A stretch of 62,672 nucleotides of DNA, the filler included, from Choristocarpus tenellus KU-1152 (lineage: Eukaryota > Protista > Phaeophyceae), in NCBI GenBank assembly GCA_964200185.2. It is 8 parts of 8 records of this genome, joined end to end, with 100 filler letters (N's around TTAATTAATTAA, not from the genome) between each part and the next. Parts side by side here need not be neighbours in the genome. Positions count along the whole stretch, not along the records: positions 23,510 to 37,012 come from CAXNAD020001469.1; 7 more parts are not named here. One strand, 5' to 3'. Every line of letters begins with the position of its first letter. Position 1 is the stretch's first letter. The notes below the pieces were generated by a model that ran no database searches, was not told where the DNA came from, and saw only the letters and a program-made list of their open reading frames with translations. Shown here in pieces: positions 1 to 62,672 of this stretch. The position numbers and the translations under genes were made by a program.

Positions 1-82
1 TCGACACAGAGCGGGCTAGGGGGTCATTATCCCAGCACAAGCCCCCGACCCCCCCCCCCCCCCCCCACAGATACTTTGAGCC
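1..82. mobile_element. Right end of a CAAAGTATCT-TIR MITE (truncated by window start)
   Basis: Ends CCCC-ACAGATACTTTGAGCC, the reverse complement of the GGCTCAAAGTATCTGG terminus at 14325, 49835 and 62604. Confidence 0.7.
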
Positions 83-599
83 TATACAAGCATGAAAATC
101 GCACAACTTTATCCATGCACTACATCTTTGCTTGATCAAATCATCTAAGCACACCTCAACCTGATTTTCCAAGCATCCAAACTTGTGCATCTGCTTAATT
201 ACAGGAAAATACAGATGCTACATGGAGGTGGGAGTGAAGTGGTCCATTCGGGGCTTGATGGAGTGGTACGATGTTAAGATACCCCAGTTTGATGCCCATT
301 TCGATAGTGATTTCCTTCGGATTTGATCTAGGCAGGGAGGTGGAAAAGGAATGTTCGTTCAGATGGAGGAAATTATCCTTACATCTGACACATTCATTCA
401 ATTGACATGAAAATGACTACAGGTTCACACAGGCCCCGAATGGACACCCCGCCTCCTATCTAGGGTACTATCAACGTCAATATCTGATTCAAAACCGCAA
501 CACCAAATGTTCCGCTTCAACCTTTAACCCCTCCACCCTACTACATTCACTGGTTTTGTGTTGGTGTCTGATTTTGTAACCCCTTTAGGGAAGGCATAC

Positions 600-1660
600 C
601 CACTTCCATCTGGGCAAACCAATTCTAGTTTTGATTTCATTTCAAACAAGAGCTACACATCTTGGACTATGAACTCCATTGATGAATCTTGGGAAAGAGT
701 TGAACTGACTGTGGACTGCATCTGCTTCTCAGGTAGCACCACATGTGATCACCTGAGTGATTGTGTACCACTGGTAAAGGTGCAGCTCTAGTCACGGACA
801 TTGGGCACTCTATGGTGTAGTGAAGCCTCAAGGTGGAGAGGTGGAGGGCTGCCGAGGAGGCTAGTGAGTAATGAGGGCACTGCCTTGAAACACAGCTTAG
901 GTTGCCTTTAATGGTTCAAATTTCATAATGATTGCCCGCTCTACCAGCTAGGTATCCTGATTCCAGACAATTATTATCACATCTTAGCAAGTTGTACGTG
1001 GTGATCAAAACTTCACGAAAAAAGTGTTGCAGTAAGTGGCAAGTCACTGGTGGTCTGTCTACCTTGAGCATAACTGATCACATTCTCTACCTGAAGAAAG
1101 CTATTGAGTGTCCATTAGACCCCTGACGGGTTGATGTGCTTTTTCACAACCCTTGACAGGGAGAACCTGGTTATCATCAGGGAGAAGACCAAACCGATCA
1201 TGGAGGGACAAAAAAAGCTGGAGGGGTCGTATGTCACGGATTCTCTCTTGGTCCCCATATTCTGCGATGTGTGTGTTGCATTGCATTAGTGTGCGCAGGA
1301 AACTATAAATGCCTTTCTGACGAGGTGGGTACTGTTTCAGGGGAGGCAAGGAAGACCTGTAGAGGACTTGCCCAGCAAGTGCTTGATGACTATGAGAGGC
1401 ATTCGGGGGGTGATAGGAACCCCTTGACATAGAGTGAGGGCCCCTGCAGGCAACCATGGGCAGAGTGGCTTTAAGCCCTTGCTGCAAAATATTGGCACTG
1501 CTCTGGATAACTGCAATGAGATGGTCCACGGTATTCTGACCTATCTGCACAGCAAGGTATGGGATAGGATTGTTGAGGCAACCACAAACATATTCATGAC
1601 AGGCCTTCTGAGGGAGGTGGGTGAAGCTGCTGCACTATGTGTGCAGAATAAGACGTTTTA
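600..1660 (+). pseudogene. Decayed hAT (Ac/ZBED-like) transposase
   Basis: Ordered hAT-like motifs across frameshifts and stops: SNKSYTSWTMNSIDESW..LTVDCICFSGSTT; Q*VASHWWSVY..DHILYLKKAI (cf. DVxTRWxSTY); PIMEGQKKLEGSYVTDSLLVPI; IGTALD (cf. ATALDP). Confidence 0.7.
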
Positions 1661-1684
1661 GGTTTGAGAGTTCCAGCAACCCTT

Positions 1685-1932
1685 GAGCCAAAGTACCCTA
1701 GGGTGTAGAGCCGCGTCCTTTTAATCCCAAACTCCAATGTTGCGATTTTGAGGTGATTTGGGGCAAGGTGTTTGTTAGGAAGTGTCAATATCCTTGTTCC
1801 TTTTCATAACGTACACATTTTACCGACTCCGAAATATTTTGGAGTAGGAAAATGTCGTAAAATCCTCGAGGTAAGCCAAGCCCCAAATTGACATACAGGG
1901 CAGAACTCGTACCCTCTAAGATGCTTTCACTC
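1685..1932. mobile_element. MITE, family C (GAGCCAAAGTA...TACCCTCTAAGATRCTTTCACTC)
   Basis: Terminal inverted repeats, CTT on both flanks, collinear with the copy at 9720-9979. Confidence 0.85.
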
Positions 1933-2739
1933 CTTCATTCAATGTTGCTCCATCTTCTCCATTGCCGCTTGTCATTCTCGTGCGCCAAGCCCCATGAGTG
2001 CCTCTGATATAGAAGATGGTTCTTGATGGTCTGGAGTAGATATTATTTTCTCCCCAGACTTACATGTCTTGTGCAGGCAGCCCTTTGCTGACAACCTTCC
2101 TCTGGTTTTCTTTTCTGGCTACAACCCTGGTCCAGCTAATTCCTCCGCCTGTTTAGACGGCATCGCCCTCATTTTGCAAAAATCCATTTTTCTATGCTGG
2201 CTCCATTGCCAGTCCAGCTAATTCATCTGCCTTTTTAGACGGCGTCGCTCTCCTCTGGCGACAAACGATCTGAAGGTGTCCTTTACCTACACAATTGTGG
2301 CATATTCCTTCGAAAGAACAAGGACCAGTAAGCTTGATCAGTCCACAGCTTAAACATCTTCTATTTGTCCTGATCTCGTCCCTGGCAGGGGATCCTGTCG
2401 TACCATGGTCCGTACGTTGACCAGTCGTACCTTGGGCACCTCCTCCGCTGACCTTCTGTGTTATTTTTCACGAGTTTATGGTCCCAGCGGCTAGAGTGCT
2501 CCCAGGCTCCCCACGGTTAGCTGCTCCTTTCCTTTCTGGTGGAGGCTTAGTTACTGGTCCTGCTAATGTCCTGCTCCCCAAGTGACAAGTACAGCAATTG
2601 CTTTTCTCATTCTGTAAGCAAGAATCTTGGGGTCTCCAATCGATGGGCATGCTTCAGGGACAAGTGTTGTGACGACTGCTCCAGGTCCATCGGCAGATTA
2701 TTGTAGCTCAAGTCCAGGATCAGGCACAGCCTCAGGCTC

Positions 2740-2777
2740 GGCCACAGCATGGCTCAGGCTCAGGCTCAGGCTCAGGG
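2740..2777. repeat. (CTCAGG)n hexamer repeat
   Basis: ggctcaggctcaggctcaggctcagg visible directly. Confidence 0.7.
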
Positions 2778-2989
2778 TTGCAGCTCCAGCTGCATTGCCT
2801 CGATTATCTCCGTCATCTTGTCACAGGATTCCAGTCCTCAATATTCGGCATGGCATACCAAGTACCCAAAGTATCTCCCTTGACCTCCAGTTCTTGCTCG
2901 TTCTTGATCGTACCTTATCCCATGTCTCCTTAGCCTCCAGCTTCCTATTTATTTATTTTTGGCGAAGGTGCAGGTCCACTTTGTTGGTA

Positions 2990-4460
2990 TGACGATGATG
3001 AGGCTATTGCCTGTTCAGCTTTCTGTAGCTTATATCGGGTCTTGTGATGAGCTGCACGGGAATCTCGAAGGTGAGGGTGGGGGAATGGGGTGTGTGCATG
3101 ATTGGTCTGGGGTTGTGGTTGTAAGGTCAGTGGGATCAGGCTAAATGGGGGGGGAGGTGGGGGGGTTACTGGTGGTGTTAGGAGTTGGGAAGATGAGGAG
3201 GTGGGTTGATCTGGGGCTGAGTTGGGCGGTGACAATGTGGTTGGGATTTGGACCAAAGTATCTGGGGGAGGGTGTCGGAGTCCGTTTTTCAACCTTTTTT
3301 CGATTTTCACTTTCTTGGTGTGATTTAGTCGCACGTGTCGGATTTGAAATATCAGCAAAAAAAGAGTTGTTTGACCGAAACAGACGCCCCCTCACAAACC
3401 ACCAACCCCCCCCAGATACTTTGACCCATTTCTTCAATAAAGGTGACATGGCGGGTGTTGAATACTTTGTTAGTGTGTGGTTTCCAGATACAATACCCAG
3501 TGCTGTGTGTGCAGTAGCCAACCATGCACCCGGTCCATGCTGTAGGCGCTATTTTACCTCCGTGGGAGCGGTCATGATGTACATAGGCCCAAGCTCCGAA
3601 GACGAGAAGGGTAGACAGGTCAGGGTGGGTTGTGTGCCAGGCGTGGTAGGGGGTGTCGTAGTTGAGGGTGGCAATGGGGGACAGGTTGGTGAGGTGGGTG
3701 GCCGTGGCAACAGCTTCAGTCCAAAGTTGCTTGGGTAGGTCAGTGTTGTTGATGATAGAGCGAGCTTTAGGGAAGATGGTGCGCCACTGTCGTTCAGCCA
3801 GGCCATTGTCTTGGGGGGTGTAGGGGTTGTAAATTCTTGGCGGATGTTGTGGTGGGTGCAGTAGGTGGAGATGTTGCGTCCTGTACACTCGCTGCCGTTG
3901 TCCGAGCGTAGAGTCTTGATGCGGTACCTAGTGTTGGCAGTAACATCAGTGCGGTAGCGCCAAAGGGTGTTGAATACACCGGACTTGGAGCGAATGAAGT
4001 AGATATGGTGCGTGCGGGTAGCAGAATCCGTGTAGATGACAGCGTAGCGGCTCCCAGAGAAAGAAGGTGGTGACACTGGCCCAGTGACATTGGTGTGAAC
4101 AACTTCTAGGGGGTGTCGGGGTGTGGTGGAAATTTTGGAATGGGGTTGGTGGGTGGACTCGTTCATGGCACAGGAGGAGCATGGAGGGAGGTGTTCTGTG
4201 GTGGGAAAGGTAAGATCGGCAGGGGGGTGGGATTTAAGGCGGTGCAGGTCGCGGTCATTGAGGTGAGCTAGGCGGTGGTGCCAGAGGAAAGTGGAAAGTG
4301 CTGAGGAAGGTGTAGGTGGTAGGGGGGCATGTGCAAAGGGAGAGGTGAGTGTGGCAAGGGTGGGGGTAGGTGGTGCTTGAGGTACAGAGGGGATAATAGG
4401 GTCGGGTGGTGAGGGGGTGGCAGGACAGGTAGAGAAGTCCAGGTAGTACAAGGAGCCCAG
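2990..4460 (-). mobile_element. Ty1/Copia pol remnant (GAG-pre-integrase plus integrase), frameshifted
   Basis: LWHHRLAHLN, CSSC, LEVVHTNVTGP, IKTLRSDNGSE, TPQDNGLAER, LPKQLWTEAV, PDLSTLLVFGAWAYVH in ORFs 3549-4451 and 3352-3888. Confidence 0.92.
3250..3427. mobile_element. MITE, family A, inserted in the Copia integrase
   Basis: GGACCAAAGTATCTGGGGG...CCCCCAGATACTTTGACCC with ATTT on both sides; removal restores the Copia reading frame. Confidence 0.9.
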
Positions 4461-4622
4461 AGTTCGTAGTGGTATGTATGCTAAAGAGAGCTACTCTGAT
4501 AGAGTATTTTGCTTGATGTTGTATGGATTTGTTTATTAGCGGAGTGAGCACTCTCCTCAAGGTGGGGGGTGGTGCTCTCCCTTGTTATCTAATTCATTTA
4601 TCATCAAAAACGTCAGAAATAT

Positions 4623-4722
4623 NNNNNNNNNNNNNNNNNNNNNNNNNNNNNNNNNNNNNNNNNNNNTTAATTAATTAANNNNNNNNNNNNNNNNNNNNNN
4701 NNNNNNNNNNNNNNNNNNNNNN
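4623..4722. other. Artificial contig linker (44N-TTAATTAATTAA-44N)
   Basis: Identical 100-nt linker also at 8234-8333, 23410-23509, 37013-37112, 43509-43608, 48494-48593 and 59175-59274. Confidence 0.97.
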
Positions 4723-4769
4723 CATCCTCAATGAAAAGCTCCATCCTCAATTTTTTAAATCGGCTGTTA
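4723..4769. repeat. Dispersed repeat with paired CATCCTCAAT boxes
   Basis: Near-identical reverse-complement copy at 39915-39961. Confidence 0.75.
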
Positions 4770-5647
4770 TTGCTAGGTTGCTTGGGTGTAAAATTTTCGC
4801 GGTTGGCGCTGTTACTCATCACTACAATTTAGTTTACACAGGCAACCCCATCCAAATTATTTCAAGGAAGGAAAGATATCCATTAATTAGGCACCGATGC
4901 TACATGCATATCATAGATGTAGTGATTAATTGTACCATCGCAATTTCGCGGAAATAAATATTCGAAAGGAACACGGAATGGTGTGTGTCGATTACAGGGA
5001 GTGAAATCATGTGGGGAATGGCACACACAATTACGTATTAACAAATGACTGCAAACAGAGGTTGGGCTCATAGAGCACAATTTCGCATCTTGTACTGTGC
5101 AGCGTTTTGAAGCACATCACCACATTAAATGAAACCTCTAGTCTCTCACTACATGCTACCTACAATGTTGCATTATCAGTGGGTGAACCCTCAATAAAAA
5201 GATGGAATGATTTACTAGGAATTATCCATATATTACTAGCTTTGATTTACCCAAAACGAACGTGTGATGAGGACAGCATTTCCTTCCCCATGGAGAAGTG
5301 ACTATGATGACAACCTGGCAACCTTGAAGATAAGAAAAAAATAATGAAAAATATTATATTATGCTGCAAAGTGCACGCCACATCAAGCGAACTTACAGTC
5401 ATCTCTCTAGGTTCCTATATTTGTTTTCCTAATAGATACGTATCAGCAGGTTGTGCCTGCCAGTCAGCTAATTCTCTGCCGTAAAGCCCTTTCGTGAAAT
5501 GGGTATACACGCAAAAGGAAAATACATATTAATAGCAAATAAAACCGTAACACACAGATGGTACAAAGAAGCAGATACATGTGGCGAGTCCACCATGAAC
5601 ATGTCAAGGGTCTCATGGATTGGGATTTTGGAATGAGCATGCCTCAC

Positions 5648-8233
5648 CTCTCCCCAGAGTACTTCTTAGGGCATGAATTCCAAAAAATCCAGTCTGTAGG
5701 GTTTACCATGCTGAACTCTCAAAAAAACAAAAGAGGACTCAACCTACAACCTGACAGACATCCTGTCAACTCTCAACAAAGCACGAAGGAGGAAATGAAG
5801 TAAGCAAGGAAGCACAGAGGACAAAAGGTGTGCTCATCATTGCATATGAATAAGTCAAAAATAGACTAATACATCAAAACAAACAGCAAGCATAATTCTT
5901 CAAAATGTGTAACAAACACTTGTAGACAAATATGCAAGTCACGGAACCCTCTAAATCAAGCTCCACCTGAGATATGAAGGAGAGAACCCCTAGTGAAGCA
6001 AGAACCTCCACTACAATCAAACTCAACTGACATATAAGCACAGTCAGTCAATCAGAAACACACGCACGCGCGGAAGCGCGCACGCACACACAATACATAT
6101 AGACTAGAATATGCTCTACCTGACTACTTGGTGGAGCTTGCTACATATGCTCACTCTCCTTTCTGCCTTTCAGCATGACCACATCGCCTCTATGTCCACC
6201 AGCAGGGCAGTCAGCACGTGCTGTATGAATATGCAGGTGAAAGAAACACAAGGACAACCTCAATATTTCTTAGAGACAAGAAGTATTGCTTACGCTAACT
6301 CTTTAAATGGTGAACAAGTTTCTGCAAAATAAGGACAAAATGGAAGGCTTTCTACAAGGGGAAAGGGTTTACTATCTCCAAAAAGAAGTGGCGCAGCCAT
6401 CTTTCCCAGAAGACAGAATCCTAGAGAGTATTTACCAGTAAGGCACTCTTTTGCACACACACTCCCCAAAAAATCTACTTCACATCACATCCTAGTGCGC
6501 CTTTTTCCCGTCAACAACAAAACCTCACCCTTCCCCTTCATACGACAAATGAGTCATTCAAATCACCGCAAACAGGAGAAGACAGCCCCCTCTCTCCTTC
6601 CCCCCAGACGTATCAAAATAACACATACCAGCTTTATGATGTCAACATTGTTGAACATATCAGCAACACCAGCAATCAATCACCAATATGACAGATAAAA
6701 GACTGAAAAGTACATGTCCCAAGAAGGAGACAAAAGTGCGCAGCACTCACTTTCAACCTGCCAAGTCACATCGGTTTGATACGTGAGAAAGACCATGTTC
6801 CACCCCACACCACCTCCCAAAATCTCCACTTCCTCTAACCTATCGGCCAGATATAGCAGAAAAACACTTTTTCACATCTTCAGCTTTCCAGATAAGGTTC
6901 GCTCCTCGAATGGCTTGAGACTCTCATTTTCAAGTGTAAACACACAACGACACTCCGCCGTTCCAGGCGTTGGACAAAAACAAGCATGCCCACCACCCCC
7001 CTTACCCCCCTGCTCCTTCCCCATTTCCACACCCGCCGCCGGTGCACCCACTTTGCCACTTGAAGGTATCAACCGACCGACCCACAAGAATTGCTTCGAC
7101 AGTGGTGTTCTATGCCTTGGTGTTAATCCTCCAGTATCACCCCCCTCATCAACGCCACGATCACCGATCGCAAACCCCCGAAACCTGGATGCACTATTTC
7201 CTTGAGTCTCTCGTACACCCCCCCTTTCCTTGGGTCCCCCTTCTGCACGTTTTTCTTGTTTTGGAAGAATATTCCGGAATGACCAACTCCTAAGTTGACT
7301 GGTCCCTGTACTGGTTTCTGAACCAGCAGAACTTCGCTCTATCCGTTCCCAGTCCCCCAGACGTCTCCCCCCATCCTCATCCTGACCCCTGTCTCCTACC
7401 AAAACCGCTTCTTGTCCCTGGTCTCCCATTACTAAATCTATTTCCACAGGGATGGGATTGACTAGTCCCCGTGGTTGTGGTAGGGGTAGCTCCACAGGCC
7501 TTGCCTTGGACTTCCCATAGGTATGTATGCCAAGGGAGATTAAGAAGGCGAAGAGAGAAATATATCAGTGGCACAAGGAATCGCAATTCATCAGGTGGAG
7601 CAGAGATGTTGTAAGACTTGACAGCAAGCTAGACTGGGTAAACCATTCAGATACAACAAAAAAATCGTTACCCTCATCAAAGCCACCTACATTGTTGCAG
7701 AAGGAGGTAGGTCCTTGGTTGCGAACAACCGTCCCCCAGAAAGGTGTTTCAAAACATAAATATGATGTCAAAGTTGCGCAGATTTAACATGGAGAGGAAA
7801 AACAGTGCATTTCCATGATTGGGTACAAACTTGTCAGAAACATGTGAGCAAAAAAGCACATTTCAGGTGTTACTTTTACCCGAGCAGAACAGCATAGCAG
7901 ACAATCAATACACTTGGAACTCGTGCAAAATGAATTCAGGTATAATAGAACACAGATTCGCAACCCTCTTACAGCCTCCCAGTTTGCAATAATCACCTCT
8001 AAAAAAGTCCTCGTTTCCCTTCTGATGTTTAGCTTTCCCTGAGCCTTCGCCCTTTCCAAGGGTGCAGGAGGGGGAGGTAAGGGAGCAGAAGATGTCCTCA
8101 CTTCCAACCTCCCCTTAGGGCCTCTTCCACGCTCCCCCACAGGCCCCATTTGTGTCGTATTGTTAAATATCTTCCCTGCCCTGCTCTGCCTTGTGGTCTG
8201 CGCTCCCATCTCCCCCACCCCCCCCCTTCCCCC
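5648..8233 (-). CDS. Fragment of a multi-exon gene, unknown product
   Basis: Exon-like open frames with AG/GT borders at about 7973-8233, 6880-7500, 6155-6226 and 5648-5710 (MVNPTDWIFWNSCPKKYSGE); 5' end lost at the linker; no recognisable domain. Confidence 0.45.
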
Positions 8234-9719
8234 NNNNNNNNNNNNNNNNNNNNNNNNNNNNNNNNNNNNNNNNNNNNTTAATTAATTAANNNNNNNNNNN
8301 NNNNNNNNNNNNNNNNNNNNNNNNNNNNNNNNNGAAGCAGTGTGGTGGCGCCCGTCGTCTGCACGAGCGCCTGGTATTATTTGGATACTGATATGCCACG
8401 TTTTTGCTCATTTTTACAGTGGTACTGAAACATCACACTTGACTGAAACAGTACATATCACTGGGGCAACAAGTTACCTAATAATATATCAACACTGGCT
8501 GATATTACATCTGATACATACAAAGTCAAGGACAGACAAGATAGACAATTACCAGATATAAGTATGCCTAATGTCGCTAATCCTCCCCAACATCCTAGAT
8601 AAGGGGGGGAAGGAAGATCAATCAATGGAAAGGGATTTACAAGGTATTTATACATGTAATCTAGCAATGCTTACAGCACTGAGGGCATGACACAAGATAG
8701 CCAGACCAACCTTAATCACAGGACATCAATGTTTGAACTTATCTATCAAGGGTGTGGCAGACTCGAACCTACATGACATAGATGATATAGATGTTGCTAT
8801 TAGAACAATAAATAAAATATTAGATCAGATGGGCATAAACATTAGATACATGAATGATTTTAAAAAATCCTGGAAAAAAACTCTACGGATCCATCAAGAC
8901 CACATAGAGAACTGATGCCATAAATAATCAATCCAACTATCTGAGAAAACATTTGACCCTACAAAATATGGTATGGTGTCAACTACTACATAATATTTGT
9001 AACCTATTCTAAATCTAGTGACCATTGATAAAATGTGCAAAATCTCATCAAAAAATCAATTAAAAAAACATTGTTAACTATAAATGACGACACAGGACTT
9101 TGCTCTCTATTTGCATCGTATGTATCAAAATATACTTCCTCACAAATTCCTGTAAGTCATGCAATTACTAACTTGCGTGTAACACGCAAGAGCATTTTTT
9201 CAAAACCTTTGGAAAGAGGACTTGGGAGGTTGCTGAAGCTCTTCCACTCTTCTGACTGCCCTTAGCGAATTCATCCCTTTTCTCTGGCCCCAATTAAGCC
9301 ATCGTTCCCAATTGTTACTAACAGCTTTGGTGATTACAAGAATGTGTTTGCTTCACGCTCACATCTTACCATTTCGTCATTACAAGTTAATTTATAGCTT
9401 GAGATCTTCCCTACTTAACATACCAGGTGAACAAATGGTTCGAATTTCAGACTTCTGGACTGTCGTATCCTGTTTACCGACCTCAACCTGTGTTCTGCAA
9501 CATACTACAAACACAGATAATCCAGTTCAACGCCCCTACATCAGCAATACATTTGGCTACGAAGATCGCCCAACTACCTTGGGAATATAATGTGTACCTT
9601 CACCAGATCACATTGTCTAACTGACCTTCAACCTGACATCCCAAACATCCAACTGCATACATCTGACCAATTATTTCACAGAACAGGTACTACATAGAGG
9701 TACATTCCTTGTAGAATTT

Positions 9720-9979
9720 GGGTCAAAGTATCTTTTAGAGGGTAGAGCCGCGTCCGTTTGGTGGCCAAAATTCAATGTTGTAATTCTGATGAAATTTTGG
9801 GTATTGTATTTGTTAGGAAGTGTCAATGTCCTTGTTCCGAACACACCCTTTCATAATGTATACATTTTACCTACTCCGAAACATTTTGGAGTAGGAAAAT
9901 GCCATAAAAAACCCATGCAAAGCCAAGCCCCAAACGGACAAACAGGGCAAAACTCGTACCCTCTAAGATACTTTCACTC
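9720..9979. mobile_element. MITE, family C
   Basis: GGGTCAAAGTATCTT..AGAGGGTA...TACCCTCTAAGATACTTTCACTC, TTT on both flanks; homologous to 1685-1932. Confidence 0.85.
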
Positions 9980-10581
9980 TTTGACATCCTTTTTTGATTC
10001 AAAACAGAAATACTGATCTATCGACTTCAACTCCTCGACCCTACTCTCTCGAATGGCTTTATGTTGGTGTCAATATGATTTTGTGATCCCTTTTAGAAAT
10101 GACGTACCCAATTCCACATGGATTGTGAGCCAACCATTCTTTTTCGTTTTACTTGAATCTGAACAGCATTATGACCATCTTGTCACTCAGAAAATAAACC
10201 ATTGCCTCATTCACTGGTTAATCGACCAGAAAGGCGTTAATTTGGTGTCTGATGCAATGTCCTTTCAGCAACGCACTTTGAAGAGACAAGTGATCGAATT
10301 AAAATAGAACCAAGTCTATGGTTCCCATACAATTGTTGATTCAATGACACCGATAATTCCCAACCATTCCCTCCAATCGGAAAGTCCATGCATGAAAATG
10401 GTGGAGATACGCTCAAAAGATGCGCAAACCTCAATTGATTGTTCCAGGGCAAAATGATGTGTCAAGTGAGCTTTATGATGGTGGTTTTTAATGGCACTGC
10501 TCTTGAGAGGGCTAGAGTCAATAAGGTAGAATTCAAAACCAGAAGGCCTTCTGGGCATTACTACTCCACACCTGCTCATTT

Positions 10582-10871
10582 TGAGTGATAGCACAAAGCA
10601 GTCTCACAGTACAATCAGCAAATATCCCCCCCAACTACGACCCAAACTAAGAGGGTAGGAGTTTTGCCCTATTTGTCCTTTCGGGACTTGGCTTCACACG
10701 TTTTTTTTTGTGTCAACACAGTTACCTAAAATGTATACGACTATGAGGTTTGTCCGGAGCAAGGATATTGATACTTGCTAACAAACACGATAGCCAAAAT
10801 GAATCAAAATTGCGACATTGGATTTATGACCCCAAATGGACTTGGCCCTACCCTCTTGAATGCTTTTATTC
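10582..10871. mobile_element. Degenerate inverted copy of MITE family C
   Basis: aagagggtaggagttttgccct...gcaaggatattgatacttgctaacaaac...ctaccctct matches the reverse complement of the 9720 copy. Confidence 0.65.
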
Positions 10872-11149
10872 TACCTTTATGCCTGACCCTTGCACAAGCA
10901 CAGCAACAGAGTCTCCCTGCTTCTGTGCAAGCTGGTTTTGGAGTACACAAATCACGTGTATGCTACTTCATGATACTCACGAGAATGTAGATATCTCATG
11001 GTGCATGGACATGACATCATACACACTACTACTATCATTCAAGATTAGCAACCCTTTGCCCCTTGCCTCGAAAACATGTAGCAATGGACACCTCGACTAT
11101 CTCTAGCCCAATAAGCCTCTTGAGAGATGGTGTGAGTAAAGGACAAGAT

Positions 11150-11800
11150 CCTAGCAAAAAACTGCCAATGCCTTGCTAGTAATAGCGGGTTCAGCCTACA
11201 CAATGTTTACATGCTTGTGGATTCTAAGCCAAACACTACAAACATCCTAGTCTGGTGGAGTTGACCGCACCATTTCAATGGGTGGGGAACATAGTTTGTA
11301 TATCAACAGTTTTACTAACATGAACAAAATGAACACGCCACATCCAGTCAAAGGGATGCACACCCATTGCCATCTCCCCTTGGGACCTACCTCATCCATC
11401 TTGGCATCTCTCTCAGAGCAAGGATTAGGGATTAGGGTTAGCTGCCTATGTAACATAACTGTCAATTGTTGTGAGTTGTTTGAGTCCATAGAACAAGTAC
11501 TTCCAAAATATGTGACCACCATTGGTCCAGACATGGCCTTAACATCACACAAAATTTTATGGACTTCAACCATTGTTACAGTATGTACACCGAGCTCTGC
11601 TTGTTCTACTTGCCTTGTAACCAAGATGTGGAATCAACTGCAGGTTGCAGTATGAACCAAAACCCCCATCAGACATGGACATCAGACTGAACACATCTGC
11701 AGATGCTAGGACATCATACCCTCAACAAGATCTTGCCCGGGAAGAAATATTTGAAACTCTTTGTTAGACCATGATTCCACCTTCAACTGTGGTACCATTT
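11150..11800 (-). mobile_element. Highly decayed Copia RT/RNase H remnant
   Basis: VHKILCDVKAMSGPMVVTYFG resembles the Copia KRILxYxKGT..LxY motif; many stops. Confidence 0.35.
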
Positions 11801-12575
11801 TGCACGGCCTAACAATCCCACTAGACCATCAAAATGTCCTGGCCAATGAAATGTGCAGTAATCCCTCACAAAAAGCAGCCCCGCACTACCAAGGCATTGC
11901 AGAATCCGAGGCCTAGTACTGTTGGTAGAGCAAGTTATGTAAGCCAAAATTCTAATACTATTCTTCTTTTTTTTTCTGTCCATGTTGTTTCACCTCTCCT
12001 CCACAACGAATCCCCAACAGCAACAAGTTTGTCCGCGATCACCTCTCCTCCTAGTCACTACTCCCACGAAACAACAGATTCATAAAAGCCAAAGTGCCTA
12101 TTTAACATCAGGCCTCCTCTTCTTGGGGCTGTGTAGCCCCTCCTTGTTCCTCTGAGCATGAACCTTCAACTTGCACTCCACCCACACCAACAAATTCTAC
12201 TCCCCCATCGAATGCTGGCTCTGGTTCTGGTTCACTGCACCAAGCTGTGCCCTGGAATATTGGGGTAGACCGGCACTATGATTATGTACGTAATATGTCA
12301 AGCTAAGTAATGTTGCAACAAAGGTGTCACTGCAGCAGTAAGAGTTAGGGATAGTGATAGTTGGACACATTTTTGCCCAAAATGTGACATAGATGCTCTG
12401 CTCTTTAATTCCTGGCTATGTCATGGCATAATGCTTTTCTTGTCACCCCATGCTATGGAGACACTCCCTTTCCCTTTTTTTTTCCATTTCCCCCCACAAC
12501 TTTGCATTAGAGATAGAGCTAGTGTCAAGGCAGACAAAAGGAAATGAGGGTGTCTCCTAAGAATGAGAGTGATAA

Positions 12576-15500
12576 CTAAAGCATTACAACGTGGACACTT
12601 GCGTGAACACAATAGGAGAACCGCATGATGTTGCCAAGGGGTAAAAGTGCTCGACAGACATTATACTTACCCTGGTAAGTTAGGTCTTTGTTCAAGATAG
12701 GCAGGAAACTAGGTAACTTATTGCCCCCCTCAGCACATGAGATGCTCAAACTTGTACTATGTAGACTATCGGTGGCACTTAAGGTATTTCCCGCCGCCAC
12801 GGCAGATGAACAGTACAACAGAACTGGATGCTCCTGCGGGAGTACAGGAGTACACAAAGCACATATGGTCTCTTGGAGACACCAAAAGAAGAAGTAGGGC
12901 GGCTGCCGAAGAGCAACTCTCTTGTTTTACTCCAACACATCAAGTACAAATGTATAGGTAGACTCTCACCTCAATGTGATGGTGCATCAGGGCTACAACA
13001 TCGTACAAACTGTGGGCTACAATTGGGACCAAGAGATCACCGGACAGAAGCAACAGCAGGTGGAAGTATGCCCCACACAGGGCAGCCACCACTGAATAAG
13101 CCACTGTTGCTGGGTGCAGTATCTGCAACCAATCCATATGTAGTGACAATGATTGAGGTAGGGGCGTGCGAAAGGGCAGTGGGGGAAAAAGAAAGGCCGA
13201 TCGTGGCCAGATCGGGCAGATACATGAGAGCACCAAGAAAGGCCGATCAGGCTAAACAAGCAGGATAAGCTCTTGGAGACAAGGTGTTGTTTGGTAAGTA
13301 AGTTCAGTACAGGAAAAGGATCATGCCTCACCCCAAAGATTGTGCTGCAAATGGCCACGATTCCTGCTGTAGGAATCATCTTGGCCTTCAACATGATGAA
13401 CATTGGGAGGAGGCCACGGAATGTGCACTCCTCAAGGAAACCGATCACTGCTCCCAATGCAATAGATGCAGGCAACACCTGCCACAGCTGATGTCCCCAT
13501 TGTTGTGATTAAGGATATAGGATTTAGTTGACCTGTTGCTTTGAGATATGAATTAGTGTGGGCCAACCATCACTGAGAGGATGCGAGGGTGTGTGTCAGG
13601 CACATGTTTGGAAAAACAATAAGAATACCCCTACCCTTCACTGTTACATGTCTAACCAAGAAATTATATTCTCTGCCAAGTGTACAACTTGAACATTGTC
13701 GGACACACTCAAATGGAGTCTCGGTGCCAACTGATGGCTATGGACTACATATACCTTGCACTCATGCTCCTGACTTATGTCTTCTAGGTACACTACACTG
13801 CAACTGTTGAGCTTGAATACTCTCAAAGACACCTACATGAAGCATGGTCAAAAGGACACCCAGAAAACGATGGTATTGAATGCCTGAAGCCTTCTCAAAA
13901 ATATTAACAACTTCCCTTTTCAGGTGAGGTGCTTCCTTGAGAAATGAATCGACTTACACTCCTACCAAACCACAATAAAAGTAGTTCATATTTCCACATC
14001 CCAAACTTGTAATGGTTTTCACTCAAGGGAAAAAAACACTTCTCTCTCGCCCCAAATCAGATAGAATAGCAAGGAGTGCATTAAAAAATCACAGTGGAAA
14101 GGCGACTGTTATTCAAGTCATCTCGTTTGTGGCTCGCATGAGGGGAGAGGCAATTCCAAGAAATGTTCATGGTAGGATTTGTATCTACATACAGTCCTCA
14201 GCAAGTGTTAGAGACAGTTGTTTGTATTGTGGTACTCAGTCTCCATCTCATGGAACCAACTAGAGACATAGTAATGGCACCATTCCCAGAAATATATTAA
14301 AAAAATCATTTTGGCAACCTTCGAGGCTCAAAGTATCTGGGCCCATTTCTCCATGTCGCGATTTTTGGGTGATTTGGTTGCATGTGCCGGATGGATAATG
14401 TAAGTGCATTTTTCCTGGTCAGGGCCCAAATGGACACCCTGGTGTAGTCCTCCCCCCCCCCCACATACTTTGAGCCTGGATTGAACATTGTGTATTCAGC
14501 AAACTATCAGTAAGGATTAAAAAAGCATATCTGCCAATCCTACACTTTATCGCTACAGAAAACGTATTTGGTCCCAATCATTGATCATTGCACACACCTT
14601 GACATTGCACGTTCATGAGAGTATATCCTCCAATTACAGTACTCTAAAGCGGTTGTGATTGGACGATAGTGGAGGGAGTCAGAAGGCTGTGGAAAGATGG
14701 TTGTACGCAGGCTCCACCCACCCCTGTCGCATCTCCCACTACATTATAACAAAGGACAACAAAGAGGGCGCCAATACAAATACTGTCACCCAACCAGAAT
14801 ATTCGTCATAGCTCTTCTTTGATTGTTCCACAATAACTTTCACCGTATTGGACAAAGGTTAATTTTCCTCCCCATTAGCTCCAGATGTCAACGAAATAGA
14901 AAACCACACCTTAACACTTCCCTATATCCAAAACATTTTTCTCCTCACCAGTCGTTTACTTCCAAAGAGCAAAAGAGTAGCCTCACGGGTGGAGGCATTC
15001 ATGCGCTCAACCCAGTCCCACTTTGTTTTGTCCAGTACGAGCCCCAGAGCCATGGGAGGAAGGCATGATACAGCACCTAACAGGACCCCCCGTAAAGAAA
15101 CATGTAGAGCTGACCATAGCTGAGCCCCTGCCGCGCAGTGATGCCGAGGTTGGAGGGCATAACCATAGTTGGTCGCACACAGCAAGGACTCGAAGTTCAT
15201 GAGGAAGACATTTCAAAGGTGAGTGAATAACAACCTTGATCAGTATTGGGTATTCGAGTCTCCCTCATCAACGTGCTCGCCACCCCTTACATCATTCGAC
15301 CTTTCTTACAACTAACAGATAAACCCTGTCATCGATCCATCCTCTACAACAGGCACTTACTGAGCGTAGCTCCGGCCGCAGCCAAAGAAACTGCAAGAAT
15401 GGCAGCTTGCACAATAGGGGTGCCTATAACGAAACTCCAATCCACCCCTGGGGTGTAATCGCTTCGATGTCCGATCTGCAAAAGCGGTCGGAATATTTTT

Positions 15501-15769
15501 GAGTTTCTGGAGGAGTCACTACTCTTCATATTGGTGACACCATCTTGGCGGGCTCGGACTTCCAGTTTTGGGAGGGGCAGTGTTGAGGCCTTTGGCAACG
15601 AGGTTTTAGTATAAGTGCTCGCCCAGGGCGATTGCGACCAACCCTGGTGTCCAGCTACAAGCTTGCTGGAAGTTGCAGGATTAAAGGCAAATGCTTCTGA
15701 TTCCTTGTGACTCCAGCAGGCACAGGCGGTAATCACAACCCGCGTGATGCCCACACCCGTCAATCTCAT
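12576..15769 (-). CDS. CPBP-family (CAAX protease / Abi) intramembrane metalloprotease, probably plastid-targeted
   Basis: Phase-compatible exons 15769-15361, 15127-14949, 13478-13332 and 13122-12970, then a last exon from about 12833 (3' end uncertain). Motifs EECTFRG, IFG|ILH and AHSLYD are present; signal-like N-terminus followed by SEA-FAF. Confidence 0.88.
14325..14476. mobile_element. MITE, family B (intronic)
   Basis: GGCTCAAAGTATCTGG...CCACATACTTTGAGCC; flanks TCGA/TGGA; inverse homologue at 30280-30454. Confidence 0.85.
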
Positions 15770-16068
15770 TGTTGTAGTGATTGGGTATGAGGTTGTTTTC
15801 AACAAAACGCCTCCTTGTTGCTGCTAGTAAATCCGTTTTTCAAAAACAACTCTTGTCAACATCAACGAGATTACAGTAGTAGTGTTGAAGGAGGCGGGAA
15901 ACCTTTCGATATGTGTGAGAGAGAAGGAAGGTGATTTCTCTTCCGATTCACGAATTCCCTTGCTGGAAACTGTGGGGCTGCCGATATCGGTAAGTAGTTC
16001 GTTGACCCCTCTGCGTGCGTTGAGTTGGGCAACCCATACTATCCACGACTGGTAATTTAGGCATCAAG
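15770..16068. promoter_or_regulatory. Probable bidirectional promoter
   Basis: 299 bp between divergent ATGs at 15769 (-) and 16069 (+). Confidence 0.55.
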
Positions 16069-19000
16069 ATGGTGTACTTGTCGAGGAAGGCCGAGGAGGA
16101 GAAACTTGAGGAGCTCGAGGCCATGCTGAAGGATGCAACCCAGGTGGACAAAACAGGTAAGTTGTTGCCGCCTTGTACCAGTCACTATATTTCCTGTTTC
16201 CATTGAAACATCAAACGAATCAATCAAGTCTCACCTAGGGGTTGGAACATACTCTCACATCTCTTGCATGGCAGAGGCATCATTCGCGTCTGAATTCTCA
16301 ACGCCAACAAGGGGATACGCCCATAATGAACGTGTCCGGGGCCAGCCTGGTGAGGTTCACTATCCCCAATCTCCAGCGGTGGAATGGACAGGCGATGTGA
16401 CCACCAAATTACATGTGTCGACCCCAAGCAGTTTCTCTCCCTATGGCCGGGGGGGGAAGCATAGGCGGCGGACCAGGACACGAGATGAAAATGTTGATTT
16501 TCAGCACCAACTTTCTTTGGATGAGGGCGAGTTGGCTGGTCTGAGGACCGAGCTAGCATCGGCTCGGTCGCAATTAGATCAAAAGGAGGTGATCATACGA
16601 TCCCTCCAGCGTCAACTCGACCAGGTGATTTCCGATGGGTTGGTCTGGGATTTCATGTTGTGCTCTTCCTTGAATGCTCCCTCAAGGAAGAATAGGTTCA
16701 TTTGTGTAATGTTGAGCTAATTGTGCAATGGAAGACACCTACTCCGTGCTAAATTGAGGATTTACGACTCCTTTTCCGCCTTGCTATTTACCTCGCCACT
16801 GCTCCTTTTGTCCATGCCCTCAGCGGGAGGTCGTTGATAGTCAGGCTCATGCACGAGCTGAGGAAGACTTAATTTCTGCCTTGGCAAGAGAATCCAGTCT
16901 GAGGGAGCAGCTGGCAGAAGCCTCCCAGTCATTGGTTGAAGAGGCAGTAGCAAGGTACATGTTTCTGTGACCAGTTATCACGTCAACAATAAATTTCACT
17001 TGAGGTAGAGTTGCAATACATGTGTCCCTGCTGGGACTGGTGGCCTGGATGCATAGTATCTAAGCTGATATCCTATGGGAGATAACGAAAAAGTGTGGAA
17101 TGTGCTTGTAGTGTGTGCATTTGCATGATTGGAGAACTGTATACATTGGTGCGTTCTTCCAAGAGCTGCCCAGTCTCTCCGAGCAGCAGAGTGAATGGTG
17201 ACATTTTTGTATGGTAGAGTTGATCTTGCACTGTGATCTCCAGAAATATGACGTAAAACAGTGCAATTCCCCTTAGCTCAACCATGTTTTTGCCCCTGCC
17301 CCTACTATGATCTGCTTGGTTGGGGTCACTCTACTGTTAATTGCAGGAAGAAGCTAGAAGAGAATTGTGCCTCCATCTCTGAGCATCTTTCAGTGGCAGG
17401 TTCTCAAAAGGCAACAGCAGATGTTGAGCTTGCTGACACCCGTGCTGAGCTTGCACGAGTCTTGGGAATGCTGCAATCTAGAAGGGGCACAGATGTGGTG
17501 GAAACAGAACTTGCTTTTGCCGAAGAGTTGAGACGCCTCCAGGAGGTTTCAGCACAAGAAACTGCTACCCTCAGGCACGAGGTCAGTGTGCTAAGGGCTG
17601 CTCAAGAAGAGAAGACAGCTGCCTTCCGAAGAGCTAGCGAGGAGAGGTAAGGGTGTCCAATGAAAGGGTGGGACAGTCTAAGACTTGAACCTGTGTAGTT
17701 CAGACTTAGACTGATTTCCTTGGATAGCACCCTGACGTGGGGACAGTGTCAACCTTTTTCCATCTGTGCTCTGCGTGTGCGAGAAGAGGGGTATAGTTTC
17801 CAGGGTTTTGTGCTTGGATTTCTGCTGGTTGATGTTGCTTTCTGTTGTTTTACAGGGATGCTTGGTGCAAGGAGGCCAATGCCCTGTCACTGGAGGTGCA
17901 CTCCCTCCAGGAAACAATCAGTGCGTTGAGGCAGTACAGTGAGAGCAGCACTATCGATCAGCTACTGCAGAAAGTGAGCGCTGTGAATGTAGTCACACCC
18001 ACCAAACTTCATTTGCAGCTCTCAGTCTCTTGATTGAACATGGTTTAATTCCTCACCCTCCTTTCTCAGTCAGTCACCTCTCGATTCCCACCCCATTTCC
18101 ATTTATTGACTTGAGTATAAAAGGTGGAAGGAGCTATGGGTAGATTGGCTGAACCTTCATTTTGTTTTTCGATTTGCCTACCCTCCTGTGACGAAGGTAT
18201 CACATTGGAAGGGCCGTGCCGAGGAGCTGGAGAGAAGTGGGGAAGGCTTAGTGACAGCCAGCCATCCTATTCTACAACAGGCTGCAGAAGATGAAAATGG
18301 AGAAAGTGGGGCTGTGACTCCCTACGACCAGGAAGGAGTTGTAGCAAGCATAGATTCTGTGACTGGAGAGTTGATGTCGGTTATTGGGCAATCTGAAAGG
18401 GTCAGTGGTGAGGAGGGGGTTACACACACAGGTCATGAAACGGATTACAAAGAAATTGCCTTGGAGGTGGCGAGGTTGGAACGTGCTCTGGCAGAGGAGA
18501 AGGAGGGGTTACTCATGGCCACAGAGGACAGGGTTGCTGGTTTGTTGATGCTGAGGGATGAGTCACAGAGGAGGCGCCTGGCAGAGGAGCGGTTGTGGGA
18601 TTTGGAGGTGAGGGATTAGGTTGAGTGACCTTAGTTGTTGGATGGATAATGTGTATTTCATTTGAAAACTGCACTCAAACAAGACAAATGAGGAAACAAT
18701 GCTATCGGATGCCAAGGCAAGGCCTGAACCTGCCTAAAGAATCAAATGGCACAATTCCATGCGAAACACGTAATCCTGATTTGGCTTGGTAGAGACATTT
18801 TTTTCTGTGAGCAAATTTTAGTACCCTAACTGATGATCTTATTAGTGCCGATTGTCTGAGCAGAGATCATCATTCTGTCCTTACGATAGTCAAAATTTTG
18901 CAGCCTAGGGAGATAAATCACTGCAAGTATTTGGTGTTGGTACCCAGCATCATCCGTACATTACGTATGACTCCATATGCTTGTGGCGTGCCAGAATTTT

Positions 19001-22000
19001 TGTTTGTGCTGGAATAATTGAGCATAGGCAGTGTTTTTGTAGGCCCTGCGTCAGCCTGCAATAGCATGCTTAAGAGTGGGATTATTTTTTTTAACTGATG
19101 GATGGACACTCAAAGCAAACTGTTCTTGTGAGGTATCGCAATTGCGTGGATGACCATCCCTTTTTTTTTTAGTACTAATTTACAAGTAGTAGTTACTTTT
19201 TTGTACATCATTAATGTATTCAGAAGAGTGATCCCTCTCTTGTTACCTGTGTGTGTGTTGTGTGTGTGATTTGGTATGGGCATAATGGGTATGCAACTGG
19301 CCAGTTCCCTTGAACTTATATGCCCAAAGCCCCTAAGAGTGCTCACTGCTATCACCTCAATTTCCAAAATTTTCAGTTCATGTGTGATAACTCTGGATTT
19401 AACTTTATGGTTGCAAGAACTTAATTTGTTGGGCTCAGGTAGGAAGTTAGTTAGTATGTGTGTGTGTGAGAGAGAGAGAGTGTGCTTGCATCCTTCTTTG
19501 AATTACAAGTTCCTCCGGGGAAGGGGTCACCATCAAGGGTCAAGGGGCAAGGGAAGAGCACTGTTGAGGTCACTTAGATTATATGCCTTGCACCCCACAA
19601 CTTCCTACTGTGCAATACCAGACTTCTTCCACCAACCTGGACCTCTGGCGCAGAAGCAACCATCAGGTTGTAACACACACTTTTCCATACCCCTGTCAGG
19701 CGAAGGTGACTGCCGAGGTGGAGGCAACTCGAAAGATCACCAAGGCAAAGCGAGCCGTCAAGGCCAAGGCCATAGAGGAACTCAAGTCCACCATCCGCCT
19801 TGAGATGGGCGCAGAGCTGGAAAGGTGAATCTCCCCCCTGTCCCCCACTTGCTTTTTTTTGCTGGATGGATGAGTGACCTATTGGTTGACAGATAGAATG
19901 AGGAAAGGGCATACTCAAGTACTTAACAGGAGTTTGAGTTTGTAGCAGAGCAGAGGCGTTTTGTCTATGTGAGGTATTTGGGGGGTATGATTCTCTTTTT
20001 GTTTTGTTTTCTCACGTAGATCCCAATGGGATTGCCAGGCGTTTGCTTCAGAGTCCATACTTGATAGTCCGCAGTGATAGTACCTCGATATGGATATCGT
20101 GGATGGGTTTGGTCTCGCCGCTGCAGTTGTTTGTACTTTAAACTATACTGTGCCACATTGAAGTGCAACACTGTACCTCATGTGCCCACCCAAACCAAAC
20201 GCTGTTTCGTTTCAAGCTCCGGCTGCTGCTTGCTTGGGATTTGTGCTATTTTTCGGAGTGGCGTTGTGCCTGCCTTCCATCACATGAAACCCCTCCAATT
20301 AATGTACAGCTTGGTTTGTTGATCTTATTAGTCTCCCTTGTGGTTGTTTTGTGTGTTGTTTTTTTCTTTTTCTTTTTTCTTCAGGTTGAGGTCTGAACTC
20401 TATGAGGAGAGGCAGGTGGACCTGACCCAATTGACTGAGCCTCAAGAAGCCCTTTCTGTAACCACTACACAAGCACAGGCATGTGGTGTCGGGGCAGAAG
20501 GCAAGGGCAGTGAAGGCAGGGGAACTGACATCGATGGTGGCGGTGATGACTGCTCAGGCATCCTTGAAAAACAGACCCAGGAGAGAGGGACTGAGGCCAC
20601 TTACGCAGCGGTGGCAAACGACCTGATGTCACTGGTGGAGTGCTCTCTCAGCACCTTCCTGGAGGGGATTGCAGTTCCTTCGGGTGTTGCTGACAAAGGA
20701 GCAGTGGCTGGGGGGCGGGGGGAGAGGGGACTGCCAAGGGCCTCTTCGTGTGTTGCTTCAGCAACAGCTGCTAAAAATTCGGCAAATGACAAGAAAGATT
20801 TGGACAAGAAGTTCGCAGGCGGAACAAGTGAGCTACCATGTAGTGCAAGTAGATGCTCGTGCTGCCCTGGTAGCCAGAATGCAGGGGTGGAGGAAGTGCG
20901 AGCATCACTGCAGGAAAGGGTGACCAGGGCGATGGAGAAGGTTCGAGAGAGGGTTGGTCCGAGGGTAATGGTGGCGCCAGGCATGGATAATAAGGTCGCC
21001 GCCTTGACTTGGCCTTCGTTGACTGAGGCCGCGGGGCAAGGTAGGGAGGGTGCTGAGAAGACACTGGAGTGTGTCGTGCTTGGGGAGCAGTCCTTCGAAG
21101 TAGGTGAGGTGGGTATGGAGGGCAGTTTCTGCGCTGCCGATAGTGTTGATGATGATCAGCGGACAACACCAGAGGTTTATTCGGAAAGGAAGCGAGAGCG
21201 CAGTGGGAAACAGAGAGTGGTTCTGTCTAAGAATAGCGTGGGCAGGGGAGGAGGGGGTGCGTTCACAACACCAAGGGAAGGGAGGAGAAAGTGTCCGTTG
21301 TGGGGGAGGAAGGGCGAGGAAGCGCAGTGCGATGAGACTGTTGTATTTGAGGGATGCTCCGAGGACACCCCGCAGGGGATGGAGGAGCAGGAGGTCAACT
21401 TAACCGCAGGGGGACGCTGTGCGGAGCTGGACGAAACAATTAGGATCTTTGAGCTGGAGAAGGAGGAGCTGGTTAAATCGCTGACAATGGACTTTGAGCG
21501 GGAGAAGGTGTGTGGAATGGGTGTGTCTTGTCTATGAGGGGGGGAAGGGAAGGGGGTAGGGGGAGCTCTCTCTCTCTCTCTCTCTCTCTTGCATCTTGTT
21601 TTGTCTTTTTTCACTTTTCTTTTTTTGAGTGAGTGTCTCCTATGATGGTGCTTGTTCAATGGGGAGGGACTTGAATTGACTGTTCAGGTGGCCGATGAAT
21701 TGGTTGGGGTTAGGGAGCGATTGAATTGTTTTTGGTGGCGTGTGAGCAGATGTTCTGAGTCTTGTCACCTTTTTTTTTCTGGTCCGAGGAAGGTCTGGAT
21801 AACCTGTAGTAGTTACCGCTGTGACCCTGCATGGTGTAGGGGTTTACTAGAGTCTCACCTAAAGTGGACTGTTGTTTTGTTTCGAGGTGATTTGTGAAGA
21901 GAGGTAGCTACTGCAAGTATCAAGGAGGTTAAGAACTGTTCTACAGTATCAGGCCTGATTGATGCTGTTACGTATGTACTGTATATATTTTTTAATGCAC

Positions 22001-22875
22001 AGCAGAGGAGTGAGTTGTGGGTCGTCTTATGTTATACCTTGTTCTGCCATGTCCAGGCTACGGAGTTGGATAAGCAGCGCTTCTACTTTGAGTATCATAT
22101 TCAAGAGCTGAACACATGCATCAAAGACATGGTCCATGAGGTGTGTCCCAATTGGTTTCAAGTTTAGTGATAGTCAAAACACGATCTTTTAAAAATAGTC
22201 GCAATAATAATAAGAACTGAACCAGGATGGAGTGGTGCAGCATCACAGAGGACAATATACAGGTGTTTCGTCCTGCATAGCTTATGGAGTTGTTATATTA
22301 TTTATTTATTTTCAGGCTTGCATAACTTTTATGTTATTAATTTTTATCGGCATGGGTCATCTGTGGCCGTAGGCAAGACGTGTACAACTCTGATTTATGG
22401 AACAAATCGACAGTGTGTGGTGTTGTGGTGATTGGTCTATCAAGCACGGAATTTAATTCAGGTGTGTGTGGTCCTACTCCGTGGAAATGGAGAAAACTTA
22501 CCTTGCTGGGTTCTGACCAATTCATTGATCGATTTTTCCTACCCCAAAGCAGCCACCGCATATGGCGCTGGCTGCTTTTGTAGTGTTTCTAGTGTTGGCA
22601 GTAAATATTACGGTGCATGGAAGAAGGAAGCCTCAATGTAGTGTAATGTGTCCTTGCTCCAGGTGTCTTCTGCTCACCACAGCATGCAATGTATTTGTTG
22701 ATACAACAGCAACACTGCCCTCAGTTCTTCGCTTTTTAAGAGAGTGCCTAATATCCACTAACCCTTCTCCTTCCTGCAGTTTGGGGATGGGAGGTTTAGG
22801 TGCGAAGATCCAGTTGCTCAACAGGAAGGAGAATCAGACAGACCTGCAGTTGCTGCTGCGGCGTCGGCATGGTGA
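16069..22875 (+). CDS. Coiled-coil protein of unknown function (about 941 aa, 10 exons)
   Basis: Exons 16069-16156, 16275-16624, 16824-16954, 17347-17646, 17856-17973, 18197-18607, 19700-19824, 20385-21507, 22057-22140 and 22780-22875. All are GT-AG and phase-consistent, with E/L/R/A-rich heptads. Confidence 0.85.
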
Positions 22876-23389
22876 CTGCTTCGGAAATCGCAGTACTCAA
22901 CAGCCCAGCGCGTGATCTTGGTGCACTTGTGCATGTTTTCCGGACATACTTTGGCGGCGTGAAACCCAATAGCACGGGCTTCCCATACACAAAATAAATG
23001 GCAATTCCAAGGGAGCGCTGTCTATCCACTTTTCCAGACCAGGATGATATTGGGTCATGATTGTATCTATCTACTCCTGCTTATTAGAACCAAAAATTGT
23101 GCAGAAATTGTCATGCAGGAGAAAATAGGTGTTGTGCATGTTGGACACAGCTTTGACGGGATAATGGGTGACTGCCAAGTGTGCTTTATTTGATCAAATG
23201 ACACATACTGGGCGCTAAGGCTGCCCTTTGCAAACTCCGCAGGCAATAATGTGTTTGAAGTCATGTTCAACGCACACATTCCGTCATGTGTACTCTGGGA
23301 GATGTATATGTTCGTACCTGGATAATGAGCCATCTACTTGCAGGCTTCCCAAGTGCAATGATGTTTAGACATGCTGCGAAATGGTGTGT

Positions 23390-23601
23390 GGGCCAAAGTA
23401 TCTGGGGGGNNNNNNNNNNNNNNNNNNNNNNNNNNNNNNNNNNNNNNNNNNNNTTAATTAATTAANNNNNNNNNNNNNNNNNNNNNNNNNNNNNNNNNNN
23501 NNNNNNNNNCGGATTTGAAATGTAAGCAAAAAAAACGTTGTTTAACCGAAACGGCCGCCCCCTCCCAAACCCCCCCCCCCCCCCCCAAGATTCTTTGACC
23601 C
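23390..23601. mobile_element. MITE family A termini on both sides of a linker
   Basis: GGGCCAAAGTATCTGGGGG before the gap; 23510-23601 matches 3339-3427. The flanks do not match, so these may be two different copies. Confidence 0.75.
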
Positions 23602-24023
23602 ACCCCATATTCCTATCAACTCGTATTCAGGTTGACAATATTGCTGGCCCCATGCCTTCAGACCTTGACCATGAGCTTGTTGCGATGTTGACCACATCTC
23701 ATCAACTTCGCTCGTATTTAGGCCGACTGATATGCTGATCCCATACACTCAGACCCTGCAAGCTTGATTGGTATGATGACCACATACCATCAACCTTCGG
23801 CTAATGATATACTGATCACATATTCGTTAATATCAAGTTTATATGGTACACTTCATTTTGTATTCATGAAGTCGTGTAACATATTATTAGTGCAATAGTA
23901 TACTGACAGTCGTACCTTTTTCTCATATCGCTCCAGAGCTCACTTTTAGTTTGACCTCGAATGATGCTTACCTGACTTTGAGGTCTATCAGATGGGGGGG
24001 GTGATGTGGAAAGCAGGGTTGTC

Positions 24024-24617
24024 TGTTATCAAACCGATATTAGCGTATGCCATATACTTTTATACCAATTGAGTTTCCTTGTCAGAAGTCCTGTATTCCT
24101 GTGGAGGATATTTCGTGAGATTGAGGGGTGGAATCTTTTCAAGGACCAATCCCACAAGTAGTGGTTTGGCAAAGCAGGTTCGAGCTTTCCGATATTAGAG
24201 GAAGGGTTTGTTGCGATGATTAAGCGTAAATTAGGGGATGTGGATATCGATCATCATAATAAAAAAATGTCAGCAATTGCAAGAGATAGAGTGCAAAATC
24301 CACGAGCCGTGAAGGGTATTAGTAGAACTCGCAAGCATCATGTATTTTATTATGACCCAACTTATATTTTAAAAGAGGATGTAAAATTACCAGATGGCAA
24401 GATCGTGGATATCTCTTCAATCAGAGATGTAAAAAAAAAAATTATTTTGTTGTCTCGTGTTTACATTTCTGATGATCCCCCTCTCATGATTTTCTCCCCA
24501 CTCTGTAGTACCCTTAAGGTTCGTCTTGGTCTGTCTGGTCCGTTTTGCTTGATGATTCTCTTCATAATAACCCTTGGCTTAAGTGAATCATGCCGCCACA
24601 GAATCATATGATTCATA
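24024..24617. mobile_element. Degenerate solo LTR interrupted by a foreign 240-bp insert
   Basis: 24024-24164 and 24405-24617 align in order with the solo LTR at 38145-38532. Confidence 0.8.
24165..24404 (+). pseudogene. traW: Internal fragment resembling bacterial type-F conjugative transfer protein TraW
   Basis: 80 stop-free codons FGKAGSSFPILEEGFVAMIKRKL...RVQNPRAVKGI...FYYDPTYILKEDVKLPDGKI match the TraW pattern (G..FxIxE..I..RL..RVxxP..V.G..FYxDPT..L.xD...DGxI). Confidence 0.8.
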
Positions 24618-25668
24618 CTTTGTTCGTTTCTTTCTTTTCTTCTCCTTGTCTTTTTTGCGTGGTGGTGTTTTTGTGATGAGGGTTCTGATTCTTGATCATA
24701 ATTTCTTTCTTTTCTTCTCTTTTGCTTTCACTTCGTTATTTTTTTATCGTTGTTTCTTTTTTCAAGAACTGTGTATTGGCTCCACCACTTCTTAGATTAC
24801 AGTGTATCATTTTTTATTATTCTTGTTATCTTCTCACTCTTACTACTTTTCGATGAAGGGTATGGGTAGTAAAAGGTCCTTTATGGTAATAATGTTGATG
24901 ATGATAATAGGAAGTCTGAAACTTTTGCATTATCTCCACCTACTCACCTATCTCATAGGCCAATGACCACATAGAAGTGTAATACCACAGTATTTCATTC
25001 GCCTACCAATAACCATCACAACTAATTGAAGTACCCTTTGATTTTTTTACTGTAAGTAAGTGTTGGGTTCATTAATCTTACCACTGACGGTCATCCTCCT
25101 TCTTTGGATCTGACTCCGTTCCACAATGAATCTTCATCGCCAGTGTCCAGATTTGTGTTTGTGTTTAATTTTTCGGGTTTAGGGCACGATAGTAAGGTAC
25201 AGGTATACCTTCCCAATATACCCTTTCATATAATCCCTTAAAGACAATTTTTGGAGCAAAGAGTATCTGGTTCCTCACACTGTTGTGACAGAGTTGTGGG
25301 TGGGAAACCATTGAAGCTACAAAACTGACCTGGATAATCCCTTACACTACTATAAATATATGATGGATGATTAAAAAAATAATGAAAAAATGAAAAAAAG
25401 TGGTATTCATAATAGTATCTTCCTCACCTACTACTACTACTACTACTACTATGCTGTTGTCTCTTGTTTCTTGATATTTACCACCAAACTTGGACATTTA
25501 TAAATAATTCAATTTTCAAGTTTGGATGGAGAGAGTGGAGAGGCTTTATTGGAGAAATGATTTACACCTTTAAAACGGCAAGGTTCTTGAAAGAGATATA
25601 ATAGGAGTAGTCCTTTTCCTCACCTCTATCTCCATATTTCATGTTCCCAGCCCATGCAGCAATAGGGC

Positions 25669-27195
25669 ATGGAACCCCCTTCTCTTCGGACGCTATGTCT
25701 TCGAACGCTAAGGACATCCCTAGAGAAGGGTGTATGTCCCCCTCCCGACCTCGCTAGGGTCCCATTGGGTTTGTGCGAAGTTATATTCGACTTCTTGCTT
25801 TCATCTAAGCCACCAGGAGGGACCTCGAATCTGAGTTTACCAGGGAAGAGGAGATTTCTCCGCGGCTTCGGACCACACCTTTCGGACATCGTAGCTACAG
25901 TCGATCTGACGCCTGTTGGTGTAGCGCTCTCTGATAATGCTTTGCGAGAGATTGCCGAGTGCTGCTCATCTGGGCTGGAGGTGCTAAACGCCAACGGTTG
26001 CATGGGTATCAGTGATGAAGGCGTGCGAGCTCTGGCACGCAGTTGCCAGTCTCTGACCAGGCTTTCACTCTGCAATTGCCCTCTTCTTACGGATGAGGTG
26101 GGTAATGACCAAGTGAACTCTCTGGAGGGATGTACCTTGAAGAATTTGGAAGTTCTCGTTGTATCGCAAGGTCATGTTCAGATGAAGAAACAATTCTCCT
26201 CCCCTTTCAGCACTGCAGATGCGAAAGATTGACCCCGTGATTGATATCCCCACTTGAAAATCGCTTTTTCACAGGCCACCTCTTATCTAGGCGGGACTCA
26301 AAGCCTGACTGCGCTCAACCTAGCTGGAACTCCTAGGCTAACCGGAGTCGGTGCCGCTCGTCTCATCACGACCCTACCAGTGCTCGAAAGACTCAGTCTT
26401 GCACGTTGCTCCCTAGTAGGTGATGAAGTATTCTTCGCTCTAGCTGCTAACAATGGACGTGGACGCAGAAGGACAAACTTGCGCTGGCTGGACCTTTCAG
26501 GAACGGGGGTCACTGAGGCGGGCGCATGTGCTGGCCTGGGAAGGGGAAGCTTGCCTCCCCCGCCACAGCTTGAGTACCTCAGCCTTTCAGGAACCAAAGT
26601 AGGAAGGAGGCTAATAGCTACCCTGGCTCGCGAGATCGGCCTCCCCGCTGCCCTGCCCGACGCACCCAAGACCGTGGCTCGTTCCAACCGGACCTTGCTG
26701 GAGGGCGTGAATTGGTCGAAACCGTTAATAAAGTCTGCGAATATAGGGTCGGGTCGTCGACACCGCCGTAGCAGCAGTGTGTACATTTCTATGCCGTCGC
26801 CTTCCCGCGTAGGAGTTGGGCTTCGAGGGGATGATGAGGATGGTCATAGTGGTGGCAATGTCGGGAACGAGTCGACTCAGGGTCCTGCATTTTTGTCTTC
26901 AGTGCTAGAAGAGATAGTTGGGATGTGGGGACATGCTCCAAACCCGCCTCCTCCTTCAAGTAAGGGAGCGGCTACAAGACTGGTGTCCATGGCTGGGAGG
27001 GGAGCCCATGCCAAGCTTACAAGGGATAATTTCTTGTTTCCACTTACACCCATGGTGTTGAGAAAGAAGAGAAGATCGATGGTCCTAGACAATCTGGTGG
27101 TACCCACGTTGACAGGTACAGTTGCAGGAGTACGGGAGCGTAGAAGTAGAGAGAGCCAACAGGGGAGGACTCATAAGCGCAGGAAATCCTGCTGA
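25669..27195 (+). CDS. RNI-like leucine-rich-repeat protein (AMN1/FBXL-type), 2 exons
   Basis: Exons 25669-26097 and 26275-27195 join in frame; repeats LEVLNANGCMGISDEG, LTRLSLCNCPLLTDE, LERLSLARCSLVGDE, LRWLDLSGTGVT. Confidence 0.9.
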
Positions 27196-30100
27196 AATGT
27201 TTCATATTTGTGTGGTTGGAGGTGACAACAAATTATTGTTCGGCACCTGGGTTCGTTTAGAGAATTTTTCAAAGGATTGGATGTGCATTTGGTTTGTTTT
27301 AGAGAAGCAAGGATGAGAGGGAAGATCACCTGCCTTGTGCATTTTGTATTTTATGTGCTGGGTCTATGCATCGTGACTTGCACAGTGAAGAATGGGGGCC
27401 TGAGCCCTTTTTTTCTATGAATTGGCAAATTATTTTGCACTACTGTACTGTGGTAGTTTGACACAGAGTGATTGGATTCTTCCTCTTGCAGCATTCACCC
27501 CATGTCATCCATCTCTGAACTTGTTGAATTTATGTTTCTTGCTGAAAAAAAAACAAACTTCTGTTGGTCAGCAATTTTTGCAAACCTTGGAATTTCTTAC
27601 TTTGCTCACTCTTGGCACTCAACACCTACCTCAGTGGACACTTGAAATCAATATTTGTGAGGCAGTTGTGGATGTGTGCAAGAATGGTTTGTGAGTTCAA
27701 CAGTACATGTATTTTTTTAGCAAAGATCTGAGACCTCTCCCCAGTTTGTGGCAGCAGTAAATGACTTTGCTCTTACACAAGATATCAACATCTGCTGATA
27801 CTTTGTTGGCATACGTTTCACATGAAGATTCTCAGTTCCAGTCTCTTTGTGCTACAACAGTCCTCATCAAGCGCAAATAGCCTGCTATATGGCACTCCAG
27901 GCCTACTGGCGCAACCAAGAGCTACTTCCCAGTGAGGCACTACTTCCCCAAACATCACTTACCGGTCAACTTTTGAGTGCAAGATAGAGCCAATGTTTTT
28001 GTCTTTACATTCATTACTTGTCAAACATGGCAGAGCAAGCATCAAGAATTTCTCTTAGGTACCTGGTACGCCAGTATGGAACATGTGGAATCTGTTTTGG
28101 GACTGTTCATGGTAGCTGTTGCCTTTCACTCCCCTCCTAACCTGGTGTGTAAGTGCTTGCTGTGACCATTCCCACATTGTCTGCAGGTTCTCTTGTTGGA
28201 GAACACCTACTCTTGGTGATATTTTTGCACTGCCCGTTTAAAATTCACGGGTCAACAACTCCCTCCAGTAGATGCATTATTCTCTCCACAAACACACCAC
28301 GAATGGCAAACTCCTTCCCATCACAGCCTACTATAGAAATCTCCACTTGTTTTTAGAGTAACATTCCTGCGACAGTTGAGACATGGTCGCAATTTAAAAC
28401 TAAGAAAAAGCAGTGGAGGAAGAAAACAAAAAATGGATAGAGAATTAACGCTCGTTTATCTTGGTGGGATGTTGGCTTACCCCCGTTTTTCGTTTGTTTT
28501 TCATTATTTGTGAAAGAATTGAGATTTCTCGCTGAAATTGTTTGAATTCAAGTATCAAATTTCGAATGTACCTGTTGTTGATATCTTGAGAAAATATGGG
28601 AGACTCGTACATCACAAAAAATGTTTTAGCCTATTTCTTCTATTCGAATATTTCTGTCCTTGTTTGTCGTCACTTCACCTAATACAATAAAGTAAGAGTA
28701 TAAATAACTTGATATATTATATTTAACAGGAGTATGTATTTCTGAAGACTGTTGCTACTGCTTCTACTATTACTACATTTCTAACATAAATATAAATATC
28801 AGTTGCAGGTTCGAAAAATTGTCTACACACAAATCAAGACTCTCGTTTCCTGATAAATGACATCCTACCAGATATATTCTTATAGTACTATCAAGGTCGA
28901 AAAGGTACAGTTGAAATTTCGATTTTTTGTTTTGGTGACTGTATATACCTTAGATTGTAATTTTGAAGCTTTTAGTAGTATATCTAGTATTCAAATGGTA
29001 AACAGATTTTTAGAGAGAGATTTTTCGCATTTACGACAACGGTTACTCTTACAGGGGTCCTTGTCATATTGGTTTGGCTTTTTTACTGACACGACTGTAA
29101 AATGTCACACCCACACAGTGTGTAAACTTCTCTTTAGGAAGATAATCTTGTATCTCCTTTTTTCCTGTACAGTGATGTGTATTACCTTCTTCAAACTATC
29201 TTTCAACGAACGGTCTGACCATAGATTAATGTGAAGAAAAACAAAGAAAAAAGGGTTCTTCATCTCCATGGAATCACAAAATCATGGCAATTAAGGTGGA
29301 ATTCAGTGTATTACTGTCTGTCCGTTCAGAAGTTGGACTCCAAGTGCATGCTATGCGTATTTCTACCGTTAATTTTTTTCTTTGCGACGCAGAGTGGAGT
29401 TTTGTGGGGGGTGTGGGTGGAATTGGCGTTTATTGTAGGTGTTTTTCCCCAATTTCTACATACAACACTCCATACCTCTACTGATCAATATATATATATA
29501 TATTAAAATCGGTTTATACCAATCCTTCCAACGTACTTTGTCCCATGATCGCGAGGTTTGTATTGTGTTAAGAAAATGCTAGGGTTAGGGATAGGGTTAG
29601 ATTTTGTTTTACCTGTACTGTATGCGAACAATACTTAGTACATGTATTTATGTTATTTTGATATATTTTTCTAAATATCAAACTACTAATATTATGCAAT
29701 ATGTTGACCTTCACAACCATGAGCTTGCTCTCCCTCCACCACAGGACATCCAGATCTTCCATGCGTACGAGTTAATACACCTCAAAGTTGTTATCATGAG
29801 ATGTGACTGGACAAATGATACCTCCAAGTCATTTGTTTCTTACTGGTGAGTTTGGATTAATTTGATTTGGTAAAGAAAGAAGAAACAGACTCTTTATTGA
29901 ACTTACATTTCTCTGAAAGAGTACGTGATGTTCGTTGATTGTGTTGATTACTCTTTTTTCCCCCTTTAATTAAAAAGGTGTTTCTACTACCTTGTCTTGA
30001 TTTGTTGTTAGGGGGAAGATGGGGTTGACTCTCTGACTAATCAAAGGTATTGTTCGATCGGACTGAGAACTTGTTTTGGGGTTGGCCTGTGTCTGACTTT

Positions 30101-30279
30101 TCTCTCACATGCGAGTTCCTTGAAAAGTAAGGTTTGAGGAAACAGAAAGGAATGTTGTTGAAGATATTCTAATAATAATAAAAAAATAGAATGAGAAATT
30201 GGTAACCCACATCTATCCATATATGGAAAGTAGTAGTATATTTAAGAATATGTTACTATTTATACTAGTGTTAAAATAT

Positions 30280-30454
30280 GACTCAAAGTATCTGGAGGGG
30301 GAGGTCTACACCAGGGTGTCCATTCGGGCCCTGACCAGGAGAATTGAATTTAAATTATCCATCCGACACATACAACCAAATCACACAAAAATTGCGACAT
30401 GGAAAAATGGTCCCCGAGTGGACAGCCGCCACCCCCCCCCGGACACTTTGAGCC
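30280..30454. mobile_element. MITE, family B (reverse orientation)
   Basis: GACTCAAAGTATCTGG...CCGGACACTTTGAGCC, TAT on both flanks; interior is the reverse complement of the 14325 copy. Confidence 0.85.
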
Positions 30455-33400
30455 TATAGTAGACCCCAACAAAGTTTGATTTGGTATATTTGGGGTAAAT
30501 TGTTGCTTTGTGGTATCGTTTTTATGTTATTCGGTATATTCTAGGCTGATCTTTCTATTTGTAATGTTTTAACCCTAAGCAAAGTCAATGTGTGAATGGA
30601 ATTTTGTCACATGTCTATGGGCTGATTCGTGCTTTTTTGCTGTTGCCAATTCAAATAGAACTGACGACGTCCTGTGGCGAAGGGATATCAGAAAACGCGT
30701 TGATGGCCATCAGCCCACCTCAAACACAAAGTTAGCCAGACCAATTGAAAGGTAAGCAATTTTGGTCCCTTTTGCATTCTAACTATTTTTTTTACCTTGT
30801 GCAATACACTCTATTTCCATTGCTTTATGTCCAAAATAGTGTGCACAAGATAGATATTCCCCCTCTCCGCACATAAAGGGACACTATCACCACAATTATG
30901 CCATGCTTCTTTCTGCAATAGTAGAAAATGGCTTGTTTTGTCCTTTCTTGAGATGGTTAAAATGCAACCTTGCCCACCTCTCAATTGGTTTGACTCTTTC
31001 TATTAAATCACTTTATTCGTGTTATATCCCAAAAACTTAAAACATACTTCTGCGCACTTCCTGAGACCTAAATTTCTTGACTTTCGATCATCACCTTGTG
31101 ATTTTGACCTATTGCTCCACCAACCCACCAAGGTACGCTTTATGCAAGGACTCGGGTTGAGACATACTCTCTCTGTTGTAGAAGCAAAAGGTATGATAAG
31201 GGGTGAGGAGGTTGTGCTCTCTCTGGTGGCTCGATTTCTTCTGGCTCTGATGAAGTTGTTGTATTGTACTGGCATGTTGTATGTGTAGAGGTTTCGGTGG
31301 TCACAAGAAAAAGAAGAGTGAGTTGAAATAGTCTCTTTAATACTTCGGGCTTGCCTTCTTCCTTCATACTCCCTCTCTTACGATATACTTGACCAAGGAC
31401 GGATCCCCACATATTATTCTCACCATACTAGAAGAAGTCCAGGTCAACAAATGATTCGTGTATTCTGTATTTTGTGGAACATATTAGAGTTCTGGATGAT
31501 CATTATTTTTCACCCATCCTAATCACCCTACTATATCCCCTCTTCTACGACCCTATGGATAATTCTAGGGCACGTCTTGAGGTAGTGTGTACCTTACTGA
31601 ATGTTATCATGTCAAGTTCGCCTGTTACACTACTCCAACAATATGGCACAACGACAGGTACCAGATTCCGAAATTCGACACGACACATCATGATCTTCCA
31701 ACCACGTCGTTTTTAACCGCAACAACAGTAAATTCCAACTCACTCAATCCTTTCATTTGATTTCTGCTACTACACCCTGATATAAACTTCTTCCCCAAAA
31801 CCCCAACCAACCATCTTAAGAATTTGGTTCCCACAGTGAGTGAGATACGAAAAATATATCCGAGATTCAAATTAAGATCGTTGGCCCATGCTGACGATCA
31901 CGGAATTCCAACGCACCTCACCCCCTCGTTCCGTACACGACACTCTGCTCCCATAACAAGGGAGGATCAACCCGCCAATTTGTTGTGGCTTGACTCAGTC
32001 AGGCGTACTACCTTAGGGTTGAAGTATTCTCAAGGAAGTAGAGGAATCTTGTTTTGTTTTTGTTTGTTCAACCTTATCTTGTTTGAAATTAGTTTTTTGC
32101 TTTGCTCTGGTTTGGCGACCTAATATACTCATTCGCAGGTAGATTTGTTTGCCACTAAAGGAAGAAATTGTATTCTTAGGTAGATATCACGGGATTTACC
32201 GTTTTACTTGTACGCTGTACTATATACTGGTCAGGCAAGAAATCCGATGGAAATTTTCACTTTATTTGCACCCAGCACGCTCAACGACCAAAGTTGGTTA
32301 GCATTCTCTGGTCGTAATAATTGTTCCTAGTACGATAATTCCCTTTCGATCCGCTAGGACTGCAGGTGGTTGGAATTTGTAGACAAATCGTCCCCATGAA
32401 AACTACTTTTACAACCTACTTCCTGCCACTTGGAACAACTAACGTGAGTGTGTCATTTACGGTCTATGTAGGCACATGTGTCTATGGACTTCCCTTCAAA
32501 GACCCTCAAGGCGAGTGGAGAATGTTAGTGATGTGAGGTGCAGGATTCACACTATAGCCAACACATCCAGAAGATGTGTGGTCTTGGCTCTAGTTTTTTG
32601 TTACTCTATTCGCTTCTGTTCCTCTGACGAACATGTGTGAAGATACTCTTTTCTCTCTTTTGGGCGTCCATTTCTTCCTCCCTACACCTTATGCTGCCAT
32701 CATCTCCGTAAATCTTATCAAACACAATTACATCCATCTACAGAATTGCACGACTTTACACGAACATGTTGCAACAATGTGGTTGAGCGATAATCAGGTT
32801 CACATTAAATAATTATGTGTTTTACTTGCAAAATGGATCATAACAATACCCTGAAGTAATAGGGTTGTGCAGGGCGTAACACTACTGTGCATGGGTAACA
32901 GGGGGGAGCTGCACTGATGGGGAAAGAAGAGGAGAACTTCTGTCAGATAGGTAGTAATTAGTCAATGTGCTCCACCAGCAACAAGAGGAAAAGAACAGCA
33001 GTAGGGTGTGCCTCTGGGTAAGTCCATTGGGGTTCAGCTGGAGGAACAAAATAGAGCGAGAACACCCGTCACTAGGCAGCTACTATACACAAGCAAGACC
33101 AAGAGGAAAGGCAAAGGGGGGGGCTGTGTAGTCTGTGCCCTGTGAGGGGAGGGAAGTAAGAGAAGCTCCACTTTCTAATAGCTACGATGCTCCAGCAGCA
33201 CAAGGACGAAAGGTAAAGCGGGCGAGGGCTGTGCCAGGGTAGAAGGAAGGAATGGACTATGTCTTGGGAGATCTGGGCCTTCCTGTCCTTGAAAAAGTTC
33301 ATGGTCGAGCAAATATTACATTAAGTGTATAATAGCTGTGGCGTATGTGCGGAATTTGATCTTCAAGTGGCTAACAGGGAATTCCTAAATTCTAAATAGT

Positions 33401-34158
33401 AGTAACTGAAAGCATAGACCAGGGCCACGGCAAGAAGAAAAAAAACACTCTGGGCCAGCTATCCCCTCCATACAATGTTTGAACGAAACACGACTTTTTG
33501 GACTACAGATAGAAGGTAACGGGGGTGGACCTGACGCTACTTCTAATTTCCCCTGGTTCGTGTCTACTGGTGGTAGGTACCGAGATCTTGACATTTTATT
33601 AAATGGAATGTGTAGCAATGAGAAGAGTGGTGCCGCTATTCCATAGTTTCTCCAATTGAACATCTGAAACAGCAATAGTAACTCCTTAGCGGTAACTATT
33701 ATTGAACATAAAATGATCCCCCCCACTGTATGTATGTAGGTGGTAATATCTGAGTGTCAAAGCAGTGTGCACCACCACACAACATGAAGAAAACATCGCC
33801 AGCCATATACTCAATCTAATTGACTAATAATGGACAAATGGTCAGTGCAACATTTTATTTTGTGGTGTGTTTGACATCAAGTGGGAATGGTCTTTCAGCG
33901 CGTCATGAGAGGGGATTCCTAGGACGTCTGCCCTAGGGTGCCCAGTGTGCCTAAGGGGGCGGAATCGCGATGGAAATCTCAACCAACATGGAAAACTGTG
34001 GAGGCTCCACTATATCGTCCATACCGTACATATGTATCGGAAGGGAGTGATGTAGGATGGGTGGTAGTTGAATAACAAATAGATTATAGAAAAATATCTT
34101 TAACATTTTCGATAACTGTTACTTTTATAGTGGTTCTTATGATATTGAGTTGGCTTTT

Positions 34159-34362
34159 CCCCTGACACATTTGGAAATTTCAGAGGGCATAAAAATAAGA
34201 ATTTCATACATATTATTATTATGAACTCTGACATATCGTAGTGTGACATTTTTTTCAAACATGTCGTAACGTCTACCGTACAATTTGTCTATTTGTCTAA
34301 CCGTAGGCCGTATTATATATATTATTATCCCCTCTGACATTTGGAGATTTATGTGTCAGGGG
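34159..34362. mobile_element. MITE with long CCCCTGACACAT TIRs (family D)
   Basis: CCCCTGACACATTTGGAAATTTCAGAGGG...CCCTCTGACATTTGGAGATTTATGTGTCAGGGG; single termini also at 38614 and 49667. Confidence 0.8.
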
Positions 34363-34579
34363 AGGGAGAAGGTCAAAATGTAGGCTGTGCATAACAAAAA
34401 CTTGAAAATATCAGCATGGCCACTTTCAAAATAATTATTTTAAAGAAATTAATTGAACTATACAAGGTGCCCTTAGAGAATGTTCCTTATGAACCAATGT
34501 TCATACTTCTATGGCTACAGCCTAGCTCTACGAAGGTCGGCGAGGAGCGAGGGGAGAACCCAGGAGTCTGTAAGTCCCC

Positions 34580-34920
34580 TGTGTGCCCACAAACCAGGTG
34601 TCTCAAGGTTGAAATGCATCACCTTTCTCAAAACAGCAACCTGTGCGGTTACAGATACAACTTGTCTCAAGTGGATCTCGACAGCTCCTTTTTGAGTGTA
34701 TTCCCTAGACCTCCTTCCCCTACCAAATAGATGGGCAGCCAACTCATCCAGGAAGCTCTCGGATTGTGTACTGAGGCGCCCAAAGCTTTCTAACTGCGAA
34801 ATCGAGACCAAAACTACTATAATCAAAATATCCCTGATAGTGGGTACACTGTCGTGCCTCAGCTGCCACCACAACAATGAAATACGTTCAAAACACAGCA
34901 TTATGTGGATAGTCACTGCA
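34580..34920 (-). mobile_element. 3' remnant of a CRE-like non-LTR retrotransposon (RLE-domain C-terminus)
   Basis: ESFGRLSTQSESFLDELAAHLFG...KGAVEIHLRQVVSVTAQVAVLRKV. Confidence 0.7.
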
Positions 34921-35559
34921 TCGCATCAGCTTCCATAGGGTTTTTGCCACAGATTCAATTAATTGAACAAAACAATCAACACTGTTAATAAGTAATTCCC
35001 ACACCAAGTGAAGTTGAAGGCATACCTTTGTTGTGATACTCTCTGTATCATCACATCGCCAATCTCTACTGTTTCAATCTACCTCACCCCCTCACTCCAT
35101 GCACATTGCTTCCATATCAACGGAGGGTCAACCTGTTTGTTCGTTTTGGTCTGACTCGGGTATACTTCCAGAGGATTAAAACGATTTTGTGGAATTAGAA
35201 GTTTTGTTTTCTTTTTGTTCTACCCAACCTAGTAGAAGTGATGACCCTCTGTCATTTATTTCCTTCACATTATTTGCAGTCTTATCATTTATAGTTTGTA
35301 TTGAACTTCAATAACAATTATTCCAAGGTAGAATAAAAAATACAGTCACATACAATATTTACCATATTCTTACTGAAAATTTATTTTCTGTACTGTTTTT
35401 TTGTAAACTATTGACTGCACTATATATAGAGGTGTATGTTCTGACGGAGGCATAATGTCGACACTCGACATGCTCGTACCTGCAATAGGGCAGTGGGACA
35501 GATACACGCGCACATGCCGATGGTTAAGCTTCTAGGTCAACTCTGCAAGGGAATGGCCA

Positions 35560-36252
35560 TCCCTTTGCACTATGGAAGATGATATCCCATTCACAGCGGA
35601 TTGAAACTTCCACATGGATGTGGTCTTCCATCCTGGGGTACCTGTGGAAGCTGGATCGGCTCTCTACCAAAACAAAGGTCTCCTCTTGGATGTTGAGTTT
35701 GCAGAAGTGCAAGTAGCCTTCCATCTGCCACACTCATCCACCAGCAATAGCGTAGCTTCTGTTGCAGTTGGGGCGTGAAAGCAGACCCACTACAATGGGT
35801 CTCTCGACCCTCGCAATTTTAACCTTAACACCTTTGCAGTGGAAATTTTTGGGTGCCTCGGTGAGCAAGCCGAAAGTTTTCTGGATGAGTTGGCTACACA
35901 TACATTGGGTGCGAGAGGGGTGGGAGGTTTTAGCAGGAGGAAGGGATAGTCAAATCCCGTTTATGAATAATAGTGTTCGTCACAACACAAGTGGCTCTCT
36001 CGAGATGCGTCATGCGTTTCAAGCTAGAGACACGAGGCAGATGGACTACAAGGGGCCTGTCAGATTCTTGGGATGCTTTCCAACTCCTCAGGCACTGATA
36101 TAGGGCTAATCTAGGTTAGAGGCATAGCAGCAAATGTGCACATAACATTATAATTACCAATCTTCAAGGGAGTGTTGTAGTATAGTTAGTATTAAAATAG
36201 AAAATAGTTTTTGGAGAGACATTGTTCATTTACGACAACTGTTACTTTTACA
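35560..36252 (+). mobile_element. 3' remnant of a CRE-like non-LTR retrotransposon with 3' tail
   Basis: MDVVFHPG..KGLLLDV..KQTHY..FAVEIFGCLGEQAESFLDELATH..VTTQVALSR across frameshifts; tail shared with 28970-29053 and 34060-34129. Confidence 0.7.
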
Positions 36253-37112
36253 AAATGTAGGGATGATCTCAAATCCATGTGTAATATATATATTTTGACT
36301 ATGATACCCACCTTCGACCTAAGTTATACCTTAAAAGTGCCCTTCCTCTAGATAAAATATATACCTCAATGTCTATCGTCATTTGACATGAGCATTTCCT
36401 TCCTGATCACTTTAATATCGGGTTGTTTGAGTGGGGCGTACAACTCCCCCCATTCCCTTTTCCTTTTTTACTCCTTTCCTTTGTGACCTGGCGAGGGTTG
36501 CTCACCATCCTGCCTTCTCTCTATCCTTTCTGTTCCTCCTGTATTCTTGTTGGAACGTTCAATGTCAAGAACTCGCGTACAGATTTCCAATTAATTGTTT
36601 AAATAGATTCCTCAATTATTAAAAAAAATGAATATACTGAAGAGTTAGAAAACTTCTCGATATTTGATGTGAGTATCAAATACATTAATTAAGATATCAA
36701 AATGACTGATATTGGATGTTTGATTTTGGTTTGATATTGGACGTCAAAAATGACGAAATTTCGCCCCCTCTCATCTCCATTATTAGCAGAAGAGACGTAT
36801 ACTGCTCTCCTTTCATACAATGCAGGAACAACCTTAGATCATTAGCCATGCGAGTACAAGAGGGTCATGTGTGATGCAAAGCACACATTATAGTAGTATT
36901 AGATTTTCAGAGTAAATGATATATATATATATTATGCTTAACTTGTGTCACTATCGGATGGGGTGTATACAGCCAGTAAACAGGGGATCCTCAAAATTGA
37001 GGAAGGCGCGGGNNNNNNNNNNNNNNNNNNNNNNNNNNNNNNNNNNNNNNNNNNNNTTAATTAATTAANNNNNNNNNNNNNNNNNNNNNNNNNNNNNNNN
37101 NNNNNNNNNNNN

Positions 37113-37139
37113 CCCCCCCTCCCCCAGATACTTTGGGTC
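37113..37139. mobile_element. MITE right terminus at contig start
   Basis: CCCCCAGATACTTTGGGTC. Confidence 0.6.
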
Positions 37140-37730
37140 AGACCTATTCAAGTTCTTAAAAACCTCTTCATACGCATTTTAATAAACATTAATTACTCTA
37201 TATCTGTTGGAGATGTTAAGAATTCAGAAGTGATTCCAAAAATGCCTGGTCACTATTCTCATGTTTAGTGTTTTTCACCCCCTCAGACATCCCCATGACC
37301 ATAATCGACAAACACACCACCATAGGTGTCGGAGGTGAAGATTGTCTCAGCCGTTCCGGTGGAGGGACTGGGTGCATGAACAACCAGTACTTCACACTTT
37401 GTGGATATTGATGCGCGGTTGCTTTATTAGACCTAATGAGGCATTGTGGTGGTGTATTTGTCAATAATGTCCGAGGTGGGAGGCGCTGAGAGGAAAATAC
37501 TGAAAATGAGAATTGTAACCAAGCATATATTTTTCAACTATTCCTAAACTCTGAGAAGCATTCATTATCTACTTCAAAGTATAATATAGTAAACAAATGA
37601 ATTTGGTAGATGGGAAAATTATTAAGAATTGGGACAGGACTTTTCGTCACTGAACGTGTTTCTTTTTGGAAAATTGCGTTGGATTTTGCAGGACTTCTTA
37701 CCACGCCAGCAACTTTTAAAATTCCCGTTC

Positions 37731-38010
37731 GACCAGACCAGTCCCACAATTATTTACCATGTCCCAGTCCATGTCCACTAGGTATTGAACCGGTCCATGT
37801 CCATGTCCCCGTCCAGACTGGTCCCATAATTATTCAACATGCCCCAGTCCATGTCAACTAAGTACTGAACTGGTCCATGTCCATGTTCGGACCACCAGTC
37901 ACATAGGTATTTAGCATGTCCCAGTCCATATGCACAGTGTATTGTATCAGTCCATGTCCACCAACTGGGCAGTCTAACTTCTTTTCTGGCATGTCCGGAC
38001 CATGTCCACT
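37731..38010. repeat. About 79-bp tandem repeat rich in GTCCATGTCC
   Basis: About three units, e.g. ccagtccatgtc.acta.gta.tgaac.ggtccatgtccatgt. Confidence 0.85.
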
Positions 38011-38144
38011 ACGTGCTGTATAAGTGTGAATGTTAGACATTCACACACACAAGAATTACATATCACCTCAACAAAGTAATTGTATGAATTTACAAGTTTA
38101 CTATTCTAAATAAAACAATGTGAAATAATTTAGAAATATCACTA

Positions 38145-38532
38145 TGTCATATACCATTATAGCCGTATGTCATATACCATTATACCATTGTACCGATTGA
38201 GGTTCTTCGTCAAGCATCAATGATTCCACTGGCAGAATTCCGTCAGAATGGAACCATGGAGTCTCTTCACGAGACCAATCCCACAGACTTGGGACAGCTC
38301 GTCATTCAGAATTGTCACACATGGAAGATTCACTTTGTTCTCACGTCTTGACTTGTGGTGATGAAGCCCCATCTCTGAGATGCTCATCACTCCTCGATTT
38401 GCACTTGTCCAACCCTAACCTCGTACTCTCGGTTGTGGTTCGTCTTTGTTCGTCTGGTCCATCTTGCCCAGTGATTCTCTTCGCCACCCTTACCTGAGTG
38501 AACCGCGCGGCCACAGAATCACACGATTCACA
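38145..38532. mobile_element. Solo LTR
   Basis: TG...CA ends; CACTA precedes 38145 and follows 38530; homologues at 24024-24617 and 49161-49486 (inverted). Confidence 0.8.
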
Positions 38533-38759
38533 CTAGATATATTTATGTTTAATACTTACAGTTACTGTAAGTTAGGATAAAATTCTCGTTGGTTTTTCCT
38601 CTGTGTATGTTCTCCCCTGACACATCTTCAAAATGTTAGGGGCATAATAAAAAATATATTCAAAAGTGGTAAAATGTAAAATAGGAGACATTGTCATGAC
38701 GTGACTGACTCAAGCATAAAAAAAATATTACCTTACGGGGCATAGACAAAATGTTGTAA

Positions 38760-38950
38760 CATGACCAAGTCCATGGCCATCGCTTACTCAGCATGACTGG
38801 GCCCACCACCGACCACATATAACTAAGTTCGAGCATGACCGAGTCCATGGCCATCACTTACTCAACATGGCCACCACCGACCACGTATACTCAAGTTCGA
38901 ACATGACCGAGTCCATGGGCATTGACGATTTCAACATGGCCGAGCCACAG
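38760..38950. repeat. About 70-bp tandem repeat (CATGACCGAGTCCATGGCCAT)
   Basis: Three units visible. Confidence 0.85.
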
Positions 38951-39040
38951 ACTGGCCCGTGACCATAAGGCCGACAGTGGACGTACTATCTGCCTGCCCC
39001 AATGAAAAGTCCTAGAATTTTGTAGTATTGAGTTCATATT

Positions 39041-39760
39041 AGAATAGGAACACGATATTTTGTTGGTCTGAGATTGAGAAAACTTTCATCACATAGTACT
39101 GGACAGTTGTTTATTTGGCAAGTGTTTTTCCAACGGAACGTGAGCCATGAATCATACATTTCCGTCCCCTTCCATTACGACCTACCTTCCTCATTCTAGT
39201 ATCAAATCTCTTCTGAGCCACCTGTCACCACCACAACAACAGCAAGGAATAAATGCTTAGGTAGGTGTGGAATGAAGTCGATCTAGCTTTCCGAATTGTG
39301 TCTATGTTAGCCTAGAAGAGAGGATTGTGGTGATATGTTATCGATTACGTCCATGGGTGACTCCGATGAGGTGAAAATGCCATGATCAAGCATTTTTGGA
39401 ACCATTTCTAAACATTGACATCTACAATATAGAGTAAACATTGAATTTAGCAAATGTTTTCATTTGAACTGAAACAGGTCTTTAGTCTCTGAACATGATC
39501 TTTTTGGAAAGATAATAATTTTATTGATATTTTTAGGATTGAGGTTTTCGGAATAGGAACACAATGCTTTATTGACCCTTTTTGACATCTAGAAGAATCT
39601 CGATCACATATATCCCCACAATTGTTCGTTTGTCAAGTGTTTGAACGGAACTTGAGTCAAGAATCGTACACATCATCTCTTCGGTTCCAGTCTGACACTC
39701 CCTTCCCATTCAACCATAAGATCCCTTCTGCGCACCAGTCACCTCAACAACAAATGGGAC
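39041..39760. repeat. Diverged direct duplication (39041-39250 and 39550-39760)
   Basis: gaataggaacac..., caagtgttt..aacggaac.tgag.ca.gaatc.taca and cttctg.gc...gtcacc occur in both copies. Confidence 0.7.
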
Positions 39761-41250
39761 AGGTGCTGCAAGACAACATCTCTTTATCGACCTTTAATGC
39801 CAACTGAACACATGCTCGCGAATGACATAGTGGTAGACTACGGTACGGCTCATTTCAAAAGGTTCTCACCAGGAACAAAGTACCCTCTATAGTGGTTCCA
39901 GTACCTTCGCCCTCTAACAGCCGATTTCAAAAATTGAGGATGGAGCTTTTCATTGAGGATGGGCTTGACCCAAAATTGACTGGGATAAAGTGTCGATATG
40001 TTTCTTTTTGTACAGTACTGTCACTTCATAACCTTTGATGTAGACATCGAATTAAAAAAATAAAAGCATATTCGTGATGCCCATCATGAGACCCTCCAGA
40101 GTATAGGCTTCTTTTGTTTTTGCCCTTTTTTTTCTTTTTTTGAAGAAAGAGCGCTCATATTAGGGTTAGAACCCTGGATTGTGGGTCACCGAGAGTGGCA
40201 ACAGATGCACTATTACTTGATTAATGTGTAGGGTTTAGAGAGGAAAAAACCTCCCCACCACCCTTTCTTCCTGTGTGTTGGCGCAATCACTCTTTGAGCT
40301 CGGCAAGGATGTCCTCGTCGACGCCCAGAACAAAACGCCTCTAGTAGCGCCCTTGTCTCCCTCCCGTTTACTCACAGTTTCCGACCTGACCATCACATAT
40401 CCTGTTGCCATCTTGAGCGCCTTTTGACAGGATTCGTAGTCTTAGAGGCCTTAATATCACATTTCCTCGATTAGCACCAGAAATGGGCGTCATCCATGTT
40501 TCCTGGGCGGGTGATATTTTATCATCAAGGCGCAAGGACAAGGGAGGACAGGCTTGAGTTGATCGAAAATTGTGTTGATTTCTCGAATGAATGCAAGCTG
40601 GGAGAAAGGCTTAATCAACTTTATACGTCCAACCATAAGTCCACGAATAAGAGTAAATGTACGGCATCTTGCAAGAAATGGGAGACACCAAACCATCGGT
40701 GTGAAAATAGTCTCAATCTCACCTCCTCTTCTTCCCTGGCGTCCACGTCGATGGCTACCTCCACCTGCTTCGCAACCTCTTCTAATTAAGGGATTTGGTG
40801 GTATCGAAAAGTCTTCACGGCTGCCTTTGGTACGATCGCTTTCTCCTCCGACTTGAGAGCCCTTTCAACCTTCTTTCGGACTTCAGAGCCCTTGTACCCC
40901 AACCCCAACACCCTTCTTTCTCGTCTCCTTAAGCCAATTCAGGTCGCACAACTTCCAAACAGCCAGGGCCTGCTGCAACTGCCAACTACTAAGATATTCT
41001 ACAACCGGGTTTCCACTTAGATGTTTCCTGAGTACAATGGCATGCAGTCGCACTGCTCTCTTCCCCAATCTTCCCTTTGGGCGGCCACCCCGGTTCTCCC
41101 TTTGCCTGCAGTGACCAGGCTTCCCGACAACTTCGTCACTGTACCACCTGGTGATGGACTCGCCTCTCTCTTCCTGCTCTCCCAAGGTGGCAAATGTAAA
41201 AGCATCACCCAAATCATTCAAGAGAATAAAGGTGATAAACCCAGCGATAT

Positions 41251-41461
41251 TGCTTGATGTCTGTAGAGTGATTGATGAAAGCTAAGTGGGGCATGCAGGT
41301 CCCCATAAAATCATAAATATCTCCTTTTTATATGATAAATTTTCTCGTATAGCTAATCACTAGTAAAAGGTTCTGATAACTTAATCACCAATGATTGTTC
41401 TCTTACTCCATATACGGTTTACTGTAACTGTCCGATAGAGTTGGAAGAGTCTAATTGAACA
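41251..41461 (-). mobile_element. Probable 3' LTR of the adjacent Copia element
   Basis: On the minus strand the PPT AGGGAGGG (41462-41469) is followed directly by TGTTCAA; TATAAAA inside; likely end ...AAGCA. Confidence 0.65.
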
Positions 41462-41504
41462 CCCTCCCTAGCTCAATAACACTTGAGAACTGACGAGAAA
41501 ACAG

Positions 41505-43508
41505 TTATGGATTCTGGGAGGATATGGCTCCTGTGTTATCCTCATACACTACATAATGCGACCCAGTCCTATCAGGTTGCAAGAACTCCAACACACCTCG
41601 CAAAAATAACTCCTTCACACAGTCCCCTATGGCTGTGTACTCTGCCTCTGCAGTCGACTGTGCTATGACACATTGGGTCCTGAAAAGCCAAGGCAACTGC
41701 TGCTCCCCCCCACACATTGCTGCCCCCCCCGATACAGAATGACTGTCAAAGGACTCATTGGTAAAATCCGCATCAGCATAGGTCATCAAGTCCAATCGTG
41801 TGCATTTCCAGTAGGTTAGATCCATCTCTCGCGTCCCTTTGACATACTTGAGGATCTGGGTCACAGCTCTCCAATGTACTTGGCTCAACAGCTATTACTG
41901 CATTAGCCACATCTGGCCTGGTCATGTTGCTGACCCACATCAACCCTCCAACTGTCTCTCAGAAGGGACAATCCTTTGAGATATGTCCCCCTCCCTAATT
42001 CCAAGCTTTCTGGACGGGTCTACAGGGATGGGAGTGGTTGATTGAATAGAAAAACGTTCACACAAGTTGTCAATGTAGTTAGTCTGAGCAATGGAGAGGG
42101 TATCAGGCTCAAAATCTCTAGTGTAAGTGCAACCAGAAAACTGAGACAACAAGCCAAGGTTTTTGGTGGTGAACTCTTCATTCAGGGAAGCACAAAGATC
42201 ATTGCAATCATTACCAGACGCCAAAACCATCGTATCATCTACATGAACGGCAAGGATCATCTTGATGACACCATCCCTTCTGAGTCTAAATATACACGGG
42301 TCAATCAGACACTGCTCAAAACCATTGCGCTTAAGGGAGGAAACCAGCTTGGTATTCCAAGTCCTAGAGGCTTGCTTTTTACAGGGACCTGTGAAGGCGT
42401 ATGGTCGTATAAGAGAGACCTCCACATCCCTGTCGGAGACGAATGTACACTTCCTCATCCAAGTCAGATTGAACAAATGCCTGCTCCACAAAGTCAAGTC
42501 CAACTCACATGTCATACTTGCCATTGGTCTCACTGATGAGGGGGAAGGAGTGGGGGCAGAGGTCTCGAACTAATCAAGACTATGCTCCTGAACAAAACCC
42601 TGGGCAGCTAACGTAGTCTTAGCCCCATTAAACATTCCAAACGGGTCACTCTTCCACTTGAATACCCACTTGGAACCAATGGCCTTACGACCGAGAGGTA
42701 CATTCTGCAGTACTGAAGGTACCTGTGTCCAACAAACCATGAAACTCCTTAGACATGGCCTCTTCCCATACCGGCCAGTATTCAGACTTTTGGGCCTCAG
42801 CATAAGATTGAGGGGCTGGTCCCAACTCAGAAACAAGACAACCATGCAGGGGGGTACTCATCAATACTGACTCAGGGGTGGGCTGTACAGCTAAGACGTA
42901 AGCAGCATGTTGCCTCTCTACTTTAGCAATAAGAGACATCACATTGCCAACACCTGTACTACCTTCAGCTCTGGCACGAGTTTCCTGTGTAGTCCTACCC
43001 AACTCGATGGAAGGTTCACGGACTGGACTGGGAAGAAAGTCTTCCAGCTGGCGAGCTGCAGTACGGGCAGCTATTGGGTCAGCAACTGCCTGAGGTAAGT
43101 GCTGTGAACTCGAGGATGAGACATGTCCTACACTCTCTTCACCATCTCGGGTGGTGCCTCTGGACAGACTCATATCAACCTGACCTCCTTCGCCATCACC
43201 AGGGGAAGGATCAACAGCCAGATCCTTGACAATCTCGCCTATGCTCCTTTCACCAGGGGGAGGATCATTAGTCAAACTCTATCCTATGTTACCAAAGGAC
43301 AGCCTCTCACCTAGAACTAACCTGTCCTCAGTTCCGTCGCTACAAGAAGAGTCATCAGAGAGGGATGCAGCGGAGGACCGAGATGGACAAATCGATTGTA
43401 CATCTAATGGTGAATCACCTGCTTTGGGATGGGGGAGCTCGTCCTCAGAACGAGGGTCTGCATCAAGCGCCCCCCCCCCCCCCGTGGGAAAGGAGGGGGA
43501 ACCACCCC
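41505..43508 (-). mobile_element. Ty1/Copia RT plus RNase H pseudogene
   Basis: KAIGSKWVFKWK, KQASRTWN, DPCIF, LAVHVDD, HWRAVTQILKYVKGT, YADADF, AQSTAEAEY, YEDNTGAI; frameshifted. Confidence 0.95.
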
Positions 43509-43689
43509 NNNNNNNNNNNNNNNNNNNNNNNNNNNNNNNNNNNNNNNNNNNNTTAATTAATTAANNNNNNNNNNNNNNNNNNNNNNNNNNNNNNNNNNNN
43601 NNNNNNNNTGTTGGGATAGAGTGTCAGGAGAAAGAAAAGAAAAAAATAGGGAAAGAGGGGTGGGGGGGGGGGGGGGGGGGGACATACTT

Positions 43690-43900
43690 TTGTTGTCCAG
43701 CAAATGCTCGAGCCCGTTTGCTCTGTACCCCCCATTGTTGTGGACAAATCCTTGGGGCCATTTGCTCTGTAGCATCTGTTGTCCAAGACACTGCTCTGGG
43801 CCGTTTGATCTGTAATACCTGTTATTCGGTAAACCCTTGAGGCAACTCGTTCCATTGTGTCCGTTGTCCACGGCAGTGATCATATCCGTTTGGTCCATAT
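43690..43900. repeat. Degenerate about 43-bp minisatellite (5 units)
   Basis: TGTTGT-like unit starts at about 43691, 43736, 43777, 43820 and 43863, most followed by CC(G/A)TTTG.TCTGTA. Confidence 0.75.
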
Positions 43901-44433
43901 GTAGTTCCCGGTGGTTGACCAGGCATAATGCTTGGTGTGTGTAACTCTAAAATGTCATGTTATATAAGCGTTGAGTGTTCTGAGGTGTGAGAGTGGTGGA
44001 CAGTTAATTGCTGTAATTGTTTTTTTCATTTTTTTTTTTTTCTTGGACTGTGAGACCGCTTGCCCATTCAAGTCGATTGATTGGTTGGTTTCTGGTCTTC
44101 CGATGATAGGCTTTTATTCATTTTTTGTTGTGATAGAGCTTTTCGTTGCCTTTCTTTCTATGTTTCAGATTTAGGACCTTGTCAATCAAATGTGTATGGT
44201 ATGGGTTAGAATATTATGTTGTGACTAGGGTATCATTGCTGGGTTGACAATTCTTTTGGACACATGGGACTCAATCCATGGCATCTATGGGTGCTGAATC
44301 AGCATCTAGACTATTGCTGTATGTGGAGGAAAGTTCAGGGCATCACAATACGCTCACTCTGTTGGTGTGATTCTATGGGTGCCTTCAATCTCCCCCTGCC
44401 CCCCTGGCCCTATCCGCAACCGTTGTCAATACA

Positions 44434-47400
44434 GGCCCTTGCTGCCAGTGTAGCAGTGATAACCTCAAGTGTGAACAGGGATAAGCACAAAACGTCAGAA
44501 GCAGCAGTTTCAGGCAGTGCAAGTTTTGGCCAAGCAACACCCCTGTCTGTTGGAGGAGGAGCGGACCCACACAGCGCAAAACCTTGGGCAGGCGGTGCAG
44601 GAGGGGGGGAAGCAAGGGAGGGAATGGGAGGAGGTACCAGTGCTGAGGGCAGGGGGGATGCTGGATCAGGATGGGATGATGGTGTCTTTTGGTCAGATAT
44701 GGAGGCGGTGTTAGTGTGCTCCCTTGGTACTCTGCAAGCCTGCAGTGGCTGCGTAAATTGGTCTTCTTATGCTGGACACAGTGGGGGGATTGCCTATGCT
44801 CGTCTGTTGGCCCTGGTGTTGCGACTGCTTTGCCCGGCAGTGGGGGGAGGGGCAGGGGAGGGGACAGGGGAAGGGGCAGGGGGAGGAGGTGTAGAGGGAA
44901 GGGAGGGTTATGACAGGCAAGAACAGGTCACAGAGGGAGGAGAAACTGTGGAGAACTGGAGGAAGACTGCTGCTGGTGGGAGGGGGGCAGCAGGGATAGG
45001 TAGTGACCTCAGACTGGACTGGGCCCGCTTAGAGCTTGCCCAGGTATGTCGCTGGGTTTCATGTCAGAGTGGAGGGAGGGGTTGGTTTTAGGGTAGGAAG
45101 GCAAAGAATGTAAGCCCTATTAGAAATGTTCAAGACCAGCGAAATTTCTGGTATTTGTTTTGACAAGTAGGATATCTGATGTATCTTTTATGCTCGTTTC
45201 CTGTTGGCCCGTGTAGTAGTCTTTCATGCTTTTATTCCTGTGAAGAAATAATCATAACATGTTAATGAACACCTTATATATACTCCAAAGTTTATATGCG
45301 TGGACTACAAAATTTATGTTTTTAAAGGTTAAATGCATCTATTTTACAGCTGTGGGATGTATCTACTGCAATGAAAGAGTCCGACTTGAGACGTCTTCAC
45401 ACTTCAATTTTTTTGTTATGGATGTGGTGCCCAGTGGAGTTTGGAGTTTGAGCAGGGGGATGATACGTTGCCCTGTTTGTGTATTGTGTGAGTCATGGGG
45501 TGGATTGTTCTTTTATTTGGCAGAGAGTGGATAGTGTTTATAGGGGTATCTTTGGGGGGAGGGGGGCAGATGTGTCATTTTGCTCATTTTTGAGGGTGAT
45601 GGGTTGACGCTTTGTTGTTTTTGGTGCTCTATACTTCCTGGTGAACAAAACACATTAGTTTTATGATCTGTGTCTCCCAATCTCTCTACCTTTTGTATTC
45701 ATCCTGTCTCATTTGAGAAGCACATTCAAATATTGAAATCTCATCTTTTGAGTCTTTGTGTTTGAGAGAGAAAGAGAGTGTGTGGGTTTAATGCCTAGAT
45801 TAGGGTTGGGTGGGGGTCTGATTGTTTGCCATGAGAAAAGTACTTAGGCTAAAGCAACAGCCGAAATTAGATGAAGATTTTTTTGGCTGCCAATTTTTTT
45901 TCTTAGGCAGATGTATAAAGTAAATGTAAGGAGTCCTTGCGTTTGGTTAGTTGCGTGGTTGGAGAGAAGGAGATAAGGAGATAATCTTTTCCTTCAAATG
46001 ATCGTTTGGTTTGGTTCTTTTGCACAGAATGAGTACTATTATATTATTATCACTTTCAAAAATATATATTGTTATTTTTTCTTTGACTTTTCTGTGATTG
46101 ATGTACTATGAAATGTGGATCTGTGCGGATTCTATAACCCTTGTGGGCAGGTGGTGGAGGACTTAGTGGAGTGGAAACTAAGGGAGGGAGTTCCAGGGAG
46201 GGATGTTCGTCTCCACTTGCTGCAGGTGATGCCTGCAGGACTGATGGAGAATCAGATTAATACACCTACACAAGTACTAGGAACTTATGTGCCTGTAGTA
46301 ATTTATGTGCTATAGTAAATAGACCACATTGCACGCATATACACACACGCACTCCTACAAACAGCATTGAAGTTATTTTGGGCCAAGAAACGTGAAGAAT
46401 TGAAAGTTGTGTAAAAAAAAAGAATCGCTGGGGCGATTTTTTGCTGTTATGTAAAACAAGCTGGTTAAGGAGCTGGTGCAAGATGGAGCTCTTGATATCA
46501 TGTGGGAGGTGCGTGTGGTCGGTGTGGTAGCCCACATCCCATACTGAGAGCCAGTAACCATGATGTGAACGCACGATGTGCGAAATGGCGAGAGGACGCA
46601 CGGTACAGAGGAGAGCTGGCAATAGGAATGGACTTGAGCCGGTTAGAGCTGGCTCTATCTGTGGGTTTTGCCAATTTTTTATTAGGATACATAAAGAAGA
46701 TTGAGATGAGTCATTGGTTCATGAGCTGTTACTGTTATGTATATATTTATTATATATATATATATATATATATATGTTTACATGCATGTCAAGCAGCATT
46801 ACGTTGTATAGCTATAAATCATAGCTGTTGGGGGGGGGTTGCTCTTGAGGCTGTGGTAAGTGTTTTAAAACAGGGGTCATGGTTTAGTGGGTGACACTGT
46901 ATATCAATGCTATAGACGACTCAAGTCAAATTTTGTGTACCATTCAGCTTGAAGAAACTGATTGAGGGGGGGGATGGGTTGACTGTTTAGAGTTTTTTAG
47001 CGGGGTTTTCACCTCTGTTGAAGAAAATGAAGACATACGAAAAAATGGCCTTGATAAGGATTGCCTGCTTCTGCAAACTGATCTTACTCACCATACAGCC
47101 CCAAGTGCATTCCACACCTGAGAAGCAACTGCTCCAATAACGCCTGTCGTCAGGAAGTCAGGGTGACCCCTAATGTCTAATGGTATCCCTAACACTATTG
47201 GTTACGTTGGGTTGTAGGTGGCAAGTATTGAAAAAATAGTACTGCTTTTCCCACAAAACAATTTTTAGTGCTCAGAAGTGGGAATTTTTTTTTGTGGTAG
47301 TGGAGTGGGCAGCATGTGAAAGAGACACACCCCCTATTTCAAATTGTGGTCTTGATATTGTGAAGAAACTGTTCAGTAATATTATTAATATATCGCATAT

Positions 47401-48493
47401 ATATTTATGTATACTTGTGGTCTTGTAGCAAAACTCATCCTATCCAAAGATGTACTGATACTTTTGTAGTGTGTCTCAGAGTATTTGACTGAAGCAATAT
47501 GTTGACTATTGGAAAAAATAAAAATTATGTCTGTTGGAAAAACTTGCTTCAATTTGACCAAATATATACACATAAATGAAATGTATAGCATGTAGTGTGC
47601 TTTTGCTAAACTATCCTCTTTTTGTTCTTGGAGCCAAACATTATATGCACAATTTCTGCAGAAGCACTCACCTCATTGGCCAAATCACTGCCGCTATTGC
47701 CCCTTGAATTTTTTTGTTTTGAAGAGTGTGTGCTCGTACTTGGGGATTCTTTCGGCAGGTGGGAATGACATGATGACAGAAGATATGGCCATGGATCTCA
47801 TGTCAGTCCTTCAGGTGTGGTGCTTGTCAAGGGTGCATGTCTGTCTGTATGTATATGTCGTCTATAATATCTCTGCTCTTCATATTGTGAGTAACTCATA
47901 CATACATACATACATACATACATACACACATACACACATAAAAATATCTTTTGAAAAATAATTAAATTAATGAACATGTACAGGGTGAGCTCGCTGATCT
48001 TGAATCTTCACTTGAACCAGCTGAGCTTCGTCTTGGTGGTGGTGCTGCCGCTGCCGCCGCTGCATTGGCAGCAGGAGGTGAAAATGGAGGCGTTATCCCA
48101 TCCGGCAGTCGCGGGGATTCCTCAGCCAATCATGGAGGACCAACTTCGTCAGTTGTCCCCAATGAAGGTGCAACCGGGGGTGAGGGTGCAGCTGGGGGTG
48201 GAATTGGGGGGGGGGGGGGGGAGGGGGGGGGGGGGGGGGGGGGGGGGGGTGGGGGGGGGGAGGAGGGGGGGGGGGAGTGTCGGATCTGATGGCCCACCAG
48301 GTGGTTGTTGGTTGCCTAGTGAGACTTGCTCTTGGAATCAGGGGGGTGGCATTCTTGGTGCTGGAGGTGCTGGAGCAGGAGTGGGGGCGGGCACGGGCAA
48401 GAGATGGGCTTGGACAGGGTGTGGTGGGGCCTATGGAGGAGGCGGTGGCCAAGGTGGGAATGGATCTGCTGAGTGTTGTAAAGAGGGTTGGTG
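44434..48493 (+). CDS. Internal exons of a large gene, unknown product (possibly helical repeat)
   Basis: AG/GT-bounded open exons at about 44434-45043, 46151-46225, 46461-46508, 47758-47814 and 48075-48493; Gly-rich linkers; start and stop are outside the contig. Confidence 0.55.
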
Positions 48494-48682
48494 NNNNNNN
48501 NNNNNNNNNNNNNNNNNNNNNNNNNNNNNNNNNNNNNTTAATTAATTAANNNNNNNNNNNNNNNNNNNNNNNNNNNNNNNNNNNNNNNNNNNNGTATGAA
48601 GGGGATGATGAAGGGGTGTTCTTGGATGATTGTGGAGTGGTGTAGAGTGGTGTGGGGTTGAGTGGGGTTGAAGGGTGGGGTA

Positions 48683-48888
48683 GTGACTGGAAATCAGTGG
48701 CGAAAGGGGTCGCACTGGTTGGTCATCAGATAGGGGGGGTGACTGGAAATCAGTGGCAAAGGGGTCGCACTGGCTGGTCATCGGATGTGGGGGGTAACCG
48801 GAAATCAGTGGCGAAGGAGGTTCGCCCTGGTTGGTCATCAGAGGTGGACGGTGGCTGGAAATCAGTGGCGAAGAGGTCGCACTGGTTG
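48683..48888. repeat. About 56-bp tandem repeat (4 units)
   Basis: GTGACTGGAAATCAGTGGCGAAxGGGTCGCACTGGTTGGTCATC at about 48683, 48739, 48794 and 48851. Confidence 0.9.
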
Positions 48889-49160
48889 ATGACAAGGGTT
48901 GATAGAATGTGCGGAGGAAAGGAAATAGGGAGGAATACAAACATAGAAAAAAAATAATAATCCAGAATTCGTGAGCAAAACAAATAATTTAAAATCGTTG
49001 TGTTCTGGTAGGCCCCCCTCATGATCATGATAATACAAATAAAGAGGATCATCCTTAATCCAATCGCATCTTGGTTTACCTCCTCCAATCTCATTTTTTA
49101 AGAGACCCCAGAATAAAAGTGATAATCAAACTAATAAGAACATATTACTACCACTACTAC

Positions 49161-49486
49161 TGTGAATCGTGTGATTCTGTGGCGGCGTGGTTCACTCAGG
49201 TAAGAGGGTGGTGAAGAGAATCACCGGGAAAGACGGACCAGACGAACAAAGACGAACCATAACCAAGGGTATGAGGTTAAGGTTGGACAAATGCAAACTG
49301 AGGAGTGATGAGCATCATCATCAAAGATGGGGCTTCATCACCACAAGTCAAGACGTGAGAACAAAGTGGGTCTTCCATGTGTGACAACTCTGAATGACGA
49401 GCTGTCCCAAGTCTGTGGGATTGGTCATGTGAAGAGATTCAACAGTATAACGGTATATGGCATACGGCAATAACGGTATAACAACA
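49161..49486. mobile_element. Solo LTR, inverted copy with an internal deletion
   Basis: Reverse complement of 38145-38532. Confidence 0.8.
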
Positions 49487-49834
49487 GACAAATATGCTTT
49501 CCACACTACTAACGATTATTATTGGGGGGTTTTGAGGGCACTATCATTAATGTAATACTATTTCCTACTACTCTTGTAGTATGTATGTACTAATGATTGA
49601 GTAGATGCTAATATTATTATGCTTAGATATGTGGTATGTAGTAATGATAGAGTTTTCATTGGTTTCCCCCTGACACATCTGCAAAATGTCAGAGGGCATA
49701 ATAATAAAAAGTAGAGTAGTTGCTAATATTATTATGCATATTATAGTGATTATTACGAATATTATGATTCCTATGGTCATGATTATAATGATTCTCATCA
49801 TGTTGATTTTTATTTGATCATTGATATTATAATT

Positions 49835-49880
49835 GGCTCAAAGTATCTGGGGGGGGTGGCGGCTGTCCATTTGAGTACCC
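49835..49880. mobile_element. MITE family B left terminus
   Basis: GGCTCAAAGTATCTGGGGGGGGTGGCGGCTGTCCATTTG, as at 62604. Confidence 0.75.
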
Positions 49881-52261
49881 CTCGTTTACTTAACTCAATT
49901 ACCCCGACCACCATACTACTATACAAGTAGAGACCAAAAAATTCACTGGCGACCATCAAAGAAAAGTGTAAAGACTCCTTGTGTGTGTATTACGTACTAT
50001 CTGCTTGTGTACATTATATATTTTTTTTAAATAAAGTTCTATTGTTCTTTGAGTTCAAGGCATGTACACCATCTCAGCAGAATCGTGTGCAATCCTCTCC
50101 AGTCTGACTTGAACCGACTGGCTTCTCTTACCACACTCTATTTAACACTAGATATATATATGTGCAGCATTTTTTTTTTCAAAGAACACAACTGCGCCTG
50201 CAGTTTGGTCCACCTCTCTCCTGCTCAACAATAAATTACTTCAAAGTAGTCCAGTCCCTGAACAACAAGCAACGTCACAACCTCACACACTTTAAAAACA
50301 TTTAATCCATCACTACTTTTTGGGCGTATTTTGTAGATGCTGTCATCGTACATACATATCGTAGAACTGTCTTATTTCATTCATTGTGTATTAGGTGCTG
50401 TCTATGCATTAACACCCACACCCACATATACGTAAGTGCTGTGCCATCATCTCTCCCACCTTGCTTCCTATTGGCATATGATGCAGTAATGCTCAAGCAC
50501 ACGAACACATACATGAACCTAATATGCTGAATATTGTCAGCACCATGATACCATGAATAATCAACGCAGATCGAGGATGAACCAGTACATAATAAAATCA
50601 TGAAGCAAATTATCAACGGCAAATAGTATGCACATTAGCAACATGCCAGCACAGAACTGTGTGCGCATCGTCATAGTAGTAGCCATGTTGCCATCACCAA
50701 ACATTCCCGGACAACACACTCACAGTAGCACATCATCCAGACCGACCACACATGGGAAGACTACCAGCACCCTGTACACCCTTCGAACTGCTGGGACAGT
50801 CAACTATACCTATCCTGCCAGAGGTTGGTTGACCCAGGAGACTTTTCCCAGACCTTGAAGGGTGCACAGCCAAGTGACGGTTCAGAGTTGTTTGAATTAA
50901 GCGAGGGTGCTTTGTATGATAGACTCCTCCAGCTGTATCTGAAAACACTACTGGCAATGTGTATGTTACTGCCTAGTAGACCCAGAACTGTGCTAGTATT
51001 TCCTGAAATATTTCAAGGTGTTGACTTACCCCACATTCTCCTGATAAAGCACTCGACACCATCAACCTACATTCAAGTGTTAGCTCTTCTACTTTTCCAA
51101 GAGGTGGGCAATACCTCAGAGGTCCCTCTTGTTGTTTCAGGCGATTTTTTTTCTATATATTTTTCGCATCATACGTAGAGCTTTACTCTTATGTAGTAGA
51201 GTGCAAATGGTCGCACGCCTACATCCAACAAACAGTCAGCCAACACAACACTAATCTTGGAGAGAGGGCGGATGTCAACTTACACGAACACCATCAGCAA
51301 TATTTTAACTTCTTATCTTCTATCTTCTGTAATGCTCGAAGCTATGAGGCACGTAATTCTGTCACAAACGTATTATGCAACTTAATCGCACCACGTGCAC
51401 CTACGAAACACTTTACTCGAATGCCGTTGATCACGTGAAAGATCGTAACTATCTCAACTTCGAAATCCACAGCGTATACAACTCCTACTCTTCCCCAGAA
51501 GGTCTAATATTCTTTGTGTTATTCTGTATGAATTCATATACAGTAAATAATAAACATACCACACACACACATACTATGTGTATGTGCATCTATGTATAGG
51601 ACATACTATGTATACCTGTATCTGTGGAGGTAGACTGGGTGAAATAAAAAGTAGGAGATTCTCCTCGACACACACATTTCTTATAGTTTAGCGAGATCAT
51701 GAAGACCATCAATACTTACTTGCCTTTTGACACATGGGTTTATCAACTCCAGTAGTCCCCTTCTTGTTCTTGTCATTTACTAATATATACTAAAAAAGTA
51801 TCTTTCATGCATCACATCCTGCAGACAAGTACATCAAGCTTATACCCATCTCTAGGACGCATACACCCTTACACACTACCCCACAAAACAAATTCGCACA
51901 ATAGATGCTGCCATTGATAGGGTTCTAAGCCTTCACACTCTACATCATCAGACACCCACAGCAAGGCAGGTGGCTGCCTAGGCTTGACACTCTGATGCAC
52001 TACTGCCTATTTTGGTCGCCTGCGACAGAAAAACAATTTCTTACCGAGGTGAGCATGTCAGCAACGGCATCATTCCCCTAATATCACTCATACAGTTTTT
52101 GTTTGCCACCTCTACTGACCTACAGAAGAACCAACTATGTCTCTGAGTTTACACCACACACTTCATGGCGGTTTATACATCCCTGCAGCTGCGATATCAG
52201 AATCACTCATGGCGATACACTTAGCCTCTGGAGGCATTAACTACTAGCTCTATAAATTATC

Positions 52262-52264
<3 letters not shown>

Positions 52265-52311
<47 letters not shown>

Positions 52312-52314
52312 ACA
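52265..52314. repeat. (CA)n microsatellite
   Basis: Directly visible. Confidence 0.95.
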
Positions 52315-52901
52315 GAACAGCAGGAGGAATAAGCCCTCCCACGTAGTTCCCAACTCCAAAAATGAACCAGGTACTAATGTCAAAACATCCAACGGGTCAG
52401 GTTGGATAAACAACAAACAAAACGATGGACTTCCATAGACTTCCATATACTGGCCCTGGTGTGAACTATTCTATTGTGGTGATTAAATCCAAGCGCAGAG
52501 GGGTTACCCCTCCCCCCAAAACAAAACCCTTCCCACACACAACAACACGCATGCATAAATCAGGTCTGTAGCCAAGGTTAGCAAGATGTGTAGCTTTTTC
52601 AACACATACAACTCCACTGACAAAAAAAAGGTAAATGACCTACAGCGTAAAGGTAGTACCGAGCACAACGATTCGGAAGCTAAGCACATGCGGTAAAGTC
52701 CAACAAAGAGAGACCAGCATCGGGGCAGAAAGATGACCGGGCGCCGGTTGGGATGGGGAGGACAGAAAACCAATAGGATGAACAGGAGCTAACACTGGCA
52801 GACATCAGCCACTGAACAAAAAATCTACCTCCACTGCCTTCTTAATCACTAGTAAAACCCCACATGCATCCAGTGCCGCCTGCTACATCAGTAGAGGTGA
52901 A

Positions 52902-55900
52902 TCACCATCGCATCATCGCCTCCTTACTGAGCATCAAGATCTGCTCCTGGAAGTCCACGGCAGAGAGGCACTCAATCGAAAAAGACACACGGACTGGGCT
53001 GTCCAGCAAGGCGCCATATACCAAAAACCCATCCGGTGTCAATTCCCTCATTTCACACTTGCCAATGGGGACGTTATCACCCACCCCCCCGAAGACCCTC
53101 ACAAAGCTCATCAACTCATCCTGAGCAGAAACGAATGGAAAAGATAGTTCGAAAGGAGGGTGAGCACACTACCGCTGACACATTGGAGGGACAGTAAGTT
53201 TGAAGTGGAGTACTCTGCGAATTGCACGTCCACAGTCCAAAGTAGCACTCAGTGGTAAAATAGTTCACGAGACGAAACACCTACGCCAACTTCCTGTCAC
53301 GGACTTGAGCTCTAGACACCCTACTTACTCTGAAGCAAGCGCCGTGCGAAGGGGCGCATGTACGCACATTCTTGCTACCCTCCGTGTAAAAAATAGTGGA
53401 ATAGATTGCGTGGCATGCACTTCCTTGGGTGTGTGTGGACACACTATCGAAAGAAATGCTTTCCACTACATGAATGCAGTAAGGCGTGTAGGGTAGGTCA
53501 TAGCAAAATATATCATCCTTCGCTACTTTGAGCTCTTCGTGTAAAAAGACGTTAGTGAAAGGAGAACAAAGTCACCTCCTCAGAGTAGGTTTCTCCTTTT
53601 TTGGGGGGAGGGGGCACCGAACCTTTCAAGAAGCAAGCGCGATGATATCAGGTGGTACAATATTCAACCCTTTATCCTTTATGTCTCTATATTTTTCCCC
53701 GGAGAGTACCACTCAGTGCGAGTCATGCTTCTCAGATCAGTACAGAAGTGTAACTGCCAAGCGATTACTGTGTGCTTTGGTTCCTTTTCTTCCAACATGC
53801 TTTGAAAATATACCTTTGAAAGGAACACCTTGTTATCGAGTGATGGATGCCAAACACGATATGAAACTATTACATACAGGTGAAAGTACAGACTATCTAA
53901 CAGTCAACCACACTCATGACCTCCACCTTGTGCACACTCTCCAACTCATCCACACCTAGCTTTGATTTATTTGTATTTTTCAAACAATCCCAAAGTGTGT
54001 TACGCACTAGTAATCCCCAAGTAGAGTACAGTTGTAGAATGAACGTCCTCAACCCCCCCCCCCATGGCAAGTGATTCCGATCAAGCAAAACAATTTTTAG
54101 CTGTCCCACCAAAATAAAGATCATTAGACTGCCGTTCCCAAAGAAAGCTAAAGAGTGTATGCTCTCACTGGACAAAACAGAGACGGTCTCAGTCAAATGA
54201 ACACTACACCCCTTTTCCTTTCCCACATCAAAGGCACAGAGGACACAAGCAACATCCAAGACCCCATACACTGCTCTCTTACCACAAAGCACTTTGGCAC
54301 CTACGTGTAACAGCTACAATATTACACTCCACCGAGGAAAGATGCAATTCAAAGATGGTCACTCTTACACAACCCTCACCACAACCAGCACCAGGACAGA
54401 CGGGCATCAAACATACCCATGAGTCAAGTTACCCGCCACAATACAGAAACCATCCACACCATCAAGCCTTAGTTATTACCCTGCCCATGTTACCTGGAAA
54501 TCTCTGTTCATGACCACACTTATCCGTGCTATGATCTCGGCCAGCTCCGGAGATATAGGCTTCTGCACCATGTAAGAACAGGTCATGCGATACAGTGACA
54601 GTGGAAATCAATGAAGCAGCTAACGCAAATGAGGAATCAATGCACGAGGTCAAGTCCTCAGGACTTCAAATAGTCAGTATGGACTTATTCAAGTCTTGCT
54701 GCTCGGCATCTACAGCACATAAAATTTTCCCTGGGGGATAGAGGCAGGGGAGATGGATGTGCTGTGCAATTGTGACACCCTCAAATAAAGCATGCTTGGT
54801 GCTATGTCCCCTAACCCCCTCCCCCCCCCACACACACAGCAAATTCATCATGACATGTGTTTCATCCATGAAAGCTGCCAAGAAATAGTTTGTTTCAATA
54901 CTCCAGTGCCTGACCTTGGACAGCCGGTAGCTCTCTTCCATATCAATATCTGAGCTTTCCATGTCCTCCATCTCGTGTATTGCATCCACCAGACAGTCCT
55001 CTGATGTGCACAGCCACAATACCGAGATAGCAGGGGTGGGGTGATCACGGACAACAGGTTGCTTGCAATTCGGAGCTCTACCTTCTCACAGCCCAGAAAA
55101 TTATTGTCCCACTCAGGATGGTGGAGGCATAAAAAGACAAACAAGTGATGGTAAATGAATTGCACCATCCTTAGAAAAGCACTCCACAACATCACTGAAT
55201 TATTCTGTTTGGCAACACTGGTCATGGAGCTAGTAAATAGAATAGAAGGTATTCACAGCCTCTGTCAAATCTGAAATATATGGCACCATGCGACCTCACA
55301 CCAGCGTTTCCGAGTGAGACCCAAACCCTCATATTTCACCCTTCAATTAGGCTTTGGAGGATTCATGATCCAAAATCTTGAGTTTCTCCTATGACTTCTG
55401 TTCTGTGTGGCCACCCCTTCACGCCAGGTTTTGCTTGAGGAATAAATGCCAAGTAGAAAGTGCAGGGCATCAAACAGTTGTTCCTTGCGGACTTCCTGGT
55501 TACTGAGGAAAGAACCTTAGGAAAATGGAAAACCTGAGAACTGTTGAAAGGGGTGGTCAGAGAGGCAAACACTCTCAGATATATACAGAGGGAAAAGCCT
55601 GACGCACCAACTGGAGCCGAGGACCTTTTCTTAGTTGGGAGCATGCATGTGGTGAGACACGCGCTTGCCGTTGCCTGTTATTTACCTGTATCACAATGAT
55701 AGGGAAAAACGATGGGCACGGCGACAGCAACGCAGGTCTGCTCCCCCTGTTCGCAGTACATAACATCTAGTGACATGTGGTCCCTTTGTGATGGGGCAAT
55801 ACACACCAACGAGGGCAGGGCAGGAATAGGTTGGTTAAAAGTGGATATCTGAATGGCTACTCGACGGTGGTGTCAAATCCACAATTGAGCTTAGAACCAG

Positions 55901-56544
55901 GAGAGTTTATTGTACCAAGACGTCTCCTTGAATAGTTGAAAACTGTGTACACTATGCAGAAAACTCGATATCAGACAACGTAACCTGCGCTGCATTAATA
56001 GGTTATCGAAGCTACACATATTCAGCATACCAAACATGCCAGTGGTATAGCAGAGTAAATTGATCAGGCGAACATGCCGCTTGAACTTGAAGCGGTGTGT
56101 AAGCAGAAATGGAAAAGCCAGTACCAAGGGCATCCACCAAGTCACGTATCAGCAAAGTGGGAAACCATAACCGGGGATTAAAGTGGGTAGCACTCACCCA
56201 TCGATATCGGCCACGTGGACCTCCTCGATGTCATCAATGCTAACGATCAGAGTGCTGAACTTTTGAGCAAGCAGGGCCAGGTCGGCCTTCATGTCATGTT
56301 CGAGGCGATCAACCATGCGTTCCTTATCGAAGCCTGACATCCCAATCCTCCAAACATCCTTTCTTTGACATGAAGAAGACGGATGCAACGACCATGGCGA
56401 CCGACAAGGTCTGCGGGTAAGGACAACCCGGCTTTGAAAATGTAAAGGTTGCACAAAAGACATAACACCATGTTGAAGTGAGATGGAAGGGAAGGGAGCA
56501 AAGATGGTAACATGCGCCAACCAGACTGCCTTCCAAGAAAACAT
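52902..56544 (-). CDS. Tandem DUF2470-like domain protein, probably plastid-targeted
   Basis: Exons 56544-56198, (a small 3n+2 exon), 55766-55686, 55000-54915, 54562-54494 and 53120-52902. Spliced ISVVMNRDFQ|DELMSFVRVFGG..CEMRELTPDGF..VRVSF fits DUF2470; leader has VMS-FVQP then an R/S-rich stretch. Confidence 0.72.
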
Positions 56545-56815
56545 GGTTGAGAAATTAAAGAAACACTCTTTCCAGGGCACGCTGGTGACCAAAGGTCTGC
56601 CTGTGAGAGGAAATACCCCAACCCTGTACAACACCTCAACACATCGTCAATATTCATTATTTCGTCTTTTTTGTACGGTTATCCCTTCCCCATCCAGTCG
56701 CTACAGGGACGATAGAATATTGCTACAGAGCCCAGAGCCTTGCTTGCTTTCACATTTCGGACAAGCAAAGAGTCAAAGTAACAACGAAGTTGTGTTAGAG
56801 GTGGACTGCAAGAGC
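56545..56815. promoter_or_regulatory. Probable bidirectional promoter
   Basis: 271 bp between divergent ATGs at 56544 (-) and 56816 (+). Confidence 0.55.
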
Positions 56816-57897
56816 ATGGATGAAAAGGTTGGTTGAGATCAAAGACATTAAAGTTCGCCTGCAGGTGTTGGTGGAATAAAGATTATTCTAGCTTTGTAAC
56901 CACCCTCACAATCAACTCTGTAATTGACAGGACGTTCTGGAGGCTGGAGAAGATGGTGTGTTCGACCTTGGCGATGCACCCTTGCCTCTGCCGAAACGGA
57001 CTCAACTTGAGCCTAATGCGAAGCAAAAAGATGTACAGACGAGGGTTGCAGCTGAGATACCTGCGATAGGAGAGGTGACTTCGGCGCCTTCCTTACAAGA
57101 CTCGACGGCAGTTTGCGTTGGAAAAGAGGAAGTTACGAAACAGGCACCTGTGGACTTTTCCGATGAAGGAGCAAAGGAAGATGCGAAGCCTGAACCAAAT
57201 ATGGTGACTAGTGTCGATATTTCCCCTGTCAAACGACTGGATTCAGAAGAGGGGGAAAAGAAGGAAGGGGAGGTGGGTAAGGTGGTGGACCCCGATTTGA
57301 AGGGTCAGAGTGATGGAGGGATAGTTGGGGCGGGCTTGGCCAATATAACTCTTCCCCTTCCATCATTCTTGCTGCGACCGCCTTCATTGGAAGAACCGGA
57401 GGACGAGAGTGAAGATGAGTTCCACGACGCGGTTGACAGCATGCTGGGGCTTACAAAGGATGCCGCCAAAGCCCATGAGATGAAGGAGCTTGGAAACAGG
57501 TCCGTGAGGATGTTACTCCCACCATTGACGAACATATTCAACAATCACCAAATTTAACTAATCTCAAAACTTCGTGCAATGTCCTCTGAAGTTATTGACA
57601 TGGTTATCAGTGGTATCTCGCCCAAATACTCAACATGCCTCTCAGACGTGGGCCATTTCGCAGCTCTCTTCAAGTCATTATTTGCCTCTGCTAACCAATG
57701 ATGACACTGACCTCAATCCAGTTGCTCTTTCCTCTATCTCTTAATATATGTACAGTCATTACAAGGCCCGGGAGTTTAGGGACGCCATGGATTACTATAC
57801 GATGGCGTTGGAGTTTTCGCCAGAAGACGAGGAGAGCAAGGAGGACAGGGCCGTGTATCTTAGCAACCGTGCTGCTTGCCAGCTCCAGTTATCTGAG
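56816..57897 (+). CDS. TPR protein, TTC1-like (5' exons; remainder not found before the linker)
   Basis: Exons 56816-56827, 56931-57499 and 57756-57897: acidic N-terminus, then AHEMKELGNSHYKAREFRDAMDYYTMAL...AVYLSNRAACQLQL. Confidence 0.85.
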
Positions 57898-59092
57898 GTA
57901 TAAATCACATGGCGCCAGGCCAGCACCTCTTCTCCCTTAGCACTGGCCCACTAGTACTTCGCACGATAGGGGCACAAAGTGTGCTGGGCAAGAAAGAGTA
58001 AATAATGGTTCAATTAAAGTTTTTTCGTTACGGCAACCCAGGCAGGTAAATTTCCAAGTGTTCTATGTGTATTACTTCCTGTGCAAAACCTACGTCAAGC
58101 ACCCTGCATCTTCAGTCAATGCAGGATAGGCACATTTGGTGAGGATGTTTAAAAAGTGTAACAGGATTTTTGAAGTCATGTGCATGTCCTGCAAGGTACT
58201 ACAAAGGTCGGTTAGACTCTTATGTGCAAATGTGTGTTGGTGCTTGTGTCTAGGGCAGGTCAGATTTTAACTTCATGCAGACCTGTCAAAGCAGTCTTGG
58301 GCAAAGGCAGAGCACTGGAATCTCCAGTATTGCTGATCTCCACTTTGAGCCTTTGAGCAATTTTTAGGAGTGGAGTGTTGCAAGAATGAGATTTTATGTA
58401 CACTCTTTGTCATTTTATTTTTTGTAGTACCAACAAATTTCCATACTGTACAAGTTAATTTGCCAAGTAAAGTGTCGAATGCTGCACACTGCATTTTCAC
58501 TAGTGCTCCGAATCGTGACAATCCAATCGGTGTGATTGTCTCTGCCCAAGGATGATTGAGATAATTAAGAAAATTCAACTGGTTGATTCATTTATCACAC
58601 TTATGCCCTCTTTTGAAATTTGGTTTAAAACCTCCTTGTGGTGCCCAAACCTTTGTACGATTTGCCCTGCGTCCTGCGCACACGTTTTGAACTGATCCAG
58701 TTACTAGCATCGTGTGAAGCCAATGGATGTAACACTCGTGAATACCTTTTTTAGTCACAACACTTTTTATCATTATTTAAAAAAAAAAATGTCTACAGCA
58801 TCAACTGTTCTCTGCCAGAATTTCTGTTAGAAAACCCTCTCTTGCTGGAGCCAGTAAGAGAGTTCCTTCTACCTGCATCCCCTTTTTTTTATTATTTGTG
58901 TTCATATTTTCCGTGTGTTGCATGAAATGTAATCGCATTGGTCATAGTTGTTGGGGAGGAAATAGTTTTCATTTTTTTGCAAAATCCTCGGTGGAATTCC
59001 TGTTATTGTAACACGCACCACCCCTTTCCATTCATTCCGGTATTAGAAACAGGCCTAAGTCGACTCTTCCTGTGTTCTCACTCACACCAATG

Positions 59093-59129
<37 letters not shown>

Positions 59130-59274
59130 CCCCTTCCGCTCCGCCTCACCCGCCCCGTCGTCCGCCAGGGATTGNNNNNNNNNNNNNNNNNNNNNNNNNN
59201 NNNNNNNNNNNNNNNNNNTTAATTAATTAANNNNNNNNNNNNNNNNNNNNNNNNNNNNNNNNNNNNNNNNNNNN

Positions 59275-59316
59275 CCCCAAATGGATGCGGCTCTACCCTC
59301 TAAGATATCTTGGCTC
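59275..59316. mobile_element. MITE family C terminus at contig start
   Basis: GGATGCGGCTCTACCCTCTAAGATATCTTGGCTC is the reverse complement of the 1685/9720 left end. Confidence 0.75.
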
Positions 59317-60258
59317 CAATAGAGATTTCCACCAAGATTCATAGGGGTAGGGGGGTATTATGTGGCGAGATCATCCCGTAGGCACAATGTGACATATCAA
59401 CAACTCATTTGTTTTATTTGATGTGTGAAGTGTATTGCATTTTATGGCCGAATCTCCTGAAATTGAAACCAGTACAGTATTAGAAAAGGGTGACCCTCAA
59501 AAACATGGGTACCGCATTTCAATGGTATCAAAAGAGCTAAGTATCTTACTATTTTACCATGCACTTATGTTGCTAGAGCACAGTCTCTGATTAGCTTGAC
59601 TACGTTCTGTATCGCTCCAGGTTGAGTAAGTACAGTATGTGATAACCCAGGAGTTCAACACCAGACACAAGAAGCAGTGTTTTGCATGGTGTACAAGCAG
59701 GGCAGACCTCTTTTCTAAAGCTGTGTTGTTAAAAAGGTAGGGGTGAACGCTATCATGAACCAAATGCACTCTCATCACCACCGACACTTCTCTTTGTACT
59801 GAGAAACCATGACCTGATCAGAATCAGATAAGGGATTCCATAGCCATGAAGGTAGATCAAGAGCAAATGAGCTTCAGTTCCTCCTTATATGCTCTATCAC
59901 ACAGCCACTGATGGCTGATCCCTACATGCACCTGTAAAGACTTATTCACATATCAATATGCAGTTTGCGAAATATGAAAATGGGGGTAGGTGAATTTGAG
60001 GTTCTCCCCTCTCTGATTTGATCCTCTCCCTCTCAAACTATAATTGATTCGACATGTAAGGGGATTGTCAGGGCTGGAGCATTCGCAGGGTTGTGTGGGC
60101 AGGTAATTAGGACAATATTTCATGGCTAGCATGGAGAATTTCATGGGGCCTTCATACTCCTTTCCTAGACCATCAACCTTGACGTATTTTGTAGCTGAGG
60201 TACCCAAACAATGATACTACCATGTGGATTCCACTCATCAGATGCATTTTCAGTGCAG

Positions 60259-61956
60259 GAGCTGATGGTACCTTCCATGTATTAGATGAGGTGGATGTTG
60301 TCGGCTGGATACCTGGAGACAACCTCAAAAACAGTCATCATGAAGATTCGACCAGGGCAACTTCTGCTGGTTCTTGCCAGTCCTTTCCAGACAGTAGCAA
60401 CACCCCATCATCAAGGATGCAGCAAGGATTAATACAAAAACCACGGAGGAGGGGTGGGCAGGGGCAGGAGAATAGAATGAGGGATGTGAAAACCAAAGGG
60501 AGGTCAGTTATCCTAAGGCAAATTGAGTTCTCCAATATATGCTCTGATGTTGACAAGGAAGGGAGTGCTCTCAAAGAAGGGAAGAGGGCAGGGTTAAGAG
60601 GGCTGGAGTGTGAGGACGAGGAAGTAACCCAGTCAGTTTCTAGACAACACTCCATGTCCTACAAGTCGGCTCAGCATAGAGAGCAGAAGATGGATCGCCT
60701 CGGAAGAGGATTGGCATCTAAGGCATCCTCCTCACCATCTACACCACCCCTCAACCTATCTATCCCCTCGACTACATCAGCATCATCACCATCTCGTTCT
60801 ACGGTCTCTCCTCAGGATTCCCAATCTTCATCATTTTCACAATGTTCATCATCAGGATCATCTTCACCTACACATTCATTGGCAGTTCCTCCCCCAACCC
60901 CGACTCTCAAGAGACGTCTCAAACATGCTGCTTATCTGCTGGCAAACCCAGCAGCTCGGAGACGATTGAGGCAGAGGGAGTTTGAAGCTTCGGTTGGTGT
61001 TGATTGCAGGAGAGGCAGGGTGGAGGGAGAGCTGAGTGGCATTCGGGTGAGACGAGGGATAAGGAATAGAGGAGTTGAATGGAGTGGTGAGATGCAGGTT
61101 GGATAGCCGTTTTGTACCAAAGGTGAACAAGATGAATTTGTCCCCACTATTAATGCAATGAAACTGTACTCAGCTCAACTCTCACCCACAGTCTAGTGAT
61201 ACACCTCACCACTTCAGCAAAACCTCCAGTGCTTCTGCATCCATCATCATCTCAGGTATCAATCAACCCCTACCCCTCCAAGCTGACCTAACCAGGACTC
61301 AACATCCAATTACTCCATATACTCCTTTGAGTATGCTGGATTGCACTATTCTCATCAGCACTGAAAATAGAAAAAGACATGTAGGTCGCAATCAAGTTCA
61401 TATCTTACTGCCTGCCCCCCTGCTCCCTCCATCACCCCCGCATTTATTCCATCCCATGGTACATCCCATGCAGTACAACATGGTGACAGCAGCAACAGAT
61501 GATCACCTCAATCTCATAGCTACTGTATCATGTTCGGATGGAGACATATCTTCTCTCTGCACCAACAGCACCTCTCAAAAGTCTTCTCGATCCACAAATC
61601 GAGCCCTAAAAGGCACCCTTGGGAAATTTGGCCCATCCTCTGGCATACATGTCTGGGACTATGAGATGTGCTCACTATTGGGCACCTGCTTGTTCCCCTC
61701 AGTTCAATTAACCCGTTCAACATATAGTGCAGCTGCTGCCTTTGGTATTGGTGGGGGAGACAGCAGTGGAGGACAAGAGTCAAATATCGGAAGAGAAAAT
61801 AAACTGTGTGGGGCAGTTGGCGACAGAGGAGGGGGGAGGTCAATGACCACTCATATCACATCGCTGGTTTTCCTTACTCCACGTCCGGTTCTTGCTGGAG
61901 CGTCTTCGAGTGGTGTTGTAGCACTCTGGAGTGTGCCAGACTGTGTGTGTGTGCAG
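60259..61956 (+). CDS. WD40-repeat protein, internal exons
   Basis: Exons 60259-61097 and 61474-61956: GADGTFHVLDE, IHVWDYEMCSLLGTC, ITSLVFLTPRPVLAGASSSGVVALWS, with long Ser-rich insertions. Confidence 0.78.
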
Positions 61957-62603
61957 GTAAGTATCCCAATTGTTTCCAGTCTTACACCCCGGAGCAGAGA
62001 GAGGAAGTTACATGAGTTAAGTACGGCAACAGAAAAAATAGTTGTTCGCTCTGTGCCTAGCAGAAAATTTGGGTTGTCTCATCAATCCCACAGGAACAGG
62101 TTATATCAGTTGCATTTCTTTCCTCCACCATGCATGCACTCCAACAGCATTTCTCTTCAGTGGCTTTCCACTCAAATGTGTTGCTGTCAGGATGGAGGAT
62201 GTCAGTCAGGCAAGATCAAGTGAGGGCAGTGTTTCAAAATCATGGGGATGGTAGGTGGACTGTGATGTGCCAGTAGGTCACCTTATCTTAACCTTAAGCT
62301 TATGAACACTGGTCTGCCTTCAACTGTCGGCTAGATCTCCCAACTAGATTGACTGATGTGACAGACTCTCAATACCTCTTTCACCAGATTAGAGGATAGA
62401 AGAAGATAATGATATTCCAAATACCTTCTCTCGTCCAGAATAAATAACGCGATCCCCTAAGCTATGGATAGACAGAACTGGACAGGGGAGACCAGAGGAA
62501 CAATGATATGTCTCCAAAGAATTTATTAGCTGCCAAGAAGAAAGCAATGGCCGGAAAAAAAAGGATGTTCACATTTTGCCTTAAAAATGACTATTGTTGA
62601 AGT

Positions 62604-62672
62604 GGCTCAAAGTATCTGGGAGGGGGTGGCGGCTGTCCATTTGGGGTCAATTTTTTCATGTCGCGATTTTTG
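62604..62672. mobile_element. MITE family B left end (runs off the window)
   Basis: GGCTCAAAGTATCTGGG...CATGTCGCGATTTTTG matches the 14325 copy. Confidence 0.8.

Follow-up and report, generated by a model that had tools for sequence, protein, structure and literature searches.

How does a piece of a bacterial conjugation gene come to lie inside a repeat of a brown alga? The question is raised by 240 nucleotides in the genome of Choristocarpus tenellus, a species that branched off early among the brown algae and was sequenced by the Phaeoexplorer project (10.1101/2024.02.19.579948). The window is the whole stretch of DNA under analysis, 62,672 nucleotides long, and the piece studied here is its interval 23510-37012, which is record CAXNAD020001469.1 of assembly GCA_964200185.2 (13,503 bp). 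All positions are window coordinates, unless they are given on L002, a bacterial contig presented below. The features of interest are, in order:

23510..24160, unstranded: left part of the host repeat, a repeat mosaic cut by the contig end (word depth, TRF)
24161..24164, unstranded: left GTGG copy (empty copies of the repeat hold a single GTGG)
24165..24404, plus strand: insert from a bacterial traW gene (TIGR02743 profile, tblastn, blastn to L002)
24405..24408, unstranded: right GTGG copy (loose end after 24404 in metagenome run X4)
24409..24715, unstranded: host repeat to the right of the insert, its tail CT-rich and of low complexity (word depth, TRF)
25669..27195, plus strand: spliced gene for an LRR or F-box-LRR-like protein of 449 amino acids, the sole annotated gene and the nuclear anchor

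The insert translates into 80 codons without a stop and has a GC content of 37.5%. The initial annotation, which reported 240 bp, 80 stop-free codons, about 37% GC and a GTGG on each side, has its positions and counts right to the base. A TAG at positions 24159-24161 shuts the frame immediately upstream; downstream, the frame stays open into the repeat for 68 further codons, to position 24611. The probability that a stop-free run of 80 codons appears by chance, in random sequence with the base composition of the insert, is about 0.0013.

The peptide is recognizably TraW, as had been proposed from its pattern. It matches the NCBIfam profile TIGR02743 (TraW, F-type) with an E-value of 2.1e-11 and a score of 43.9 bits, at positions 22-105 of the 202 positions of the profile, and it matches PRK13738 with an E-value of 3.3e-8. 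The TIGR02743 score lies far below the curated equivalog cut-off of 174.75, which applies to full-length proteins, because only part of the protein is present: the peptide corresponds to residues 24-103, counted on the 215-residue TraW of Ca. Megaira, of F-type TraW proteins that are 206-215 amino acids long. This is 39% of the gene, and it includes neither the start codon, nor the signal peptide, nor the C-terminal half. A Pfam search of the peptide returned no family, and Pfam apparently has no matching TraW model.

When compared by tblastn to 72,556 plasmids, the peptide matches 86 records, the best of which, with an E-value of 2e-20, is an annotated TraW on a Ca. Megaira plasmid. In this search, the best named protein is the TraW of Ca. 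Megaira from Mesostigma viride, with 56% amino acid identity to the insert, followed by Ca. Megaera polyxenophila with 55%, Rickettsia plasmids with 42-47%, and sphingomonads and gammaproteobacteria near 30%. An exhaustive phmmer search of 1.8 billion representative proteins yields 125 matches, none above 56% over the full fragment, and the full-length proteins retrieved from these matches are TraW-like. Scans of genome and metagenome contigs for the exact peptide, with the 80-residue fragment as query, found no relative.

One protein stands much closer to the insert than any other. P0126, retrieved with the whole open frame as query in a search limited to the TraW part, is a TraW of 206 amino acids that shares 89% of its residues with the insert; all other TraW proteins are at most about 58% identical to it. 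P0126 is encoded on L002 (DRR496536_62795), a contig of 18,707 bp with 35% GC and a word depth of 385, from the algal metagenome run DRR496536, or X4. Interval 8186-8425 of L002 aligns by blastn with 24165-24404 at 94.2% nucleotide identity, with 14 differences over 240 nucleotides, and this is the only blastn match between L002 and 23510-37012. The likeness ends sharply, at 24164/24165 on the left and at 24404/24405 on the right: beyond the right end the donor-like gene reads ATAT, unlike the host. Set on the window as a Logan contig of X4, the same 18,707-bp contig matches 24183-24404 with 8 mismatches, and continues at both ends with sequence unlike the window.

On L002, the donor-like traW lies between traC and traU, in a cluster that holds traE, K, B, C, W, U, N, F, H, G and D, is collinear with plasmid pMegNEIS296, and encodes proteins that are 27-70% identical to those of the Megaira plasmid. 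The other 20 of the 21 proteins of the cluster have no tblastn match in 23510-37012, and the insert sits outside any tra operon: there is no neighbouring traC, traU or trbC in that interval. The insert is of bacterial origin. The core of the initial annotation, tra DNA of Rickettsiales type inserted in a host repeat, is supported here by a bacterial counterpart with 94.2% nucleotide identity within an intact tra operon. L002 had no megablast match among the plasmids, and a search for literature on DRR496536 found none. The contig has its own irregularities: traN is broken into two ORFs at L002:9787-10925, and the gene order of the Megaira plasmid is short here of trbC and of two other genes, so that the tra cluster of L002 may itself be decaying.

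We now turn to the DNA that surrounds the insert. In C. tenellus run X1, word depth ranges from 650 to 15,000 over 23510-24160, against 23 for unique sequence, and this left part of the repeat shows many variant contigs and joints. Over 24409-24715, depth ranges from 730 to 18,689, then drops to 48 and to 23; single-copy DNA begins at about 24716. The target of the insertion, a putative solo LTR in the initial annotation, is shown to be a dispersed high-copy repeat. It goes beyond the contig end at 23510, no hallmark of an LTR was seen, and 23510-37012 holds no reverse transcriptase or integrase ORF. Close to the contig end, a C17 homopolymer at 23570-23586 drew short matches from unrelated metagenome runs.

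Other copies of the repeat tell what the site looks like when it is empty. At least six contigs of repeat copies join 24138-24164 straight to 24405-24446, with no insert in between, and each has one GTGG or one variant of GTGG. Since empty copies hold one GTGG, the locus reads as an uninterrupted repeat to which 240 bp of traW and a second GTGG have been added. The claim that removing the insert restores a continuous repeat is therefore verified on read contigs that run across the site with a single GTGG. Occurrence of the insert in many copies of the repeat, which the initial annotation would have taken as a sign of amplification by the element, is not what these copies show: all of those seen across the site, at least six, are without it. 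The empty sites are all paralogous, and no orthologous empty allele was seen in the runs examined. As a candidate for such an allele, X3, from organism B of the same study, was rejected, its coverage (11 of 30 bins) being too sparse. X3 contributes exact 151-nucleotide contigs with a depth of about 4, at 24512-24662, 24725-24875 and 26726-26993, which look like cross-sample carry-over and not a shared locus.

A rival reading is that of an assembly artefact, in which a contaminant bacterial read or contig was wrongly spliced into an algal contig. The assembly is indeed fragmented, this contig ends in a repeat, and the extra depth described below suggests that a bacterium bearing traW may be present in the culture. 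The reads, however, speak for a true junction. X1 and X2 are C. tenellus runs from two samples, whose Logan contigs were set on the window; they may be the assembly's own data, in which case their support is that of an independent assembler and not of independent DNA. On single contigs, the unique part of the record has a depth of 23.3 in X1 and about 6.6 in X2. The left junction is crossed by record 4 of X1, which has a depth of 18.2 and agrees with 24001-24251 at every position. The right junction is crossed by record 11 of X2, which covers 24274-24884, with 131 nucleotides on one side and 480 on the other, and has no mismatch in the 480-nucleotide flank. Record 8 of X1, whose depth is 23.3, matches 24375-27500 without a mismatch and connects the right edge of the insert with the LRR gene; it extends leftward over only 30 bases of the insert, one under the bridging rule.

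A different assembler thus recovers both junctions, in two samples and at single-copy depth, and the insert is physically linked to algal DNA on both sides. The initial annotation had asked for reads that span both junctions, and these independently built contigs provide them. Moreover, a chimera would not create a precise 4-bp duplication between two halves of a repeat, a duplication that is missing in the empty copies, and 14 substitutions separate the insert from its closest bacterial counterpart. An artefact is, in our opinion, very improbable.

The host side of the link is algal. The spliced LRR gene lies 1.3 kb from the insert, at 2160-3686 of CAXNAD020001469.1; a product of 449 amino acids encoded over 1,527 bp implies splicing. 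P0135, labelled Choristocarpus tenellus, is 99% identical to this product, and the next relative is a protein of Discosporangium, at 42%. The traW fragment carries no gene annotation on the record, and a search of 23510-37012 against Rfam gave no match.

A few other observations were made on the same contig. Three islands at 32960-33260, 34460-34760 and 35510-35960 have a GC content of 0.49-0.53 that resembles the exons of the annotated gene, and fall in a stretch with no annotated gene. An inverted repeat of 78 nucleotides, 74% complementary, joins 34713-34790 to 35842-35919, 1,051 nucleotides apart; around it lie two GC-rich ORFs on opposite strands, at 34515-34916 (minus) and 35762-36103 (plus), neither with a Pfam match. 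This could be an inverted duplication, or the remnant of a DNA transposon. Three direct repeats of 39 nucleotides, with 72-82% identity, at 29015-29053, 34091-34129 and 36214-36252, may belong to a small dispersed element.

Given these data, the reading that we favour, with a probability of roughly 0.85, is that the insert is a non-functional fragment of a traW gene of Rickettsiaceae type, captured in a dispersed nuclear repeat during the repair of a double-strand break. The scenario would unfold as follows. An F-type conjugative element, either a plasmid or RAGE-like, would be the donor, and its DNA would come from a bacterium living inside the alga or tightly associated with it. A stray fragment of this DNA would have been caught at a double-strand break within the repeat. 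The 4-bp duplication of GTGG would result from the filling-in of a break staggered by 4 nucleotides; alternatively, a short templated insertion by alternative end joining could have produced it. Transposon ends are absent from the insert, which shows no homology to its target. Joining by microhomology was considered and rejected: donor and target have GTAG in common on the left and ATAT on the right, but both are out of register with the junctions.

How old is the capture? The insert diverges by 5.8% from its nearest living bacterial copy, and the divergence among copies of the host repeat is about 14%, as in record 5 of X1 with 23 differences at 160 positions. The insertion is thus younger than the repeat, and we infer that the capture was recent. 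A young insertion had already been proposed, on the argument that the frame is intact inside a decayed repeat. For a young age, the 94% identity is the sounder argument, and the intact frame is not informative: after 14 random substitutions, the frame is still open in 51% of simulations (P = 0.51), and an open frame therefore says nothing on function.

The same simulations weigh on the idea that the fragment has been domesticated, as the ORF 24216-24611 (131 amino acids) or as an exon under selection, and now serves as a TraW-derived algal protein. What invites this idea is the open frame itself, with its 80 stop-free codons and the 68 more that extend into the repeat. Nevertheless, a TAG stands directly upstream, the fragment is devoid of a start and a signal peptide and holds only half of the fold, it is not annotated as a gene, and runs of the same organism contain a frameshifted variant. 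In addition, no homologous short protein (44-140 amino acids) for the 80-residue fragment was found in 5.8 billion sequences. By exact look-up, neither the product of ORF 24216-24608 nor that of the host ORF 25669-26229 is on record. Domestication thus appears extremely unlikely. With the start, the signal peptide, the C-terminal half and the operon partners missing, the fragment must be inactive as TraW.

The dN/dS ratio between the insert and the donor-like gene is 0.45, obtained from 5 synonymous and 9 nonsynonymous changes, 14 differences that do not make it significant; over the same segment, two functional Megaira genes show 5 synonymous and 2 nonsynonymous changes. These values fit a relaxed constraint along part of the path that separates the two sequences, though with too few changes to establish it. 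Comparing by eye the eight amino acid differences with an alignment of other TraW proteins, we find that most fall in variable columns that are uninformative for direction; amino acid positions 50 and 52 suggest a change on the bacterial side.

Which bacterium gave the fragment? A maximum-likelihood tree built on 51 TraW sequences pairs the insert with P0126 (support 100/99), and a clade of 45 rows (98/89) contains this pair together with Megaira and Rickettsia; Midichloriaceae, Sphingobium and Acinetobacter fall outside. The TraC protein of the donor-like cluster is 47% identical to Megaira, 47% to Rickettsia and 27% to sphingomonads. A scan of GTDB species representatives with the TraW alignment detects 33 loci, none with more than 55% identity, 23 of them labelled Rickettsiaceae (Rickettsia, Ca. 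Megaera, Ca. Tisiphia) and 5 more labelled Rickettsiales. In a second tree, with labelled sequences, the pair formed by the insert and P0126 (support 99) also stands apart from Yersinia, joins Tisiphia, Rickettsia and two unnamed sequences (SH-aLRT 94), and lies outside the well-supported clade of Megaira plasmids. The Megaera rows are polyphyletic, scattered over the labelled tree as is expected of a mobile cluster, and the tree of a mobile gene consequently cannot name the donor genus.

Together, these comparisons support a conjugative element of Rickettsiaceae type as the donor. The initial annotation pointed to Rickettsiales, and at the level of the family this holds, by tblastn, by TraC and by both trees. 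As for its more precise suggestion of Ca. Megaira, the pair is outside the Megaira-plasmid clade and TraC is at equal distance (47%) from Megaira and Rickettsia, so that Ca. Megaira as donor is no more than a reasonable guess. As a side remark on the labels, contig JAHDGB010000017.1 (L022) belongs to a MAG labelled Flavobacteriaceae, and its TraW groups with a Rickettsiaceae single-cell genome (SH-aLRT 99); it is probably a mis-binned contig.

One set of data complicates this picture. In X1, the summed depth of words reaches 84-101 over the insert and 23.3 in the unique flank, which puts the insert at about four times the depth of a single copy. The excess, noted in runs X1 and X2, spans 24180-24447, and contig ends are nested within it, near 24294 and at 24404. 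One nucleotide is deleted at 24204 in a frameshifted variant, which has a depth of 30.8 in X1 and is the sole form in X2; at 24221, a C has a depth of 74.3 in X1, against 18.2 for the T of the window. At 24283, 24322 and 24332 the window differs from every X1 and X2 contig that was set on it, and at the first two of these positions the reads match the bacterial sequence; the 3.1 kb flank is identical to the window. The three mismatches may come from a consensus that mixes near-identical copies. Finally, a unitig of depth 40.6 covers 24264-24404, begins at the branch near 24294, and stops exactly at 24404, so that a second continuation must exist. The depths imply nested sets of copies, of which about four have 24222-24293 in common, about two extend to 24404, and a single one enters the host flank described here. 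At about four times the single-copy depth, more copies of traW-like sequence exist in the sample, nuclear or bacterial.

These extra copies open the possibility that the insert is a secondary copy, either taken from a larger nuclear block of bacterial DNA by templated patch repair, or captured once and then amplified with the repeat. The depth of the insert, the deletion at 24204, the C at 24221 and the second continuation after 24404 are all what such a history would leave behind. On the other hand, the repeat copies that cross the site with no insert limit amplification with the repeat to a minor role at most, and the absence of mismatches in the 480-nucleotide flank of record 11 of X2 indicates the same locus. 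The depth is also explained equally well if a bacterium resident in the culture has several tra clusters, part of them degraded: multiple or broken tra copies are common in Rickettsiaceae, and 3 of the GTDB TraW loci have internal stops. We consider a secondary copy unlikely, and a direct capture during break repair is still the reading that we retain.

As for the extra depth itself, we tentatively suggest, with somewhat less than even odds, that it comes from an undescribed bacterium of the Rickettsiaceae that lives in the culture and has several tra clusters, or from further nuclear integrations. If true, brown algae would have their first documented transfer of DNA from endosymbiont to nucleus for which the donor lineage is in hand, and the question would arise whether DNA from conjugative elements reaches host nuclei preferentially. 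A resident bacterium would, for its part, be the donor caught in the act.

Resolved to the base, the locus is evidence for a recent uptake of DNA from a bacterium of the Rickettsia family into the nucleus of an early-diverging brown alga. A search of the literature found no paper that links Choristocarpus, or nuclear inserts of brown algae, with Rickettsiales. Surveys of gene transfer in brown algae use annotated genes (10.1101/2024.02.19.579948), and would miss the insert for that reason. The fragment can also serve as a cheap marker, with which to look for the bacterium in cultures or in wild samples and to date the association.

It remains to compare the locus with known systems. In NUMTs and NUPTs, short foreign DNA is patched into double-strand breaks by non-homologous end joining. 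Our insert is similar in that its ends have little or no homology and that it is non-coding after insertion; it differs in its source, a bacterium and not an organelle, and in its 4-bp direct duplication, which is atypical of blunt end joining.

Transfers from Wolbachia to the nuclear genomes of arthropods and nematodes (PMC5541319) offer a second parallel: there, as here, fragments of endosymbiont DNA decay neutrally as fossils in host chromosomes, often in repeats. The host kingdom and the bacterial family are different, our insert is at the very small end of the size range, and neither function nor large-scale integration is shown here.

Closer still is the nuclear genome of Volvox carteri, which holds about 9 kb of rickettsial sequences in four gene-like regions (2015, PMC4324946). 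In both cases, DNA of a Rickettsiaceae endosymbiont is found in an algal nucleus, the bacterium itself is absent from the strain or the assembly, and its nearest bacterial relative lives in a different algal host. Volvox is a green alga with about 9 kb and four regions, whereas we have 240 bp of a single conjugation gene in a brown alga, a stramenopile. Here, unlike in Volvox, the site of insertion is known to the nucleotide, bears a 4-bp duplication, and is found empty in paralogous copies of the repeat.

On the bacterial side, the TraW proteins of Rickettsiaceae (pMegNEIS296, pRA1 and RAGE-type elements) are homologous to the insert at profile positions 22-105, and the donor-like gene is, like theirs, flanked by traC and traU. 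The window copy, in contrast, is 39% of a gene with no operon, and the best named TraW is only 56% identical to it. That Rickettsiaceae do accompany brown algae is known from MegNdeciBESST, a Megaira-related Rickettsiaceae genome found in the genome project of the brown alga Nemacystus decipiens (Davison et al. 2023, PMC10132079). Its source material was likewise Japanese, and its divergence is large enough for a new genus; it is, however, a bacterial genome and not a nuclear insert. Ours is a small dead fragment, of a kind already well known in insects, nematodes and Volvox; what is new is a host group in which such a transfer had not been described, with the donor lineage in hand.
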